A program made the translations under genes and the position numbers. Shown piece by piece: positions 1 to 64,000 of a stretch of DNA of 64,000 nt. The stretch comes from Planctomycetota bacterium (lineage in GTDB: Bacteria > Planctomycetota > JAJSAM01 > JAJVHW01): the NCBI GenBank assembly GCA_965248445.1, contig CBDFJG010000004.1, forward strand, positions 1,975,880 to 2,039,879. Direction: 5' to 3'. How positions within the stretch are numbered: position 1 is the first letter of the stretch; every line of letters begins with the position of its first letter. Under the pieces are notes generated by a model. That model saw only the letters and a program-made list of their open reading frames with translations, had not been told where the DNA came from and did not search any database.

Positions 1-226
1 GCCGGTGGATATCAGCGAAGGCGACAAGTACTCCAGCCTCGCGACCTACTACTTCGGGCACCACCCGGCGAACCGCTTCGAGATGAGTCGCGGTCGCGAT
101 CTGATCGTGGATCCCCTGCCCGAATCCGGACCCATCAACTTCCTCGCCTACCCCGTGCTCGAGGTGGCGGGGAAGCCGGTCAAGGCCGAGGTGACGTTCT
201 CGTTCGTCCGCCACGGCACCCGTTGA
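1..226 (+). CDS. C-terminal part of a transglutaminase-like domain protein (5' end outside the window)
   Basis: The C-terminus DISE..YYFG..RFEMSRGRDL..P..GPINFLAYP resembles bacterial transglutaminase-domain proteins; stop codon at 224-226. Confidence 0.55.
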   Translation, partial: PVDISEGDKYSSLATYYFGHHPANRFEMSRGRDLIVDPLPESGPINFLAYPVLEVAGKPVKAEVTFSFVRHGTR

Positions 227-265
227 ATCCCGAGCACGAGACGCTGCTCAGTGCCGGAGGACGTG

Positions 266-1369
266 ATGAACCCGCTGCAACGAGCCCTAACGACCGCGCT
301 GTTCACGTTGACCCTGTTGCCGGGCTGCAACGCCATGGGCCCCACGGCGGTCCGTGGTGCGCCGTTACCGTACAACGAAGCCATTGCGGCGACGCGCGAC
401 GAGCAGCAGCTCCTCAACCTGGTTCGGCTCCGCTATCGCGACGTGCCGCTCTTCCTCGACGTGGGCAGCCTGACGACGCAGTACACGTTCGACAGCTCGC
501 TCTCAGCCAGCTCCACTTTCGTAGACGGTTCGGCGGAGGACAGTCCGAGGTTCACCACGGGCGGCTCGATGAAGTGGTCGGAGAAGCCGACGGTCAGCTA
601 CTCCCCGCTCCAGGGCGAGAAGTTCGTCAAGCAGATGATGGCGCCGGTGCCGCTCGAGATTCTGGCGTTGCTCACCCGCTCGGGCTGGAGTTCGGGGCGC
701 GTGATGCGGCTGGCCGTCCAGAGCATGAACGGCGTCCTGAACGCCCCGACCGCATCCGGACCGACGCCGGGGAGTCCGCCCGTGTACAAGGACTTCCGTC
801 GGCTGGGCGGGCTGATCCGGGAACTCCAGCAGACCGGCCAGGCCCACGTCGCCATCTCAGGCGCGGCGGATGGTCCGCGGCTGGGCTGGGCGCTCCGCGC
901 GGGCGGCACCGAGACGGCCCAGGCCGCCGAGATCCGGCGCATCCTCCGGCTGCGCGAGGGCCGGACCTTCTACCCGATGGTCGCCGCGTACGACGATGCG
1001 CTGACCGATGACGGAGACCGCATCCGCGTCACGCCCCGGTCGTTCCTCGGCATCCTGTTCTACTTGTCGCACGCCGTCGAGGTTCCCGAGGAGCACTCCG
1101 CGCGGGGGTGGGTGACCAACACCACGGCTGCCGACGGGACGCCGTTCGACTGGGGCGAAGTCACGGGCGACCTGCTCCGTGTCCGGACCTCGTCGTCCAA
1201 GCCGGACGGCGCGTACGTCGCGATCCCCTATCGCGGCGCGTGGTTCTACATCGACGACGCGAACCTCGAGTCGAAGACGACGTTCGCGCTGCTGTCCTAC
1301 CTGTTCGCGCTCCAGGCCGGCGACCGCAAGTCGGTCACGCCCGCGCTGACGCTTCCGATCGGGGGCTAG
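266..1369 (+). CDS. Conserved hypothetical lipoprotein
   Basis: GGAGG at 256-260, ATG at 266, lipobox LPGC; motifs YNEAI..QQLLNLVRLRY.D.P.FL and Y.G.WFYIDD....SK.TF. Confidence 0.75.
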   Translation: MNPLQRALTTALFTLTLLPGCNAMGPTAVRGAPLPYNEAIAATRDEQQLLNLVRLRYRDVPLFLDVGSLTTQYTFDSSLSASSTFVDGSAEDSPRFTTGGSMKWSEKPTVSYSPLQGEKFVKQMMAPVPLEILALLTRSGWSSGRVMRLAVQSMNGVLNAPTASGPTPGSPPVYKDFRRLGGLIRELQQTGQAHVAISGAADGPRLGWALRAGGTETAQAAEIRRILRLREGRTFYPMVAAYDDALTDDGDRIRVTPRSFLGILFYLSHAVEVPEEHSARGWVTNTTAADGTPFDWGEVTGDLLRVRTSSSKPDGAYVAIPYRGAWFYIDDANLESKTTFALLSYLFALQAGDRKSVTPALTLPIGG

Positions 1370-1461
1370 CCCGCACCTCCCGACGCGGACGACGACACCG
1401 AACCAGTGCTCCTGATTCTCTCCTGACTCCGAATCGCCGCTGGACGCTGCGACCGAAGGCG

Positions 1462-2700
1462 CTACTTCACGCCCAAGAGGCGGAAGAGGTGGAAGCGCGA
1501 AGCGCGCGGGTAGCCAGTCGGAGGTCTTCTCACGCTCGCACAGCTTGGACGTGAACTCCTTCCACTCCGCTTCGAGAGCCTTGGAACCGGCGCGGTCGGT
1601 GATCCCCATCGCGTCGTAGAACAGCTTGGACGTCCAGATCCCGCCCTCGGCGAGCGGCTCCGTGGGCTTCGGCACGACCCACTCGCGCTCGAGATACCGC
1701 ACGAAGCGGTCGCGGTACTTCGGCTGTCCGAGTTCCTCCGCATACCAGAGGAAGTACACGAGACTCCATGCGCGCGCGTAGTAGAGGTTCGCGTAGACGG
1801 CGTGGACCGCGTCGAGCCAGGCGACCCAGCGCTCGTTCTCGGCCTGCGCGCGCGTGAGGCGCGGCGACACGCCAAGGACGGCCTGATCGAGTTCGCCGCC
1901 GTCCAGGGGCGTCATGAGCGCGTTCAGCGACCAGTCACTCCACTGCAGCTTCGGAAAGGCCTGTTCCACGATCCAGATGAGCTCCATGCGGCTGTCGAGC
2001 GGCTGCATCCAGCGCCGTGCGTCTCCGTCGCCCGCGTACGCCGAGAAGAACTCCGCGAAACCCTCCGAACTCCACAGCGGTTGCGACGAGCCGCGGTCCC
2101 AGGCAGGCGGATCGCCCCCCGCGGCGGTCGACAGCTCGCGCGTGTAGAAGTGGATGAGCTGATGCACGCCTTCGTGGCACTGGGTCTGGTAGGTCGCGTA
2201 CGGCTCCTCGTGTGTGCGCCCGTCGTGCGTCACGATGAAGCGTGGCTCCCGCTGCGAGTAGAACGCGCACACGCCGGCCATGCGGGGGCTCCACGCGTAG
2301 TACTGGCGGTTGAACCGCTCGAAGTCCTTCTCGCGCGAGAACGCGTGGATCTTCAACAGCGTGCCGAACTCCGCGTTGTCGGGGCCGTACTTCTTGAAGT
2401 CGAAGAGCGGTCCCAACTCGCGATGCCAGCCGTCGTAGAGCGTCGGGAACAACGTCGTCGTCTCGCGCAGGATGCGCTGCGCGCGGTTCATCTCCACCTC
2501 GTCCACGTCGGCAAGGTCCTTCCGCGGCGAACCCCCGACGGAGACGAAGATCACGTACGGGCCGACGGCCTCCCGCAGCGCCGGGTAGTCCTTCATCACC
2601 TCGAGGGTGCGCTGATAGACACCCCACTTCTCGACGCCGAGCCAGTAGGGACTCTGCAGCCACGCCGACGACGGAGAGCGCCACCTCACAGCGTCGATCG
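1462..2700 (-). pseudogene. DUF1570-like HExxH metallopeptidase-type protein; 5'-truncated and frameshifted near the 3' end
   Basis: HEGVHQL, W..EGFAEFF and Y..AWSLVYFL motifs. No credible start codon. Removing one copy of the tandem 7-mer AAGCGCG (1493-1506) restores ...DWLPARFHLFRLLGVK* with the stop at 1462-1464. Confidence 0.65.
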
Positions 2701-2723
2701 CTCCCGTCGGTCGCGTGACGATC

Positions 2724-2974
2724 TGCAGCGGTAGTGCAGCGGTAGCCGGAATCGGCCTGAAACGCGGGGTCCGAATGGGGCGCGCGAAGTCGCCGTAACT
2801 CGCTCGTGCGGCAATGGTTACGCGTGGTCGGGGCGAGAGGATTTGAACCTCCGGCCTCTTGCTCCCGAAGCAACGAGAGATCGTTGTCCAGCAAGGACTT
2901 ACGCGTGTCCCTCGCTGCACAAGCCGCACAAGAGGCAGGAGCGGGCGGACGTTGTGCAGCGGTAGTGCAGCGGT
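2724..2974. repeat. Pair of identical 20-bp direct repeats TGCAGCGGTAGTGCAGCGGT (2724-2743 and 2955-2974), candidate integrase arm-type sites
   Basis: Read directly from the sequence. Each repeat is a tandem of an 11-bp unit and lies 81 bp from the tRNA-Pro fragment. Confidence 0.75.
2825..2873 (-). tRNA. 3' half of tRNA-Pro(CGG), incomplete; att-site core
   Basis: Reverse complement TTGCTTCGGGAGCAAGAGGCCGGAGGTTCAAATCCTCTCGCCCCGACCA contains the anticodon arm (CGG), T arm and CCA end. The D arm and 5' acceptor strand are absent. Confidence 0.85.
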
Positions 2975-2984
2975 CCCGCGCAAC

Positions 2985-3748
2985 GGCTCAAGCGCCCGGG
3001 ACATCCGCCGCTCGATGTTGCTGACGCTGCCGACCGAGATCTTCACGTCGAAGGCCTCGGAGAGCAGACGTGCCGCCTCCGCCCGGCTCAGTCGGTAGGC
3101 GGCCACGAGGGTGACGACCAGAGCCTGCAGTCGAGGCCCGAAGGCGCTGGGGGACACGCCTTCGGGCAGATCCGCGAAGACCGCGTCGCCGCAGTGCCCG
3201 CAGAGCCGCCCGCGTAGGCGGTGCTCGGTGATCGTCGCCAAGAGCGGCGGGATCTCGGTGACCTGGTGGCGGCGAGGGGCGATCCCACCGTCCACGAGCT
3301 CTACGTGTCCGCACGTGCGGCACGCGCTCGGCTCGTGGTCGACGATCTCATCGACGTCGCCTGGATCGACGAGGTTGCGCGTCTTGCCCGGATGGCCGGG
3401 CTGAGCGCCCTGCTTCTTGTCAGACGGCGGACGGCGACGGCCGCGGCGCTTGGACCACGGGCCGTCACTCGACGGAGGGCGTGAGGACGTGCTGGAGTCG
3501 CGCCTGAGGCGCGACTCCAGCTGCGCGATGCGCCCGATGCGCCGCAAGTGCTGGCGCTCTCGACCCTCGAGCTCGGCGATGCGACGCAGCAGGCGACCGA
3601 CGAGCTCGCGCAGCTCCGCGATCACAGCGCGGAGGTCGTCGGCAAGCCCGTTGGAGTCCACACCTCATAGATCGACCGACGATGCGCTCTTCGGGATCCA
3701 GTCCAAATCAGCCTCCGATCGGGGCTTCCGACCGACGTGAAGGGTTAC
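2985..3748 (-). mobile_element. Truncated IS66-family element (single-ORF type); transposase N-terminal fragment 3661 to about 2985
   Basis: Coiled coil, SSTSSRPPSSD, GAQPGH.G, CxxC...CxxC zinc finger and FGPRLQA motifs; the DDE domain is missing. An IS66-like end GTAACC starts at 3748 on the minus strand. Confidence 0.85.
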
Positions 3749-3926
3749 CCTGCTGCGAGCTCAAGTGTGGCGAGTTCAGATGCGACCTCGCTACGATCGC
3801 CGCGGGAGGGAAGAGACCATGGCTCGGTCCAATCGAAGCGTGAGTGTGATCACACTGCGGGGTTGGCATCCTCCTTGTGCCCGCGCGCGGTCCAGACGCC
3901 GCAGCGCCGTTGCGGTCGCGGGCGCG

Positions 3927-5025
3927 ATGCGAATCCTGGTGGGCATCGCCCTCCTCCTCCTCCTCGTCGGCTGCTCGTCTGCGCTCAGACGCGGCGATCG
4001 CGCGTGGGAGGCGCAGCGGTGGGACAAGGCAGCGAAGTACTACCAAGAGGCACTCGAGGACGGCAAGACCGAGGGCCGTGGGGACGAGATCCGGCAGCGC
4101 GCGGAGACATCGCGAGATCGCGCAGCGGATGAGTACTTCGAGCGGGCGCGAATCGAGCGCGCGTCCGGAGACCTCGGGGCGGCGATGGCGAGTGCGCAGG
4201 AAGCCCTCACGTACCGCGCACGCGATGACATCGCTGCCGAGTTGCGATCGATGCGGCAGGAGCGCGGAGGGGAGTTGGCGCGGGAGGGTCGGGCGGCAGC
4301 CGCGGCCGGCGACTTCAGTCGCGCAGAGACCGCGTTGAGCGAGGCCAAGAGCATGGACTCGACACTCAATGTCGATCAGGATCTCGCGCACGCGCGGAAG
4401 GAAGCCGAGGTGGCGCGAGCGGTCGCGTTCGCCGAGAGCACGACAGCGGGGAAGGCCGCATTCGAACAGCGCGAGTGGACCGAGGCACTTGCACGCTTCA
4501 ACGACGCGCTCCAGAACGGTGACGATGAGCATGTGCGTCGACTGCGGGACTTCTGCTCGGCGATTCTGACGGCGGAGTCAAGCGCCGCCGCGGGGCAGTG
4601 GGACGCCGCCGCGAGGGCGTTCGGCACTGCGAAGCAGCTACAAGTTGCGCCGGACGTCATCGCCGAGCGCGAGCCGTTCCTCGTCGAGCGTAACTACACG
4701 ATCACGCTACACAGCGCGGTCATTCTGCCGTTCAAGCCGCAGGACCATCGGAAGTGGGACGGTCTTGCCGTTGGGACGGTGAGGCAGGCCGGGTCGGTGC
4801 TCAAGGGGCTCGGCGCGCTCTCCGCCTCACCGCCAGTTGCCTACATCGAACTTGCAACGCTTGTCGCAGGCGTTGGGAACACGGGGATCGGCCCGCCGGA
4901 CTGCTATCCAATCTTCGATGTAGACAATAGGGAGACCCCCTACCGCAATGATGTCATCGAGAACTCGCTGGAGCCGTCGTGGAACCTCTGGGTGAACGTG
5001 CGAGCGACTGCGAGCGACAAGCGGG
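3927..5025 (+). pseudogene. TPR-like helical lipoprotein, C-terminus cut by IS3
   Basis: Signal peptide and lipobox MRILVGIALLLLLVGC; Ala-rich TPR-like helices; the frame runs into the IS end at 5026. Confidence 0.7.
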
Positions 5026-5097
5026 CCCTCTGTGCCAACGTGGCTGAGACACCGACCCCACGGATGATTACTGTGCAGGGCGGTGGAGGAACCAGCG

Positions 5098-5601
5098 ATG
5101 ACGAACAACCACAACACAGCGCCGGGGGAGATCCCGGAGCCGAGGGAGGGCGAGCATAGCGAGCGCGATCGAGGCGGAGGGGGCTCCCCCGGGGCGCGCG
5201 GCCCGGGGGACGTTGGGGTGCGCGACCCCGAGGTCGTGCCGCGCGCCTCGCGGCGGCGCTTTGGCGCCGCGTACAAGCTACGGATCATCGAGGCGGCGGA
5301 CGCGTGCACGAAGCCCGGCGAGATCGGCGCTCTCTTGCGCCGTGAGGGGCTGTACTCCTCGCACTTGTTGACGTGGCGGCGCGCGCGGGACCAGGGCCAG
5401 CTCGAGGCGCTCTCGCCCAAGCGGCGTGGTCCCAAGCCCGATCCGGACCGTGCGCTCAAGAAGCGCAACGAGCAGCTCGAGCGCGAAGTCGCCCGTCTCG
5501 AGAAGCGGCTCGAGACGGCCGAGGTGATCATCGACGTGCAGCGAAAAGTCTCACGGCTGCTGGGCATCGAGATGCCCGAGACGAGCGGGAGCGACACGTG
5601 A
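5098..5601 (+). CDS. IS3-family transposase OrfA (HTH)
   Basis: RRRF.AAYKLRII..AD.C...GEIGALLRREGLYSSHL..WR plus a leucine-zipper-like coil; GGAGGA upstream. Confidence 0.9.
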   Translation: MTNNHNTAPGEIPEPREGEHSERDRGGGGSPGARGPGDVGVRDPEVVPRASRRRFGAAYKLRIIEAADACTKPGEIGALLRREGLYSSHLLTWRRARDQGQLEALSPKRRGPKPDPDRALKKRNEQLEREVARLEKRLETAEVIIDVQRKVSRLLGIEMPETSGSDT

Positions 5602-6626
5602 TTGCGGCGGAGGAGCTGGGGGGACGCGTGGGCGTCGCCCCCGCGTGCCGCGCGCTCGGAGTCACGCGCGCCACGCTCTATCGGCGCCGAACGGCACGCA
5701 CGTGCCCCCGGCCCCAGCAGCCGCGCCGGCGCTCGCCGCGCGCCCTCACGATCGACGAGCGTCTTACCGTACTCGCGGTGCTGAGCGAGGAGCGCTTCTG
5801 CGATCTGTCACCGCTTGCGGCGTGGGCGATCCTGCTCGACGAGGGACGCTACCTGTGCTCGGTGCGCACGATGTACCGCATCCTCGGTGCGGCTGGTGCT
5901 GTGCGTGAGCGCCGCAACCAGCTGCGTCATCCCGCGTACAAGAAGCCCGAGCTCCTCGCGACCTCCCCGAACCAGGTCTGGAGCTGGGACATCACCAAGC
6001 TCCGCGGCCCGGTGAAGTGGAGCTACTTCTATCTCTACGTCGTGCTCGACATCTACTCCCGCAACGTCGTGGGCTGGATGCTGGCGGACTGCGAGAGCGG
6101 TGCGCTGGCGACGGCACTCATCGAGCAGTCCTGCGAGAAGCAGGGGATCGCGGCGGAGCAGCTCACGATCCACTCCGATCGGGGGCCGCCGATGATCAGC
6201 AAGCCGGTGGCCTTTCTGCTCGCCGATCTCGGCGTGACGAAGTCGCACAGCCGGCCGTACACGTCGAATGACAATCCGTTTTCCGAGAGCCAATTCCGCA
6301 CGCTGAAGTACCGGCCGGACTTCCCAGCGCGCTTCGGCTGCATCGAGGACGCGCGGGCGCACTGCCGCGCCTTTTTCCACTGGTACAACCGCGAGCATCG
6401 TCACTCGAGTCTCGGGCTGCTGACGCCCGAGACCGTGCACTACGGCCGCGCCGAAGCGGCCGTCGCCGCGCGCTCGGTCGTGCTCGATGCCGCGTACGCG
6501 GCGCATCCCGAGCGCTTCGTGCGCCGTGCGCCGACGCCGCCGGCTCTGCCGACCGAGACGTGGATCAACCCGCCGGCCCGGGAACTCGCGGCGCTGGAGA
6601 CTGCGACACAGGAGGCTGCTCACTAA
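5598..6626 (+). CDS. IS3-family transposase OrfB (DDE integrase core)
   Basis: PNQVWSWDITKL, HSDRG and SNDNPFSESQF motifs; GTGA overlap with orfA. Confidence 0.92.
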   Translation: MIAAEELGGRVGVAPACRALGVTRATLYRRRTARTCPRPQQPRRRSPRALTIDERLTVLAVLSEERFCDLSPLAAWAILLDEGRYLCSVRTMYRILGAAGAVRERRNQLRHPAYKKPELLATSPNQVWSWDITKLRGPVKWSYFYLYVVLDIYSRNVVGWMLADCESGALATALIEQSCEKQGIAAEQLTIHSDRGPPMISKPVAFLLADLGVTKSHSRPYTSNDNPFSESQFRTLKYRPDFPARFGCIEDARAHCRAFFHWYNREHRHSSLGLLTPETVHYGRAEAAVAARSVVLDAAYAAHPERFVRRAPTPPALPTETWINPPARELAALETATQEAAH

Positions 6627-6667
6627 ACTCGAAGACGCGGTGTCTCAAAGTCGTTGACACGTCCCGC

Positions 6668-6905
6668 TCCCCGCGAAGTACTGCGACGTAATCGTGTCAA
6701 CCCAGAAGCCCGGGTCGCGGATCGCAACGCCCCTCGTGTCGTTGCGCAGGTCCTTGTCGAGTTCGTAGAAAACCCTCTCCCGGTCCGCCGATGCGCTTGC
6801 GTCGATGTCGCCGCCGATCAGCGCGCCAACATGGCCCTCGATCGCCTTCTTGACAGCGGCGCCCGAAGGACGCTCGGGGCGGGCAGTCGGCTCGGGCGGC
6901 GGCTG
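6668..6905 (-). pseudogene. Inverted N-proximal fragment of the gene continuing at 8548-9568
   Basis: The reverse complement ends ...TAC TTC GCG GGG AG and joins in frame to the sequence right of IS copy 2 (YFAG-RSRKSASHG). Confidence 0.8.
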
Positions 6906-8547
6906 GCGGGACGTGTCAACGACTTTGAGACACCGCGTCTTCGAGTTTAGTGAGCAGCCTCCTGTGTCGCAGTCTCCAGCGCCGCGAGTTCCCGGGCCGG
7001 CGGGTTGATCCACGTCTCGGTCGGCAGAGCCGGCGGCGTCGGCGCACGGCGCACGAAGCGCTCGGGATGCGCCGCGTACGCGGCATCGAGCACGACCGAG
7101 CGCGCGGCGACGGCCGCTTCGGCGCGGCCGTAGTGCACGGTCTCGGGCGTCAGCAGCCCGAGACTCGAGTGACGATGCTCGCGGTTGTACCAGTGGAAAA
7201 AGGCGCGGCAGTGCGCCCGCGCGTCCTCGATGCAGCCGAAGCGCGCTGGGAAGTCCGGCCGGTACTTCAGCGTGCGGAATTGGCTCTCGGAAAACGGATT
7301 GTCATTCGACGTGTACGGCCGGCTGTGCGACTTCGTCACGCCGAGATCGGCGAGCAGAAAGGCCACCGGCTTGCTGATCATCGGCGGCCCCCGATCGGAG
7401 TGGATCGTGAGCTGCTCCGCCGCGATCCCCTGCTTCTCGCAGGACTGCTCGATGAGTGCCGTCGCCAGCGCACCGCTCTCGCAGTCCGCCAGCATCCAGC
7501 CCACGACGTTGCGGGAGTAGATGTCGAGCACGACGTAGAGATAGAAGTAGCTCCACTTCACCGGGCCGCGGAGCTTGGTGATGTCCCAGCTCCAGACCTG
7601 GTTCGGGGAGGTCGCGAGGAGCTCGGGCTTCTTGTACGCGGGATGACGCAGCTGGTTGCGGCGCTCACGCACAGCACCAGCCGCACCGAGGATGCGGTAC
7701 ATCGTGCGCACCGAGCACAGGTAGCGTCCCTCGTCGAGCAGGATCGCCCACGCCGCAAGCGGTGACAGATCGCAGAAGCGCTCCTCGCTCAGCACCGCGA
7801 GTACGGTAAGACGCTCGTCGATCGTGAGGGCGCGCGGCGAGCGCCGGCGCGGCTGCTGGGGCCGGGGGCACGTGCGTGCCGTTCGGCGCCGATAGAGCGT
7901 GGCGCGCGTGACTCCGAGCGCGCGGCACGCGGGGGCGACGCCCACGCGTCCCCCCAGCTCCTCCGCCGCAATCACGTGTCGCTCCCGCTCGTCTCGGGCA
8001 TCTCGATGCCCAGCAGCCGTGAGACTTTTCGCTGCACGTCGATGATCACCTCGGCCGTCTCGAGCCGCTTCTCGAGACGGGCGACTTCGCGCTCGAGCTG
8101 CTCGTTGCGCTTCTTGAGCGCACGGTCCGGATCGGGCTTGGGACCACGCCGCTTGGGCGAGAGCGCCTCGAGCTGGCCCTGGTCCCGCGCGCGCCGCCAC
8201 GTCAACAAGTGCGAGGAGTACAGCCCCTCACGGCGCAAGAGAGCGCCGATCTCGCCGGGCTTCGTGCACGCGTCCGCCGCCTCGATGATCCGTAGCTTGT
8301 ACGCGGCGCCAAAGCGCCGCCGCGAGGCGCGCGGCACGACCTCGGGGTCGCGCACCCCAACGTCCCCCGGGCCGCGCGCCCCGGGGGAGCCCCCTCCGCC
8401 TCGATCGCGCTCGCTATGCTCGCCCTCCCTCGGCTCCGGGATCTCCCCCGGCGCTGTGTTGTGGTTGTTCGTCATCGCTGGTTCCTCCACCGCCCTGCAC
8501 AGTAATCATCCGTGGGGTCGGTGTCTCAGCCACGTTGGCACAGAGGG
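6906..8547 (-). mobile_element. IS3-family insertion sequence, copy 2 (inverted); orfA 8475-7972, orfB 7975-6947
   Basis: ORF translations identical to copy 1; same length. Confidence 0.93.
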
Positions 8548-9568
8548 GAGGTCGCGCAAGTCCGCCAGCCACGGGAGGGTGATCACCGAAGACATGGACG
8601 TCGACTACGCCGACGGCAGTCCTGGCAAGGTCCCCATCGTGTTCCACGGTGGGCTGGCCTACTCGCCCAAGCGCGCCCATCCCCTCCTCGTGTGCGTCGT
8701 GGCCGGCGACCAGAACGCGAAGACGTACCTGGAGTCGAACTGGCTCGCCCACGAGGTGATCAAGAGAGGTTGGATCGTGGCGGCGGTCAAGGAGTCGGGC
8801 AAGTTCCCGATCTCCGGGCAGCCGTGGCTCATCGCGCACGCGTTCACGCACCTGCGCGAACGTTTCAACGTGCACCCCAATCGCTTCTACATGGAGGCCG
8901 AGGGCGCGGTCTGCGAGACGATCCAGTCCGTCGCGGGCAACGCCATCCCGGACCGCCTCGCCGCGCTCGTCCTGCGCAAGCCGACCAAGGCCGTCACGAG
9001 CGACAACACCAACCTCTACACCACCGTCGTCGTCCACGAGGGTGACGACGACGCCACGGCCGAGGCCTACGCCGAGTTGACCGAGGGCAACAAGGCCTTC
9101 AAGGACGGCGAGACTGCGATGGCAGACGTGGCGTCATGGCTCGACGCCCACCCCGGCCGAGCCACTCCGACTGAGTACTCGTTCACGACCGCAACGAGCG
9201 AGGACGGCATCGCGTCGCAGTGGACGGGGACCATGCTGATCGTCAGCCCGCAGAAGCGCGGCGACGACATCACCATGAGCGTCAAGTACGACCGCGATGC
9301 CGGTGTCGTGGACATCAACGCGACGAATCTCGGCGAGTTCACGCTCTACCTCAACGACGACCTCATGGATCTGGACAACCCCGTCTCGATCCAGGTGAAC
9401 GCCGAGGTCGTGGCCACGCGGAAGTTCGAGCGCTCGATCCGCGACATGTTCGAGACCGCCGACACCTTTGGTGAGTACGGCCGCGTCTTCATGGCCGACT
9501 ACCGCGGGTTCGCGCCCGCGCCCCCAGCCGAAGCGGACGCAGACGGGGACGATGCGGACGACAACTGA
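8548..9568 (+). pseudogene. C-terminal remainder of a hypothetical protein with a degenerate alpha/beta-hydrolase-like fold
   Basis: Strong high-GC codon bias; Y.PKRAHPLLV, GWIVAA and FNVHPNRFY segments recall the esterase-like proteins at 19958 and 36885 but lack a GxSxG motif. Confidence 0.6.
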
Positions 9569-9829
9569 AGAACAGCGGCGCGAAGCCGTCCCAACGTGGT
9601 CAGGTCGAGAACTACCAACATCCTTCCGCCGCACGAACCCTCGCAGCCACCCACGCCCTGCGGCCATCCCCACCGTCTAGACTCCCCTCATGGTGTCCCC
9701 TCCGCGGCGGCCGAGACGGTGGAGTCTGCGCGGGCTCCGTTGGGCGCTGCGCATCGGTGCGGTCGCCGCACTCGCGGCATTGACCGCGGCGCCGGAGTGG
9801 CACAGCCCTCCGGAACTGCAGGAGGTCCG

Positions 9830-10519
9830 ATGAACACGTGGCGCCGCCTGATGGCACTCATCGCCGTCGTCGCCCTTGCGTCGACGGCGCTGGCGCACGG
9901 GGTCGACGATCCCACACGGACCTTCCTCGAGCAGGTCACCGGCCCGGAGATCGTTCCCTTCATCTACATCGGGGCGAAGCACATGGTGACCGGGTATGAC
10001 CACCTGCTCTTCCTGGTCGGCGTCATCTTCTTCCTCTACAGCAGCCGCGACGTCCTCGTCTACGTCAGCTTCTTTACGATCGGGCACAGCCTGACGCTCA
10101 TGACGGGGGTCCTCGCCGGCATCTCGGTGAACGCCTACCTCATCGACGCGATCATCGGCTTCTCGATCGTCTACAAGGGCTTCGACAACCTCGGAGGGCT
10201 GAGGCGCGTGCTCGGGTTCCAACCGAACACGAAGGCCGCAGTCCTGATCTTCGGCCTTTTCCATGGCTTCGGACTCGCGACAAAACTCCAGGAGTTCGCG
10301 ATCCCGGCGAACGGGTTGTTCACCAACTTGGCGGCGTTCAACGTCGGGGTCGAACTCGGGCAGTTCGTGGCGCTGGGCTTCGTTCTGCTGGCCATCCTGT
10401 ACTGGCGCCGCCATCCGAGCTTCCTGCGCCGCGCTTGGGCAGCGAACGTCCTCCTGATGAGCGGCGGCATGCTGCTCGTCGGCTACCAACTGTCCGGCTA
10501 CGTACTCTCGAAGGGCTGA
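9830..10519 (+). CDS. HupE/UreJ-family membrane protein (putative Ni/Co permease)
   Basis: GGAGG and ATG at 9830; AHG after the signal peptide; GAKHMVTGYDHLLF, FTIGHSLTL, FGLFHGFG and FNVGVELGQ motifs. Confidence 0.88.
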   Translation: MNTWRRLMALIAVVALASTALAHGVDDPTRTFLEQVTGPEIVPFIYIGAKHMVTGYDHLLFLVGVIFFLYSSRDVLVYVSFFTIGHSLTLMTGVLAGISVNAYLIDAIIGFSIVYKGFDNLGGLRRVLGFQPNTKAAVLIFGLFHGFGLATKLQEFAIPANGLFTNLAAFNVGVELGQFVALGFVLLAILYWRRHPSFLRRAWAANVLLMSGGMLLVGYQLSGYVLSKG

Positions 10520-10522
10520 TCC

Positions 10523-11071
10523 ATGACCGACGCTTCTCCGACCGACGTCCCGTCTCTCGCCGCGCTCGTCAAGGCGATGGTGATCGCGTTTGTGCTCGCC
10601 GTCGTGCTGCTCGTGCTGGTGGTGCTGCCGGCAGAGTACAACGTCGACGTCACCGGATTCGGCCGAGCCATCGGACTGACCGTGCTCTCGGCGCCCCCGA
10701 CCGAGACCGCCGCGCAGCCCGATGCGAGCGAGACCGTCGCGTCCGAAGTCGAGCGCGACGATCGCACGGTCGTCACCGTCCCGCCGGGTAAGGGATTGGA
10801 GTACAAGTTCCGGCTCCGCAGCGGACAGAAGATGAAGTACGCGTGGTCATCGGACTCCGGCGTGCTGTTCTACGACTTCCACGGTGAGCCGAAGGGTGCC
10901 GCGAGCGACGTCTTCGAGAGCTTCGCCGCCGGCAAGTCAGCTCTCATCAAGGGCACGTTCACAGCACCGTTCGAAGGCACGCACGGCTGGTACTGGAAGA
11001 ACTCTGCGCCGCAGCCGGTCCAGGTCACGCTGGTGACCTCCGGAGCGTACGAGATCATCGGACTGAAGTAA
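10523..11071 (+). CDS. Membrane-anchored protein of the type found next to HupE/UreJ genes
   Basis: N-terminal TM helix, VLPAEY..D.TGFG, YDFHGEP and F.G.HGWYW.N motifs. Confidence 0.75.
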   Translation: MTDASPTDVPSLAALVKAMVIAFVLAVVLLVLVVLPAEYNVDVTGFGRAIGLTVLSAPPTETAAQPDASETVASEVERDDRTVVTVPPGKGLEYKFRLRSGQKMKYAWSSDSGVLFYDFHGEPKGAASDVFESFAAGKSALIKGTFTAPFEGTHGWYWKNSAPQPVQVTLVTSGAYEIIGLK

Positions 11072-11141
11072 GCCCAGAGGGGACTGACGCAGCGTTCCGG
11101 ACTGAAGTGTCCCGTGCGCTGCGGCACAGAGGAGACCCGAC

Positions 11142-12113
11142 ATGAGACTCTCAACGACAGTGGCCCTCGCGGGCCTGATCGCGGTGGGGATCGCGACAAC
11201 CGCGCTGGGGCACGACCCCGAGGCGCAGGCCCGGTACGAGCTCTCGCAGAAGCTGGAGAGTCCCTGGGTGACCCAGAACGGGTTCGTGGCCGACTTCCCC
11301 ACGGCGCTCGCGACGGCGACGAGGACGGGCAAGCCGATCTTCGCGTACTTCACGATCTCGTACATGGACCTGCCGCGATGCGAGAGCGTCGAGAAGGGAG
11401 TGCTGTCGACGCCCGAGTTCAAGGAGTTCGGCAAGAACGTGGTGCTGTTCGTCCACGTCGACAGCGGACTCGGCGGGCCGTACGAGGGCCTGCTGCGAGA
11501 GAAGGGGGGCAGCGACGTCCCGTACTTCCTGGTGCTGGACGATCAGGGCAACGTGATCGCCAAGGTCCCCGGGGAGCCCAACGTCAAGAGCTTCCACGAG
11601 GCGGTGAAGGCCGGCGCTGCGTTCTCGGCGCTCCGGAAGAAGGCCGACAAGACGGCCGACGAGACGGTCTACGTGCTTGCGCACGAGATGGACCTCGGCG
11701 GGCTCAAGCTCCAACTGGCGAAGGACCGCATCGCGCGGCTCGGTGACCTGAGTGACGAAAACCGCGTGCGGATCGACGCGGCCCTCGTGCGGCTCGAAGT
11801 CTGGTCCCATGCGACGAACGCGCGGGGCACCCGTAAGGGCGGCGTTGCCGCGGGCAAGTTGTTCGCGGAGATGTGGGAGGGGGGTCGCGTGCCAACCACC
11901 GACGAGCACGTCCTTCCGTTCTTCACTCTGATGCTCGACCACGCCGAAGCGTCGAAGGACGTGAAGTTGTTCGAGAAGGCGCTGCAAGAACTCGAGAAGC
12001 AACTCGCGGACAAGCCGGACGCGAAGGGCTTCTTGGAGAGGCAGGCGGAACGACTGGAGCAACTTCGCAAGAAGCTCGAGCCCGCCGGTGAGGCGCCGGG
12101 CGACGCCGAGTAG
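11142..12113 (+). CDS. Secreted thioredoxin-like protein
   Basis: Signal peptide; A...GKPIFAYFT, LPRC at the CxxC position, VVLFVHVD and cis-Pro loop VPYFLVLD..G. Confidence 0.65.
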   Translation: MRLSTTVALAGLIAVGIATTALGHDPEAQARYELSQKLESPWVTQNGFVADFPTALATATRTGKPIFAYFTISYMDLPRCESVEKGVLSTPEFKEFGKNVVLFVHVDSGLGGPYEGLLREKGGSDVPYFLVLDDQGNVIAKVPGEPNVKSFHEAVKAGAAFSALRKKADKTADETVYVLAHEMDLGGLKLQLAKDRIARLGDLSDENRVRIDAALVRLEVWSHATNARGTRKGGVAAGKLFAEMWEGGRVPTTDEHVLPFFTLMLDHAEASKDVKLFEKALQELEKQLADKPDAKGFLERQAERLEQLRKKLEPAGEAPGDAE

Positions 12114-12185
12114 CGCGTGTAGCTGTGTGAGCATCACTCCGGAGTGCGGATACTGATCCATGGATCAAGGCCGCCGCGCCGTCGC

Positions 12186-13232
12186 TCAGTTCCACTGCTC
12201 GAGGATTCTCGCTGTGTCATCGAGCAGGTGGGGATGCTCGATCGGAACGATCTCCGCGGGACCCTCCGCGTCCACACGTACGTAGACGTCCCAGATGCGG
12301 GTGTGGCCGGCAGCGATCAGGCGCTGGCGCCACGCGCTGAAGCCCTTCTCGGATCGGAAGCGTTTGATGCGGTCGTCGAGCGGGAGGTCGTCGACGAAGT
12401 GCACTTCGATGCGTCGGTCGGGAAAGGCGTTCCGTAGAAGCTCAACCACGAGCACGCTCGTGTCGTTGCCGGGCGACCACGTGTACATCTCGAGCCGTCC
12501 ACCAGGCGCGAGGTGAGCGTGCACTTTCGCAAGGACCTGTCGCACGACGTCGAGGCCGTCCTCCCCGGCTCCGGAGTGCAAGAAGTAATCGGCTCCCGGC
12601 GGTACAGGCTCGAACGGTGGATTCACCAAAACGAGATCGAATTTCTCGTCCGCGGCGAGGGGTTCGAAGAGCGAGCCCTGTCGCAGCTCGACCGCCGCGG
12701 TTCCCGGATTGAGCGCGACGTTGAACTGCGCGAACTCGATTGCGCGCGGGCTCAATTCCACGCCGGTCACGCTGGCCGCCACGTCGGACAGGAAAAGGCA
12801 GTTCACGCCCGAGCCGACGCAGAGCTCGAGCGCACGGTCGCCCTTCCGCACGCCCATCTGCGCGGCGATGTAGATCTGCTCGCGTATGAGGGGAAAGACC
12901 TGATCCGCGTCGACGTGGGTGCGCAAGTCGGTGGCGATCAGCGCGCCGTCGAGGGGAAAGATCCGCACGCACGGCACGTAGATCTGCGATGTCTCCTCGA
13001 GCGCGAGTCCCGCACCTTCGAACATCTCGAATCGCGGCACGTCGGGTGCTTCGATGAGCAGTGGCCTGCTCTTCAAGAAGAACCGCCGAAAGCGGTCGTT
13101 GCTGTCGGTGCAGAATTCTTCGAGTTCTCGCTTGAGTCGCTCGGCCGACTCCGTCCCGCTCACGCTGGGCGCCGGGTACTGCGTGTGCGCGCCCAACTTC
13201 TTCCGCAGACCGCCCCAGAGGGTTTCGAACAC
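12186..13232 (-). CDS. Class I SAM-dependent methyltransferase (HemK/MTS-like, NPPF motif)
   Basis: LELCVGSG motif I, GSLFEP, FDLVLVNPPF and G.DGLD motifs. Confidence 0.85.
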   Translation of the reverse strand: MFETLWGGLRKKLGAHTQYPAPSVSGTESAERLKRELEEFCTDSNDRFRRFFLKSRPLLIEAPDVPRFEMFEGAGLALEETSQIYVPCVRIFPLDGALIATDLRTHVDADQVFPLIREQIYIAAQMGVRKGDRALELCVGSGVNCLFLSDVAASVTGVELSPRAIEFAQFNVALNPGTAAVELRQGSLFEPLAADEKFDLVLVNPPFEPVPPGADYFLHSGAGEDGLDVVRQVLAKVHAHLAPGGRLEMYTWSPGNDTSVLVVELLRNAFPDRRIEVHFVDDLPLDDRIKRFRSEKGFSAWRQRLIAAGHTRIWDVYVRVDAEGPAEIVPIEHPHLLDDTARILEQWN

Positions 13233-13388
13233 TTGCGCAGGATACCGGGGCGAGCCGCGTCAGCCGGTTCAGAAGAGGCGCGACTCAGTCACGGCTCTAG
13301 AACTCGGGACACCCTGTACCTCTCACAGGATGAGGCGCTCTCCGCGCGGCATCGCAACGGACGCCGACGGAACGAGTAGCCTCTGTCC

Positions 13389-14909
13389 ATGCTGCGGATC
13401 TCGTCATCGGCGTTGCTGCTCGCCCTTTCACTCTCCGCGATCTCGCCGGCCGTCGTCCCGGCGTCGCCGGCCGCTGCGCAGGAGTTCCGGCTGTCGCCCG
13501 GAGCGGTACGTGTGAAGTTGAAAGGGGCGCGTACCGCTGTGTCCAAGCTGATGAGGTCGCTCGCCACGTGGTGCGACCGGAACGACTTCCCCGCGGAGGC
13601 TGCGGAGTGGCGGCTGCGCGCGGTCTCCGTCACCCCGGACGACGTAAAGCTGCGCAAGAAGACCGGCTTCGTGAAGGACGGCGACGGGTGGCGCTGGGAC
13701 GAATCCGCGCGGACGAAGATCCTCGAGACGCTGGTGAAGCCGGGCGAGGGCGAGATCCTGGTCTACGACAAGCGCGTGCGCGGACTACGCAAGCGCATCG
13801 GTGCGCGCTTCAGGCCGATCGCGGCGGAGGCCCGCAAACTCGCGGACTCTGCTCCGGACGACGACGAACGCGCCGCGTTCGAAGAACTCCACACGCAGGT
13901 CTGGGAGACGGCGCGGCTCATCGAACCGACGCACCAAGGAGCGTTGAAAGCGCTCGGGCATCCGGAACTCGCGGGGAAGTACGTTCATCGCGACGGAGTC
14001 GAGTTCGTGCGACAGCGCCTCGAGCGCCAGCGCAAGGCGCAGTTGACGTGGGCGAGCGACGTCGAAGTCGAGGAGACTCCGGGGGTCGCGAAGGACCTCT
14101 GGAGGCGCGTGCGAGCCGAGGACGTGACCGTCGACGCGACGTGGGGGATGCAGAACGCGATCCGCATCGCGACGGCTGCCGTGCACGCGACTCGCGAGAC
14201 GCATCGCACGCTGCGGCTTTCCGGAGCCATGGCCGTGCTGCCGAACCTGCGCACGTTCGCGATGAGTCGCAATCTCGAGGAGCAGGTCGCAGCCGCGAAG
14301 CACTTCGGTGAGTGGTCCGACGCCGAGGTCACCGAGAAGTGCGACAACTGGTCGGCGGTGATCACGGGGCGCATCGTGGTGGCCCGTGATGACTCGGTCG
14401 AAGCGGCGGTGGACACGGTCATGGCGTATCGCTCCCAAGGCGTCGTGTCGGCGTTGCGCAACGGCATGGCCCGCCGCACCAAGCTCCCGCGGGTGGCGCT
14501 CGAGGACTGGATCGACGAGTCGTTGGCGGCCGACGTCCTGATCCGGCTCAAGGGCTCGTATCTGCCGAAGTTCGTGTCTGACGGTCGCTATGCGGACGAG
14601 TCGCGCGACTACGAGGGGAGCAGCGGCTGGTTGCGGCGGGTCTGGCGGCTGCACGACCTCGGTGTCCTGCCGCCGATCAAGCACGTCGTGCAGCGGGACC
14701 TGAACCAGCTCGACACGTTCCACTCGACCGCTGGGTACGCGTTCCTCGTGTACCTGTTCGAGCGGGAGCCCGACGACGCGGCGACGTTCTTCCAACTGGC
14801 CGTGTACGGCGGATCTGCGGCCGCGGCGCGTGTCGTGTACGAGGAGTCACTCGACGACCTGGACCGGGACTTCCGCAAGTGGCTCGACGTCGCGCGTTAC
14901 GGCGACTGA
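13389..14909 (+). CDS. Secreted hypothetical protein
   Basis: 506-aa ORF with a signal peptide and strong codon bias; C-terminal W..E.LA and Y.FLVYL segments loosely like DUF1570 proteins. Confidence 0.7.
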   Translation: MLRISSSALLLALSLSAISPAVVPASPAAAQEFRLSPGAVRVKLKGARTAVSKLMRSLATWCDRNDFPAEAAEWRLRAVSVTPDDVKLRKKTGFVKDGDGWRWDESARTKILETLVKPGEGEILVYDKRVRGLRKRIGARFRPIAAEARKLADSAPDDDERAAFEELHTQVWETARLIEPTHQGALKALGHPELAGKYVHRDGVEFVRQRLERQRKAQLTWASDVEVEETPGVAKDLWRRVRAEDVTVDATWGMQNAIRIATAAVHATRETHRTLRLSGAMAVLPNLRTFAMSRNLEEQVAAAKHFGEWSDAEVTEKCDNWSAVITGRIVVARDDSVEAAVDTVMAYRSQGVVSALRNGMARRTKLPRVALEDWIDESLAADVLIRLKGSYLPKFVSDGRYADESRDYEGSSGWLRRVWRLHDLGVLPPIKHVVQRDLNQLDTFHSTAGYAFLVYLFEREPDDAATFFQLAVYGGSAAAARVVYEESLDDLDRDFRKWLDVARYGD

Positions 14910-15174
14910 GCTGCTCTCCTCGGTGCCCCGACAACGGCAGACGTTGCTCCGGCAGGACTGCAGTCGTCTCCTGCGACGTATGCGACACAGGTGCAGGTGC
15001 GTGAGTCAGTTGGCAGCACCGCGATGACTAAACTCGCGACGGTGGGGCGAACATCCACGCACGGTGACGAGATTCACCGATCTCGGTATCCTTGTCCGCG
15101 GCGTTTCACGAGTGGGCGAAGGGGTGGAAGAAGTAGCTGCGCGAATACCGCGTCGCGTTGGCTCAGGAGGACCG

Positions 15175-16325
15175 ATGTCATCAAGGAGTGACGTCAGGGC
15201 CAGACTCCTCGGTGGCACGAGCGGTCGCGAGGGAGCTCCGAGTCGCCGACGCGCAACGAGTTGGTCACTTGGGCTGATGGCAGCCTTGGCCACTGCGACC
15301 TACCTGACCGGTTGCGGACCGCTCGAGGAGCCTGAGCAGCCCGAACCGCCCGAACTGGGGACGTCGGGATCGACCGCGGTCAACCGTACGCGTGTCCCAG
15401 CGCTCCCCGCGCCGCCGAAGAACGTGCTGGCGCATCAGATGGCGTTGGCCGCTCCGCCCCCGGGGGTTCGCATCGACGCAGACGGACGCCTCGTCTGCGA
15501 CAAGGACGGATCCGAGATGGTGCTCGTCCTCGAAACCGAGTTCACCATGGGAAGCGACGGCGGCGGCCTTGACGAGCGCCCGCCTCACGTGGTGCGGGTG
15601 TCGGCTTTCCTCATGGATCGCCACGAGGTCACGAACGCGCAGTTCGCGCAGTTCGTTGCCGAGACAGCGTACGTCACCGACGCCGAGAAGGGGGACGGTG
15701 GCTACGCGCTGCACCGCGACTCCTGGGCGCGCGGAGCCGACTGGCGCCATCCTCTAGGTCCCGGATCGTCGTTCGAAGGGCGGGAGTCCCACCCGGTCGT
15801 CCTGGTCTCCTGGAACGATGCCCAGGCGTATGCGCAATGGGCCGGACGGAGGCTCCCCACGGAGGCGGAGTTCGAGCGGTGCTTGCGAGGAGGCACGGAA
15901 GGCGCGACCTACCCGTGGGGCGAGCAGGCGAGCCCTTTCCCCATGTATGGCAACTATGGCGACGATGCACTGAAAGCGGCCCACCCCGGCGCGAAGATCG
16001 CCGGCCATACGATCAAACAGTACGACGACGGGTTCGCGCGCACGTCTCCGGTCGGACGATTCACGCAGAGTCGACTTGGCCTCTTCGACGTGAGCGGAAA
16101 CGTGTGGGAGTGGTGCTCGGATGCTCGGACAGATACGACCCGGAGTACTACGAGAGTGCCCCGAGCCGCGATCCCTCGGGCCCATCGACCGCGTCGTATC
16201 GTGTGTCGCGCGGTGGCGGTTGGAACTCCTGGCAGAATCAACTCAGGAACTCGTTCCGTAAGGCGACCTCCCCTGAGTACCGGTGGGACGTACTCGGCTT
16301 CCGGTGCGCAATGAGCGTTCCGTGA
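15175..16325 (+). pseudogene. FGE-sulfatase (SUMF1/formylglycine-generating enzyme family) lipoprotein, frameshifted
   Basis: AGGAGG and ATG at 15175, LTGC lipobox; F.MGS, EVTNAQF, HPVV.VSWNDA, RLPTEAE and GLFDVSGNVWEW motifs. An 8-bp tandem duplication TGCTCGGA (16114-16129) shifts RV.RGGGW...GFRCA into another frame. Confidence 0.88.
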
Positions 16326-16348
16326 CCGTTGTCTCGACAGCGGTCTAG

Positions 16349-18044
16349 CCTGCATAATTCATCACGCCACGCCCGGAACGTAGATTCGGGCGCACCGCGC
16401 ATTGCATAAACTGTTGTTAGAGCAATAGTTACACAGATGCGAGAGGTACGCCCGAGTGACGAATTCTACCCCACACACTGTCCGGTTTCCCGATCTCTTC
16501 GGGAAGGTCACCACGGCCGTGTTCGACGGCGAAGCGCACACGTCCGAGGGAGGCGCGGGACTGCTGCGCGCGGTGGACCGTCGAATGGGAGTGACCGCAG
16601 GTCTGGCTGCGCTGTTGGTGGATCGTCGTGACCCGACGCGGGTGCAGCACTCGTTGGAGGAGCTCTTTCGGCAGCGCGTCTTCTCGATCGGCCTGGGCTA
16701 CAGCGACCAGAACGACGCGGCTCGCGTGGGCACCGACCCGATGCTCAAGGGGGTCACGGGCCGCGCGCCGATCAAGGGCGCCGACCTGGCGTCTCAGGCG
16801 ACGCTGTCGCGCTTCGAGAACGCGGTCACGGCGCACGAGCTCGTGGCCTTGTCGCGCAAGCTCGAGGAGGACGTGATCGAGCGTCTTTGCGCTCGCCACC
16901 GGGGGGCCCGGCGCATCACGATCGACATGGACCCGAGCTGTGACCCGACCCACGGTGCACAGCAGGGAGCGCTCTTCAACGGCTTCTACGACACGTGGTG
17001 CTACCTGCCGGTTTTCGGCTTCCTCACGGTCGACGGCGATCCGGAGCAGTACCTTTTCTGTGCGCGGCTGCGGCCGGGCAACGCGAAGGAGGGCCGCACG
17101 TCGCTGCGGACGATCCGCCGGATGGTGAAGCGACTTCGGCGTGCGTTTCCGCGCACGCAGATCCTCGTGCGCCTGGACAGCGGCTTCGCCGGCTCGCGGC
17201 TCTTCGACGCGCTGGACGAACTCGGCGTGAAGTACGTGGTCGGGATGCCCAAGAACAAGCGGCTCCTGGATCTGTGCGACGCCGAGATGACAGCGGCTGC
17301 GGTGCTGGCGGCGATGGAAGACAAGACGGCGCAGATCTACGGCGACTGCGAGTACCGGGCGAAGAGCTGGAGCAGGTCCCGCCGCGTGGTCTTCAAGGCG
17401 CAAGTGCTGGTCGCCACCGGGAAGGTGAACAAGGACAACGCGCGCTTCGTGGTCACCAACGTCTCGCGCAGCTACAAGCCCGAGACGACCTACTGCAAGA
17501 CCTACTGCGGTCGCGGCGACGCCGAGAACCGCATCAAGGAACTCAAGGGTGGCCTGGCGGTGGATCGCACGAGCAACTCGAGCTTCCTGGCGAACCAGTT
17601 CCGCGTGCTGATGACCGCGGCGGCCTACGTACTCTTCCAGGAGTTACGCTACCAGTTGCGCGGCACCACGGCCGCAGTCTGGCAGGTGCACACGATCCGC
17701 GAACGGCTGCTCAAGATCGGCGCCCGCGTCGTGGAATCGGTGCGCCGCGTCGTCGTGCATCTCGCGGCGGCCTGCCCATGGCGCGAGCTGTGGTGCCGCG
17801 TCGCGCGAAGGCTCGGCGCTGCGCCGGTCTGAGCGCAGCCGATGGCCAGAAGAACGACACGCTTCCGGCTACCGGTCCGTCCAGACCTCGTCCGCGCGGC
17901 GGCAAATGGACTTGAACGCCCCCTCGGAACGAAGATCCCGCCGTCCGAGACCCCGCCGACCTCGGTGAACGCCGCAAGTCGAGCGCCCGGGCGCTCGGAC
18001 CGGCCGAGGGACGCCATCGCGAGCGTCGTCATGAATAGTGCGGG
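16349..18044 (+). mobile_element. IS1380-family insertion sequence, apparently intact
   Basis: IRs CCTGCATAATTCAT and (reverse complement) CCCGCACTATTCAT; CTAG target duplication at 16345-16348 and 18045-18048. Confidence 0.92.
16456..17832 (+). CDS. IS1380-family DDE transposase
   Basis: FDG...TSEGG, LASQATLSRFEN, IDMD...DPTHG.QQ, VRLDSGF and Y..RG.AENRIKELK motifs. Confidence 0.93.
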   Translation: MTNSTPHTVRFPDLFGKVTTAVFDGEAHTSEGGAGLLRAVDRRMGVTAGLAALLVDRRDPTRVQHSLEELFRQRVFSIGLGYSDQNDAARVGTDPMLKGVTGRAPIKGADLASQATLSRFENAVTAHELVALSRKLEEDVIERLCARHRGARRITIDMDPSCDPTHGAQQGALFNGFYDTWCYLPVFGFLTVDGDPEQYLFCARLRPGNAKEGRTSLRTIRRMVKRLRRAFPRTQILVRLDSGFAGSRLFDALDELGVKYVVGMPKNKRLLDLCDAEMTAAAVLAAMEDKTAQIYGDCEYRAKSWSRSRRVVFKAQVLVATGKVNKDNARFVVTNVSRSYKPETTYCKTYCGRGDAENRIKELKGGLAVDRTSNSSFLANQFRVLMTAAAYVLFQELRYQLRGTTAAVWQVHTIRERLLKIGARVVESVRRVVVHLAAACPWRELWCRVARRLGAAPV

Positions 18045-18285
18045 CTAGAGGTCTAAGCGACCTGAGCGTCGCCTAGGTGGCTGTTCCGATCTCGCAGATC
18101 GCGTGCTTGGCCGAGTCCGTCAGTTCACGAACTCAACAGATCGGGAAGCGCCGGATGGCGACGCTCTTGTGCGGGCCGTGGCCGCAATCCACCTTGGCCC
18201 GGGGCCGGCGGAGCCGGCCACCAAGGAAGTGCGCGCGAAGTGGACCTTCGCCGTCATCTGGGGTGCGGCCCGCCGAGGGTGCCGC

Positions 18286-18360
18286 TGGAGCGGGTGAACA
18301 GATTCGAACTGTCGACATCCACCTTGGCAAGGTGGCGCTCTACCACTGAGCTACACCCGC
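18286..18360 (-). tRNA. tRNA-Gly(GCC)
   Basis: Reverse complement GCGGGTGTAGCTCAGTGGTAGAGCGCCACCTTGCCAAGGTGGATGTCGACAGTTCGAATCTGTTCACCCGCTCCA forms a full cloverleaf with CCA. Confidence 0.96.
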
Positions 18361-18438
18361 TCGAATGGGAGGCCCGGGATGTTGCGCGGGCACCCGTGGG
18401 GAGTCAAGGAAGGGGGCGGCTCGGCAGGCGGTCGCGCG

Positions 18439-19638
18439 CTAGACGGTCAGCAGCGGCTCGCGGGCGGCCGCCTCGACGATCTCTTCGAGGCGCAGCGAGA
18501 TCGACCAGTGGCTGTAGTTGTTGAGCATCGCGCGCCGGGCGCGGAAGCCTAGGCGGTCGCGGGCAGATGCATCCTCGAGCAGGTCGCCGATGACGTGGAC
18601 CATCTCGTCGGGGCCGTCGGTCACCATCAGATCGGTGCCCGGGATCGCATCGACGCCGCTGAACGCGGGGCGCGTCACGACGGTGGGCACGCCCAGTGTG
18701 AGCGATTCGAGGATCTCGTTCCTCACGCCGCTGTGCACCCGGTGCGGCACGACGCTGACCCAGGCGGTCGCGTAGAGCTCACGCAGGTCCTTGACGCGGT
18801 CGTCGAGATAGACGCCCGGCTGCAGGGCGAGCTGACGGATCTCCGGCGGCGGGTTGCGCCCGGCGATGCGGAGGACGGCATCCGCGTACTGCGCGCGGAT
18901 GCGCGGGAAGACGTCACGCACGAAGCTCTCGACGGCGTCGCGGTTGGGCAGGTGGTCCAGATGGCCGGCGATCAGAATCGTCGGCACGCCGGACGGCCGC
19001 CGGATCAGCGGTGCGTGGGGCGGTGCGGGAGTCTTCAGCGAAACGACGCGGCGGGTGGCTGCTACCAGGCCGCGCAACGCCTCGGCCTCGGTCTCCGAGG
19101 CGAGCAGGACGCGCTGGAACTCAGCGACGCTGCCGGTCTCGACGGACATCAGCCGGTTCCCCTCGCGGCGGAAAACCGCCGAGCTCGGGAAGCGGCTGTG
19201 GTCGGCGTACTCGATCCAGCGCAGCGAGTTGACCTCGACGAGGTCGAGGATCTTGGGCGTCGTGGGGAAGGCCTTGCCGTAGGGCGCCATGGCCGAGGAG
19301 TAGATGTAGACGAGGTCGTAGCGGCGGGTGTCGTTGAGTGCCTGCAGGCGCTCCATCAGGTCGCGGCTGCCGTAGCGGCGGACCGCCAGGGGCTGGGTCG
19401 CGAACATGTGGCGCGCGCTCGCCGGCTCGACCGGTCGCGTCGGCAGCGGCAGGATCTGCACGCGCTGGCAGAAGCGGCGGAGGCGGCGGCGTGCGTCCCA
19501 CTCGGCTCCGCCGCCACCGAACGTCACCAGATCGACGTCGTGGCGCAGCGACAGGAATCGCACGGCGTGGTACGGCCGGACGTTCTCCCGATCGAGAGGG
19601 GGATACGGGACTCGAGGCGCGATGAAGAGGATCCGCAA
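18439..19638 (-). CDS. GT4-family glycosyltransferase (resembles PEP-CTERM/exosortase-associated sugar transferases)
   Basis: TTG start RILFIAPRVPYPP; G.LDH.PN.DAV..F, G.NP and G..N.ILE....G.P.V motifs. Confidence 0.8.
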   Translation of the reverse strand: MRILFIAPRVPYPPLDRENVRPYHAVRFLSLRHDVDLVTFGGGGAEWDARRRLRRFCQRVQILPLPTRPVEPASARHMFATQPLAVRRYGSRDLMERLQALNDTRRYDLVYIYSSAMAPYGKAFPTTPKILDLVEVNSLRWIEYADHSRFPSSAVFRREGNRLMSVETGSVAEFQRVLLASETEAEALRGLVAATRRVVSLKTPAPPHAPLIRRPSGVPTILIAGHLDHLPNRDAVESFVRDVFPRIRAQYADAVLRIAGRNPPPEIRQLALQPGVYLDDRVKDLRELYATAWVSVVPHRVHSGVRNEILESLTLGVPTVVTRPAFSGVDAIPGTDLMVTDGPDEMVHVIGDLLEDASARDRLGFRARRAMLNNYSHWSISLRLEEIVEAAAREPLLTV

Positions 19639-19957
19639 CTCTGACCTGCCCTTGCACCGGCGGCCGCACTGCCGCCGGAATCGAATCTGAAATGTCGGTC
19701 GTCCGGGCCCTGCAGTTCGAGCCGCCCGAGACCCGCAACGCCCGGCTGGCGCAAAGGCGGGGCCAAGGTGTGCTGAGCCGGGCTCCCGGCGGCGCGCCAC
19801 GCTAACTGCCCAGCCCGCTCGACAGCCAGCCCCCGGACGTTCGGGAAATGCAACACGCGATTCGCTCCGGTCTGGCCCGAGGCCGCGTCGAGCCGGATCG
19901 ACACGCGGTCCCGGGCGCGGCTTGACAGCATCCGCCGTCCGGGTTCTGCTCGGCTCC

Positions 19958-22012
19958 ATGACGCGCTCTCCCGCCTCGGCGAGGAGCCTGGCTCTGCCGC
20001 TCCTGCTCCTTCTCGTGCTGCTGGCGCTCCTCGCAGTTCCCGCTCGGGCCGACACGGTGATCCTGAAGAGTGGGAAGAAGCTCAAGAACGTCGTGGTCAG
20101 CAAGCAGGACGACCTCGTCGTCGTCATCAACCCGTTCAATTCCCGTAGTCCGGACATGCACTGGGAGATCCCGTCCAAGAACCGGATCCCGCGCGACCAG
20201 GTGGAGGAGGTCGTGATCTCCGACCCTCCCCTGCACGAGTTGCGGCTCCGCGACGCGCAGGGGGCGCTCGGCGCTGAGGAGCGGCTCGAGCTGGCCGCCA
20301 TCGCCGGCAAGCTGAAGATGAAGAAGGAGCGCGAACGGCAACTGCTCCTCGCGCTGTGCGCCGATCCGGAGAACATCGACGCGCTCAAGGCCGTCGGCGC
20401 GGGCAAGTGGAAGACGTGGTCGCGTTCGCAGCCACTCGCGGACCCGTCGCTCGCCGAACTCGAACGCGAGTACGTCCAGTTGAAGAACCCCGCCGCGCTC
20501 AAGGCGCAGCTCGACATGCTCAAGGACAAGAAGTCGGTGCGCGCGCTCGCCTACCTCGAGCGCGCCCGCCGCTCAGCTGAGCAACCGACGGGCCGACGCG
20601 ACAAGGTGCCGCTTACCCTGCGCAGCCAGGACGCTCCGGGCGCCACGTACTGCATCTACGTTCCGACGAAGTACGACCCGCTCACGCCCACGCCACTCGT
20701 CGTGGCGTTGCACGGCGGCGGCGGGGGAGGCTCCGCGGACGTGATCACGGGCAGCGGCGAGTCCGCGATGAACTTCTACTTCGACATCGCGGAGAAGTGG
20801 GGCTGGATCGTCGTCGCTCCGACGGCCGTAGCGGCACCGTGGGGCGCGAAGAAGAACGAAGCGTGGCTGAACGCGCTGCTCGACGAGATGCACCTGCTCT
20901 ACAACGTCGACGAGACGCGCGTGTACCTCACTGGCCACTCCATGGGCGGCTTCGGCACGTGGTACTGGGGCGCGCAGATGTCCGACGTGTGGGCGGCTTG
21001 CTCGCCGTGCGCCGGCGGTGGCAGCGTCTCGGGCGAACTCGGCACCGGTGTCCCAATCTACATCTACCACGGGGCCGATGACGCTGTCGTCGGACCGGGG
21101 CGCGACCGGTCGTGCGCCAAGTCGCTCGTGGGCGACAAGAAGAAGGACTTCATCTACACGGAGCTCGACGGCGTCGGGCACGGCTTCCCGCGCTGGGTGC
21201 GCGAGGACATCTTCAAGTTCTTCGCTGCGCGCCGGAAGGACAACGGGAAGAGGCGCGCGAACTGGCCCGTGTCGTCGTTCGACCGCAAGGTCGGCAAGGA
21301 CGAGAAGAAGACGTTCGGCGATCCCTCGGTGCCGCCTGCAGCGGACGGCGAGGGCGACGCGAACGTGAAGGAACTCGTCAAGGCGTTGCGCGCGGGCGGA
21401 GGCGGCGGTGCCGCGGCGGTCGAGGAACTCGGCAAGCTCAAGGACGCGAAGACGGTCAAGAGCGTGGCGAGACTGCTCAAACTGAAGGATGCGACGACGG
21501 ACACGCGCGTGCTCGCCGCCCGGACGCTCGGCAAGCACACGGGCGGCGACGACTTCCGCGTACTCGAAGCGGTGGCGACGGCGCTCGGCGAGACGGGTCT
21601 CGAAGACGCTGCGCCGCCGCTCGTCAAGACACTCGCCCGAATCGGCGAGAAGTTCGACGAACAGTTGCAGGGCGGCGGGATGGTGTGGCGCCAGTACGAG
21701 GTGCGCACCGGGTCGCTGACGGTCGCGTGCGATGCGTGCGCCGGCGTCAATAACCCCGACGTGATCCTGCCGGCGCTCGAGAAGGAAGTCGCGAAGCGCG
21801 TGTTCCTCCGCGCCGCGCCGCTCGAGATGCTCTACATCGACAACCGCTTCGTGCGCATCCCGCCGGCGTCGCGACTCGCGCTCGCGAAGGCAATGGCCGG
21901 CGCAGCCCGCGCGCAGGGTGGCGGCGACGAGTTCCTGGCCGCGGTCGGCGCGGCGTGGCGCTCCCGCGAGCCGCAGATCGAGAAGTCGATCGGCGCCGCG
22001 CTCGGCGACTAA
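19958..22012 (+). CDS. Secreted alpha/beta hydrolase (esterase/phospholipase-like) with a C-terminal HEAT-like region
   Basis: Signal peptide; PLVVALHGG, VYLTGHSMGG nucleophile elbow, HGADD.VV and GVGH motifs. Confidence 0.82.
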   Translation: MTRSPASARSLALPLLLLLVLLALLAVPARADTVILKSGKKLKNVVVSKQDDLVVVINPFNSRSPDMHWEIPSKNRIPRDQVEEVVISDPPLHELRLRDAQGALGAEERLELAAIAGKLKMKKERERQLLLALCADPENIDALKAVGAGKWKTWSRSQPLADPSLAELEREYVQLKNPAALKAQLDMLKDKKSVRALAYLERARRSAEQPTGRRDKVPLTLRSQDAPGATYCIYVPTKYDPLTPTPLVVALHGGGGGGSADVITGSGESAMNFYFDIAEKWGWIVVAPTAVAAPWGAKKNEAWLNALLDEMHLLYNVDETRVYLTGHSMGGFGTWYWGAQMSDVWAACSPCAGGGSVSGELGTGVPIYIYHGADDAVVGPGRDRSCAKSLVGDKKKDFIYTELDGVGHGFPRWVREDIFKFFAARRKDNGKRRANWPVSSFDRKVGKDEKKTFGDPSVPPAADGEGDANVKELVKALRAGGGGGAAAVEELGKLKDAKTVKSVARLLKLKDATTDTRVLAARTLGKHTGGDDFRVLEAVATALGETGLEDAAPPLVKTLARIGEKFDEQLQGGGMVWRQYEVRTGSLTVACDACAGVNNPDVILPALEKEVAKRVFLRAAPLEMLYIDNRFVRIPPASRLALAKAMAGAARAQGGGDEFLAAVGAAWRSREPQIEKSIGAALGD

Positions 22013-24240
22013 TCGAGGCCGGCGCCGAACGCGTCGTCCGGTTCTTCGCGCACCTCGACCGGAGTGTCGGCCGCGTCCTCGGCGCCGTCACCGTCGACGT
22101 CGAGCTGACGCCGCGCATCCACCTCGTCGCGATTGACGGCGTCCATCACGGCCTGGACCTTCGCGACGAGGTCTTGCTCCGTATCCGGCAGCGCCCGGCG
22201 GATCTGACGCGCGCACTGCAGCATCAGACGGAACGATCGGACGAGGTCACCCTCGCCGACCGTCGTTACCTCGCCGAGCTTGGTCAGCGGTTCCCCGTCG
22301 AGCCAGAGTTCGAGCGCGCGGGAGAGCGAAAAGTCCGGGCGCATGGTCATGTCGGACAGACCCTCTTCCCACTCGGTCTCTCGGAACTCGTCGATCAGGT
22401 GCGTCGCCCGATCGGCAATGCGGCGGAGTCCCTTCGTCGAGGGACGGTCGGTCGCATGCTGTGGGCGGGGCTCGTAAACCGTTGCGAGGAGGAGCAGGGC
22501 GAGCGAGCGCTCGTCGAGCGCTTCCAGGAAGCCGTGCTCGCGCCACTCGCCGGCCGGGATCTCGTAGCCCTTCACACGCGCAGTGAAGAGCCCCTTCGCC
22601 GTCACCTCGCCGTCTTCGATGTGCCCCGTCCGTGAGAGCACACGCAGCCGGGTCGCGAGGACACGCTCCTCGGTGCTCTTGCCCTGCTTGCCCTTGCCGC
22701 GGCGCTCCCGCTGGAACTTGGCGAAGCTCTTCCGGTACGTCTCGATCACGCGCTCGCCCATTCGCTGATAGAGCGTGAGCAGCGTTCCGTAGTCCGGATC
22801 CCAGCGCGAGGTCACCGGCTCGGGTTTCCCCGTGAGCACGCGCTCGACGCCCCGAGGCCGGTCCTTCGTCGGATCGACACGGGACAGGACGAGTCCGTGC
22901 TCGTCGATGCCCTGCCGTCCAGCCCGTCCGGCCATCTGGCCGTACTCGCGACACAGCATGTAGTCCATCTTCTCGCCGTCGAACTTGCGCAAGCCGGCGA
23001 ACGCAACCGTGCGCGCCGGCATGTTGATCCCGAGTGCGAACGTCGACGTGCAGAACAGCATTCGCACACGGCCCGACGTGAAGAGCCGCTCGACGATCTC
23101 CTTGTAGACGGGGAGCATGCCTGCGTGGTGGTAGCCGACGCCGCTGATGGCCATCCGCCGCAGGCGCTGTAGACCGGGCGTCTTCTTGCAGGCGTACATG
23201 CCGACCAGGTGGTCGAACTGCGCCGCGACGTCCGCGGACGCCGCGTCGTCCAGGAGTTGGCGGCGCATGTTGTCGCCGGCCAGCTCCTCGCACTCACGAC
23301 GGCTGAAGCAGAAGTAGAGCGCAGGCAGGAGCTCCTGCGACTCGAGCCAGTCCAGGAGCCGCGTCGGACGGCGTTCCCGCCGCATGACGCGGCGCTCGCG
23401 GAACGGCTTGCGCAGCACGTCCATCGCCTCTTGGCGGCGGACCGGCCCGAGATCCGGCACCCAGCACATGTGGTCGAGCGGCACGGGCCGATCGTTCATC
23501 TCGACGACCGTGACCTTCTCGCCCCGCACGGTCTCGATCCAGGCGGCGAGTTCCCGCACGTTGGGCACCGTGGCCGAGAGTGCCACCAGCCGCATCTGTG
23601 GCGGCGCGTGGATGATGCTCTCCTCCCACACGGTGCCGCGCTGGACGTCGTCGAGGAAGTGCACCTCGTCGTGGACCACGAAGCGGAACTCACGAAGCCG
23701 CTCCGGCTCGTCGAACAGCGTGTTGCGAAACACCTCCGTCGTCATGATCAGGAGATCTGCGTCCGGGTTGATCGTGACGTCGCCGGTCATGATCCCCACC
23801 CGGTCGCCGTGCTCCGCTCGGAAGTCGCGGAACTTCTGATTGGAGAGCGCCTTGATCGGGGCGGTGTAGACCGAGCGCCAGCCCTCGGAGAACGCGACCT
23901 CGATCGCGTAGTCCGCGACGAGCGTCTTCCCGGCGCCGGTGGGTGCCGACACCAGGACGCTGTTGCCCGCGGCGACGGCGTCCACGGCGCGGGCCTGGAA
24001 CGGATACAGGTTCAAGTCGCGGAATGTGCGGTCCGTCGGCTCGAGAGATGCGGGGCGCGCTGCCGCCGGCGGGGGGCGGTAGGGCGCCGGTTCGCGAACA
24101 GGCGGTTGCTCAGCGTCCGGGCGCCCGCGGCCGCCCTTCGCGCCGCGGGGATGGCGGCCGCGCGAGTCCTCGGAGCTGCGCTGTCCGCGCCGGCGTCCGC
24201 CCCGCGGTCCCTGGGGTCGGCGATTCGCGCCACGGGCCAT
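22009..24240 (-). CDS. Ski2/HelY-like DEAD/DEAH-box RNA helicase
   Basis: APTGAGKT, PIKALSNQK, DEVH, LSAT, HHAGMLP, GINMPART and QMAGRAGRQG motifs; DSHCT-like C-terminus EGDLVR. Confidence 0.93.
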   Translation of the reverse strand: MARGANRRPQGPRGGRRRGQRSSEDSRGRHPRGAKGGRGRPDAEQPPVREPAPYRPPPAAARPASLEPTDRTFRDLNLYPFQARAVDAVAAGNSVLVSAPTGAGKTLVADYAIEVAFSEGWRSVYTAPIKALSNQKFRDFRAEHGDRVGIMTGDVTINPDADLLIMTTEVFRNTLFDEPERLREFRFVVHDEVHFLDDVQRGTVWEESIIHAPPQMRLVALSATVPNVRELAAWIETVRGEKVTVVEMNDRPVPLDHMCWVPDLGPVRRQEAMDVLRKPFRERRVMRRERRPTRLLDWLESQELLPALYFCFSRRECEELAGDNMRRQLLDDAASADVAAQFDHLVGMYACKKTPGLQRLRRMAISGVGYHHAGMLPVYKEIVERLFTSGRVRMLFCTSTFALGINMPARTVAFAGLRKFDGEKMDYMLCREYGQMAGRAGRQGIDEHGLVLSRVDPTKDRPRGVERVLTGKPEPVTSRWDPDYGTLLTLYQRMGERVIETYRKSFAKFQRERRGKGKQGKSTEERVLATRLRVLSRTGHIEDGEVTAKGLFTARVKGYEIPAGEWREHGFLEALDERSLALLLLATVYEPRPQHATDRPSTKGLRRIADRATHLIDEFRETEWEEGLSDMTMRPDFSLSRALELWLDGEPLTKLGEVTTVGEGDLVRSFRLMLQCARQIRRALPDTEQDLVAKVQAVMDAVNRDEVDARRQLDVDGDGAEDAADTPVEVREEPDDAFGAGLD

Positions 24241-24318
24241 GGCGTCAATGATGCCCCGGGCGGGGCACGGCGGCGCGGAATGCGGCAGCGCCGCTCCGTC
24301 CGCTACCTGCTCCGTCTG

Positions 24319-26097
24319 CTACTTGGGGGAGTCGGTCGCGGCCGAGAGCTCGATGCCGGAGATACGGCCGTGGCGCCCGACCAGGAGCGTGACGTGCATG
24401 CCGTTCAGCGTCTCGGAGTGCAACTCGTTCGGGCGGCGATCTTCGTTGCTCCGGCGGCGGGGCGCCACCACGGTGTTGAACGCGAGGGGCGACTGGTCGA
24501 TCTCCTCGTCAGCGAACTCGCCGACGTGGACACCGAACACGTCACCGGTGTAGGCCGACGTGAAGAACACGTGCGTCACTGTGGTGCCGTCGTGCACGGC
24601 GCTGACGCCAGTCGAGGCGTCCAGTGACGCCGCGGCTGCGGGCTCGGCGCCCGGAAGGACGGTCACCGACGTCTGGATCTCCGCGGGGTCGAGGCGAAGG
24701 CGCGCGTTCGATATCGCGGTGTCGGGGTTGTCGTGGATCGGAACCAGCATGTGGAGCGACTTCCACGGGAGGACCTCGGCGCCGGTGTCGGTGTGAAGCG
24801 CCAGCGAGTACGCGGTGACCGCGGCGACGCGGGCGACATTCGAGCGGCGGACGATCGCATCCTCGAACGTCTCGGCGTGGCGTACCTTGACGACATCGCC
24901 GATGCGCATCTCGATGGCCGTCTCACGGAAGTTCAGCTTCACGCGGCGGATCTCGGCGATGGCGGCCTTGCGCGCGACCCGCACATCCACTTTCCCGTCG
25001 AGGTCGGTGTCGAGTCCAAGCGTCCGCTCCATCGACTCCTTGACGTAGCGGCCGACAACCTGCTTCTTCTCCGGCCACATCGTGATCGCGATCGGTTCGT
25101 CGTCGAGCAGCGTGCGCAACGCGAGTGTCACGTCGGTGCTCTTGAGGAGTCCGTCGACCTTGCGGATGGAGCGAACGTAGATCGGCGCCTGGTCGGTGCT
25201 GCCGTCGTCGTTGACGACTGTCAGGAACACGCGGTCGCTGCTCGCACCCTCGAAACGGCCCTGCCGAACGGTTCCGTCGTGCATGTGCAGGCGCAGCCAG
25301 TCGTCGTTCTCGATGCCGTCGAACATGCGCTTGCGGTCGAGCGGGTCGTTGACGGTCACGTGCCGCTTGATGTCGGTGAGGCGGACGCCGACGCGCTCTT
25401 CCTTGTCACCTCTGGTGACGACGAGCCACGCGGTGCGAACTCCCGCCATCTCGAGAACGGCGGAGGTGCGTGCGCCGAGTTCGATGGCGCTGTCGAGTCC
25501 GGGCACCGCGCGCGGCGCCTCGAAGATGATCAACTCGGTACCGGGCGCGAGCGATGTGAGACTCTGTGCCTGGCTCGCGTCCGCTCCCTCGGGCTCATCC
25601 GTTCTGGGGACGACCGGGTCGGCCGGCGCGTCCGGCACCGCGGAGGTCCTGCGCACGATGCGGGAGCGGCGGCGACTGCGGGTTCGCGCGGCTGCGTCGG
25701 CCGCCGCGGCAGCATCCGCGACCGGGTCGTCCGCTTCCGGCTGATCGCCCGCGCCGTCGGCTGGGGGATCGTCGTCCTTCGTCTCCGGAGGATCGGCCTT
25801 CACAGGCCGGTCGATCTTGCGCGGACGGTTGGGCCTTGCCGTGTCGCTCTTCTCGTCCGTCTTCGCTGGTTCGTCACTGACGGGGTCGCCATCGTGGATC
25901 ACGTCGCGCACGTCGGCGCGGGCGATCCGGATGCGGCCGAGTTGCGTCTCGAGAACGACGTAGCGCTTGTCCTCGGAGACGACCTTGCCTGTGCGGATAC
26001 GGCCGTCGATGAGGATGACCTCGTCCGCGCGGGCGTGGGGCACCGCGAGGCCCAGGCCGAGCAGGGCGATGAGGAGCGGAAGACGTCGTGAGCGCAT
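24319..26097 (-). CDS. Secreted hypothetical protein
   Basis: Signal peptide ending ARA-D, D.VIL.DGR...G.VV module, Pro/Asp-rich linker; GGAGG upstream. Confidence 0.7.
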   Translation of the reverse strand: MRSRRLPLLIALLGLGLAVPHARADEVILIDGRIRTGKVVSEDKRYVVLETQLGRIRIARADVRDVIHDGDPVSDEPAKTDEKSDTARPNRPRKIDRPVKADPPETKDDDPPADGAGDQPEADDPVADAAAAADAAARTRSRRRSRIVRRTSAVPDAPADPVVPRTDEPEGADASQAQSLTSLAPGTELIIFEAPRAVPGLDSAIELGARTSAVLEMAGVRTAWLVVTRGDKEERVGVRLTDIKRHVTVNDPLDRKRMFDGIENDDWLRLHMHDGTVRQGRFEGASSDRVFLTVVNDDGSTDQAPIYVRSIRKVDGLLKSTDVTLALRTLLDDEPIAITMWPEKKQVVGRYVKESMERTLGLDTDLDGKVDVRVARKAAIAEIRRVKLNFRETAIEMRIGDVVKVRHAETFEDAIVRRSNVARVAAVTAYSLALHTDTGAEVLPWKSLHMLVPIHDNPDTAISNARLRLDPAEIQTSVTVLPGAEPAAAASLDASTGVSAVHDGTTVTHVFFTSAYTGDVFGVHVGEFADEEIDQSPLAFNTVVAPRRRSNEDRRPNELHSETLNGMHVTLLVGRHGRISGIELSAATDSPK

Positions 26098-26217
26098 GGG
26101 AAACCTCCGGAGACGGTCTCTTCAGCATCGGCATCCCCCCCGGGCTCGCTTGAGCCTAGGTGCAGGCTCGCGGGAGGACCGTAGACTGGAGCGCCCCTGG
26201 CTGGTCGGAGGTGGAGC

Positions 26218-26604
26218 ATGTGGAATACGAAAACGCGCGATTCGAGGCCTCGCGAGCAGGCGGACCGAGGCCGGGGGGTCTCGGCCGCCGCCGTGGCTGT
26301 CCTCGGGCTGGCCTCGCTGGTCGCCCTGGCGGGCTGTCAGTCGGCGAAGGAGGCGTACGCCGACACCTTCCTCGCCGGCCGCACGATCACATATGACGAG
26401 TACCTCGAGCTGAACGTCGAAGGGACGCCCGCGACGACGGTGGAGGACGTGATCCTCAGCCTCGGGAAGCCCTCCTCGGTGCACGACCGCAACGGCGCCC
26501 GGCGCCGGCTCGACTACCACGCCTTCTCGATGACCGGTGAGCTCAAGCGCGCCGAGTTCCACTTCGACCGGGAGGAGCGCCTCACCAAGAAGGCGATGTG
26601 GTGA
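26218..26604 (+). CDS. Small lipoprotein (BamE/SmpA-like signature)
   Basis: LAGC lipobox; T.EDVI..LGKP motif. Confidence 0.6.
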   Translation: MWNTKTRDSRPREQADRGRGVSAAAVAVLGLASLVALAGCQSAKEAYADTFLAGRTITYDEYLELNVEGTPATTVEDVILSLGKPSSVHDRNGARRRLDYHAFSMTGELKRAEFHFDREERLTKKAMW

Positions 26605-26640
26605 CTCGACCACACCCGTGCGACCCGGCGGGCTGATCGG

Positions 26641-27807
26641 ATGAGCGGACGCCTGCTCAATATCGCGGCGATCGCTGGTGCGGTCGTTGCAACGCTCGCA
26701 CTGGCGGCACAGGAACGCGTTGATCCGGATCCGCCACCGGCGTCGTCCGTGTGGGTTGTGGGGGACATGCACGTGCACGTCTCTCCACCCGACGCGCCGG
26801 GCCACTCCACGCTGAGCGTCGCCAAGGCCATCCGCGTGGCTCAGAGGAACGCACTCGACTTCGTGGTCATGACGCCGCACGACGCGAATCGCGTGTTGTC
26901 GGCGGACGAGTGGGGCGGAGACCGCGCGCTCAGCGGGCAGGATGCGGTGTCCGAACTGGCATCCCAGTTCGCGGGGAAGAGCGTGAAGCCCCCGCGCCGG
27001 CCGCTCGTCGTCTCCGGCTGGGAGTGGACCCGCGACGTCCCGGGACACCTCGGCATCGCGTTCGTCGACGTGGCCGGCCTCGACGGCGTGAAGCCGCATG
27101 CCCGCGCGCGAAGGGCGATGGAGGAGGGCGCGCTGGTCGTCGTCAACCACCCATTCTTCGGTCCCGTCGAGTCCGAACTCCCGGTGATGAAGATGGTCAA
27201 GACCGACAGGCGGTGGCGACCGTTCGCCGGGCTCGGCGAGGACGACGGGCTGTGGAACGCGATCGAGGTGTGGCACGACCGCTCTGTCTGGGTGGAGAAG
27301 ATGCACGTGAAACTCGCGGAGAAGTACCCCGCGACGCAGATGGTGCGGTCGGCGCTGAAGGCGTGGGACGCGGCGACGCTGACTGGGCGCCGCCGGATCA
27401 CGGCAGTCGGGGGCTCCGACGCACACGGCAAGCTGCCCTACACGATTGCACCGATGCCCGTGGTCAGCGTCTACGTGGACGAGTTGACCGAGGAGTCGCT
27501 CCGGCGGGGGTTGCTCGCCGCGCGCGTCACGTTCGGGGCGGGCGGCGGTGTCGCGGCGCGGGACTTCACCGCCACCAGTGACGTCGAGGGCGAGCGCGCG
27601 CGCATCGGCGACTCGCTGCGTGCCAAGAAGACCGTCGCGCTCGCGTGGACCGGCAAGGCGCGTCTCGTCGAGAACGGCGCGGACGTGGGAGAGTTCGACG
27701 GCGGAGCGGCGCGGAGTCTGTGGGCGCCGGGCGCATTCGCGTTCTGGCGCATCGAGAAATCCGGCGACGCGTACTCGAACATGATCTACGCGAACCTCCC
27801 CGAATAG
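26641..27807 (+). CDS. Secreted PHP-like metallohydrolase (CehA/McbA-like)
   Basis: GDMHVH, LDFVVMTPHD, G.EWT...GH, NHP and GGSDAH motifs. Confidence 0.8.
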   Translation: MSGRLLNIAAIAGAVVATLALAAQERVDPDPPPASSVWVVGDMHVHVSPPDAPGHSTLSVAKAIRVAQRNALDFVVMTPHDANRVLSADEWGGDRALSGQDAVSELASQFAGKSVKPPRRPLVVSGWEWTRDVPGHLGIAFVDVAGLDGVKPHARARRAMEEGALVVVNHPFFGPVESELPVMKMVKTDRRWRPFAGLGEDDGLWNAIEVWHDRSVWVEKMHVKLAEKYPATQMVRSALKAWDAATLTGRRRITAVGGSDAHGKLPYTIAPMPVVSVYVDELTEESLRRGLLAARVTFGAGGGVAARDFTATSDVEGERARIGDSLRAKKTVALAWTGKARLVENGADVGEFDGGAARSLWAPGAFAFWRIEKSGDAYSNMIYANLPE

Positions 27808-28176
27808 CGATCACCGAGCCGCCGCCGCCTCTGAACGGGAAGGAGTCGATGACGGCCAACGTGAGAGGTCAGTCGAACTTCAAGGGCCAGACGATCGGTT
27901 TTGCGGGCACGGACGAGGGCGATCGCGTTGGAGTCGGCGGCGCCATGGCGAAGAACCACCACTTCGAGCGGCACGTTCCCGCCGGACGTGACGATCGACC
28001 TGTTCCAACTCGGCACTGGTGACGGCACCAGCGCCTCGGTGACGCTGACGGGCTACGACCCGGTCTCGAAGAAGCTCGCGGGCACGTTTGCGGCGACGTT
28101 GAAGAAGGCCGGCGGCGCGGAGACGGTCACGATCTCCGGCGGCAAGTTCCTGGTCGCTCTGAACGACAACCAGTAG
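27808..28176 (+). pseudogene. Remnant of a paralog of the downstream IPT/TIG protein (C-terminal domain only, frameshifted)
   Basis: ITEPPPPLNGKESMTANVRG aligns with VTAPTPPISGSDRISGSVNG; SASVTLTGYDPVSKKLAGTF..GGKFLVALNDNQ* aligns with SATVTIEEWDPANRRVKGTF..NGDFLVTLTDDRL*. Confidence 0.65.
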
Positions 28177-28204
28177 CTCGCCCTCGGTACCCACCACCAA
28201 TTGC

Positions 28205-28240
28205 CGCCCCGGCGGGCCGGGACTCGCCGGGGCGTCTCTC
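28205..28240 (+). terminator. GC-rich hairpin, possible intrinsic terminator
   Basis: CGCCCCGGCG ... CGCCGGGGCG followed by TCTCTC. Confidence 0.5.
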
Positions 28241-28377
28241 GTTGTGCCCCCGGATCGAGACGCTTGACACGTCCCGTCTCCGTCCCTGAACGTGTGCGCG
28301 GATTGGGTTGGAGGAAGAGCGGGAGTGCGATGGCCCAGGAGCGCCTGCGGCCCGCCGTGTGCCTGGGAGGCAACATC

Positions 28378-29424
28378 ATGAGATTCCGTAGTGCGGTGCC
28401 GATCGGCGCCTTCGTCGTTTGTGCCTTGTTCGCGTTCGCCACGGCCGCGCAGTCGGTCCTCGGTGTGGCGACCGGGCACCCGGTCGACTTCACCGACGTA
28501 GCGGATCTCGGTACGAAGAAACCGAAGGTCAAGGCGGTCTACACGGGTGGGCTCATCTCTGCCAAGGGCGACCCCAAGCTCAAGCTGAAGGTCACCGAGT
28601 TCACGGCGAACTCCTTCAGCGTCATCGTGAAGAAGGCGAAGGGCTCGGGCAACTTCGACATCCAGGTCAAGCCCAAGGGTGGCGACACGTTCATCGCGGG
28701 CAACCTCAATGTGTTTGCGTCGCAGCCGACGTCGACGAACACCGACACGGTGGCACCGAAGGGTGAGCTGACCGTGACGGGAACGTTCTTCGGCTCGAAG
28801 AAGCCCAAGGTGTTCATCAACGGGAAGAAGGGAAAGACGCTCGAGTTCAGTGACACCAGTATCACAGTGCGCGCGCACAAGAAGACTCCGGGTGGCATGG
28901 CCGACATCGTCGTCGCGAACAAGACCGGCGAGGGAACCCTGGCCGACGCCGTGACGGTGACCGCGCCGACGCCGCCGATCTCGGGCAGCGACCGCATCTC
29001 GGGAAGCGTCAACGGCGACTACAAGACCCGGCTCAAGATGAGCAATAACGAGGTGCGCGGGAGCTGGAAGGGCGCCGCCGGGTTCACGATGTTCGGCAAG
29101 CAGGAGACGAGGAGCCTCGACGAGGAGGTCGACATCCGCTTGAACGTCGACCTCGACAATGCCGTGCTGCCGCTCGTCGTCAATGTGGATGTGAACGCGG
29201 GAGAGAAGTGCGACTTCGAGTGGTCTGACTTCGTCTTCAAGCTCTACGGCCTCGATCCGGCCGGCAACTCGACGAGCGCCACCGTGACGATCGAGGAGTG
29301 GGATCCCGCGAACAGGCGCGTCAAGGGCACCTTTGAGGCGGAGCTCTACGACCAGGTGTCGGGAGACCGCGTCAGTGTCGGCAACGGCGACTTCCTGGTC
29401 ACGCTGACCGACGACCGTCTCTAG
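28378..29424 (+). CDS. Secreted IPT/TIG (Ig-like) domain protein
   Basis: GGGAGG and ATG at 28378, signal peptide; ELTVTGTFFGSKKPKVFING...SDTSITV IPT-like strands. Confidence 0.75.
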   Translation: MRFRSAVPIGAFVVCALFAFATAAQSVLGVATGHPVDFTDVADLGTKKPKVKAVYTGGLISAKGDPKLKLKVTEFTANSFSVIVKKAKGSGNFDIQVKPKGGDTFIAGNLNVFASQPTSTNTDTVAPKGELTVTGTFFGSKKPKVFINGKKGKTLEFSDTSITVRAHKKTPGGMADIVVANKTGEGTLADAVTVTAPTPPISGSDRISGSVNGDYKTRLKMSNNEVRGSWKGAAGFTMFGKQETRSLDEEVDIRLNVDLDNAVLPLVVNVDVNAGEKCDFEWSDFVFKLYGLDPAGNSTSATVTIEEWDPANRRVKGTFEAELYDQVSGDRVSVGNGDFLVTLTDDRL

Positions 29425-29448
29425 AAGCTCGGCCCACTCGTCACTTCC

Positions 29449-29479
29449 CGGCCCCGGCGTGCCTCGCACGCCGGGGCCG
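29449..29479. terminator. Perfect 14-bp stem hairpin
   Basis: CGGCCCCGGCGTGC-CTC-GCACGCCGGGGCCG with no clear U tract. Confidence 0.5.
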
Positions 29480-29503
29480 CCCTCGTCGTAGACTGCGCTC
29501 GCG

Positions 29504-31381
29504 ATGGGACGCAGCGAACAGTTCCTGACGGCCCTGCACGAGCGCGTGCTCGTGGGAGACGGTGCGATGGGCACCGCGCTCACCCGTCGCGGCGTGGGCT
29601 CCGAGGCCTGCCTCGAGGAACTGAACTCCTCGCGCCGCGACCTGGTCCGCGACGTCCACCGGGAGTACGTGGCGGCCGGCTCCGACATGATCGAGACCAA
29701 CACGTTCCGTGCGAGCCGCCCGCACCTCGAGCAGTTCGGGCTCGAGGACCGAACGTTCGAGTTCAACTACCGCGGCGCCCGGCTGGCGCGGAGCGTCGCC
29801 GGCCGCGACGTGTTCGTTGCCGGAAGCGTCGGACCGTTGCCGGGCCGGCGGGGGGAGGGCGCGGAGCCGCCGGACGACCGCGAACAGGTCTACGCAGAGC
29901 AGGTCTCGGCCCTCGCCGCCGGGGGCGTGGACCTGTTCCTGCTCGAGACCTTCACGGATCTCGATGAGATCCGTGCCGCCGTACGCGCAGCGCGCACCGC
30001 GGCGCCGGGCATCCCGGTGCTCGCGCAGATGGCGTTCTACGAAGGGCACGGCAGCATGTCCGGCGTCACGGTCGGCAGCGCCATCGAGGAACTGCTGGCC
30101 GAAGGAGCGGTGGGAGTGGGCGTCAACTGCGGCCGTGGCTTCGCGGATGCGCTGGCGGTGGTACGCAAGATGGCCGCGCTCACCGAGGCGCCTCTGACCG
30201 CGTTCCCGAATGCGGGCCTCCCCGAACTGCGAGATGGCCGGCTGGTGTACGACCAGCCCCCCGAGTACATGGGAGAGATGGCGCTCGCCATGGTCGAAGC
30301 GGGAGTGAACGTCGTCGGCGGGTGCTGCGGCACGGACGGGCGCGCGATCCAGGCGATTGCCCGTCGAATCCGCGGGCGGTCGCCGACGACGCGCCGTGTC
30401 GTGGCGGTACCCGCAGCGCCAGCGGAGCCGGCGGCTCCCGTCCGGCCGGCCGGCGCGTTCCTGGACCGTCTCGGCAAGGAACCGCTCATCGTCGTCGAGC
30501 TGGACCCGCCGCGAGGGATGCTCACGGAGAAGGTCGTCGAGGGCGCGCGCCTCCTGCGCGAGGCCGGCGCGCACCTCGTCTCGATGGCGGAGAACCCGCT
30601 CGCGTCGATCCGCATGGGCAACGTCGGAATGGCCTACCTCGTGAAGCGCGAGGCGGGAGTCCGTCCGCTCGTGCACTTCACGGGCCGGGACCGCAACGTC
30701 CTGGGTCTGCACAGCGATCTCATGGGCGCCGCGGCGCTCGGCATCGACCACGTGCTCGCGATCACCGGAGATCCCGCCGGCGATCGGCGCGCGGGTGGCC
30801 CGACCGGCGTGACGTCCGTGTACGACGTCAACTCGATCGGGCTCGTGAAGATCCTCTCGGCCCTCAACCGCGGCGAGACGATCCACGGTGTGGACGTGGG
30901 CCGCTCGGCCGGGTTCACGGTGGGCGTCGCGTTCAACCCGAACTTCCGGTCCATGGACGGTCAGATCAAGAAGCTCGCGCAGAAGGTCGAGGCCGGCGCG
31001 CAGTTCGCGCTCACGCAGCTCTGTTACGACCCCGAGCGGATCGGCGAGATCGAAGCAGCGACGTCGCACCTCGGTATTCCCGTGCTACCCGGCGTGATGC
31101 CGCTCGTGTCGCACCGCAACGCTCTGTTCATGCGCAACGAAGTGCCCGGCGTGACGGTGCCGGACGCGGTCATCGCCCGGATGGAGCAGCACCCGAAGGG
31201 ACAGGCGGCGCGCGACGAGGGGATGGCGGTGGCGCAGGAGTTGGTGAGCGCAGCGCTCGCCGGCGGCTCTCCCGGCATCTACATCGTGGCGCCGTTCAAT
31301 CGCGCGACGCTCGCTGCGGATCTCGTCGGATTCGTGCGCGAGGAGTGGAAGCGGGTCAGCGCGCGAGCCGCTACTGCTTGA
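29504..31381 (+). CDS. yitJ: Bifunctional homocysteine S-methyltransferase / methylenetetrahydrofolate reductase
   Basis: DGAMGT, ETNTF, GVNC, PNAGLP and GGCCGT (Hcy-binding domain) followed by VELDPP, RDRN, LAITGDP and K..AGA.F..TQ (MTHFR domain). Confidence 0.92.
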   Translation: MGRSEQFLTALHERVLVGDGAMGTALTRRGVGSEACLEELNSSRRDLVRDVHREYVAAGSDMIETNTFRASRPHLEQFGLEDRTFEFNYRGARLARSVAGRDVFVAGSVGPLPGRRGEGAEPPDDREQVYAEQVSALAAGGVDLFLLETFTDLDEIRAAVRAARTAAPGIPVLAQMAFYEGHGSMSGVTVGSAIEELLAEGAVGVGVNCGRGFADALAVVRKMAALTEAPLTAFPNAGLPELRDGRLVYDQPPEYMGEMALAMVEAGVNVVGGCCGTDGRAIQAIARRIRGRSPTTRRVVAVPAAPAEPAAPVRPAGAFLDRLGKEPLIVVELDPPRGMLTEKVVEGARLLREAGAHLVSMAENPLASIRMGNVGMAYLVKREAGVRPLVHFTGRDRNVLGLHSDLMGAAALGIDHVLAITGDPAGDRRAGGPTGVTSVYDVNSIGLVKILSALNRGETIHGVDVGRSAGFTVGVAFNPNFRSMDGQIKKLAQKVEAGAQFALTQLCYDPERIGEIEAATSHLGIPVLPGVMPLVSHRNALFMRNEVPGVTVPDAVIARMEQHPKGQAARDEGMAVAQELVSAALAGGSPGIYIVAPFNRATLAADLVGFVREEWKRVSARAATA

Positions 31382-32075
31382 GCTCGAACTCGACCCACTC
31401 GGAGCGCTCGGGGGACTTGCCCTGCTCGAAGCAGCGCAGACCCACCAGCTTCCACGACGGGTGAGAACCGTAGCTCGCGCGGGCGCGGTACGTGCCGGCC
31501 GGGAGGCCTTCTTCGTCCATGGCCACGATGCGGACTTGCAGGTCCAGCGACGCGCCCGACTCGAGCAGGAGCAGGCGGCGCGGCAACTTGTCGGCACTCG
31601 TCTCCACGACGCGGCGGACCTCGACGCCCTCGGAGTCGAGCACCGAGATCACGAGCGTCGGCTGCGGCTCCCCCGCGGCGGGAACGTAAAAGTCGGCAAG
31701 GGTCATGTTGTCCAGCGAGATGCGCGCAGTCAGGGGGCTGCCTGCGCGCATCGAACCGGTGCGAAGTGCGAACTGCACCTCGAGTGAGCCGTCGACGCTC
31801 GGCGTGGCGGCGACGCTCGCAGACGCTGCGGCATCTCGGCCGGCCATCGTCTCGTTCGCCGCGTCCGGTTCCGGCTCCGCTCTGACGCCCGGGGTGGCCG
31901 CGAGCGCGGCGCTGGGCTGGTGGACGACGTCATCGACTCCCGTGATCGGGTCGTTCGCCCTGCCCAGGAACGCGGGCACGGCGACCATCGCGGCGAGCAC
32001 CGGAAGGGCGATCGCGACGGCGGTGAGAGCACGCTTCTGACGACGGTTGAGATTCATGGCCATGGCAGCCTCCAT
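31371..32075 (-). CDS. Hypothetical membrane-anchored protein with an Ig-like C-terminal domain
   Basis: N-terminal TM helix; LPAGTYRARASY strand; start codon uncertain (32075 or 32063). Confidence 0.6.
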   Translation of the reverse strand: MEAAMAMNLNRRQKRALTAVAIALPVLAAMVAVPAFLGRANDPITGVDDVVHQPSAALAATPGVRAEPEPDAANETMAGRDAAASASVAATPSVDGSLEVQFALRTGSMRAGSPLTARISLDNMTLADFYVPAAGEPQPTLVISVLDSEGVEVRRVVETSADKLPRRLLLLESGASLDLQVRIVAMDEEGLPAGTYRARASYGSHPSWKLVGLRCFEQGKSPERSEWVEFELKQ

Positions 32076-32173
32076 GGAGGGGTTCGGGAATCCAGGCCCC
32101 CAGGCTTGAGGGCAGGAGCCTCGCGGAGCCCGGTTTGTTGAGCGGTCGCCGCCGGGATGCCGATACTCCCGGC

Positions 32174-35100
32174 ATGCCTCACCCGTCCCGGCTCCGGCTC
32201 GTTCTGCGCGCGCTCCGCGCCCGCATCCGGGTGGGCGCGGACCCCGAGCGGTGCGTTCCCGGGACGCTCGTTCTCCTGCCGGTCAGGCCGGCCGGCCGGC
32301 TCGTCCCGTGCGGAATCGCTGCGTTCGTCGAGATCGCCGGGGGCGCGGCCCAGGAGACAATGACGACTGCCGGCGCCACGGAAGCCGCTCGACACGTCAT
32401 CGACTCCGGCCTGGGGTCCGGGCACGAGCCGTCGTTGTACGCCGGGGGCGAGGCCACGCTCGACACGCTCACGACATGGGCCCGAGGCCTCAAGCAACGC
32501 GCACGCTTCGCCGCGCTCTTCACGAATGAAGCGGAGCGGGACGGCGTCCTCGGCATCGCCGCCGACCTTCGGAGCTTCGCCGATGGTGAGGATGCGCGGC
32601 TCGCCGCCGCGGCAGACACGCTCAGCGAGGACCGCCTCGAGACGCTCGCGGCGCGGGTGCTCCGCGTCCGCGATGTGGCATGGCACATCGAGAACGAGGC
32701 GCTCTCGCTGCTCCAGGACGTGCGATCGCTGTCCGGAGACGGCAACGCGAACGACTCACTCGTCGCGAACCTGCGGCGTCTATCGGCAGTGTTCCGCAGC
32801 ATCGATCGGATCGAGATCCGCGGCCGCGACTCCGCCGGTGTCGCGGTGCAGGTGACGTTCCCGGGCACCGACGCGCGTGCAGGGTTCTTCGACGCCGTCG
32901 ACGCGGCCGGTTTGCGCGACGCACTGAACGCGCGGTCGGCACTCGCCGACCTGCCGGCGCTATCGGTCTGCGTGGCGCCGGAGTCTCCGGTCGTCACGTT
33001 CGTCTACAAGGTCGCTGCCGAGGTGGGGCGGCTGGGGGACAACGTCGCAGAGCTCTCGCGCCAGGCGCGATCGGATGCGCTGCTGCGCCTGGCTCTCTCC
33101 GCCGACGAGGTCACCGCGGTCGTCCTCGGACACACTCGGTGGGCGTCGTCCGGCGTGATCAGCATCCCCAACTGCCATCCGATCGACAACGAGACGGTCG
33201 CGGGCCGGGATCGCGGTGTCCGCAGCGGGCGTGTGTTCGTCGTGATGAACGGTGACGTCGACAATCACCTCGAACTCCGCGCCGACTACGAGCACGAGAG
33301 CGGCCGCACGATCTCTGCGCCGGTCACCACCGACACGAAAGTCGTGGCACTCGAGATCGAGCGGCACCTGATCGCCGGGGATGCGGTCCTCGATGCGTTC
33401 CGCAAGGCGTGCGCGCGCTTCGATGGGTCGTGCGCCATCGGCATGGTCACCGACCTCGCACCGGGGCGGATCTTCACGTCCCTGCGCGGCAGCGGACAGT
33501 CGCTCTACGTGGGAGTGTCCCTCGACGGGTTCTTCGCATCGTCCGAGGTCTACGGCCTGGTCGAGGAGACGTCGCAGTACGTCAAGATGGACGGCGAAGC
33601 GGAGCGCGTCGCCGGCGACACCAGCACGTCCGGGCAGGTCATCGTCATGGCCTCCGACGTCGAGCGCGGCGCTGCCGGGCTGCGACGTCTCGGGTTCGAC
33701 GGGACGGAACTCCCCGTCGGCGACGACGACGTTCGCGAGGCGGAGATCACGACGAGAGACGTCGATCGGGGCGACTTCGACCACTTCTTCCGCAAGGAGA
33801 TCACGCAGGCCTCGCGCTCCGCGGAGCGCACGCTGCTCGGTCGCGTCGTACACGGCCCGAACGGCTCCTCCGTCGCGCCACACCTCCTCTCCGAGGCCGT
33901 CCGCACGCGGTTCGCTTCGGGCTCTGTCCGGCGGATGTACGTGGCGGGGCAGGGCACGGCCGCGATGGCCGGCGCCGGCATCGCTGAGTACGTGCGCCGC
34001 GTCGTGCCCATGGGCGACATTCGTGTGGAGGCGCTGCCGGCCACGGAGTTGTCCGGGTTCCGGCTCGTCGACGACATGAGCGACACGGTCGTCGTCGCGG
34101 TCACGCAGTCGGGGAGCACCGCCGACACGAACCGCGCGATCGACCTCGCCCGCAAGCGCGGGGCGCTGGTCGTGGCCATCGTGAACCGCCGCAACTCGGA
34201 CGTCACGTATCGCGCGGACGGCGTCATCTACACGTCCGACGGGCGGGATGTCGAGATGTCCGTCGCGTCGACCAAGGCGTTCTATTCGCAGATCGTTGCC
34301 GGCGGCCTGTTCGCGCTGGCTGTGGCGCAGGTCCTCGGCTCGCTCGACGTGCACGAGATCGCGCGGGAGCTCGCGGAGCTCGAGCGCCTGCCTGAACTCA
34401 TGCAGCGCGTGCTCGACAACGAGGATGCCGTGCAGGCGGCCGCGGAGAAGCACGCACCGACGCGCGAGCACTGGGCCGTGGTCGCGAGCGGTCCGAACCA
34501 CGTGGCCGCGCGCGAGGTCCGGATCAAGCTCTCGGAGCTCTGCTACAAGTCCATTGCGGTCGACACCGTCGAGGACAAGAAGCACATCGACTTGTCGAGC
34601 GAGCCGATGACGATCGTGCTCGCGGCGGGCAACCCGGAGTCGGTCCAGAACGACGTCGTGAAGGACGTCGCCATCTTCAAGGCCCACAAGGGATGCGCGA
34701 TCGTGTTCTGCTCCGAGGGCGAGACGCGATTCGACCCGTACGCGGCGGCCGTCGTGCACCTGCCGGATGCTCCGGCGCTCTCGTCAATGGTCCTGTCGGC
34801 TCTGGCGGGCCACCTGTTCGGCTATCACGCGGCGCGGGCCATCGACGGCAACGCGCGATTCCTCGCCGGCGTGCGCGCCGTGCTTGTCGGCGCCCTCGAG
34901 GATCCGGCGCAACGGGACGACCTGCCGGCCAAGATGACGCTGGCGCGACGAGAGTTCCTCACGCGACTGGAGTCCGACCGATTCACGTCCGCGCTCAACC
35001 CGGTCACGGCGGCGCGGCTCGCGATGCTGTTCGACCGCGTCACAGGAGCGGCGGTGATGGACGCCGACACACGCGCGTTCGTGGACGGCGATGGAGAGGA

Positions 35101-35791
35101 CAGCGGCGCTGTCCTGGTGAACGTGCTGGGCGACGCCCTCGATCAGTGCCAGCGCCCAATCGATGCGATCAAGCACCAGGCGAAGATTGTGACCGTCGGG
35201 ACCTCACGTCCGGAGGCCGAGGTTCCGAGCGTCATCGCGACGGCGTTGCAGGCCGCGGGCGTCGACGTGGATCGCGTCGCACCGATCGATGTGCTCGAAC
35301 TGCACCGTGTCGGGCCGGCCCTGGCCGCCGTGGCAGGTGTCACCGCGTACGAGATCGACGGACTGCGTGCGGACGGCACGCCGGACGACAACACGCGCAT
35401 CCGTGTCGCCTCGCGGACCGGCATCGCCGCCGGCATGAGTTCCCGCGCGCTCGATTGGACCGCGTTGATCGGCACGAAGCGCCACGTCGTCGCGTCCCGG
35501 CGCCTGCACATCGGTGTGGGGATGGGCGACGGTCGACGCATCGCGATCGTGCCGTTGCGCGGAGGCACAGCCGGGGTCAACGGCCTCGCCCTGCTGCACC
35601 TCGAGTTCGTCGTCACACTGCCGGTCAGCGACAAGAAGCGCGTCCTCGGAGCGCGGCTTGCCGACCTGCGCGATCTCATCGCGGAGGCCAACCGCTCGTT
35701 CACGCCGGACCTGCTCGAGCACCTGAGCCCGGAGCAGGTAGTGCTCGAAACGCCGGAAGATCTGGCGGGGCGCCTACTGTCTGTCCAGTGA
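32174..35791 (+). CDS. glmS: Extended GlmS-like glutamine-fructose-6-phosphate amidotransferase (about 1200 aa)
   Basis: CGI, RGRDSAG, GHTRWA, N.HP, NGD.DN, TDT, QSG.TADT, E.SVASTK and E..IKL.EL.Y motifs, with large insertions and a C-terminal extension. Confidence 0.82.
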   Translation: MPHPSRLRLVLRALRARIRVGADPERCVPGTLVLLPVRPAGRLVPCGIAAFVEIAGGAAQETMTTAGATEAARHVIDSGLGSGHEPSLYAGGEATLDTLTTWARGLKQRARFAALFTNEAERDGVLGIAADLRSFADGEDARLAAAADTLSEDRLETLAARVLRVRDVAWHIENEALSLLQDVRSLSGDGNANDSLVANLRRLSAVFRSIDRIEIRGRDSAGVAVQVTFPGTDARAGFFDAVDAAGLRDALNARSALADLPALSVCVAPESPVVTFVYKVAAEVGRLGDNVAELSRQARSDALLRLALSADEVTAVVLGHTRWASSGVISIPNCHPIDNETVAGRDRGVRSGRVFVVMNGDVDNHLELRADYEHESGRTISAPVTTDTKVVALEIERHLIAGDAVLDAFRKACARFDGSCAIGMVTDLAPGRIFTSLRGSGQSLYVGVSLDGFFASSEVYGLVEETSQYVKMDGEAERVAGDTSTSGQVIVMASDVERGAAGLRRLGFDGTELPVGDDDVREAEITTRDVDRGDFDHFFRKEITQASRSAERTLLGRVVHGPNGSSVAPHLLSEAVRTRFASGSVRRMYVAGQGTAAMAGAGIAEYVRRVVPMGDIRVEALPATELSGFRLVDDMSDTVVVAVTQSGSTADTNRAIDLARKRGALVVAIVNRRNSDVTYRADGVIYTSDGRDVEMSVASTKAFYSQIVAGGLFALAVAQVLGSLDVHEIARELAELERLPELMQRVLDNEDAVQAAAEKHAPTREHWAVVASGPNHVAAREVRIKLSELCYKSIAVDTVEDKKHIDLSSEPMTIVLAAGNPESVQNDVVKDVAIFKAHKGCAIVFCSEGETRFDPYAAAVVHLPDAPALSSMVLSALAGHLFGYHAARAIDGNARFLAGVRAVLVGALEDPAQRDDLPAKMTLARREFLTRLESDRFTSALNPVTAARLAMLFDRVTGAAVMDADTRAFVDGDGEDSGAVLVNVLGDALDQCQRPIDAIKHQAKIVTVGTSRPEAEVPSVIATALQAAGVDVDRVAPIDVLELHRVGPALAAVAGVTAYEIDGLRADGTPDDNTRIRVASRTGIAAGMSSRALDWTALIGTKRHVVASRRLHIGVGMGDGRRIAIVPLRGGTAGVNGLALLHLEFVVTLPVSDKKRVLGARLADLRDLIAEANRSFTPDLLEHLSPEQVVLETPEDLAGRLLSVQ

Positions 35792-35797
35792 CCTGCC

Positions 35798-36847
35798 GTG
35801 ACGACCTCACCGCTTCCTGACGATTTCGATCCCGCTTCCGCCGGTTCCGGGGACGGCCTGTTCGGGCTGCCCACGTCTCCGGAGGACAGCCACGTGATCG
35901 TTGTCCCGGTCCCCTGGGAGGCGACGGTGTCGTACGGCAGCGGCGCCGCGGACGGACCTGCGGCCGTGTTCGCTGCGAGCGTGCAGATCGACCTCTTCGA
36001 CGCCGAGATCGGCCGCCCCTACGAGCGCGGAATAGCCATGTTGCCTCTCGAGGCGTCCGACGAGGTCCGCGCGTGGAGCGATCAGGCGCAGCGCGCGGCG
36101 GCACCGGTGATCGCCGCCGGCGGACCCGGCGACGACCCGGCACTGCACACGGCAGTGGAGCGCGTCAACGGTGTCTCCGAGCAGATGAACGGCTGGGTAC
36201 GCGAGCGCGTGGCCCAGTGGATGGCGAAGGGCCGCACTGTGTTCCTGCTCGGCGGCGATCACTCCACGCCGTTCGGAGCGATCGCCGCGCACGCCGACGC
36301 GTACCCGGGTCTCGGAATCCTGCACCTCGACGCGCACTACGATCTTCGGCCGGCGTACGAGGGGTTCACTTGGTCGCATGCGTCGATCATGCGGAACGTC
36401 CTCGACCGCGTGCCCGGTGTGGAGCGCATCGTCCATGTCGGTGTTCGCGACTTCGCCGAGGAGGAGCACACGGCCAGTCGCGCGGAGCCGCGCTCGACCG
36501 CGTTCCCTGACCGGCTCCTGCGCCGCCGCATGCAGTCGGGCGAGTGCTGGGCTGACATCGCGGACGCGATCGTCGCGCGACTCCCCGAGAAGGTGTACCT
36601 GAGCTTCGACATCGACGGACTCGACCCCGTGCTCTGTCCGGGCACCGGAACACCCGTCCCCGGCGGTCTCTCGTGGGACGAGATCGTCTCGCTCATGGCC
36701 GCCGTGGTCGAGAGCGGCCGCGAGATCGTCGGCGGCGACCTCGTCGAGGTCGCGCCGCAGGACGGCGACGGCGAGTGGAACGCCAACGTCGGCGCGCGCC
36801 TTCTCTACAAGATGCTGGGTTTCTGCCTGCTGTCTCGAAAGTCGTAG
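35798..36847 (+). CDS. Agmatinase / arginase-family ureohydrolase
   Basis: GGDHS, HLDAHYD, SFDIDGLDP, GTGTPVPGG and DLVEV motifs. Confidence 0.92.
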   Translation: MTTSPLPDDFDPASAGSGDGLFGLPTSPEDSHVIVVPVPWEATVSYGSGAADGPAAVFAASVQIDLFDAEIGRPYERGIAMLPLEASDEVRAWSDQAQRAAAPVIAAGGPGDDPALHTAVERVNGVSEQMNGWVRERVAQWMAKGRTVFLLGGDHSTPFGAIAAHADAYPGLGILHLDAHYDLRPAYEGFTWSHASIMRNVLDRVPGVERIVHVGVRDFAEEEHTASRAEPRSTAFPDRLLRRRMQSGECWADIADAIVARLPEKVYLSFDIDGLDPVLCPGTGTPVPGGLSWDEIVSLMAAVVESGREIVGGDLVEVAPQDGDGEWNANVGARLLYKMLGFCLLSRKS

Positions 36848-36884
36848 GACGCCCCCTCCCGGCGGGCTCCCGTACCCTGGCCGC

Positions 36885-38198
36885 ATGCTCCGCGCTGCGT
36901 TGCTGGTGCTCCTTCTCTGTGCGCCGCTCGCGTACGCGCAGGACGAGCCTGAGCCCGTCGATCGCGCGGAGATCGAGAAGCGCATCCAGCAGATTCGCGA
37001 GAGCGAACGTCACGACTTGCGCCGTGCCGCCGCGAAGAAGGCCGTGGTCGGGGTTTCCGAAGAGGAGTTGCTCGCGATCGTGCGGGACGGGAGCGCGTTC
37101 GAGGCGGTCGAGTCCGGACGCCACAACATGCGGGTTCTAAGCGCCCGTGGACGCATCACGATGACTCCCATGTTCGTCCCGAGCGGTTACACGCCGGAGA
37201 CTCCCGTCCCGCTGCTGCTCGCGTTGCACGGCGCCGGTGGGAACGGCAACTCCCTGCTCCCGATGTGGCAGGAGGCCGCGGAGGAACTGGGCATGATCGT
37301 GCTCGCGCCGAATGCGGGCCGTGTGAACGAGGGCTACACGTTCGGTGCGGGCGAGCGGAACATGACGCTCGCTGCGGTGCGTACAGCGCGCCGCGACTTC
37401 AACATCGACGAGAACCGCATTCACGTGACGGGCATCTCGCGGGGCGGGCACCTCGCGTGGGACCTGATCCTGCGCTTCCCGGACCTGTGGGCCTCGGCGA
37501 CTCCCATGATCGGCGGGCCGCGGTTGAGCTTCTCGCGCGGGGAGAACAACACGCGCTTCGTCGAGAACATCACCGGTCTCACCATCCGCGATCTCCAGGG
37601 GGCCAAGGACGATCCCCGGCTCGTCGCCAGTCTGCGGATGATGTTCGCGCGACTCGAGGAGCTCGGCGCGCGCGACGCCCGGCTGGTCGAGTTCCCGGAG
37701 ATGGGGCACGAGTTCCAGTTCGGCGCGATCAGGTGGCCCTTGTTCCTCGCGAAGCCGGTGCGCGATCCCCTGCCGCAGAAGGTCGTGCGCCGGGTCGCGC
37801 TGCCGCAGGAGGGGCGCGCGTTCTGGATCGAAGTTCTGAAGGTGGACCGCAGCGTGCGCGACGTGCTGCGTCCCGAGGTCAATCCAAAGAAGTGGGCCGC
37901 GATGGGCGAGTCCGAACAGCGGGCCGAGGTCTTCCGGCAGGCCGAGGGGCTGACCGCACGCATCGAAGCCGAGATCACGGGTGTCGGCGAGTTCACGGTC
38001 CGCACGAAGCTCGTCAAGTCGTTCCGCATCCTGCTGGACCGTTCGATGTTCGATCCCGAGAAGCCGGTGGTCGTGACCGTGAACGGCCGCAAGCATCGCA
38101 AGGTCGTCAAGGTGGATGTCGCCGTGCTGGCCCAGGACATCGCCGAGAGGCACGACCGGACGTTCCTGCCGGTGGCCGAAGTCGTGCTGCGGCCGTGA
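36885..38198 (+). CDS. Secreted alpha/beta hydrolase (esterase/peptidase-like)
   Basis: Signal peptide; PLLLALHGAG, IDENRIHVTGISRGG, QGAKD and EMGHE motifs. Confidence 0.8.
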   Translation: MLRAALLVLLLCAPLAYAQDEPEPVDRAEIEKRIQQIRESERHDLRRAAAKKAVVGVSEEELLAIVRDGSAFEAVESGRHNMRVLSARGRITMTPMFVPSGYTPETPVPLLLALHGAGGNGNSLLPMWQEAAEELGMIVLAPNAGRVNEGYTFGAGERNMTLAAVRTARRDFNIDENRIHVTGISRGGHLAWDLILRFPDLWASATPMIGGPRLSFSRGENNTRFVENITGLTIRDLQGAKDDPRLVASLRMMFARLEELGARDARLVEFPEMGHEFQFGAIRWPLFLAKPVRDPLPQKVVRRVALPQEGRAFWIEVLKVDRSVRDVLRPEVNPKKWAAMGESEQRAEVFRQAEGLTARIEAEITGVGEFTVRTKLVKSFRILLDRSMFDPEKPVVVTVNGRKHRKVVKVDVAVLAQDIAERHDRTFLPVAEVVLRP

Positions 38199-38325
38199 GG
38201 GAGCGGCCCGCGCAGATCAGCGCGCGGTCCGATCACACATGCCCGGAGACAACGACTCGGCATGAACGAGCAGGGCGCGCGTCGATGGGGGTTTCCGGCC
38301 CGGCATCCCGGGTATCCTCCCGCCC

Positions 38326-39855
38326 GTGGCCCGCATCGTCCTACCCGAGTTCCTCTGCCGGTATGCCGGTGACGTTTCGGCACACACCGTCGCGGCGGAG
38401 AACGTGCGGTCTTTGCTCTCGGGACTCGCGGGCCGGCACGAGGAGTTGGGCTCACGGCTGTTCGACGACTCAGGCGCGTTCCACGGACATCTCCTGCTCA
38501 CCCTGAACGGGGAGCAACTCACGAACGACGACTTGGATCGCACGGTGTCGGACTCGGATGTCGTCGAGATCGTCGCAGCGCTGGTTGGCGGCGGCGCGGA
38601 CGACGTGCGGATGCGTGGCTTCCGGGTCCGGACGCCGGTCGCGGAGGCCCGCGCCGTCGCGCTGGCGGACGCCTCGCCGCTGCCGGCGGAGGAGGTCGGG
38701 CTCGACGCGGCCGCCTGGCGCGTGCTCGCGGAGGAGGCTACCTCCGGTGTCGACGTGCCGCCGTGCAGGCGCTCGGCGATGGACGGTTACGCCGTCCGTG
38801 CGGAAGACACGTTCGGCGCGACCCTGATGGCGTCGCTGCCTCTGGCCGTGATCGGCGAATCGATGCCGGGTCAGCAGTGCAACCTGGACGTCAGCGCGGG
38901 TCAGGCATGCCGCATCATGACCGGCGCCCCGGTGCCCGCGGGAGCCGACGCCGTGCTCCCCGCGGAGAGCGCGCGGGAGGTGGGAGACGCCGTCGAGGCG
39001 ACTGCGCCCGTCACGCCGGGCAAGAACGTCGGTGGCGTCGGAGAGGACATTCGCAACGGCGACGTCGTGCTGCGTCGCGGTCGCCGACTCCGTCCGCAGG
39101 ACATCGGAGTGCTCGCGAGCATCGGTCGCGGCCGCCTCCAAGTCGTCCGCGGTCCGCGAGTGCGCATCCTGGTCACGGGCGATGAACTCCTCGAGCCCGG
39201 CGAGTCGCCGCGAGGCGTACGGATCGTCGACAGCAACTCGCCCATGCTGCGCGCACTCGTCGAACGGGACGGCGGCGTCGTGATCGAGCGCATCCACGTG
39301 CGCGACGACGCCGCTGCGCTGACACAAGCTCTGACTCTGCCCGGTGCTGACGTGCTGATCACCACCGGCGCGACGTCGGTGGGCCGTGAGGATGTCCTCC
39401 CGATCCTGGTCAGCGAACTGGGAGAACTGCTCGTCCACGGCATCGCCATGCGCCCCGCGGCTCCGACCGGCCTGGGGCGCATCGGAACCACGCGCGTCTT
39501 CCTGTTGCCCGGCAATCCGGTCTCGTGTCTTTCGGCGTACGACTTCTTCGCCGGGCCGTGCATCCGCGTTCTGGCGGGACTGCCTGCGGACTGGCCGTAC
39601 GGCTGCGCACGCCTGCCTCTTGCGCAGCGGATCACGTCTGCGCTCGGGCGCACGGACTACGTGCGGGTGCGCATCGCAGCCGGCGGGGTGGTGCCGATCG
39701 CGACGAGCGGAGCGTCCGTGCTCACGTCGACCACCCGTGCGCACGGTTTTGCCGTCGTCGCCGCGGAGTCCGAAGGCCACGGGGAGGGTACGGAGGTAGA
39801 CGTGCACCTCTACGACGCGTGGACGTTCGACCCCGGAGCGGGCGCGACCTCATGA
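38326..39855 (+). CDS. moeA: MoaD/ThiS-like ubiquitin-fold domain fused to molybdopterin molybdotransferase MoeA
   Basis: N-terminal about 89 aa ending LNGE...D.VEIVAALVGG, followed by RSAMDGYAV, IMTGAPVP.GADAV, TGDEL, DSN and LPGNPVS. Confidence 0.88.
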   Translation: MARIVLPEFLCRYAGDVSAHTVAAENVRSLLSGLAGRHEELGSRLFDDSGAFHGHLLLTLNGEQLTNDDLDRTVSDSDVVEIVAALVGGGADDVRMRGFRVRTPVAEARAVALADASPLPAEEVGLDAAAWRVLAEEATSGVDVPPCRRSAMDGYAVRAEDTFGATLMASLPLAVIGESMPGQQCNLDVSAGQACRIMTGAPVPAGADAVLPAESAREVGDAVEATAPVTPGKNVGGVGEDIRNGDVVLRRGRRLRPQDIGVLASIGRGRLQVVRGPRVRILVTGDELLEPGESPRGVRIVDSNSPMLRALVERDGGVVIERIHVRDDAAALTQALTLPGADVLITTGATSVGREDVLPILVSELGELLVHGIAMRPAAPTGLGRIGTTRVFLLPGNPVSCLSAYDFFAGPCIRVLAGLPADWPYGCARLPLAQRITSALGRTDYVRVRIAAGGVVPIATSGASVLTSTTRAHGFAVVAAESEGHGEGTEVDVHLYDAWTFDPGAGATS

Positions 39856-41786
39856 GTCAGGACCAGTTCTTGGACGTGCTGGAGGTGGACGAGGCGCACC
39901 GGCGCATTGCGGCCGCGACGCCCCATCTCTCCCCGCGCGTCGAGATCGTGCCGCTCGCCGAAGCGCTCGGACGCGTGCTGGCCGAAGACGTGCGGTCCGC
40001 CGTGGACGTCCCCGGGTTCGACCGCAGCAACGTGGACGGGTTCGCCGTTCGGGCGAGCGACACCTTCGGAGCCGGCGAACTCCACCCGGTCGTGCTCGCG
40101 GTCGAGGAAGTGCGCATCGCCGCCGGCGCGCCCGCTCCCCGTGTTTTCGCGCTGCGCGCCGGACACGCGGTCTCGATCGCCACCGGTGCGCCCGTGCCCC
40201 GCGGCGCGGACGCGGTCGTGATGATCGAGCACACGCGTCCCGAGGGCAAGCGCCTGCGCATAGAGCGCGCCGCGGCTCCCGGAGCACACGTGACGTTCGC
40301 CGGAACCGATCTCGGGCGCGGGGATCTCGTCCTGCGCCGCGGTGCGTGCCTCACGTCACACGAGACGACCATGCTCGCGGCCGTCGGCGTGTCCGAGCCC
40401 CGCATGTTCCGTGCTCCGCGGGCGGCGATCGTGTCCACGGGTGACGAGATTCGTGTACCCGGCGAAGCGCTGCGCGTGGGCGACGTGTACGACGCCAACG
40501 CCCGCGCCCTCGCGGACGCGGTGCGCGAACTGGGCGGTGTCGCGGTCGAGCGGGGGATCGTGGCTGACGACGACGAGGAGTTGCGTGCCGAACTCGTGGC
40601 GCTCCTCGCCGATGACAAGATCGATCTCGTGATCCTCTCCGGGGGCACGTCGAAGGGCGACGGGGACGTGAACCACCGCGTGGTGGCTCAGCTTGCGAAC
40701 GAGCTTCATGATTCTCCGGGCATCGTCGTCCACGGGGTTGCGCTCAAGCCGGGCAAGCCTGTGCTACTCGCCGTGCTCCTCGGCTGTCCGGTGATCGTGC
40801 TGCCGGGATTTCCGACGTCTGCGGTTTTCACCTTCCATGAGTTCGTGGCGCCACTGCTGCGGCGCATCGGGGGCCGCCCCGACAGCGGCCGCCGATCGGT
40901 GGAAGCCGTCTCGCCGCTGCGCATCCCGTCCGTCGTCGGGCGGGCGCAGTACACGCTCGTGCACCTCGTGCCCGGGGAGAACGGCTACGCGGCGTTCCCG
41001 CTCGGTGCCGGCTCCGGCAGCGTCAGCGCGTTCGCCCGCGCCGACGGCTTCGTGCGCATCCCGACGACTCAGGAGCTGGTGGAAGAGGGCGAGCGGCTGA
41101 CCGTGAGGCTGCTCGGCCCGTCGCCAACGAGCGTCGCGCTGATCACGATCGGGTCGCACTGCATCGGTCTGGACGCGCTGCTCTCTCGTCTCGAGGTGGA
41201 GGGCATCCCGACGAAGTCCGTCGTGGTCGGCAGCAGCGCGGGCCTCGCGGCGCTCGCCCGCGGTGAAGGCGATGTCGCCGGTGTGCACCTGCTGGATCCG
41301 GCGAGCGGTGCGTACAACTCGCCGTTTCTGCCACCTGGTGTGGTGCTGCTCGGCGGCTACGGCCGCAGGCAAGGGGTCGTCTTCCGCCAGGACGACGAGC
41401 GTTTCGCGGGTCTCTATGATCCCGCTGCGGTCGTCGAGCGCGCGAACGCCGCGAGCTGCCGGATGGTCAATCGCAACCGCGGCAGCGGGACGCGCGTCCT
41501 GATCGACGGACTGCTCGGCGGCGTGCGTCCGGAAGGACACCATGCCGAGGCGCGCAGTCACCATGCCGTGGCGGCGGCCGTTGCACAGGGTCGCGCAGAT
41601 TGGGGCGTCACACTCGACGTGCTCGCCGAGGCGAACGGCCTGGGCTTCGCGTTCCTCTGCGAGGAGCGCTTCGACGTCGCAGCCCGCCAGGACCGGCTGG
41701 ACCGCCCGGGCGTCGCTGCGCTCCGCGAGGCGCTCGCGGATGACGCCGTGCGCGCCGAGCTGCGCGCGCTGGGCCTTGTCGCCTGA
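39852..41786 (+). CDS. moeA: MoeA fused to a C-terminal PBP (molybdate/tungstate-binding-like) domain
   Basis: FDRSNVDGFAV, SGGTSKG.GD, KPGKP and LPGFPTS motifs, then GSHC, GS..GL..L.RGE.D.AG.HL and NRNRGSGTR; ATGA overlap with the upstream gene. Confidence 0.9.
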   Translation: MSQDQFLDVLEVDEAHRRIAAATPHLSPRVEIVPLAEALGRVLAEDVRSAVDVPGFDRSNVDGFAVRASDTFGAGELHPVVLAVEEVRIAAGAPAPRVFALRAGHAVSIATGAPVPRGADAVVMIEHTRPEGKRLRIERAAAPGAHVTFAGTDLGRGDLVLRRGACLTSHETTMLAAVGVSEPRMFRAPRAAIVSTGDEIRVPGEALRVGDVYDANARALADAVRELGGVAVERGIVADDDEELRAELVALLADDKIDLVILSGGTSKGDGDVNHRVVAQLANELHDSPGIVVHGVALKPGKPVLLAVLLGCPVIVLPGFPTSAVFTFHEFVAPLLRRIGGRPDSGRRSVEAVSPLRIPSVVGRAQYTLVHLVPGENGYAAFPLGAGSGSVSAFARADGFVRIPTTQELVEEGERLTVRLLGPSPTSVALITIGSHCIGLDALLSRLEVEGIPTKSVVVGSSAGLAALARGEGDVAGVHLLDPASGAYNSPFLPPGVVLLGGYGRRQGVVFRQDDERFAGLYDPAAVVERANAASCRMVNRNRGSGTRVLIDGLLGGVRPEGHHAEARSHHAVAAAVAQGRADWGVTLDVLAEANGLGFAFLCEERFDVAARQDRLDRPGVAALREALADDAVRAELRALGLVA

Positions 41787-41826
41787 CAGCACTCGTGCAG
41801 GCATGGACGCGATCGCACAACGGCGA

Positions 41827-42282
41827 TCAGGCCGGGACGAGTCCCTCCGCCGACAGCATGCTGTCGATGCGTCCGCCCACCCGTGACCGGAGTTCGTCCA
41901 TGAACTCGTGCGTCACGAACTGCGGCAGCTGAATCTGTGGATGGGGGATGTGTGATTCGCCCGGTAGCGCGTAATCGTCGTCCGTGAACCCCTGCCTGCG
42001 TTCGAGCAGCATGCCACGGAGGAACGCTCGCCTCACGACGCCGCGGAGGTCGTCATCCGTGACGTCGAGGCCCGTGATCGCGCGTACCGCGGCCGTCATG
42101 CTGCCGTCGTCGAGCCCCGCGAACTTGCACCCGCCGAGCACGTCGTCGCGCAGCGTCTGCCACCCGCGGCCGGCGATGGCCTCGGTCCAGTAGTCCAGCC
42201 CGGTTTCCCGTTCGAAGACGAGCAGGAGGTAGGTCCGCATGGACATGTGGCCGCCGGCCAGGGCCCAGGGGTAGCCGGGGTA
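41827..42282 (-). pseudogene. C-terminal fragment of an aldehyde:ferredoxin oxidoreductase-family (W/Mo) enzyme
   Basis: YPWALAGGH, D.LGGCKF and ERRQGFT.DDY.LP resemble the AFOR C-terminal domain; cut by the IS1595 end; adjacent to the moeA genes. Confidence 0.65.
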
Positions 42283-43372
42283 GGGGCTCCCCCCTTCGCT
42301 CAGGTTGAGCGCCCGATCGGGTGACTAACATCGCACTTACAAGGAGGTGTGATGACCGGTGCCATGATCCCCTTTGCGCGCGACGACTCGCTGCCGGGCA
42401 CACTCGCCGAGTTTGTCGTGAGGTTCTCCGACGAAGATCGGTGTGCAGCCCTGCTGCGCCGGTGGAAGTACGGCGAGGGCGGCTTCCGCTGTCCAGCGTG
42501 CGGCGGCGAGGAGGCGTGGTTCCTGCCGTCACGCCGGCTCGACGAGTGTTGTGCCTGCCACAAGCAGGTTTCGCTCACCGCCGGCACCGTCATGCACGGG
42601 TCTCGCAAGCCGCTACGGCTGTGGTTCCTGGCCATGTATCTGTTCGTGTCGAGCAAGCGAGGCATCTCCGCACTCGAGCTGCAGCGCGAGCTTGGACTGG
42701 CCAAGTACCAGACCGCTTGGACATGGCTGCACAAGTTGCGAAACGCCATCGCGATGCGATCCACCGCGCCGCTGCGCGGACACCTCGAGATCGACGAGAC
42801 CTGGGAAGGCGGACTGCGACATGGCCGGCCGGGGCGTCCCAAGGTCGGCGACCGCAGCGCGCTGGTCATGGGAGCCGTCGAGATCTCACCGCGTCACGCC
42901 CTCATCGGTCGCATCCGTCTCGAATCCATCGCCGATGGTTCGGCTGACACGGTCAAGGCGTTCCTCGAGCAGCACGTCGCCGCACGCTCAGTGCTGTTCA
43001 CCGACGACTGGCGTAGCTATCGAAAGCCGGCTGACGACTTGGAGCACGACCATCGACCGACCAACGTGTCGAAGTCCGACGACGAGGCACACGTTGTGCT
43101 ACCTGCGATCCACCGCGTCTTCTCGCTGCTCCATCGCGTGCTCTTGGGCACGTTCCAGGGCGGCGTGCGACGCAAGTACCTCCCCAGCTACCTGGCGGAG
43201 TTCGAGTTCCGGTTCAACCGACGCACATCGAAGCGACGTGGACTGCTGTTCCAACGACTACTCGCCTGCGCCGTGCGGCGATGCCCTCCCTTCCACTGGG
43301 AGATCGTTGGGCGAACCGATGCGCGCACGCCACTCGCCGCCGCAGCCTGACCTGAGTGAAGAGGGGATCCCC
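42283..43372 (+). mobile_element. IS1595-family insertion sequence
   Basis: IRs GGGGCTCCCCCCTTCGCTCAGGT and (reverse complement) GGGGATCCCCTCTTCACTCAGGT; the flanks show no target duplication. Confidence 0.9.
42352..43350 (+). CDS. IS1595-family transposase
   Basis: CPAC...C.AC zinc ribbon, SLTAGT, GISA.ELQR.LG, EIDET, TDDW..Y and YL.EF.FRFNRR motifs. Confidence 0.93.
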   Translation: MTGAMIPFARDDSLPGTLAEFVVRFSDEDRCAALLRRWKYGEGGFRCPACGGEEAWFLPSRRLDECCACHKQVSLTAGTVMHGSRKPLRLWFLAMYLFVSSKRGISALELQRELGLAKYQTAWTWLHKLRNAIAMRSTAPLRGHLEIDETWEGGLRHGRPGRPKVGDRSALVMGAVEISPRHALIGRIRLESIADGSADTVKAFLEQHVAARSVLFTDDWRSYRKPADDLEHDHRPTNVSKSDDEAHVVLPAIHRVFSLLHRVLLGTFQGGVRRKYLPSYLAEFEFRFNRRTSKRRGLLFQRLLACAVRRCPPFHWEIVGRTDARTPLAAAA

Positions 43373-43402
43373 TGTGCGGGCTAGGGGGCAGGGTGGAGCC
43401 TC

Positions 43403-43431
43403 TTGACATCGATCGGCAACGGACATACTCT
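43403..43431 (+). promoter_or_regulatory. Sigma70-type promoter of the Cys-repeat gene
   Basis: TTGACA (43403-43408), 17-bp spacer, TACTCT (43426-43431); RBS AGGAGG before ATG 43465. Confidence 0.65.
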
Positions 43432-43464
43432 CGTCTCTCGTCGAATGGCATGCAGGAGGCGTTC

Positions 43465-44874
43465 ATGAGCAAGCGTGTATCGGTGTCGGTCGTTCTTGTA
43501 GTGCTCGGCGCGCTGGTGTGGTGTGCGCAGCCCGCCACGTCTTCTGCCGCGGAGCGCGAAACAGAGCCGCGGATCAGCACAACTGAGACTCCAGTGGAGA
43601 CCGCGCGAGCCGAGTCGCCGCTGTTTCGGTACACGTCGATGGCGGCATCGCGCGCCCAACACCGAGCCGGTGTAGATGTCTCCGCCGAAGGATTCGGCGC
43701 ACTCGACATCGAAGAGTGCGTTGACTGCCCGCTACCGCGAATCATCGTCCGCTCGCCGAGAGAGCCTGACACGTCGACGGAACTCGACGCTGGACGCGAT
43801 CCGTGGGGCAGCGCCAGCGGTTCGGTCTGCGGTTACACGATCAACAACCCGGTGTCGTGCGCTGAGTTGATGGCACAGCTCTACCAGGTCGCCGGCTCAG
43901 GCGGCTGGCTCCCGACGACCGGAGGGGAGGGCTGCGCCATTACAGCCGATGCGTCGTGTGCCACGAGCGGTGTCGACTGCTGGACAGAGGACACGGAGGC
44001 GGACGACTGCAGCGTGCAGTACTACTGCACGAACTCGAGTGAGTGCACGACGGACGGTGACTGCAGCGAGGGCGATGCATGCACGAGCGGGCAGTCCTGT
44101 TCCGAGGAGGAGGGGTGTACGCGCGGAGGCAACTGTACGGAGGGACAGTACTGCTCGGCCGGCGATAAATGCACCGCCAACGCCAAGTGCAGCCAGCACG
44201 AGTCATCGTCGGACGACGAATGCACCGAGGGCCCGCACTGCAGCGAGGGCGACAAGTGCACGGCCGGAACTCACTGCTCCGACGCGGACGAGTGCACGAA
44301 GGAAGGCAACTGCTCGTACGGCACAGATTGCACGACCGGTAACGATTGCACGAAAGACTCCGACTGCTCCGACAACTCGTACTGCACCCACGGCGGGAAC
44401 TGCTCGGATGGCGCAAACTGCACCGAGGGCAACAACTGCACGACCGGAGGTGGTTGCTCCGCGGGCACGAAGTGCACAGCACACGGGTCTTGCTCGATCA
44501 ACGTCGCATGCACGAGCGGCGACGTCTGCTCGTCTGCCGACGGCTGCACAGCCTCATACGTTTGCTCGTCTGCCCCAGACTGCACATCAACTATCTCGTG
44601 CTCGAAGGGCAAGTACTGTACGTCCGGATCTCATCTCTGCTCAGACGATCCCAGCTGCACTCAACATCCTGGATGCGAGGATGACGACGAGGAGCCGCCG
44701 CCGGGCTTCGTGATGCTGGATCTACTCGCGCCGTTCGGCGTCGGCGAGCACGCCAAGACGATGGCTTCGATGCTCGGACTTCTTCTAATCGGTCTCCTCA
44801 GCGGCAGTCTGATGCAGCGGAAGACCGGAGACGCGTCAATCGCGCAGCCGGACCGAGCCGACCACGGCGCGTGA
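43465..44874 (+). CDS. Secreted, C-terminally membrane-anchored Cys-rich hexapeptide-repeat protein (469 aa)
   Basis: Signal peptide MSKRVSVSVVLVVLGALVW; 36 C-[S/T] units; acidic/Pro linker, TM helix MASMLGLLLIGLLSGSLM and basic QRK tail. Confidence 0.88.
   Translation: MSKRVSVSVVLVVLGALVWCAQPATSSAAERETEPRISTTETPVETARAESPLFRYTSMAASRAQHRAGVDVSAEGFGALDIEECVDCPLPRIIVRSPREPDTSTELDAGRDPWGSASGSVCGYTINNPVSCAELMAQLYQVAGSGGWLPTTGGEGCAITADASCATSGVDCWTEDTEADDCSVQYYCTNSSECTTDGDCSEGDACTSGQSCSEEEGCTRGGNCTEGQYCSAGDKCTANAKCSQHESSSDDECTEGPHCSEGDKCTAGTHCSDADECTKEGNCSYGTDCTTGNDCTKDSDCSDNSYCTHGGNCSDGANCTEGNNCTTGGGCSAGTKCTAHGSCSINVACTSGDVCSSADGCTASYVCSSAPDCTSTISCSKGKYCTSGSHLCSDDPSCTQHPGCEDDDEEPPPGFVMLDLLAPFGVGEHAKTMASMLGLLLIGLLSGSLMQRKTGDASIAQPDRADHGA
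44008..44676 (+). repeat. Coding repeat (C-[S/T]-x-x-x-x)n: 37 Cys in 223 aa
   Basis: Counted from CSVQYY to CTQHPG-C: 34 hexamers, one 11-mer and one 7-mer. DNA units are diverged, so this is not recent slippage. Confidence 0.95.
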
Positions 44875-45054
44875 CGGCGGTTGCGCGACGCTGCGGGCCC
44901 CGTGGGCCGTGATTCACGAGTGACGCGCGCGGCGCCTTGACGCTCCGTGGCGATCACTTCTCTCCCAGTGGCGCTCTCGTCACTACCGGCGGCGGATGGT
45001 CCGATGTTCCGAGACAGCGAGCGCTCGACCGAGAGCACGCCTGGGGAGGGAGTG

Positions 45055-46626
45055 ATGGGCAGTCGATGCAGGAGCGCCGCAGTCGCGATGGGCGTCGCCG
45101 CGGTTGCAGCGGTGACCGCCTGCGGCAGTACGATTGGCCGGACTCCACAATCCTCGGGCGACGCGGTTTCCGCCCCTCCCCGGCGCCACGCAGCACCGGA
45201 CTCGCACGACACCTCCATCGGTTCCAACGTGCAACGCACAGCCGGAGTGGAACCGCCGGGAACAGAGCAGTCGCGCGGACTGCCGGTCGAGGGGACTGCT
45301 GCGCCGCGCTCGACGTTGGATGAGCCCCGTGGCATCTCGGGTGAGCTGCCGAGATCGGCAGCGGACTACCTTCGTGTAACCGGGGTCCCGCTGTCCCGCT
45401 GGAGCTTCCTTGCGAGCAAGGACGCGAGCCTCGTGTTCCCTGCGCTCTCGGCTCCGAGCGCGGTCGTAGCCCTCGGCGAGGCGACCCATGGTTCGCGCGA
45501 GTTTGTCCGCATACGACTCGAGCTCACGCGCGAACTGGTGGACACATTCGCATTTGAGATTCTCGCCCTGGAGGCAGCGCATGGCGAGTGCCGAGCGATC
45601 GACAGGCTCCTGTCCGCGTCCAACCAAGTCGCCGACACGGAGCGCCAGATCGAGCTGGCCCTGGGCGAAGTTCGCTCGCCGCTACAGCGCACCGAGGCCC
45701 TGCGAGAGGTGTTCCGGTGGATCGCCGAGCGGAACGCGACCATCGGGGAGGAGCCGCGGATCCGCGTCATTGGTATTGACCTTGGATTCAGCACCCAGCA
45801 GGTCTCTGAACTCCGCACTCTTCTCCGGGGGCTGGGCTCCGAGCGCGCCAGGACTCTCGCCGACAAGATCGCAGATACGCAGCCGTCATCGCTCCGCGGC
45901 GCCACGCCGGCGAGTCTCCGCAGCTGGGTCAAACTGGTCCGCGACGCGGAGTCGGTTCTCGACGACAATCGCGACCACCCGCGCATGAAGAGACTGGACG
46001 AGACGTGGGACCTGGTGCGACACGTGCCCCGGCTCATTCGCCAGACAGTGGAGTTCGCACTCGCGCGCTCAGCGCGCCGCGCCACCCAAGTGCGCGACAT
46101 GGCGATGGCGGAGTCTCTGATCGCCTTTGCCGGTGACGCGCGGCGGCCGCGCCGGGTTGTGGCGTGGCTTCACGACCTCCATGTGCGGCGATACGAGTCG
46201 CCGGATGGCCGAAAGGCGTGCGGTCAGCTGCTCCATGACACGCTCGGGAACCGCTACGTGCCGATTGGAACGACGTTCTCGAGGGGCAGCACCCTCGCAC
46301 GCGACGGTCACTCCCCGACGCACTCCATTGCTGAGTTCGTACTTGGCGACGCGAAGCCCGGATCCGTCGAGGCTCTGCTAGAGGCCGCGACATCTGGGAC
46401 GCCGACCGTGTTCGATGTTCGGCACAGCGCTCATCGGGAGTACACGCGTGCGACCGAGCGGGCTCTTCTTCGCACCTACCAACGCCGCGCGATCGGCATC
46501 GTCATCGACTCGGAGCGCGTTGCGCGGTGGGTCACCGTGTGCCCGCAAGCGGAGTACGACCTGATCGTCCATGTTCCCCAGGTCACAGCCGCCACGCCGC
46601 TGCAGCAGTCAGATTCTGATCGATGA
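45055..46626 (+). CDS. Erythromycin esterase-family lipoprotein
   Basis: VTAC lipobox; VVALGEATHGSREF, LALEA, GID, RD.AMAE, WLHDLH, G..L...LG.RY..IG and YD...H motifs. Confidence 0.85.
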   Translation: MGSRCRSAAVAMGVAAVAAVTACGSTIGRTPQSSGDAVSAPPRRHAAPDSHDTSIGSNVQRTAGVEPPGTEQSRGLPVEGTAAPRSTLDEPRGISGELPRSAADYLRVTGVPLSRWSFLASKDASLVFPALSAPSAVVALGEATHGSREFVRIRLELTRELVDTFAFEILALEAAHGECRAIDRLLSASNQVADTERQIELALGEVRSPLQRTEALREVFRWIAERNATIGEEPRIRVIGIDLGFSTQQVSELRTLLRGLGSERARTLADKIADTQPSSLRGATPASLRSWVKLVRDAESVLDDNRDHPRMKRLDETWDLVRHVPRLIRQTVEFALARSARRATQVRDMAMAESLIAFAGDARRPRRVVAWLHDLHVRRYESPDGRKACGQLLHDTLGNRYVPIGTTFSRGSTLARDGHSPTHSIAEFVLGDAKPGSVEALLEAATSGTPTVFDVRHSAHREYTRATERALLRTYQRRAIGIVIDSERVARWVTVCPQAEYDLIVHVPQVTAATPLQQSDSDR

Positions 46627-48737
46627 CCGGTCGCCGTACGTTGGTGTCAGTCATTCCATCTGGGCTGATCGTCGTGTTAGCGATAGCCGCGATGGCCTCG
46701 ATTCCTCCAACCGGCGGCGCGCCCGCAGGCGGTCCGCGCGCGTCAGATGTGGCGCAGCCTCCTCAGATTCTGTCGATAGTGCCGGACGTCGCACTAAACG
46801 CGTTTTCAGCCGGTGACGCCAGGGACGGGTTGCTTGTTGAGATACTCTCGCTGGAGACGCTCCTGGGAAACAAGCTGGACGTGCTCGACCTCGTCGATGA
46901 CTGGGGGGCGCGCGAGTCGATCGACCTCGACGACCTCTTGAGCCTCCTGGACCCTGACGAGCGCGTCAGCCTCCTCGACGCCAGGGAGTATGTAGATACC
47001 GCCGTCCTGCTGGGAGCGGTCCGCCATCACAGTGTCCGGCGCGTCGTCGAGCGCCTGCGCTCCGGGAGAGGCGACGGTGGGCTCTCGCCCACCGTCGAGG
47101 ACTGGCTTGCCAGGCACGGCAACATCCTCGACCTGCTCAGCTCCCTCGACCGGAATGGTCCAACGCGAATCTCGCTTGCCTCTCATGGCGAGCGACCGAC
47201 GGACAGTGATCTGCTCATCATCCGAGAGCAGTTGGATGCTCGGACGGCGGGGGGCGTGTCCGAAGCGGACTCGCGCGTGCTCTTCAGGCTTGCCATTCTC
47301 GCGCGCTGGGGCGATGAGGAGAGCCTGGCGCGACTCTCACGAGGGTTGGCTGCGGCGACACTGCAGGAACTCGTCGCTCTCAGCGACGAGGGCGCAGAGC
47401 GAGGCCCGCTCCTCTCGGTTTTTCGACTCTCGCGAGGCCCCGCTCTGGCCCTCAGCGTCCTCCGAACGGATCAGATTGAACTCCTCATACGAGGAGTTCG
47501 GGAGTCCGATCCCGGCACCCACCGCGACGTTCTCATGGCCACCTGCCTGATTGCCGCCGGATCGCCCTCCCGCGAGGCGTCGCCGTCGCTGATGAGTCTG
47601 TGCATGCGACATCTGGAAGCGCCAACGCTTGTGAGGGTGCCGGCAGCGCTTGCCGTGATGAGTCAGGGATTCGTGGCAGATGCAGGATCGACGCGGGACG
47701 CGGCTGTTGCGCTCGTCAACGAGCACGTGCGAACCAGCGGGGAGATCGAGTTGCTCACCTCGCTCCTTCCGCGCTGCCGAGCCATCTTCTACTTGATAGC
47801 GGTGTTGGAGCGCGAACGCGCCGCCGACGGCGCCGGCGACGCCGCATGGAGAACGATGACGCTCGAGATCCTCGGCCGGTGGCTCGAGGAGGAGTTCATG
47901 TCGAGCCCCACGGCGGCGGTGTTCCGACGGCGCCCGGACGCCGATCGGTTGCGACGACATCTGCAGAAGCTCGACCGCGCCGACGCCGCGCTCGACGTAC
48001 GGATCGCGCTGACCGCCGGTCTTCTCTACGCGACCTCGATCGGCACGGAGGGCGCCCCGCGGCACAAGGACGCCGTCCTTGAGCTCTACGAAGACACGGA
48101 CCTCGCCGAGGCGAAGTACGACGACATTTGGCTGTTTCGGTCGATACCACGCCTGCTCCTACCGTTCGAGCTCGCGGACGACGGCGTCAGCCATGTCGCG
48201 CGTCGATTTCAGGACCGCAACCTCATGGTGATGCGGTTCGAGCCGCTGCTCGTGGCCCTGATTGCCCACGGAGCACGCCATGGTCACCACGAGGTCCGCG
48301 CGCTGCAGTTGTCGTACGAGCGCTTCGCGCTCTCGCACCCGAGTCCGCCGCAGCGCGCTTGGTCCGCCTCGCTGGCGATCCGGAGTAGCGCGGGGCGAGA
48401 CGAGGTCGTCCGAACGACCACGCTTCTCGCTCGGCGGGGGGACGTCGAGGCGCTCGCGGCAGCGCTCAGAGCAGCTCGCGACGTCGCCATCGTTCGGAAC
48501 GACTACTCGGCCGCGGACCTGGTTGCCTGCCTGAGGGTCTTGTTCTCCGCGTGCGAGCCCACCACCCCAATGGCGCCCCTCTTCGAGAGCGTCGAAGACT
48601 TTGCGGGTGTCGGTGACGACGCGTTTCGCGACGCTGTCGCCACCGGGCTGGCCCAACTCTCGGAGCAGGTTCACTGGCGGGGCAAACTAGCGTCGGTTGC
48701 CGCGAAGTTCCGTACGCCCGGCGGTGAGGAGCAATAG
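46623..48737 (+). CDS. Hypothetical exported alpha-helical (HEAT/ARM-like) protein
   Basis: N-terminal TM/signal; Leu/Ala/Arg-rich; ATGA coupling to the upstream gene and TAG/GTG overlap with the downstream gene. Confidence 0.65.
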   Translation: MTGRRTLVSVIPSGLIVVLAIAAMASIPPTGGAPAGGPRASDVAQPPQILSIVPDVALNAFSAGDARDGLLVEILSLETLLGNKLDVLDLVDDWGARESIDLDDLLSLLDPDERVSLLDAREYVDTAVLLGAVRHHSVRRVVERLRSGRGDGGLSPTVEDWLARHGNILDLLSSLDRNGPTRISLASHGERPTDSDLLIIREQLDARTAGGVSEADSRVLFRLAILARWGDEESLARLSRGLAAATLQELVALSDEGAERGPLLSVFRLSRGPALALSVLRTDQIELLIRGVRESDPGTHRDVLMATCLIAAGSPSREASPSLMSLCMRHLEAPTLVRVPAALAVMSQGFVADAGSTRDAAVALVNEHVRTSGEIELLTSLLPRCRAIFYLIAVLERERAADGAGDAAWRTMTLEILGRWLEEEFMSSPTAAVFRRRPDADRLRRHLQKLDRADAALDVRIALTAGLLYATSIGTEGAPRHKDAVLELYEDTDLAEAKYDDIWLFRSIPRLLLPFELADDGVSHVARRFQDRNLMVMRFEPLLVALIAHGARHGHHEVRALQLSYERFALSHPSPPQRAWSASLAIRSSAGRDEVVRTTTLLARRGDVEALAAALRAARDVAIVRNDYSAADLVACLRVLFSACEPTTPMAPLFESVEDFAGVGDDAFRDAVATGLAQLSEQVHWRGKLASVAAKFRTPGGEEQ

Positions 48738-51130
48738 TGACCGGTCACGCAGCGGCCGCGCAGCACGCAACGGCGATGTCTTCGTCACAGGCACGAGCGC
48801 GAGATGCGTTGTTCGCCGTCCTTGCGATTGCCGCCATGACCGTGCTCCGCGGGCCGAACGTCGTCGCGACTCCGTTCCTCCGCCTCTCTCACCTTGTGCT
48901 GTGCCTGATCTTGCTCCTCTGCGCAACGGCACAGGTCACCGACCTGCGCGCAGCCGTCCGAAGTAGGCGGGCATGGCTCGGCGTTGGATGCTGCCTCTCG
49001 TACGTCGCGTACTTGGGCGTGGCCGAGGATCCGTCTCCGCTGTTCTTCGTGTTTGTGTACGGCGTGGGCACGCTCGCGTTCGGATCCAGATCGACACCGC
49101 CGTTCCGATGGGCCATCGTGCAGTCCAGCGCGGTCTTGTACTGCGCTCTGGCTCTGGCGGACCAATCGGTCCTGTGGACTGCGTCGGTCTCCGATGCCAT
49201 CGCTCCCTACTGGGGAGACGGCGACGTCGCACCCGCTTCCGACGTCAGTCGCGTCGGCGTTTCCTACAGGGGCATCTGGATCGCGCTGGGTGTGGGAATT
49301 CCCCTCGCGCACGGGATCATCGTGCGCTCCGCCTCGCGTGCGCAGCGCATCGGCAGTGGAGTGGCTCTCCTGGCGCTGTTCTGGACCCTTCATCGAGTCC
49401 CTCCAACGAACGACGTACTGATCCCGTGGATCACGGCCTTGGGGCTACTGACCGCGGCACTCTTGGTTCCAGGAAACGAGCAAAGAGAGGTAAGCGGCGG
49501 AGTCCTGCACCGCGTCTCCGCGGTCGGAACGGCAACGCTCCTGGCGTCAATTGCGCTCATCGCGTTCTCACCCCCAACCGGGCAACCGGACGGCCGCATC
49601 ACGTTGGTGCGCGGCGCCTACAACACCTGGACGCCAACAGAGGAGGACCGAACTCCCCAGACCGGCGCCATGGTTGGGTACTTCCGGATGCTCCTTGAGC
49701 GGATTCCGATTGAGACATCCATCGTGGATCGCGTCGAAGACCTGCCTCTCGACACGAGCGTCGCAGTACTGGTGAATTACTTCGGATCCCTGAATGGCCA
49801 AGGAGTAGCAGACGCAGCCACCCTCGAACGACTCGAACAGTTCGTTGAGAATGGAGGCACGCTTCTCGTATTCGGAGATCACACCGACATCTCCGGGAAC
49901 ATGAGGGCGATCAATCCGCTCCTGACGAAGTACGGGATCGAGTTCATCTTTGATAGCGCGATGCCGAGAACAGAAGGGGGTTGGAACGGGGCGCTGGCAT
50001 TCGCTTCACATCCGATGTTCAACATCGTCGAGACCACTGACGAGTTCCGAGTCAGTGTCGGCGCAACGCTTCAAGTCGGCCCCCCGGCGCGGCGCCTCAT
50101 CGTCGGGCGCGCGGGATTTAGCGATTGGGGCGATCGCAGCGCCCCCAACCGGGCATTCCTCGGCGATTGGTCTCTCGGGCCGGGTGAGCGACTCGGAGAT
50201 GTGGCGCTGGCTGCATCCGCACCGTCGTCGAGCGGACGCGGCCGTATCATCGTGATTGGCGACACGTCGATGTTGCAGGAACTCTCGCTTTCGGCAAGTT
50301 GGCGATTCGTCACTTCCCTGCTCACGTGGAGCGCGACGGCGCCCGCCTCAGGTTCTCAGCGTGTTCCGGCTGGCGTGGCTCTCCTCGTGATCGGCGCGAT
50401 CGTGGTTGTCATAGGCGGTGCGCGGTCGTCGCTCTTGACCGTCACGCTGGTGCTCTTGATCCCGCTCGCGAGTATCTCGATCGCCTCGTTCGTTGCTCAC
50501 CGATCTCAAGGCGCGCTGCTGCGTCCTGTCGGCGTCGCGTGGCTACGCGGGCATCGAGGATTCGGCTCCCCGACGTACGGTTCGGGCCCCGCGAGTCTTG
50601 AGGAGTTTGGGCACGCACTGGCGTTCGCGGACTTCCTGCCACTCGTCGATCGAGACGGCGACGTGGGGACTTATGATCACGGCGATGCCGTGGTCGTGCT
50701 TCCAGGGAGCGGCCCCATGACAGTGGATGAGGCGAACGACCTGCTCCAGTTCGTCGAACGAGGCGGCACACTTCTCGTGATCGGCGGACACGAGGACCAA
50801 GAGTCTCTTTCACCGCTCCTCGATCAACTGCGCGTCGAGATCGCAGATGTTCCGCTGGGACGCTGCGTGGGCGTGCGGTTCCCGTCCGGCCCCAAGGGTG
50901 GTCAGTTCCGGCAGGCGTGGGCAATCCTCGGCGAGCAACCGGCGCACGCTGATGTGATTGCCACCATGGACCAGTTCCCTGTTGCGATGCGCTGGCGACG
51001 CGGGGCAGGCGTCGTGGCCCTGATCGCGGACGCCGACTTCCCGACCGATCGGTGCTTTGAGCGCGATGAGCAGCCAGTTTGGGAGGTCTTCGAGTTCCTC
51101 CGCGACACGCTCACCGGAGCCGATCTGTGA
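48737..51130 (+). CDS. Polytopic membrane protein with two GATase-like/DUF4350-type soluble domains
   Basis: About 8-9 N-terminal TM segments; FVENGGTLLVFGDHTD, GRGRIIVIGDTS and a second FVERGGTLLVIG domain. Confidence 0.72.
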   Translation: MTGHAAAAQHATAMSSSQARARDALFAVLAIAAMTVLRGPNVVATPFLRLSHLVLCLILLLCATAQVTDLRAAVRSRRAWLGVGCCLSYVAYLGVAEDPSPLFFVFVYGVGTLAFGSRSTPPFRWAIVQSSAVLYCALALADQSVLWTASVSDAIAPYWGDGDVAPASDVSRVGVSYRGIWIALGVGIPLAHGIIVRSASRAQRIGSGVALLALFWTLHRVPPTNDVLIPWITALGLLTAALLVPGNEQREVSGGVLHRVSAVGTATLLASIALIAFSPPTGQPDGRITLVRGAYNTWTPTEEDRTPQTGAMVGYFRMLLERIPIETSIVDRVEDLPLDTSVAVLVNYFGSLNGQGVADAATLERLEQFVENGGTLLVFGDHTDISGNMRAINPLLTKYGIEFIFDSAMPRTEGGWNGALAFASHPMFNIVETTDEFRVSVGATLQVGPPARRLIVGRAGFSDWGDRSAPNRAFLGDWSLGPGERLGDVALAASAPSSSGRGRIIVIGDTSMLQELSLSASWRFVTSLLTWSATAPASGSQRVPAGVALLVIGAIVVVIGGARSSLLTVTLVLLIPLASISIASFVAHRSQGALLRPVGVAWLRGHRGFGSPTYGSGPASLEEFGHALAFADFLPLVDRDGDVGTYDHGDAVVVLPGSGPMTVDEANDLLQFVERGGTLLVIGGHEDQESLSPLLDQLRVEIADVPLGRCVGVRFPSGPKGGQFRQAWAILGEQPAHADVIATMDQFPVAMRWRRGAGVVALIADADFPTDRCFERDEQPVWEVFEFLRDTLTGADL

Positions 51131-53691
51131 GCAGGCTGGGCTTCTGTCGCGCCTCGCTCCTCGGCCTTCCGGTCGCGCTGGTCACGCTCTCCACGTATGC
51201 ACGATCGCTCCCGCCGAGCGAGGCAATCGGACTCGGCGCAGCAATTGGGACGACCATCGCGATGTTCGCACTGTTCGGACCACGGGACGATCGAGTTACC
51301 GAAGGAAGTGTCGGGCGATTCGAGCTGGCCGGGTGCGCCTTGATCGCCGTCCTTGCGACCTACGCCGGGCTCGAGTTCGCGCGATGGGCGACTGCGGCGA
51401 CTGCCGCGCTGGCCGTCGCGGTGACAGCCAGTTTCCTCGCATCGCGCGTGCCGGTGCAACTTCGACGCGCCCTCGTGCGCGCAGGAGACGGGGCGAGATG
51501 GAGTTCGCAAGCGGTCCTCCTCAGCGGCGTTCTGTACGCCGCGTACTGGGAAGCCGAGCCGTTCCTGCAGAGTGTCGAGTTCGGCGCCCCTCTGGCATCA
51601 GCGGCCGCACGGCTGCTCGGTTGGCATGCCAGTGTCGACGGTCGGGGACTCGGACTCGCAACGGGCGAGCACAGGTCGTTCTTCGGCATCTCGCCACGAC
51701 ACGGAGAGGTATTCCCATCGCTCCTGTTCTGCGGCTACGTTGCGGTCTCGGTCGCGACGAGCCGATCGCTCGCTCTCCGCGAACGCGTGTTGCGCTGTGC
51801 CGCTGCGGTGCTCGCCGTCCTGACGTGGCGCGAGATTCTCGTGCTCGGAAAGGCCACGCTCACGTCGACGGACTCCTGGCATCTCGAGATGGCTATGAGC
51901 ACCGAGCTGTATCTGCTCGCCCAAGTGCCGGCTCTGGTCGCAATTGCTGCGCTCGAAGGGCGTCCAGCCGCCGTCTCGGCGCGGCCGGAGCCTCGGAAGC
52001 TGAGACTGACATCGTCTGCCTTCGCACTATCGGTTGCGTTGCTAGTGTTCCCACTGCTGTGGATAGACCATGGCACCCCGAAGGCCGGCCGGATCGCCAT
52101 TGACGACGCTCACAGTGACTGGGAGTGGTCCACGATCCCGCTCAACAAGACAGTCTTCGGACCGAAGACGACCTACAACTACTGGAGCATGAACGAACTA
52201 CTGGGGAGGCACTTCTCAGAGCTACACGTCAATGAAGAGGACGTGCTCGATAGCGACACGTTGAGGAGCCACGATGTCTGGATACTGAAGACTCCGACGC
52301 GCCCATACACGTCGGAAGAATTGTCTGCCATACATCAATACGTTCAGGACGGTGGCGGAGTCTGGCTCATTGGCGATCACACCGACATCTTCGGGATGAA
52401 CACGTATCTGAATCAAGTATCCGAGCGCTACTCCATCCACTTCAACACCGACGCGGTTGGACCACAAGACTGGACAGGCAGAGTGCGCCAGCTCTGGACT
52501 CCGCCTCGGAGAAGTCATCCGATTGCAGGACAGATCCAGGAGTTCCAGTGGGCCACATCGTGCAGTCTCGGCGCATCTCCGTGGACATCGGACGTGGTAA
52601 TGGCGGGTCACGCACTCAGCGCGGATGGCGTCGATTACGCCCTCAACACTGGATTTGGCGATCACATACAGGACGCGTCTGAGCCGTACGGCAGGATGCT
52701 GCAGTGTGTAGCTGTCCGGTCGGGTCGGGGGCGCGTACTCGCGTTCTCCGACAGCACCGTGTTCTCGTCCTTCTTCTTTCACATACCCGGCAAGCCAGAG
52801 CTGGCGATCGGAAGTGTCTGGTGGCTCAACCACTCGAACGGATCGGACCGGTGGCGGTACCTACTCTTCTTGCTGGGGTGCGCACTCGCGGCCACCGTGA
52901 CAACGGCTGCAATCCGACGCGACAATCAACCGACGGCCGGCGGCGTGGTCATCGGAGCGCTCACAGGGCTGAGCCTCGCGGCGGCTGCATCGATGTGGGC
53001 CGCGCGCAACCACCATCCCGAGCCTGCAGACGCGAGAGATGAGCGCGACAGGGTCGCGTTCGTCAGTTCGGATGATCGAGTCTTGCCCGCGCGCACGTCG
53101 GTCTCGCACGACGAGAGTTCCCCAGTTGTGTTCCAGACGCTGTTCGTTTGGACGCAACGCGCCGGGCTAGTCCCGGAGTTTGAGCCGCAGGTTCCCGTCG
53201 ACGCATCTCGTTTCGTCGGGTTGGTGCTCATCTCGCCGGACGGCCTTGCCGAGGAGAGCCTGGACCGCCTCGCGACATACGTTCACTCTGGTGGCAATGT
53301 GCTGGTCCTGTCGGAGAACGGCGCAGCGCTACGCACAATACTCGGGACGCTCGGAAACGCGAATTCGGACGTCGTCGAACTCTCGAACGCGGAGGGCGGC
53401 ACAGAGACCCAGTTGAGTCTGCACCGGTCAGACTCGTGGGAGACGATCTTGCTCCCCGACAGCGGACTCCGCCTCCGTGGAGTAGACGCAATTCTGACCA
53501 CGCGTGACGACGAGATCGTGCTCGGCGTAGTCCGACACGGCGCGGGGCACCTCTATCTGAGCACAACGTCGGCCGGGTTTTCGAACGCATGGTGGGGCGG
53601 GACGACAATGATCCCGACGAAGTCGCGGTACGCAGCGTACGAGCTGTACTGGGATCTGATCGACCGCTGGTCGGCCGACGCTAGCCGCTAG
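51127..53691 (+). CDS. Paralogous polytopic membrane protein with an exosortase-like TM region and two GATase-like/DUF4350-type domains
   Basis: GTGA coupling; IAIDDAHSDWEW, ILKTPT.PY, YVQDGGGVWLIGDHTD, GRGRVLAFSDST and YVHSGGNVLVL motifs. Confidence 0.72.
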   Translation: MSRLGFCRASLLGLPVALVTLSTYARSLPPSEAIGLGAAIGTTIAMFALFGPRDDRVTEGSVGRFELAGCALIAVLATYAGLEFARWATAATAALAVAVTASFLASRVPVQLRRALVRAGDGARWSSQAVLLSGVLYAAYWEAEPFLQSVEFGAPLASAAARLLGWHASVDGRGLGLATGEHRSFFGISPRHGEVFPSLLFCGYVAVSVATSRSLALRERVLRCAAAVLAVLTWREILVLGKATLTSTDSWHLEMAMSTELYLLAQVPALVAIAALEGRPAAVSARPEPRKLRLTSSAFALSVALLVFPLLWIDHGTPKAGRIAIDDAHSDWEWSTIPLNKTVFGPKTTYNYWSMNELLGRHFSELHVNEEDVLDSDTLRSHDVWILKTPTRPYTSEELSAIHQYVQDGGGVWLIGDHTDIFGMNTYLNQVSERYSIHFNTDAVGPQDWTGRVRQLWTPPRRSHPIAGQIQEFQWATSCSLGASPWTSDVVMAGHALSADGVDYALNTGFGDHIQDASEPYGRMLQCVAVRSGRGRVLAFSDSTVFSSFFFHIPGKPELAIGSVWWLNHSNGSDRWRYLLFLLGCALAATVTTAAIRRDNQPTAGGVVIGALTGLSLAAAASMWAARNHHPEPADARDERDRVAFVSSDDRVLPARTSVSHDESSPVVFQTLFVWTQRAGLVPEFEPQVPVDASRFVGLVLISPDGLAEESLDRLATYVHSGGNVLVLSENGAALRTILGTLGNANSDVVELSNAEGGTETQLSLHRSDSWETILLPDSGLRLRGVDAILTTRDDEIVLGVVRHGAGHLYLSTTSAGFSNAWWGGTTMIPTKSRYAAYELYWDLIDRWSADASR

Positions 53692-53738
53692 CAAGCGATC
53701 TCGAGCCGCGGGAATGACTCCGAGGAGACGATTCGGAA

Positions 53739-54086
53739 GTGTCGCCAGCCACGGAGGCCGTCGTCGGCGTCGCGTTCCGGTTCGTCCTTAGTTGGACGAC
53801 GCTCGTGGCCGCGATCCGGATCGTCCAGGATCGGATCGGGCTCGGAGTTCCCGAGACGCGGACGCTGTGGTGGCAGACCGCGGCGATATCGCTCGCGACA
53901 TCGCTGACCGCCGCAATTCCGGGCGTAGGAGCGGTCCTGGCGCTGATCCCGTTCTACCTTCTGGCGACACGGTGGTTCCAGCCGACACTCATGGGATGCG
54001 CCGTTCTGTGGATCGTGCAGCTAGGGCTGTCGTACGCCGTCGTGTCGTTGCTTGCTCTGGGGTACGTCGTCTACCTGGGCCTCTGA
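53739..54086 (+). CDS. Small integral membrane protein (about 4 TM)
   Basis: GAGGAG upstream; 115 aa, almost entirely hydrophobic. Confidence 0.65.
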   Translation: MSPATEAVVGVAFRFVLSWTTLVAAIRIVQDRIGLGVPETRTLWWQTAAISLATSLTAAIPGVGAVLALIPFYLLATRWFQPTLMGCAVLWIVQLGLSYAVVSLLALGYVVYLGL

Positions 54087-54098
54087 CAGGCGCGCCCT

Positions 54099-56210
54099 CT
54101 ATCGCGCGACGCGGAGTCTTGTTGTCGCGTCAGCGACTGCCAGCCTCAGTCGACTGTCGGGGATCTCAACCGTAGAGAGCCGTGCGACGAGCTCGCGCGC
54201 AACACTCGGGTCGGACGCGTGAGCCCAGCGACTGAGAGACTCGGCGATCTCTAGCTTCGAAGAGAGTGATGCACGTTCCGATGTCAGCGTGTCGACGATG
54301 GTCTGCACCAGCTCTTCAGCGCTGATCCACGTCCGGGCGCGCGACATGACCGCCAGGGTATCCAGAGCCGATGCGAGCGCCACCCCTTCGACAGGGATCT
54401 TGCATGCACTGATGACGGCCCCCACGTCGGTCGTAGTCGATGCCAATCGGAGTGCCGCGCGCGCCGCACACTCGCGCACACGAGCGTGCGAGTTTGCACT
54501 AATGAGATCGGTCAAAACTGCGAGAAGTTCAGCGCTGCCCAGTTCGCGACGCTCGGGCCCGAGCCGGTCGAGCAACCGGCGGAGTTCTTTCGACCGCGCG
54601 GAGCTCGCAGCGATCTCCTTAATGTGGACGACGAGCTCCTCGTTCGTCATCGCCATAGTCACCATCGGCTCGATCAAGAGACGATGGTCGCGGCGTATCT
54701 GACCTTCCAACTCCCGCTGCGGCCCAAATCTGCGGACCAGCTCTACGACTGAGAGCACGGGTGTCGATCCGAGGTCCGCTCCCATGCGCAACACGACAAC
54801 CTCGATCGCCGCGCGCGCGATCAAGAAGCGCGGGTTCGCGGCCGGCCAGCCCAGCGCACGGAGTTCTGCAGCAGTTCGTGCTACCGATCGCTCACCTTCT
54901 GACTCGCTGCTTTCTTGCGGTATGCGAGCGACGACGCGTAGCGATCGCGCAATCGCACTCGTCAGCATGTCAGACCACAACTCAGCGTCCGGCTCCCCAG
55001 CGTTGTCGATGCAGATACGAGCCGCCACTAGCAGTCCGGCAAGATGATCCAACCGAAAGGAGTATCCGAGGACCTCGTCGGGCGTAGGGTCGAGCGCACG
55101 TATCCGTTCTCGTGTGAGGCTGTCATTCCAGTCACGCCTCACAATCTCGCCGAGCTGGAAGTGAACGGCGGTCTCGCGTACCTGTGGCCGCGAGTCACGC
55201 ACTAGGTCGATGAGAGTCGGCTCGAGATCCACATTGCCGGTGTCGCGCCTCGCCAGCTCGTCGACAAGGAGAGTGGCACGAACGCGATCGCCCGATTCAG
55301 CGGACACGTCCGAGCTCGCTCGAACGAGCGCGAGTAGATCACTGTCATCGAGCGTCCGGAGAGTCGGTAGCCATCGTTCGCGGAGTCCTCGAAGATCCGC
55401 GGGGGTCGCGAGCGTTGCCCCATTCTCCGTCTCGAACGCCGTAGTCTCGAGTTCGCGAAGAAGAAGCGCTCGCGCTTCGTCATCCCCGTGCGCGGCGAGA
55501 AACGACAATCGAGAACGCAGCTCGACGCGCCACTGACGAGGCTTGTTCGCGCGAACGTCAGCAATCCGTCCCCAGAGCGCCGAGCGAGCTTCCGGGCTGA
55601 GATCCCCGTCAGTTCGTGCCGCATCTAGCATGGAGTGGTCATGCTTCAGAGATGTCACCGCAACGCGGTCGGCTGCGGCGTTGGATGCGTACCATTCCTT
55701 GAGTGGCTCGGACCACGGACCTCGAACGTCGTCCTCGAGAAACGTCAGCACGAAATCGGTCTCCGCCAGGGCGGACAGCGCCGCAAGCGCTACTGTGTCG
55801 ATTCGCGCGCACTCGCGGGAGCCGATTGCAGAGGGGTGATCCCGAAGCAGCTCAAGCAGAATGGGGATCATCTGTTCGCCGGTGGCCACCCACTCTTCAA
55901 CAAGTCGCTCGTAGTCCGCTTGCGTGCCACCAGCGACAGAGAGCTCGACCAGCCGATGCGCGGCGCGTCGTCGCGCTGCCTCAGCGTCCCACGGACTGGG
56001 TTCGCCGTACTGGCTGTTTTCGCCGATCTCGTCGTCCTGCGCGCTGCGTGACGCGCGGTGGCGTGGGGCGGAGTCAGCGGGAGGTCCATCAGAGTCGGTT
56101 TCCGCATGCTCAGCCAGCCTGTCATCCGGTCGCGGATGGCCTTCGCGAGTGGCCAGGATGAGAAGGCTCGCGAGAATGAGCGCCAACGCTGTGAAGATCC
56201 GAACCCTCAT
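54099..56210 (-). CDS. Hypothetical exported alpha-helical (HEAT-like) protein
   Basis: Signal MRVRIFTALALILASLLILA; HEAT-like segments L..LVRDSRPQVRETAV and ARVRECAARAAL. Confidence 0.62.
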   Translation of the reverse strand: MRVRIFTALALILASLLILATREGHPRPDDRLAEHAETDSDGPPADSAPRHRASRSAQDDEIGENSQYGEPSPWDAEAARRRAAHRLVELSVAGGTQADYERLVEEWVATGEQMIPILLELLRDHPSAIGSRECARIDTVALAALSALAETDFVLTFLEDDVRGPWSEPLKEWYASNAAADRVAVTSLKHDHSMLDAARTDGDLSPEARSALWGRIADVRANKPRQWRVELRSRLSFLAAHGDDEARALLLRELETTAFETENGATLATPADLRGLRERWLPTLRTLDDSDLLALVRASSDVSAESGDRVRATLLVDELARRDTGNVDLEPTLIDLVRDSRPQVRETAVHFQLGEIVRRDWNDSLTRERIRALDPTPDEVLGYSFRLDHLAGLLVAARICIDNAGEPDAELWSDMLTSAIARSLRVVARIPQESSESEGERSVARTAAELRALGWPAANPRFLIARAAIEVVVLRMGADLGSTPVLSVVELVRRFGPQRELEGQIRRDHRLLIEPMVTMAMTNEELVVHIKEIAASSARSKELRRLLDRLGPERRELGSAELLAVLTDLISANSHARVRECAARAALRLASTTTDVGAVISACKIPVEGVALASALDTLAVMSRARTWISAEELVQTIVDTLTSERASLSSKLEIAESLSRWAHASDPSVARELVARLSTVEIPDSRLRLAVADATTRLRVAR

Positions 56211-56290
56211 CGCGCGCACCACTCCAAACGGTCTCCGGGGTTGCCGCGCATGATCACGATGCAAGTATAGCGGCCCAGCCTGGAGTGGCC

Positions 56291-56474
56291 GAGTTATGAC
56301 CAAGAGTTGTGGCTGGGCGCCACCGGATTTCAGGCGGCGACCTTGATGCCATCCTTGAATTGGACGCCGGTGATGACGTCGGCCAGCAGCGTGGCTGCGT
56401 TGAGTTTTCTCCCGTTGCGCTGAGCTGCCAGAGCCAGCTTGAAGACCATCGCAAGACAGGCCTTCGCAGACATG
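56291..56474 (-). mobile_element. IS256-family remnant (transposase C-terminus and right end)
   Basis: LAMVFKLA..AQ...RKLN....LADVI.GV.FKDGI* and terminal ...CCACAACTCTTGGTCATAACTC. Confidence 0.75.
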
Positions 56475-56650
56475 GGTATCGGGTTGACGACCGTAGCCAC
56501 TAGATGTAGTGTCTGTGCCCTGTGGCGCGCCCCGGCTACCCTGGCAGCATCCTGGAATTCACGCGCCAGTTCGCCACCGAGCAGCAGTGCTTGGACTACG
56601 TCGTGCGCTGCCGTTGGCCCGATGGGTTTCGCTGCCGACGCCGCGGCGAG
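56475..56650 (+). mobile_element. IS1595-family remnant (left end and transposase N-terminus)
   Basis: YPGSILEF.RQFATEQQCLDY...RWPDGFRC matches the N-terminus of the transposase at 42352 (LPGTLAEF..RFSDE..C...RW...GFRC). Confidence 0.7.
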
Positions 56651-56659
56651 GAGCGGAGC

Positions 56660-58015
56660 ATGGCTGGCAAAGGACCGTCGGAGAGGGACTTGGACGATCC
56701 CGATGCGTTCCGCTCGGTGTGGGCGATCCGCGACGCCATCCACACGCGCGTTCACGCGGAGATGCTCTTCGACCTCGTAGAGAACCACCTCGGCGACGCG
56801 GCGTGGGTCGAGACGTACAACGCCGGGACGCGCCGCGTCCTCTTCCGACGCGAGGCGCCTGGCGCTGACACGTTCATCCCGTGGCCGCTCGTGTCCCTCA
56901 GTACCAAGGGCAGACACGGGGCGGTCGTCATGGTCGCCGCGCCCGAGGGCGCTCCACTGGAACCGCCGCCGCGACCTGGGCGCGTCCCGAAACTGCGGAA
57001 CCTCGGACCCGGCGAGGTCGTGATCCACGACGGACCCCAGTCAGCAACGATCACGTACGGCGATGACGGGCGCTGGAAGGAAGTGACGCGCGGCGGGCCG
57101 AAAGACACGCTCTGGGGCGTGATCGCGGCGCTGGCGAAGAAGTCGGCGAACCCGGTGGAACTCGTGGCCGAGTTCATCGCCGGTCTCGACGTGGCGCAGC
57201 ATGGCCCGGGTCGCGTCCACCTGCCGGTGCGCCTTCCCGGCGGCGTGCAAGGCGTCTGGAACTGCGGGCTCTTCGCGCTCCGCGAGGCGCTGTTCGATGG
57301 CCGCGTTCCTGGGAATGCGCGGTGGGCAGCAGCCGACGGGTGTGTGGGCAAGGCCATCGCTTGGGGCGGCTCACCTGAAGAGGCGATGGCCGCCTGGCGC
57401 ACCGAGGTCGAACGGACTCGACCGTTCCCTCCCGAGCCGGAAACTCCGCCAACCCCTCCGCCCGAGGAGAGCGCCCGGACGACATCCGACCCGGCGGCCG
57501 GGACGTTCGGCGTGTCGATGACGCTACGCGGTCCGTCCAGCGACGTCGCTATGCCGGAGCCGAGCGTTGCGAACACACCAGCCGTTCTGATCGAGCTTGG
57601 TCCGCCACCCGACTACGACCCGCCGATCGGGGTCTGGACCCGCCTCCTCGGCCGACACGGCACGACGATTCACGGAGCCCTTCGCCGAGACGAGAACGGC
57701 TTCACGCTGCTCGGGGACCGGCTGGCCGCGGTCATCGAGTCGGAGGATCTCGAAGACCTGAGGCGGCGTCTCACGGTCGCCGACATCGACCACGACTCCC
57801 GTCCGATGCCCACCTTCGAGCGCCCGCCTGGGTTCCCCGAACCGCCGACACCGACCAGCACGGTCCGCACGTACAGCGTCGTGGACGAAGACACGGGTGC
57901 TCCGACGGCCGTGACGTTCAAGTCGGGGTCAAGGGGCGTTGGGTTCCACGCGCGCAGTCTCGACGGGGATCAACTGCGGTGGTACGTGGTCCGGCAGCGA
58001 TGGCTGGGTCGCTGA
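56660..58015 (+). CDS. Hypothetical Pro-rich protein
   Basis: GAGGAG and ATG at 56660; 451 aa with no recognised motif; in frame with the IS1595 remnant. Confidence 0.55.
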   Translation: MAGKGPSERDLDDPDAFRSVWAIRDAIHTRVHAEMLFDLVENHLGDAAWVETYNAGTRRVLFRREAPGADTFIPWPLVSLSTKGRHGAVVMVAAPEGAPLEPPPRPGRVPKLRNLGPGEVVIHDGPQSATITYGDDGRWKEVTRGGPKDTLWGVIAALAKKSANPVELVAEFIAGLDVAQHGPGRVHLPVRLPGGVQGVWNCGLFALREALFDGRVPGNARWAAADGCVGKAIAWGGSPEEAMAAWRTEVERTRPFPPEPETPPTPPPEESARTTSDPAAGTFGVSMTLRGPSSDVAMPEPSVANTPAVLIELGPPPDYDPPIGVWTRLLGRHGTTIHGALRRDENGFTLLGDRLAAVIESEDLEDLRRRLTVADIDHDSRPMPTFERPPGFPEPPTPTSTVRTYSVVDEDTGAPTAVTFKSGSRGVGFHARSLDGDQLRWYVVRQRWLGR

Positions 58016-58043
58016 CCCTCGAGCGGGTTCACGGGATGGTCTG

Positions 58044-60854
58044 TCACGATCCGACAGCCCGGACTCCCCGATACGCGTACGGGGACGCCGGACGATCCGG
58101 CAGCACCATCAGCCGGGAGAGCGCTGTCACCGCAGCGACCACCCCGTCGATGCGCTTCTTCGAGTTCGTCTTGATCGGACGGACGTTCTCGTTCGCGTCC
58201 TCCTTCACGGCGGCGTTCGCGACGCACCACGCCATCGTCTTGTTCGCGTCGTGGTGGACGCGGCCAGCCTTCGTCAGCGCGTAGAGCACCTTGCAGGCGG
58301 CCGACAGCGTGCGCGGTCCCTGCCGCACCTCGACCGCGTCGAAGCCCGCCTTCTCAAGTTGGAGCGCGAACTGCAGCGCGTTCCACGGGTCGTAGCCGAT
58401 CTGCTTCACGCCGTAGCGCGGCGCGATCTCATCCACGATCGCGCGGTAGATGAAGTCGTAGTCCACGACGCTCCCGGGCGTGGTGCGCAGGTGTCCGGCG
58501 CGCACCCAGACGCCGTAGTCCACGCCGTCCTCGCGCGACCGTTCGTGCAGCCGGTCTTCGGGCATCCAGAGGTAGGGGACGACGGCCAGGTCGTAGTTGA
58601 TGGAGAGAACGCGTTTCACCGGCTCGCCCCCCTCGTCCAGGTCGGCGACCTCGACGCTCGGCGTGTCCGGCGTCGTTGGCGGCAACCGGAAGACCAGCAC
58701 GAACGCCGTCAGGTCCGTCGTGCTGGAGAGGTCGAGCCCGCCGGCGACGGGGAGACCTGCCAGCGTCTCTGCCGCTGGGAGCGCCGGGCACGCCTTCCAC
58801 CACTCGATGGGAATCCAGACGTCGGTGGTCTTCGTCCAGAGGTTCAGGTGCAGGCGCTTGAAGGCGTTCTGCTTGCGGGGCTCCGCAATGGCCGCGCGGC
58901 ACTCGGCTTCGAGGTAGTCGCGCTTGACCGTCACGTCGAGCGATGGGTTCGCCTTCGCCCACGTCGCCGGATCGCGCCAGTCGTCCTCGGGCGACGCCTC
59001 GAAGATGATCGGCAGGTACGTCTCGTCCTCGATCACGCCAGACATCACGCGGCGTGCGAACTCGTACTCCTCGTAGCACACCGAGTCGTGGTCATCGCCC
59101 GCCGTCGTGATCAGCACCACGATCGGCTGGCGCCTGGCGGCCACGCCCTTCGCGAGCGTCTCGTAGAGCTCGCGGTTCGGCTGCGTGTGGAACTCGTCGA
59201 AGAGCAGCGCGTGGATGTTGGGGCCGTGCCCTCCCTTCACGTCGGACGACACCACCTTGAACGACGAGCGCGTCTGCGGCACGACGATCGACCGGCGGAA
59301 GGTCTCCGAACGAGACGCGAGCGCCGGACACAGCTCGTTCATGTCACGCGCCTCGTTGAAGACGATGCCCGCCTGCTCGCGGTTGGCGGCCGCGGCGACG
59401 ATCTCTGCACCCGGCTCACGGTCGCAGTGCAGGAGGTAGAGCCCAAGCCCCGAGCACATTCCGCTGTTGTGCGTGGGCACCATTCCATCGCCGGCGAGGA
59501 ACAGCCCGTCGCGCGCGTCCACCTGGATGCAGCGCACCGGCACGGACGGAACCGGGTCGACAGCGACTACGTAGCGCGATGTCGAGCGCGGACGACGCTT
59601 CGGACGCGGCCTGAGTCGATTGCGTTTCCACGGCGTCCGGAACACCGGACGGTCGTCGGCGAACGAGCGGAACTGTATGTCGTAGCAGGCACCGCAGTCC
59701 TTGCCGTTGAGGACAGCCCGCTCCTCGCGCACGGACGGCTTGAACCCGAGGCTGCGCAGGAGCTCGACGATCCCGTCGCGCAGCCGCGGGTGGATCGTCG
59801 TGATCTCGCACTCGCCTGCCTTGCTCGCCGTGCCGTCGGTATCCATGAGCCCCCGCGCGAGCGCCATCCGCTGCTCGAACGAGGCGCGCAGGTAGACCGC
59901 CGGGATGTGCTTGTCCCCGAGCAGGCCGAGTTCGCGGAGCACCCGCTGGAGCGACTTGCCGTCAAGCACGCCGGGCTCGTTCTGGAGACCGAGTCGAAAG
60001 CGCGAGCAGCCGCGTTGCGCCGCCGTCTCGCGCAGCGGGATGCCCTCGTCCCAGACGTGCGCCAAGATGTCGAGATCGCGGTCATTGATCGTCACGCCGC
60101 TTCCCGCGGAGTCGCCGTCCCCGAGCCAGACGCCGAGTGTGTACGGCGGAACCGGCAGGTTCACGGGAGGGAGCCGCATCGCCGCCGCGACGGGGATGCG
60201 GTGGTTGTTCGAGCGCACACCCGCGCCGACGTAGGGGCCGCTCGGCGTCTCGTGCAGTTCCCGCGTGGTGCGGATCGCTCCCATGCGTCCCTTGGCCTGC
60301 TCGCCTGCGGCGCGCGACTCGGTGTACCAGAGGTGATCTGCGTCGGCGACGAGGGACGTGCCGTCCGAGAAGTGCACGCGGAAGCACTCGTGGCCGTGCA
60401 TGACGCCCGTGGTGGCGACGACACGCACCGGCCTGCCATCGGCCCCGAACACCCGGCCCCCGCGCCGCAACTCGCCCATCGTGCTCCAGCCCTCGGGTGT
60501 GGGGATCGGCGTGTCGAGGGCGAGCGCCTTCCCATTCTTCTTCGCGATCTCCAGGAAGACCCGTCGGAAGCGGCGACGCCCATCGCTCGCGCGCTTCCAC
60601 CCAAAGAGCGGACGGACGAGCAGGTCCCTCTGCCAGTCCAGGAGCTCGAACGCACGCCCCGCGAACTCGCCCTTCAGATGCCGCAGGAACGCCGGGAAGA
60701 ACTCCACCGCGCGTGAGGCGTCGGCCTCGTCGAAGTAGTACTTCCCGTCCTCGTCGTCGATCGCGATCGTCACGCCCGGCCAGCGGCGCCTGGCTTCAGC
60801 GTTCGCGAGGACGGCGGCAACCGTCGGGTCGGCGTCCTTCGCGTTACGTCCCAC
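58044..60854 (-). CDS. terL: Phage terminase large subunit (Terminase_1 type) containing an intein
   Basis: F.LLDWQ, RRFRRVFLEIAKKNGK|S Walker A, AANREQA, LFDEFH Walker B, ITTAG, ANPSL, GGLDLSSTTDLTA, YDPWN and RIDGVVA motifs. Confidence 0.95.
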   Translation of the reverse strand: MGRNAKDADPTVAAVLANAEARRRWPGVTIAIDDEDGKYYFDEADASRAVEFFPAFLRHLKGEFAGRAFELLDWQRDLLVRPLFGWKRASDGRRRFRRVFLEIAKKNGKALALDTPIPTPEGWSTMGELRRGGRVFGADGRPVRVVATTGVMHGHECFRVHFSDGTSLVADADHLWYTESRAAGEQAKGRMGAIRTTRELHETPSGPYVGAGVRSNNHRIPVAAAMRLPPVNLPVPPYTLGVWLGDGDSAGSGVTINDRDLDILAHVWDEGIPLRETAAQRGCSRFRLGLQNEPGVLDGKSLQRVLRELGLLGDKHIPAVYLRASFEQRMALARGLMDTDGTASKAGECEITTIHPRLRDGIVELLRSLGFKPSVREERAVLNGKDCGACYDIQFRSFADDRPVFRTPWKRNRLRPRPKRRPRSTSRYVVAVDPVPSVPVRCIQVDARDGLFLAGDGMVPTHNSGMCSGLGLYLLHCDREPGAEIVAAAANREQAGIVFNEARDMNELCPALASRSETFRRSIVVPQTRSSFKVVSSDVKGGHGPNIHALLFDEFHTQPNRELYETLAKGVAARRQPIVVLITTAGDDHDSVCYEEYEFARRVMSGVIEDETYLPIIFEASPEDDWRDPATWAKANPSLDVTVKRDYLEAECRAAIAEPRKQNAFKRLHLNLWTKTTDVWIPIEWWKACPALPAAETLAGLPVAGGLDLSSTTDLTAFVLVFRLPPTTPDTPSVEVADLDEGGEPVKRVLSINYDLAVVPYLWMPEDRLHERSREDGVDYGVWVRAGHLRTTPGSVVDYDFIYRAIVDEIAPRYGVKQIGYDPWNALQFALQLEKAGFDAVEVRQGPRTLSAACKVLYALTKAGRVHHDANKTMAWCVANAAVKEDANENVRPIKTNSKKRIDGVVAAVTALSRLMVLPDRPASPYAYRGVRAVGS
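59466..60527 (-). mobile_element. Class 3 (Ala1) intein with LAGLIDADG homing endonuclease, 354 aa
   Basis: Starts ALALDTPIPTPEGW and ends VPTHN|S. WCT triad in DHLW, VRCIQV and PTHN. Endonuclease motifs LGVWLGDG and RGLMDTDG. Confidence 0.92.
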
Positions 60855-61341
60855 CGGACGCGCCGAAGAACCGCTCGAAGGCCGGGTCCGCCGCGGCGCC
60901 CGGCGCGTTCGGGACCTGGACGCGGGCGCGCGAGGACGGCGTCATCCCGAACTCCACCAGGACCCGCACGAGCTGCTCGGTCGCCTTGGTCGCGATGGCG
61001 AGGTAGGGCGACTGCATCGGGTAGCCGTTCGGCGACATGATGATCGTGCCGTGCTCGCGCAGCTTCTCCTCGGCGTCCACGAGCCGCGCCCATGTGAGGC
61101 AGTACGTCGTGAGCGCGGCGCCGTCGATCTCCGACAGCAGCCCGAGGGCGTGGAGCTTCTTGGCCATGCGCCGCCACTCCGAGCGCGCCTCGCCCTGGAG
61201 CACCTTCGGGCACTTGGGGATCACGGCCTTCGGCCTCGGCTCCTTGGCGTTGAGCTTGCGCTTGCCGGGGTTGCCGGCCAGCACCTTGAGCGCCGTCGGC
61301 TTGGGCTTGCGGCCGCCGCCTGGTCCGCGCGACCTACCCAC
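60844..61341 (-). CDS. terS: Phage terminase small subunit, P27 family
   Basis: GRKPKPTALK.L.GNPGKR.LN, L...AR.EW, D..AL..YC, SPY and EFGMTPSSR motifs. Confidence 0.93.
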   Translation of the reverse strand: MGRSRGPGGGRKPKPTALKVLAGNPGKRKLNAKEPRPKAVIPKCPKVLQGEARSEWRRMAKKLHALGLLSEIDGAALTTYCLTWARLVDAEEKLREHGTIIMSPNGYPMQSPYLAIATKATEQLVRVLVEFGMTPSSRARVQVPNAPGAAADPAFERFFGASGGT

Positions 61342-61660
61342 AGCGCACCTCTCGTCGAGGGAGCCGCACGTACCGGATCGGGATGCCGATCGCCTTAGCT
61401 GCTGCGATCTCCGTTGCCATCCCGTCGGTGGGTGGTCCGAGGACGAGGACCTCGTCGGCGACCGCGAGCCACGCGAGTCCGGCGCCGATTCCGAGGGCGC
61501 GTTCTGCTGCGTCACCGTCGTCGAGAAACGTCGGGTAGAGCAGATGCGGCGCGAGCGGCGCATCCCCGGCGCGTGCCACCTCGCGGCACGCTGCTCGAGC
61601 AACCGTCGCGTTCGCGGCGACGTCACCACGGAGGGGCGAACAGACGAAGACGCGCTTCAT
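61334..61660 (-). CDS. Phage protein (DUF4406/nucleoside deoxyribosyltransferase-like fold)
   Basis: VFVCSPLRGD, P.APHL.YP.FLDD and GM..EI..A...GIP motifs. Confidence 0.75.
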   Translation of the reverse strand: MKRVFVCSPLRGDVAANATVARAACREVARAGDAPLAPHLLYPTFLDDGDAAERALGIGAGLAWLAVADEVLVLGPPTDGMATEIAAAKAIGIPIRYVRLPRREVRCG

Positions 61661-63057
61661 GCCGCGACCTCAGCAGTGACACGCTCGGCGGTCTTGCCGG
61701 TGAAGGCCTCCCACCGGCGCACGACCACGTCGCAGTACTTCGGGTCGATCTCCATCGCGAAGCACCGCCGGCGCTGCCGCTCGCATGCGATGAGCGTGGT
61801 GCCCGATCCGCAGAAGGGCTCGTAGACCTCGGGGAAGTCGTGGTTCGCGACGGGGCGCTCCATGCAGAGCAGCGGCTTCTGCGTCGGGTGGTCGAACTTC
61901 TCCTCCTTGCTCCCGGCCATGAGCTGCTTGGGAGACGCGACGTCCCACAGGTTCGACTGGTCGCGGGTGCCGATCCACCGCGCCGACTCGCCCTTGCGCA
62001 CGGCGTACCAGCAGGGCTCGGTCTGGTAGTGGTAGTGGGTCCGACTCAGGACGAAGTGCGGCTTGCGCCAGATGACCATCTGCCGGAGCTCGAGCCCGAT
62101 GCGGCGCAGCCCCTGGCCGACGTCCACAGTGAACGACGAGGCGTGCCAGACGTAGGCGACGCGAACGCTCGGCGCGAGCTCGAACGCGTCGGACCAGTCG
62201 GCCTTGGTGTCGCCGGAGATGGTCGTGTTCTGGTGCCCGTCGCGGCGCTGCATGTAGGACGCCTGCGCGGGACCGAGCGCGTTCTTGCCCGCGCGATCGC
62301 GCCACTCCATGTCGAGCTCGACGCCGTAGGGCGGGTCGGTGACCAAGAGGCCCGGCGTCGCGCCGTCGAGCAGCCGCGCGACGTCTGCCTCGTCCAGCGA
62401 ACTGCCGCAGAGCAGACGGTGCTCGCCGAGCAGCCACAGGTCTCCCGGCTGGGTGACTGGCTCCTCGGGCGGCTCGGGCACGGCGTCGGGGTCCGAGTTG
62501 CCGCGGGCCGCGGCGCCCGCGCGCGAGCCGAGCTTCGTGAGCATGGAACGCAGCGCGGCGTCGTTCGCTTCGGCCTCGCCGAGAAGTCCCGAGAGCTTCT
62601 CCGGGTCGGCCGTCGCCATCGCAGCGAGCGGGTCGAGGGACGCGAGGACCAGCGCCTCTTCCTCTTCGGACAGGTCCACGTAGATGACGGGCACGGTCGC
62701 CTCGCCCCGGGACCGCGCGAGATCCACGCGCAGGTGACCGTCCACCAGATGTCCGGTGCGGCGGTTGACGACCACGTCCTGGACCCAGCCGACCTGGTCG
62801 AGAAGCCCGCCGAGAGCGTCACGCTGCGCCGGCGGATGCTTGCGCCAGTTCTTCGGGTTCGCGGTGATCTCCTCGGGCGAGACGTCGCCGCGTCCGACGA
62901 TGCGAGAGCGCCAGCCCGGAGTCTCGGCAGACGCCGAATCGGGGGGATCCCCCCTTGCTCTTGTTTCGCGGACGCGCACGCGAGATTTTCCCGCCGGTCC
63001 TTTCGGCCGAGGCTGGCTCGTTCGATCCCGCCCCTCCCCTGCCACCTCGTCAGCCAT
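61657..63057 (-). CDS. ParB-like domain plus N4/N6 DNA methyltransferase (phage-type)
   Basis: NPKNWRKH, LVDGHLR, GDLW.LG.HRLLCG, TDPPYG, HPTQKP, EPFCGSGTT and EIDPKY motifs. Confidence 0.9.
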   Translation of the reverse strand: MADEVAGEGRDRTSQPRPKGPAGKSRVRVRETRARGDPPDSASAETPGWRSRIVGRGDVSPEEITANPKNWRKHPPAQRDALGGLLDQVGWVQDVVVNRRTGHLVDGHLRVDLARSRGEATVPVIYVDLSEEEEALVLASLDPLAAMATADPEKLSGLLGEAEANDAALRSMLTKLGSRAGAAARGNSDPDAVPEPPEEPVTQPGDLWLLGEHRLLCGSSLDEADVARLLDGATPGLLVTDPPYGVELDMEWRDRAGKNALGPAQASYMQRRDGHQNTTISGDTKADWSDAFELAPSVRVAYVWHASSFTVDVGQGLRRIGLELRQMVIWRKPHFVLSRTHYHYQTEPCWYAVRKGESARWIGTRDQSNLWDVASPKQLMAGSKEEKFDHPTQKPLLCMERPVANHDFPEVYEPFCGSGTTLIACERQRRRCFAMEIDPKYCDVVVRRWEAFTGKTAERVTAEVAA

Positions 63058-64000
63058 GGGAGAGGGCCTCGGCCGAGGCGAGTTCCGACACCTCCCCGGC
63101 GAGCCCGATGTCGGAACCGAAGGCGGCGAAGAGGAGCGGGAGCTCGTGGAGTGCGGCGCGAGCGGCGGGCTTGGACTGCGCGACGCGGTCGCGATCCTCG
63201 GGACGCACGCCGCGAACGCGGTAGGCGTCGATGGCGTCACGCAGCTTCTTGGCCGAGCGCAGCACCTCGGCCAGGTAGTCGCGCTCGCCGGGCTCGGTCA
63301 GCTCGCGGAGTTCTGCGAGGGTCTCTGCGCCGAGTTCGAGCGCCTGCTCGATCTGTTGGCGCGAGAGCTTGATCTGGCGGTTCAGCACCGCGCGGCGCGC
63401 GTGGGGGACGGCGCGCTCCAGGGCATCCACCGCCTCGGCGAACGCGGCGGCGCGACGGACGGTCTTCTCGCCGACGCCAGCAGCGGAAGCGAGGCGCACC
63501 GAAGACTGGTCACTTTGACCAGTCTTCCCTCGCCGGCCGTGCTCCCGCTTCTCCGCGCTGTACTGCCGCCCGAGGTAGTACATCGCCCAGTGCGACGTGA
63601 GCGAGCGCCGGGTCCGCTGCGCCGTGACGAACCACGCAACCGCCGCCGCGCGGTCGGGGAAGGAGAGCTTCGTGACCTGGAACGCGATGCCGTCCTCGCG
63701 ACAGATCGCCAGCCGGTTGTGGCCGTCGAGCAGGACGTCCTGCTCCTGCCACACCACCAGCGCGTCGCGGCAGCCCTCGGTGCGGAGCGACTCACGCAGC
63801 GCCGCGCGCGTGGCGTCGTCCATCGGCGCACCGAGTTCGACGAGTTCGGGGTCGATGCGGGGCGACCCGGTGGCGGCGGTTGCCTCGCGAAGAACGTAGG
63901 GAACGTCGTCTGCTCGACGGAGCCGCGTCCACTTGGGCTCGCCCTTGGCCTTCGCGTAGACGCGGGAGCACCGCGGCGGCGAGATCGGCAGGTCGAATGA
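63050..64000 (-). CDS. ParB N-terminal-like domain protein (5' end outside the window)
   Basis: L.ESL..EGCRDALVVW...LLDGHNR..IC, Q..RR.L and an HTH-like LASAAGVGEKTVRR; the frame is open to the window edge. Confidence 0.75.
   Translation of the reverse strand, partial: SFDLPISPPRCSRVYAKAKGEPKWTRLRRADDVPYVLREATAATGSPRIDPELVELGAPMDDATRAALRESLRTEGCRDALVVWQEQDVLLDGHNRLAICREDGIAFQVTKLSFPDRAAAVAWFVTAQRTRRSLTSHWAMYYLGRQYSAEKREHGRRGKTGQSDQSSVRLASAAGVGEKTVRRAAAFAEAVDALERAVPHARRAVLNRQIKLSRQQIEQALELGAETLAELRELTEPGERDYLAEVLRSAKKLRDAIDAYRVRGVRPEDRDRVAQSKPAARAALHELPLLFAAFGSDIGLAGEVSELASAEALSHG

Follow-up and report, generated by a model that had tools for sequence, protein, structure and literature searches.

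Tandem GIFT-domain membrane proteins recur beside leader-bearing, cysteine-rich secreted proteins in bacteria and archaea

Which genes of a cysteine-repeat locus belong together, and what might its membrane proteins do to the repeat protein? A seven-gene block in the window (the whole 64,000-nucleotide stretch of DNA analysed here) raises this question (Table 1). The earlier note took the block to be a dedicated system, without a named counterpart, that joins a membrane pair to a Cys-repeat secreted protein. We find that only three of the seven genes make up the conserved core: the client gene and a tandem pair of membrane protein genes, C and D (48737–53691). Many other bacteria and archaea carry this trio, which does not correspond to any named family.

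By DNA contig depth, the block (43355 to 56356/56500) is one single-copy contig piece flanked by multi-copy repeats. The IS borders described earlier are present, the IS1595 element being intact on the left and the right side consisting of IS fragments. The promoter and ribosome-binding site reported upstream of the client both exist as sequences (TTGACA at 43403–08, 17 nt, TACTCT at 43426–31, then AGGAGG at 43454–59 and ATG at 43465), but the promoter is putative; a consensus promoter scan, which gave 2 sites versus 1.2 expected, did not list it because its −10 box matches 3/6 positions. The gene junctions at 46623 (ATGA), 48737 (TAG/GTG), and 51127 (GTGA) are as first described. The reported excess of A/T-ending codons applies to six of the seven genes, with GC3 values of 0.68–0.78 against a genome median of 0.86 (GC3 is ≤0.78 in 8.7% of 1165 long ORFs); the small membrane gene stands at 0.82. 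A repeat search of the locus turned up only the coding repeats.

Table 1. Features of the block and its borders, in window coordinates.
Feature	Position	Strand	Evidence
IS1595-family element, left border	42282..43373	+	NF033547 E 9e-55; depth ~8x that of the block
Promoter-like site and AGGAGG ribosome-binding site	43403..43459	+	read in sequence
Client protein P0121, 469 aa, core part	43465..44874	+	unit count; no Pfam family
SPLF leader motif, aa 51–54, likely helix after it	43615..43626	+	strict motif beside pair in 52/80 loci
[T/S]-x4-C array, T152 to C404	43918..44676	+	T/S at −5 in 40/42 core Cys, at +1 in 36
Erythromycin-esterase (Ere)-family protein, lipoprotein-like N-terminus; local passenger	45055..46626	+	PF05139 E 9.6e-39
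704-aa exported protein; local passenger or lineage-specific helper	46623..48737	+	no family over cut-off
Membrane protein C, 797 aa, core part	48737..51130	+	DUF4350 and PF09822 over cut-off
Membrane protein D, 854 aa, core part, same layout as C	51127..53691	+	IFT52_GIFT and DUF4350 over cut-off
115-aa membrane protein, not conserved with core	53739..54086	+	3 clear TM segments
703-aa exported, probably helical-repeat protein; convergent; not conserved with core	54099..56210	-	HEAT_EZ E 0.011, below cut-off
IS remnants, right border: IS1595 5' piece and another short repeat	56330..56650	.	Zn_ribbon_IS1595 E 8.8e-5, below cut-off; depth raised 56471–56648

The check proposed in the earlier note, a search for homologues of C and D near Cys-repeat ORFs in unrelated genomes, came out in favor of its central idea. 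The C/D pair is adjacent in 76/80 related loci from many phyla, the other four being cut by contig ends, and its association with Cys-repeat secreted proteins recurs across unrelated genomes. The seven-gene extent did not survive this comparison, as the Ere-family, 704-aa helical, small-membrane, and HEAT-like genes occur in 0/80 related loci, a count on which the Ere-family protein was rejected as a part of the machine. Its family assignment and lipoprotein-like N-terminus stand as first described; it scores far below the EreB/EreD cut-offs and shows no likeness to the 704-aa protein. Comparison of the two helical proteins (704 and 703 aa) likewise gave no likeness. The supposed 4-TM protein is a membrane protein, but hydropathy yields three clear segments, and the HEAT-like gene is convergent and exported as stated, but its family match falls short of the cut-off. 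Besides clients and archaeal context genes, no neighbor family, ATPases included, is found in more than 4/80 loci, and no ABC genes recur. No second client or second pair was found in this genome.

The client runs from a signal peptide through the leader, a CxxC, 40 [T/S]-x4-C units, and an acidic/Pro linker to a TM tail. It has 45 Cys, 44 of them in the mature protein. The 36 C-[S/T] units counted earlier are there as Cys with S/T at the next position, but [T/S]-x4-C is the better unit. Searches of P0121 against Pfam gave no family, including no PF02420, and NCBIfam named nothing on clients beyond C-terminal domains. One explanation of the array is a disulfide-stapled β-solenoid like the beetle antifreeze protein, for which C and D would be the dedicated foldase or disulfide scaffold. 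An even Cys count in the mature client would suit disulfides, and Cys 479 of D, present in 112/135 sequences, would suit a foldase. The antifreeze structure 1EZG is the sole PDB match of the client, with Cys in register at a nonsignificant E of 6.1, and the homolog P0122 has a precomputed PF02420 match that was not reproduced at E 0.01. The beetle fold requires small residues at +3, however, and G/A/S is found there in just 23/36 units. Moreover, the same pair serves archaeal clients of 100–220 aa with 2–7 Cys, often inside hydrophobic stretches, as well as repeats of other periods. We therefore consider the solenoid quite unlikely. Across clients, Cys number up to 92, the Thr–Cys distance differs between classes from 5 to about 15, and a neighbor in G004 has N-x-C repeats in place of T/S-Cys. 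The final Cys is without an adjacent Thr in 11/12 "CT" arrays and 12/12 "TC" arrays, a count that leaves out seven duplicate, cut, or frameshifted clients.

What the clients have in common is a signal peptide and, in most cases, a leader with "SPLF" in the N-terminal part; the TM tail is not shared. The conserved client signal is N-terminal, and it went unseen in the first reading. The strict leader lies within 3.5 kb of the pair in the 52 loci of Table 1, compared with a background of 15/2093 signal-bearing ORFs of this genome, and a variant leader or Cys-repeat piece was read by eye at 13 further loci. Of five genomes that have no client next to the pair, four encode a T/C-repeat protein at another site, located with the leader profile; in the fifth, the C gene is broken by an IS-like ORF. 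Leader matches number 18 on one Thermoplasmatales chromosome and 40 on another, the cores varying among those that were read, and P0130 has three leader-core units. The leader is not universal, being absent from clients in L195, L197, L198, L200, and L201, and it is also carried by TPR proteins with 2–4 Cys (L155, L188, and L189). Fifteen new stretches from the same phylum gave a client in nine, only a leader-TPR protein in two, neither in one, and a cut by contig ends in three. Within this genome, an ungapped profile trained without this locus's client found nothing, and a profile trained with it matched only this gene; in 40 relatives, the matches were weak (E 0.001–0.05), one being a TPR protein of a pair-bearing genome. 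Above E 0.001, the leader profile gives 602 clusters of clients (50% identity), a figure whose top match is a false positive. This best library match, P0127, is a 112-residue-repeat protein that matches via "APVF" and was rejected.

C comprises about nine TM segments, a GIFT/GATase-like domain with GDHTD (49874), a TM hairpin, and a second GIFT-like domain, and D carries its GDHTD at 52372. The paralogy proposed for the pair is confirmed by profile comparison (probability 100% over 489 columns). C scores 41.6 bits for DUF4350 (cut-off 30.4), D scores 40.1 for IFT52_GIFT (27.2) and 33.8 for DUF4350, and the best PDB matches of the two are IFT52 structures (E 1e-9 and 1e-8). NCBIfam returned nothing on C members beyond weak GldG matches, and an Atlas search with the TM domain of C gave no usable match. 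Hydropathy and charge place both GIFT/GATase-like domains of each protein outside in the predicted topology. H382, T383, N393, D406, W416, D463, and D509 are invariant across 58 C sequences, as are W332, Y350, H418, D542, S543, T544, and S547 across 135 D sequences. In both proteins, invariant polar residues lie in the first GIFT domain and the GDHT sites are invariant. Several of the invariant residues may be structural, and we know of no catalytic GIFT domain. Seven D proteins whose clients are of the hexad "CT" type, together with one whose client has another repeat, form one branch spanning four phyla (support 98/84) in a D tree that lacks the hexad-client locus L081 and keeps one in three of the unlabelled rows.

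The invariant His/Asp sets and the conserved D Cys could alternatively bind metal. Together with the CxxC ahead of the array, they would fit surface clients that bind metal or sulfur through free Cys/Thr ligands; C and D would load, strip, or sense the metal, or would do no more than clip the leader. Sensing is at odds with a predicted topology that leaves no cytoplasmic output domain, and the one-way Thr spacing described below would not be expected from metal binding; we judge this reading very unlikely.

The model of the earlier note, in which C and D export or anchor the client by sortase- or exosortase-like processing of its C-terminal TM tail, is highly improbable. The helix is indeed present on this client and on 7/33 other Cys-rich clients, but the basic part claimed for it is weak here (QRK), and other clients have, at the C-terminus, a FlgD/T9SS-like, PKD/CARDB, or Ig domain, a "WGxxK" tail, or nothing. 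The D TM domain can be aligned in register with exosortases at a probability of 57% and a score of 33 (versus ≤20.6 for 15 block shuffles), and Arg235 of D, at the Arg of N-x-x-R, is kept in 121/135. The Asn of that motif is found in 0/135, however, and the aligned catalytic Cys in 0/135. Any nearby C-x-G occurs in 4/135 D and 1/58 C, and H-x-x-x-G in 0/135 D and 0/58 C. The genome already has two ordinary exosortases, and the rarity of ATPase families beside the pair argues against export.

Spacing of Thr and Cys was assessed in a held-out set of 123 proteins picked by leader alone, with 491 Cys. Thr is enriched 4–8 residues before Cys and not after it, with z of +3.5 to +7.8 at −8 to −4 and −1.1 to +0.7 at +4 to +8, values that are overstated because the set is mostly related archaeal-type proteins with at least two overlaps with the training set. 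Thr is upstream of 230/371 Cys and downstream of 117/371; the 141/371 without Thr at −8 to −4 were counted irrespective of Ser. Gly at −1 (z +10) and Pro at −2 (z +9) are also enriched. Among 127 cores, 67 have an odd and 60 an even number of Cys, and core Cys are absent from 22/149 leader matches, many of which look truncated.

These patterns bear on a further explanation, that C and D move a sugar or other group from a lipid-linked donor onto Thr/Ser while the Cys form disulfides. Multi-TM enzymes using lipid-linked donors outside membranes are well known, OST48 and glycoside-hydrolase middle domains are among the GIFT/GATase-like relatives matched, and the "TC" hexad class fits the O-fucosylation consensus, C-x4-(S/T)-C. 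The linkage, leader, and tree evidence would fit sugar transfer equally. Disulfides would not lead one to expect Cys counts free of parity bias, though, no sugar-supply gene is seen to be conserved beside the pair in the 80 loci, and arrays ending on a Cys without adjacent Thr are left unexplained. Sugar transfer is, in our view, unlikely.

We consider it probable that the locus encodes a dedicated, leader-directed modifying enzyme that acts outside the membrane on T/S-Cys units. In this scheme, the client would be exported by Sec, and C and D would likely form a heterodimeric enzyme that sits at the membrane's outer face and binds the SPLF leader. Each Thr/Ser may be joined to the Cys five residues downstream; we infer catalysis by the pair and guess at the ring chemistry. 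That C and D make Thr/Ser-Cys thioether (lanthionine-like) rings is the favored form of the modification but a tentative proposal, held at less than even confidence. Because no ATP is expected outside, the Thr hydroxyl might be activated by a group derived from a lipid, with the exosortase-like TM domains handling it; this is conjecture. An ATP-free route for Thr dehydration is likewise a guess within the thioether reading. The modified protein would then be held on the surface by the lineage's own C-terminal tag, here a TM helix. Doubtful, at a still lower confidence, is the broadest form of the proposal: a new, leader-directed class of cross-linking enzyme, formed by two GIFT-domain membrane proteins, which would need neither ATP nor Lan enzymes to make lanthionine-type Thr/Ser-Cys rings on the membrane's outer face. 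Secreted proteins would become surface chains with as many as about 90 thioether rings; the class would span 15 or more bacterial and archaeal phyla, and one archaeon would have up to 40 variable clients.

Read cautiously, the trio represents an unnamed leader/client system common to bacteria and archaea, with up to 40 leader matches per genome. The GIFT/DUF4350 domains gain a testable enzymatic role, and substrates become predictable from a short leader. If the thioethers are real, peptides would be cross-linked outside the cell, under leader direction, by novel chemistry; surface proteins would be stabilized without disulfides, and a protein-stapling tool might follow.

Among the closest known systems is exosortase/archaeosortase (EpsH, PF09721) with PEP-CTERM-type clients, in which, as here, a multi-TM protein co-occurs with numerous secreted clients bearing a common short motif. 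One report (PMC1569441) gives the exosortase catalytic motifs as C-x-G, N-x-x-R, and H-x-x-x-G and describes PEP-CTERM proteins as holding very little Cys; here, the client signal is N-terminal and the clients are Cys-rich, few of them with the TM segment that accompanies a C-terminal motif and basic cluster in exosortase clients. The D TM domain reaches an hhalign probability of 22–57% against exosortases, a weak match, and C one of 2–5%; PF09721 matched none of 44 members, and the top 12 matches of the D profile do not include the genome's own exosortases. Atlas scores of 0.78–0.79 in this comparison are a lead only.

With IFT52, GldG, OST48, and DUF4350 proteins, the pair shares GIFT/GATase-like domains, four in all, but it differs in its tandem 9TM-GIFT-2TM-GIFT paralogues with invariant GDHT and in having no conserved ABC transporter; the GldG ABC auxiliary model (TIGR03521) scores 12.9 bits against a cut-off of 389.85. 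The Tenebrio antifreeze solenoid (PF02420, 1EZG) is similarly Thr-rich with Cys at every sixth residue, but here 13/36 units have large +3 residues, and hexad repeats are found in only a minority of the system's clients.

Lanthipeptide systems (LanB/LanC, LanM, and prochlorosin-type) have a conserved leader, a variable Ser/Thr/Cys core, Thr before Cys, Pro-Gly before Cys, and many precursors per enzyme, and the clients described here resemble them in all of these, the conserved leader and variable core included. A search limited to LanC, LanB, and LanM domains (PF05147, PF04738, and PF13575) found them in 0/5 host genomes, this genome being 92% complete; its control, for PF05147 only, gave 25/121 in the phylum. 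The differences also lie in clients that bear signal peptides, surface tags, and as many as 92 Cys, and in the candidate enzymes, multi-TM proteins whose GIFT domains are predicted to lie outside.

The membrane pair C and D, two paralogous neighbors in the block, forms with a secreted client a three-part system that is real and widespread and belongs to no named family. Scanning one genome per species confirmed 398 D-related stretches; in the best 80 of these, C adjoins D in 76 loci, and the remaining four begin <200 bases from a contig end. The Cys-repeat client is the third recurring part. All genes, junctions, and motifs named in the earlier note were located in the window sequence. That note had proposed a dedicated export, processing, or anchoring system spanning the whole block; its Cys-repeat client and membrane pair do recur, but tblastn matched the Ere-family, 704-aa, 115-aa, and 703-aa proteins in none of those best 80 loci. 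The system is of larger reach and different logic than first proposed. Across the phylum, 19 of 301 genomes carry the pair, as do 4 of 41 closer relatives; this genome is counted in both figures.

A strict client test, requiring a signal peptide and the leader motif [ST]P[LVAF][FY] within 3.5 kb of the pair, was passed in 52 of the 80 loci; for comparison, 15 of the 2093 ORFs in this genome that have a signal also have the leader. By-eye reading found a variant leader or Cys-repeat piece in 13 more, and contigs are short or cut at 10. That leaves five, whose whole genomes were searched with a leader profile. A T/C-repeat protein lies away from the pair in four (L119–L122), two at weak E values (2e-4 and 0.047), and no client was found in the genome of the fifth (L046), where a transposase-like ORF interrupts C, as would be expected for a decaying copy. 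The same phylum yielded 15 further stretches, not counting a 16th that duplicated an earlier locus: nine have a client, two only a leader-TPR protein, and one none; three are cut. Five of these nine clients are leaderless, and the leader is therefore common but not required. Leader clipping, or metal handling, by the pair is improbable.

Exported TPR proteins with an SPLY leader and no T/C array occur at four loci, three of them immediately upstream of C; our guess is that they are adaptors giving a leader to leaderless clients. Two leaderless clients have C-S-V repeats spaced 10–16 residues, and one of the two continues into Ig-like domains. At L116, an N-x-C repeat protein with 21 Cys and a twin-arginine-like signal lies ~4 kb from a divergent pair, to which its link is uncertain.

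Client repeats are of several types (T-x4-C hexads, TC hexads, TMNPMDxxC, YTxDPxxWPxC, TDxxWC, and TxCP heptads), and archaeal clients have short cores with 2–7 Cys. Common to all types is a Thr or Ser some residues ahead of each Cys. In the window client (45 Cys), T/S stands at −5 of 40 consecutive Cys, even at irregularly spaced Cys preceding A, A, W, or E, and at +1 of 36. After exclusion of seven rows that were duplicates or cut, the last Cys has no adjacent Thr in 11/12 "CT" arrays (Thr directly after Cys) and 12/12 "TC" arrays (Thr directly before), and the first Cys has Thr at −4 to −8 in 9/12 and 11/12, respectively. At E ≤0.001, a leader-profile library search matched 602 clusters; 149 listed matches were kept, one false positive having been removed, and 123 of these have at least two core Cys, a selection by leader that made no use of the cores. 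In these 123 proteins, the positions −8 to −4 of Cys are enriched in Thr (z 3.5–7.8) and those at +4 to +8 are not; Gly is enriched at −1, and Pro at −2. The z values are overstated, as the set consists of related proteins, at least two of which were also used for training. Their Cys counts show no bias to even numbers. That the client is a disulfide solenoid and the pair its foldase seems to us unlikely. Leader matches number 18 and 40 on two archaeal chromosomes (G046 and G047), and many of the cores read there have a hydrophobic stretch with Cys around or within it. Multi-unit clients also occur as single ORFs, with three leader-plus-core units in P0130 and two in an L071 protein. A TM tail is present in 7 of 33 Cys-rich clients, the other C-termini being, by lineage, FlgD/T9SS-like, PKD/CARDB, Ig domains, "WGxxK" tails, or nothing; anchoring through the client tail is very improbable.

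C and D are paralogous across 489 columns. In both, family hydropathy and charge place about nine TM helices (one C helix scored below threshold) ahead of two GIFT/GATase-like domains, which a TM hairpin separates. Because the loop ahead of the first domain is Lys/Arg-rich in both proteins, the GIFT-like domains are predicted to lie outside. Top PDB matches are IFT52 GIFT domains. At 18–37% overall identity, the first domains retain GDHT plus invariant Asp, Asn, Ser, Thr, Trp, and Tyr, a conservation pattern that suggests a binding or active site, although some of these residues may be structural. We tentatively favor Thr/Ser–Cys thioether rings as the likeliest product: C and D would modify the client by joining its Thr/Ser to Cys. 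The weak point of the thioether reading is its chemistry, above all the activation step, as ATP is not expected outside. Movement of a sugar or other group onto Thr by the pair is somewhat unlikely.

The TM domain of D aligns in register with 22 exosortases (probability 57%, score 33, versus 13.5 reversed and ≤20.6 for 15 shuffled alignments). Except for the Arg, it lacks the exosortase-defining motifs C-x-G, N-x-x-R, and H-x-x-x-G (PMC1569441), and D was therefore rejected as an exosortase; the domain may be an exosortase-derived scaffold.

The block lies on one single-copy contig flanked by multi-copy IS sequences (two runs, one sample). GC3 is 0.68–0.78 in six of its seven genes, compared with 0.86 for the genome median, a difference consistent with the block having been acquired as an island. 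Prophage-like DNA begins immediately to its right. On the left, IS1595 may be what cut the adjoining aldehyde-oxidoreductase gene. In the D tree, the nearest proteins to window D are from Planctomycetota. D proteins with hexad "CT" clients cluster across four phyla, and other D proteins from Planctomycetota and Lentisphaerota, whose clients are "TC", lie apart from this cluster. The grouping is consistent with enzyme and client having been transferred together as one module but is no proof of co-evolution because kin share client labels.

Coordinates of features in the window and at related loci
Feature	Location	Strand	Remark
MoeA-PBP molybdopterin gene	window 39855-41786	+	
Aldehyde-oxidoreductase C-terminal piece	window 41827-42246	-	139 aa; adjoins IS1595
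Window client	window 43465-44874	+	469 aa; start ATG 43465
CxxC motif	window 43717-43728		ahead of array; also in closest clients P0122, L008, L010
C	window 48737-51130	+	797 aa
D	window 51127-53691	+	854 aa
Phage terminase large subunit	window 58044-60854	-	carries an inserted LAGLIDADG homing-endonuclease region, probably intein
Leader-TPR protein	L188:13110-14057		
Leader-TPR protein	L189:13107-14141		
Leader-TPR protein	L191		upstream of C
Leader-TPR protein	L155		
C-S-V client	L200:14642-17041	-	
C-S-V client	L201:6212-7216	+	
N-x-C protein	L116:2356-3066	-	
Two-unit client	L071:3724-6168		

Pfam and NCBIfam name generic domains only and not the system. A full-text search, mostly of literature outside subscription journals, returned no account of it, and a mention elsewhere is possible; in PMC7726332, DUF4350 and exosortase stand in unrelated table rows. 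The pair is probably a dedicated modifying enzyme.

Lanthipeptide precursors combine a conserved leader with variable cores, one-way Thr-to-Cys spacing, and Pro-Gly turns; a precursor can have several cores, and one enzyme can serve many precursors. The client set resembles them in its leader, variable cores, multi-core precursors, many clients for one pair, one-way spacing, and Pro-Gly. As LanC, LanB, and LanM domains were found in none of five host genomes searched (with a control run for LanC), it is C and D that we take, by this lanthipeptide-like grammar, to be the modifying enzyme.

Follow-up and report, generated by a model that had tools for sequence, protein, structure and literature searches.

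The window, a 64,000-nucleotide stretch of a Planctomycetota genome (G000, 92% complete), contains a gene, P0001, whose product is predicted to be a membrane-anchored, exported surface protein with a long Cys/Thr/Ser repeat. It is followed on the same strand by the genes for two large paralogous membrane proteins, A and B. The features on which the analysis turns are as follows.

43465..44874, + strand: P0001, putative client gene encoding 469 aa, with a signal peptide and leader, then the Cys/Thr/Ser repeat core, an acidic linker and a membrane helix at the C terminus
43465..43548, + strand: predicted Sec signal peptide of P0001, about residues 1-28, boundary estimated from sequence
43615..43665, + strand: leader motif of P0001 at residues 51-67, opening SPLF; it is a divergent form of the S-P-[LV]-[FY]-x-x-[SIA]-[LA] leader
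43918..44676, + strand: repeat core of P0001, 40 units [S/T]-x4-C that run from T152 to C404 and take in the 37 Cys encoded by 44008..44676
44761..44817, + strand: C-terminal membrane anchor of P0001 predicted from the sequence, with basic residues after it
44947..46626, + strand: erythromycin-esterase-family gene (PF05139, E 4e-39) between client and A
46623..48737, + strand: gene immediately preceding A; its 704-aa product belongs to no known family and has a hydrophobic helix at the N terminus
48737..51130, + strand: subunit A, 797 aa; 9 predicted transmembrane (TM) helices lead into a GATase-like (GIFT/DUF4350) domain, followed by 2 more TM helices and another GATase-like domain; G-D-H-T is invariant
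51079..53691, + strand: subunit B (870 aa), a paralogue that shares the layout of A; G-D-H-T and D-S-T are invariant, and an intramembrane Arg is conserved

The N terminus of P0001 is basic and then hydrophobic (N-terminal hydropathy 2.6), about 150 further residues lie between the signal peptide and the repeat, and the linker after the repeat is acidic and Pro-rich. The predicted signal peptide and C-terminal membrane helix agree with an earlier note on this DNA, which had the protein tethered to the cell. The leader scores only 4 bits against the family leader profile, yet aligns on SPLF, and the leader region matches P0140 at E 5e-8. P0001 matched no Pfam family at E ≤ 0.1; in NCBIfam the only match at that threshold was weak and off-target (E 0.0067), and matches to PDB sequences were insignificant (1EZG, E 2.9).

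Two of the genes between client and partners are not shared by related loci: the erythromycin-esterase-family gene, probably a passenger, had no BLAST match in 160 of them (L007-L166), and the 704-aa protein is not conserved there. Directly upstream of P0001 lies an IS1595-family transposase gene (42349-43350, +) with 10 near-identical copies in the genome; a second repeated element (contig C1, about 31890-33400, and elsewhere) occurs in 72 copies of at least 99% identity over more than 700 bases, and the IS load of this genome is unusually heavy. Facing the operon from the other side is a gene for a 734-aa protein of no known family with a weak HEAT-like match (54099-56303, −). The GC content of 43400-56300 is about 64%, against 70% on both flanks, which suggests an acquired island. 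Farther on, at 58044-64000 (−), are ORFs that we take to be prophage-like: one resembling a terminase large subunit with an apparent intein, one a small terminase and one a ParB/DNA methylase.

The stop-free translation of 44008-44676 (+) is 223 aa long and contains 37 Cys, which the earlier note had placed at every sixth residue and before Ser or Thr, with the two largely alternating and Gly most often at hexad position 4. The counts uphold this description: 34 of the 36 Cys gaps are six residues (the others being 11 and 7), 36 of 37 Cys are directly followed by Ser or Thr (20 Thr, 16 Ser; the last Cys is followed by Glu), Ser and Thr alternate in 31 of 36 successive pairs, and 18 of 36 hexads have Gly at position 4. 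Across 100,000 residue shuffles of the array the maxima were 11 six-residue gaps and 22 Cys with Ser or Thr after them, and none of 100,000 order shuffles reached the observed alternation. None of the 37 Cys has Thr directly before it; the array therefore contains no TCT, and the antifreeze ice-binding face is missing, as had been noted. The definition of the repeat, in contrast, needed revision. Although the periodicity is real, the array begins upstream of 44008, with three more units from 43918, and between C157 and C404 Ser or Thr lies five residues before the Cys (−5) in 40 of 40 cases and directly after it (+1) in 36 of 40. At all six Cys where the two rules diverge (C157, C165, C172, C182, C253 and C392) the residue at −5 is Ser or Thr, against a local Ser/Thr background frequency of 0.17. 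Because the constant feature is the hydroxyl residue at −5 rather than that at +1, the unit is better written [S/T]-x4-C, and the C-[S/T] unit is a side effect of tight packing. P0001 holds the only coding six-spaced Cys array found in the 5.4-Mb genome, the other period-6 match being its opposite-strand shadow.

The same register is found in relatives of P0001. A protein search found 5 of them and a profile search gave 755 matches, of which the best 150 were examined and 34 of like build kept. These 34 have a signal peptide, a short conserved motif and C-[TS]-x-G-x-x hexads, and most have a C-terminal membrane helix; named members come from Planctomycetota and Fimbriimonadales. Such proteins are rare: of 401 genomes from the phylum of the window, 2 contain one. 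In 33 family members, decoupled Cys have Ser or Thr at −5 in 47 of 70 cases, compared with 10-15 at each of the other five offsets, and in clients of the CT type, in which Cys is followed by Ser or Thr, the positions in question accept hydroxyl residues only (1317 of 1348). Strict Ser/Thr alternation, and with it a 12-residue period, is a property of the P0001 subfamily; no such period was found in the other 26 members. Eight further proteins (P0017, P0050, P0059, P0064, P0067, P0097, P0111 and P0130) are short, lack a signal peptide and carry C-[TS]-[LIF]-G-x-x hexads; they form a separate Cys-rich hexapeptide-repeat family.

The ends of the arrays are asymmetric. Within CT-type arrays 1430 of 1477 interior Cys are followed by Ser or Thr, but only 11 of 49 last Cys are, and the first Cys has Ser or Thr at −5 in 27 of 48 clients, against 8.8 on average at the remaining upstream positions. 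CT-type arrays thus open with a Thr that no Cys precedes and end in a Cys that no Thr follows. The last Cys is likewise unpartnered in clients with other offsets: Ser or Thr accompanies 821 of 881 inner Cys but 7 of 29 last Cys in TC-type clients, and 231 of 235 inner but 2 of 9 last Cys in SxC-type clients. Five clients with varying Cys-Cys gaps have Ser or Thr at −8 for 77 of 89 Cys, and two further clients with non-adjacent pairs have it at −9 for 47 and at −8 for 31 of 73 Cys. In the L211 client the last Cys is followed by Thr, unlike the usual unpartnered last Cys.

The varied clients share a leader, S-P-[LV]-[FY]-x-x-[SIA]-[LA], immediately behind the signal peptide, as defined from 45 distinct leaders in 71 clients. 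Their cores contain up to about 90 Cys, and their C-terminal anchors include a T9SS tail, SLH domains, choline-binding repeats and a membrane helix. At L089:4271-8335, adjoining A/B, the SPLF leader of an Rhs/YD-repeat protein is inserted in the Rhs core motif, and a Cys-every-fifth core replaces the usual C-terminal domain; a 2366-aa ORF upstream of A (L221:2-7099) ends in a C-S repeat core; and the single ORF at L018:3658-6165 contains two signal-leader-core cassettes in tandem. In Thermoplasmatota loci (L055:13579-14262, L076, L156 and others) a family present in 22 loci consists of leader-bearing proteins with few Cys, situated in a hydrophobic C-terminal segment.

Subunits A and B are built alike, and their topology, predicted from averaged hydropathy and the positive-inside rule, has both GATase-like domains facing outward. 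In the first of these domains G-D-H-T is invariant across 93 sequences of A and 107 of B, and the invariant Asp, His, Thr, Lys and Glu residues of A and B suggest an active site. The closest solved relatives of the soluble domains are the GIFT domains of IFT52. These are not known to be catalytic, which counts against catalysis by A/B. In HHalign the alignment of the two TM domains with exosortase is weak (E 0.027 and 0.029, probability <2%), whereas 20 column shuffles gave E of at least 0.28. No conserved CxxC was found in either subunit, no conserved acidic motif in their TM domains except the Glu of E-K-L-G in B, and no LanB, LanC, LanM or LanKC/LanL match to either in Pfam or NCBIfam. The window's own A has lost residues of the second GATase-like domain that are 87-97% conserved elsewhere (604, 607, 623, 630, 657 and 784), and the client's leader is divergent too.

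Searches with a B profile yielded 199 relatives from genome and 281 from metagenome stretches, with record titles spanning many bacterial phyla plus Thermoplasmatota and cultured hosts such as Sagittula salina (L072) and Methylobacterium nonmethylotrophicum (L083). The best 80 of each were fetched, giving 160 loci, many on short contigs and partly kin or duplicates, so that p-values based on them are too strong; A and B occur together in 132 of these. Under a strict periodic-Cys filter 60 of the 160 contain an exported client, most with the SPLF leader, as compared with 2 of 267 control pieces, one of which was P0001 itself; among loci of 18 kb or more the figure is 26 of 52, and the leader profile raises the overall number to 75. 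B is present in 25 of 401 phylum-sample genomes, and both genomes with a CT-type client are among those 25; in the second (G088) the client is followed by A and B in the same gene order as in the window. The Ser/Thr offset type of the clients follows the B tree, in which all 12 CT-type loci, with kin sharing labels, fall within one 15-tip clade (support 0.90) whose remaining three tips show no client. Of 20 fresh loci, 18 contain A and B, 8 a client with a fixed Ser/Thr offset and 8 no client; the last Cys lacks its Ser or Thr in 6 of the 8 clients (judged by eye), and three have Cys gaps of 6-24 residues. Among representatives of the 40 commonest neighbor clusters, also judged by eye, no other enzyme family recurs, and in particular no glycosyltransferase, sugar-pathway, MNIO-type, metal-transport or SPASM radical-SAM family.

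Collectively, these data indicate that P0001 is very probably a client of the membrane pair A/B. Several observations count against this conclusion: the TPR-like proteins that bear the leader with two Cys beyond the signal region directly upstream of A (L209:13110-14141 and L220:13113-14057, −), which are possibly accessory or decoy proteins; the Rhs-type neighbors at L212 and L218 that lack a Cys-rich core; the fresh loci without a client; the Thermoplasmatota clients, with only 1-5 Cys after the leader; and the weak leader of P0001 itself.

What A and B might do to their clients is suggested by analogy. The combination of a leader, a hydroxyl residue ahead of every Cys and a pair of dedicated partner proteins is the logic of lanthipeptides, and for this reason we propose, with about equal confidence for and against, that A/B join each Ser/Thr to a Cys as a lanthionine-type thioether outside the cytoplasm. 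The client would be exported by Sec, A/B would recognize its leader, and their outward GATase-like domains would act on it outside the cytoplasm. In P0001 each Ser/Thr would be linked to the Cys five residues downstream, with loss of water from Ser/Thr followed by addition of Cys, perhaps with one subunit per step as with LanB/LanC. The Ser/Thr might be activated by metal-assisted elimination at the invariant Asp/His or through a lipid donor held by the intramembrane Arg of B. The product would be a stiff, protease-resistant surface chain of about 40 six-residue rings, devoid of free thiols, which could serve as a stalk, coat or adhesin. The main weakness of the thioether proposal is the lack of a known route for activating Ser/Thr outside the cell: phosphorylation and glutamylation require cytoplasmic donors, and we know of no extracytoplasmic precedent for Ser/Thr activation in lanthionine formation. 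Phosphorylation and glutamylation are the routes described for lanthipeptide enzymes in PMC13504147.

The earlier note had inferred a disulfide-laddered solenoid of the beetle antifreeze kind, a proposal that is partly supported. In this view the core would form a β-solenoid of 12 residues per coil, with Cys(i)-Cys(i+6) disulfides and rows of Thr and Ser on two faces, and A/B would be a leader-guided chaperone for folding or export; we consider this unlikely. The 12-residue Ser/Thr alternation of the P0001 subfamily, and the β-bridges that a structure model places about every 12 residues, fit a coil better than independent rings and in this respect argue against thioethers. However, a solenoid leaves unexplained the hydroxyl residue at −5 of decoupled Cys, the asymmetry of the array ends and the clients with variable Cys gaps, and the period is absent from the other 26 members. 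Moreover, A and B lack a conserved CxxC, PF02420 was not among the matches for the 34 members at E ≤ 1, and Cys numbers in mature clients are even in only 34 of 82 (21 of 48 for the CT type; P0001 is even), a weak test because the positive control likewise showed no even bias (30 of 55). Ice binding or ice nucleation by P0001 would suit a Thr-rich, periodic surface protein with a 12-residue Ser/Thr alternation, but is highly improbable because TCT occurs at 0 of 37 core Cys; the count is 49 of 1099 Cys across the family. In addition, the core is strongly acidic and variable at its remaining positions, and the A/B system also serves clients with unrelated periods.

A different function for the fixed register would be site recognition, as in the Cys-anchored O-fucosylation consensus of EGF and TSR repeats. 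In such a model A/B would help to decorate the hydroxyl beside each Cys with a glycan, a phosphoglycerol or an acyl group supplied by a lipid donor, the Cys being free or in disulfides. The strict offset of Ser/Thr from Cys and the C-S dipeptides retained despite variable spacing (L211, L219 and L221) agree with this model, as do a weak Pfam OST48_N match of A (E 0.007) and the conserved intramembrane Arg251 and the E-K-L-G of B in its weak exosortase alignment. It is nevertheless a rather improbable explanation: apart from the Glu of B, a conserved acidic TM motif is missing, the neighborhoods lack recurrent glycosyltransferase or sugar-pathway families, and neither the extra upstream Thr nor the unpartnered last Cys is predicted. 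The composition of the P0001 core (37-40 Cys, 33 Asp/Glu and 7 His) would also suit a surface chelator of metals or minerals, metallothionein-like or functionally bufferin-like, with free thiolates and hydroxyls, loaded or protected by A/B; exported Cys-rich RiPP metallophores do exist (PMC11626156). Chelation, however, does not require a fixed register between Ser/Thr and Cys, the by-eye survey of the loci revealed no recurrent MNIO-type or metal-transport family, and we regard this role as quite improbable.

Thus, P0001 is likely one client of an undescribed, widespread export-and-maturation system; a search of the openly available literature found no description of clients together with A/B. 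Broader still, and somewhat short of an even chance, is the possibility that these are widespread RiPP-like surface proteins of bacteria and archaea, in which a leader-guided, GATase-fold pair makes dozens of extracytoplasmic thioether rings without ATP or tRNA. If thioethers are indeed formed, lanthionine chemistry would be carried out by an unrelated enzyme family on the outward side of the membrane, on whole surface proteins with 10-90 rings. This would be a new route to lanthionine, the first catalytic role for GIFT/DUF4350 domains and a leader-portable tool to staple secreted proteins. Even with other chemistry, a system of two genes, a leader and a constant Ser/Thr-Cys register recurs across the 199 genome and 281 metagenome stretches with B relatives.

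Comparison with known systems places the A/B clients apart from each of their nearest parallels. The left-handed β-helix of the LpxA type has a large aliphatic residue in each hexad; this fold was rejected, with a hydrophobic fraction of at most 0.17 at hexad positions 2-6 (624 hexads) and Hexapep matches in 3 of 34 members (best E 0.0085). Antifreeze proteins of Tenebrio molitor, Dendroides and Dorcus (PDB 1EZG) share with P0001 the Cys at every sixth residue, a small residue at C+3, Thr next to Cys and, for its subfamily, the 12-residue period; membership of the TmAFP family was rejected, since the TCT of the TmAFP repeat consensus (PMC8038014) is lacking. Both soluble domains of A and B match the GIFT/GldG/DUF4350 GATase-like domains (IFT52, PDB 5FMR), but in A/B these are doubled, fused to 11 predicted TM helices and paired, and their D, H, T, K and E residues include invariant ones. 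For the TM domains there is a weak, in-register alignment with the E-A-C-S-G and N-x-x-R motifs of exosortase/archaeosortase (PF09721); in place of E-A-C-S-G, B has E-K-L-G and A has P-T-x-S-G, so that the catalytic Cys is missing and active exosortases were rejected, and the clients, in contrast to that system, end in a wide variety of anchors.

The clients share periodic Cys cores with CefA (NF038108) and with exported Cys RiPPs of the bufferin type, and signal peptides with the bufferins. Period-5 clients of A/B match NF038108, but P0001 does not. A radical-SAM RiPP of the CefA/ranthipeptide type was rejected, as no SPASM radical-SAM gene (TIGR04085) was found in G000; the control for this search matched in 9 of 14 genomes, and neither such an enzyme nor an MNIO recurs near A/B by eye. 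With the lanthipeptides (LanB/LanC, LanM, LanKC) the clients share an amphipathic leader before a Ser/Thr- and Cys-rich core, a hydroxyl residue ahead of every Cys and a pair of dedicated partner genes; the leader-core arrangement of lanthipeptides and the joining of their Ser/Thr to Cys are described in PMC13504147. In contrast to lanthipeptides, the clients carry a signal peptide, a surface anchor and cores of up to about 90 Cys, and their partners are membrane proteins with outward GATase-like domains. No LanC, LanB or LanM-type gene was found in G000, although the control searches were silent too, and A and B match no LanB/LanC, LanM, LanKC/LanL or kinase-lyase; a lanthipeptide system defined by its enzymes was accordingly rejected. 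Despite these different enzymes, the A/B system may work like a lanthipeptide system.
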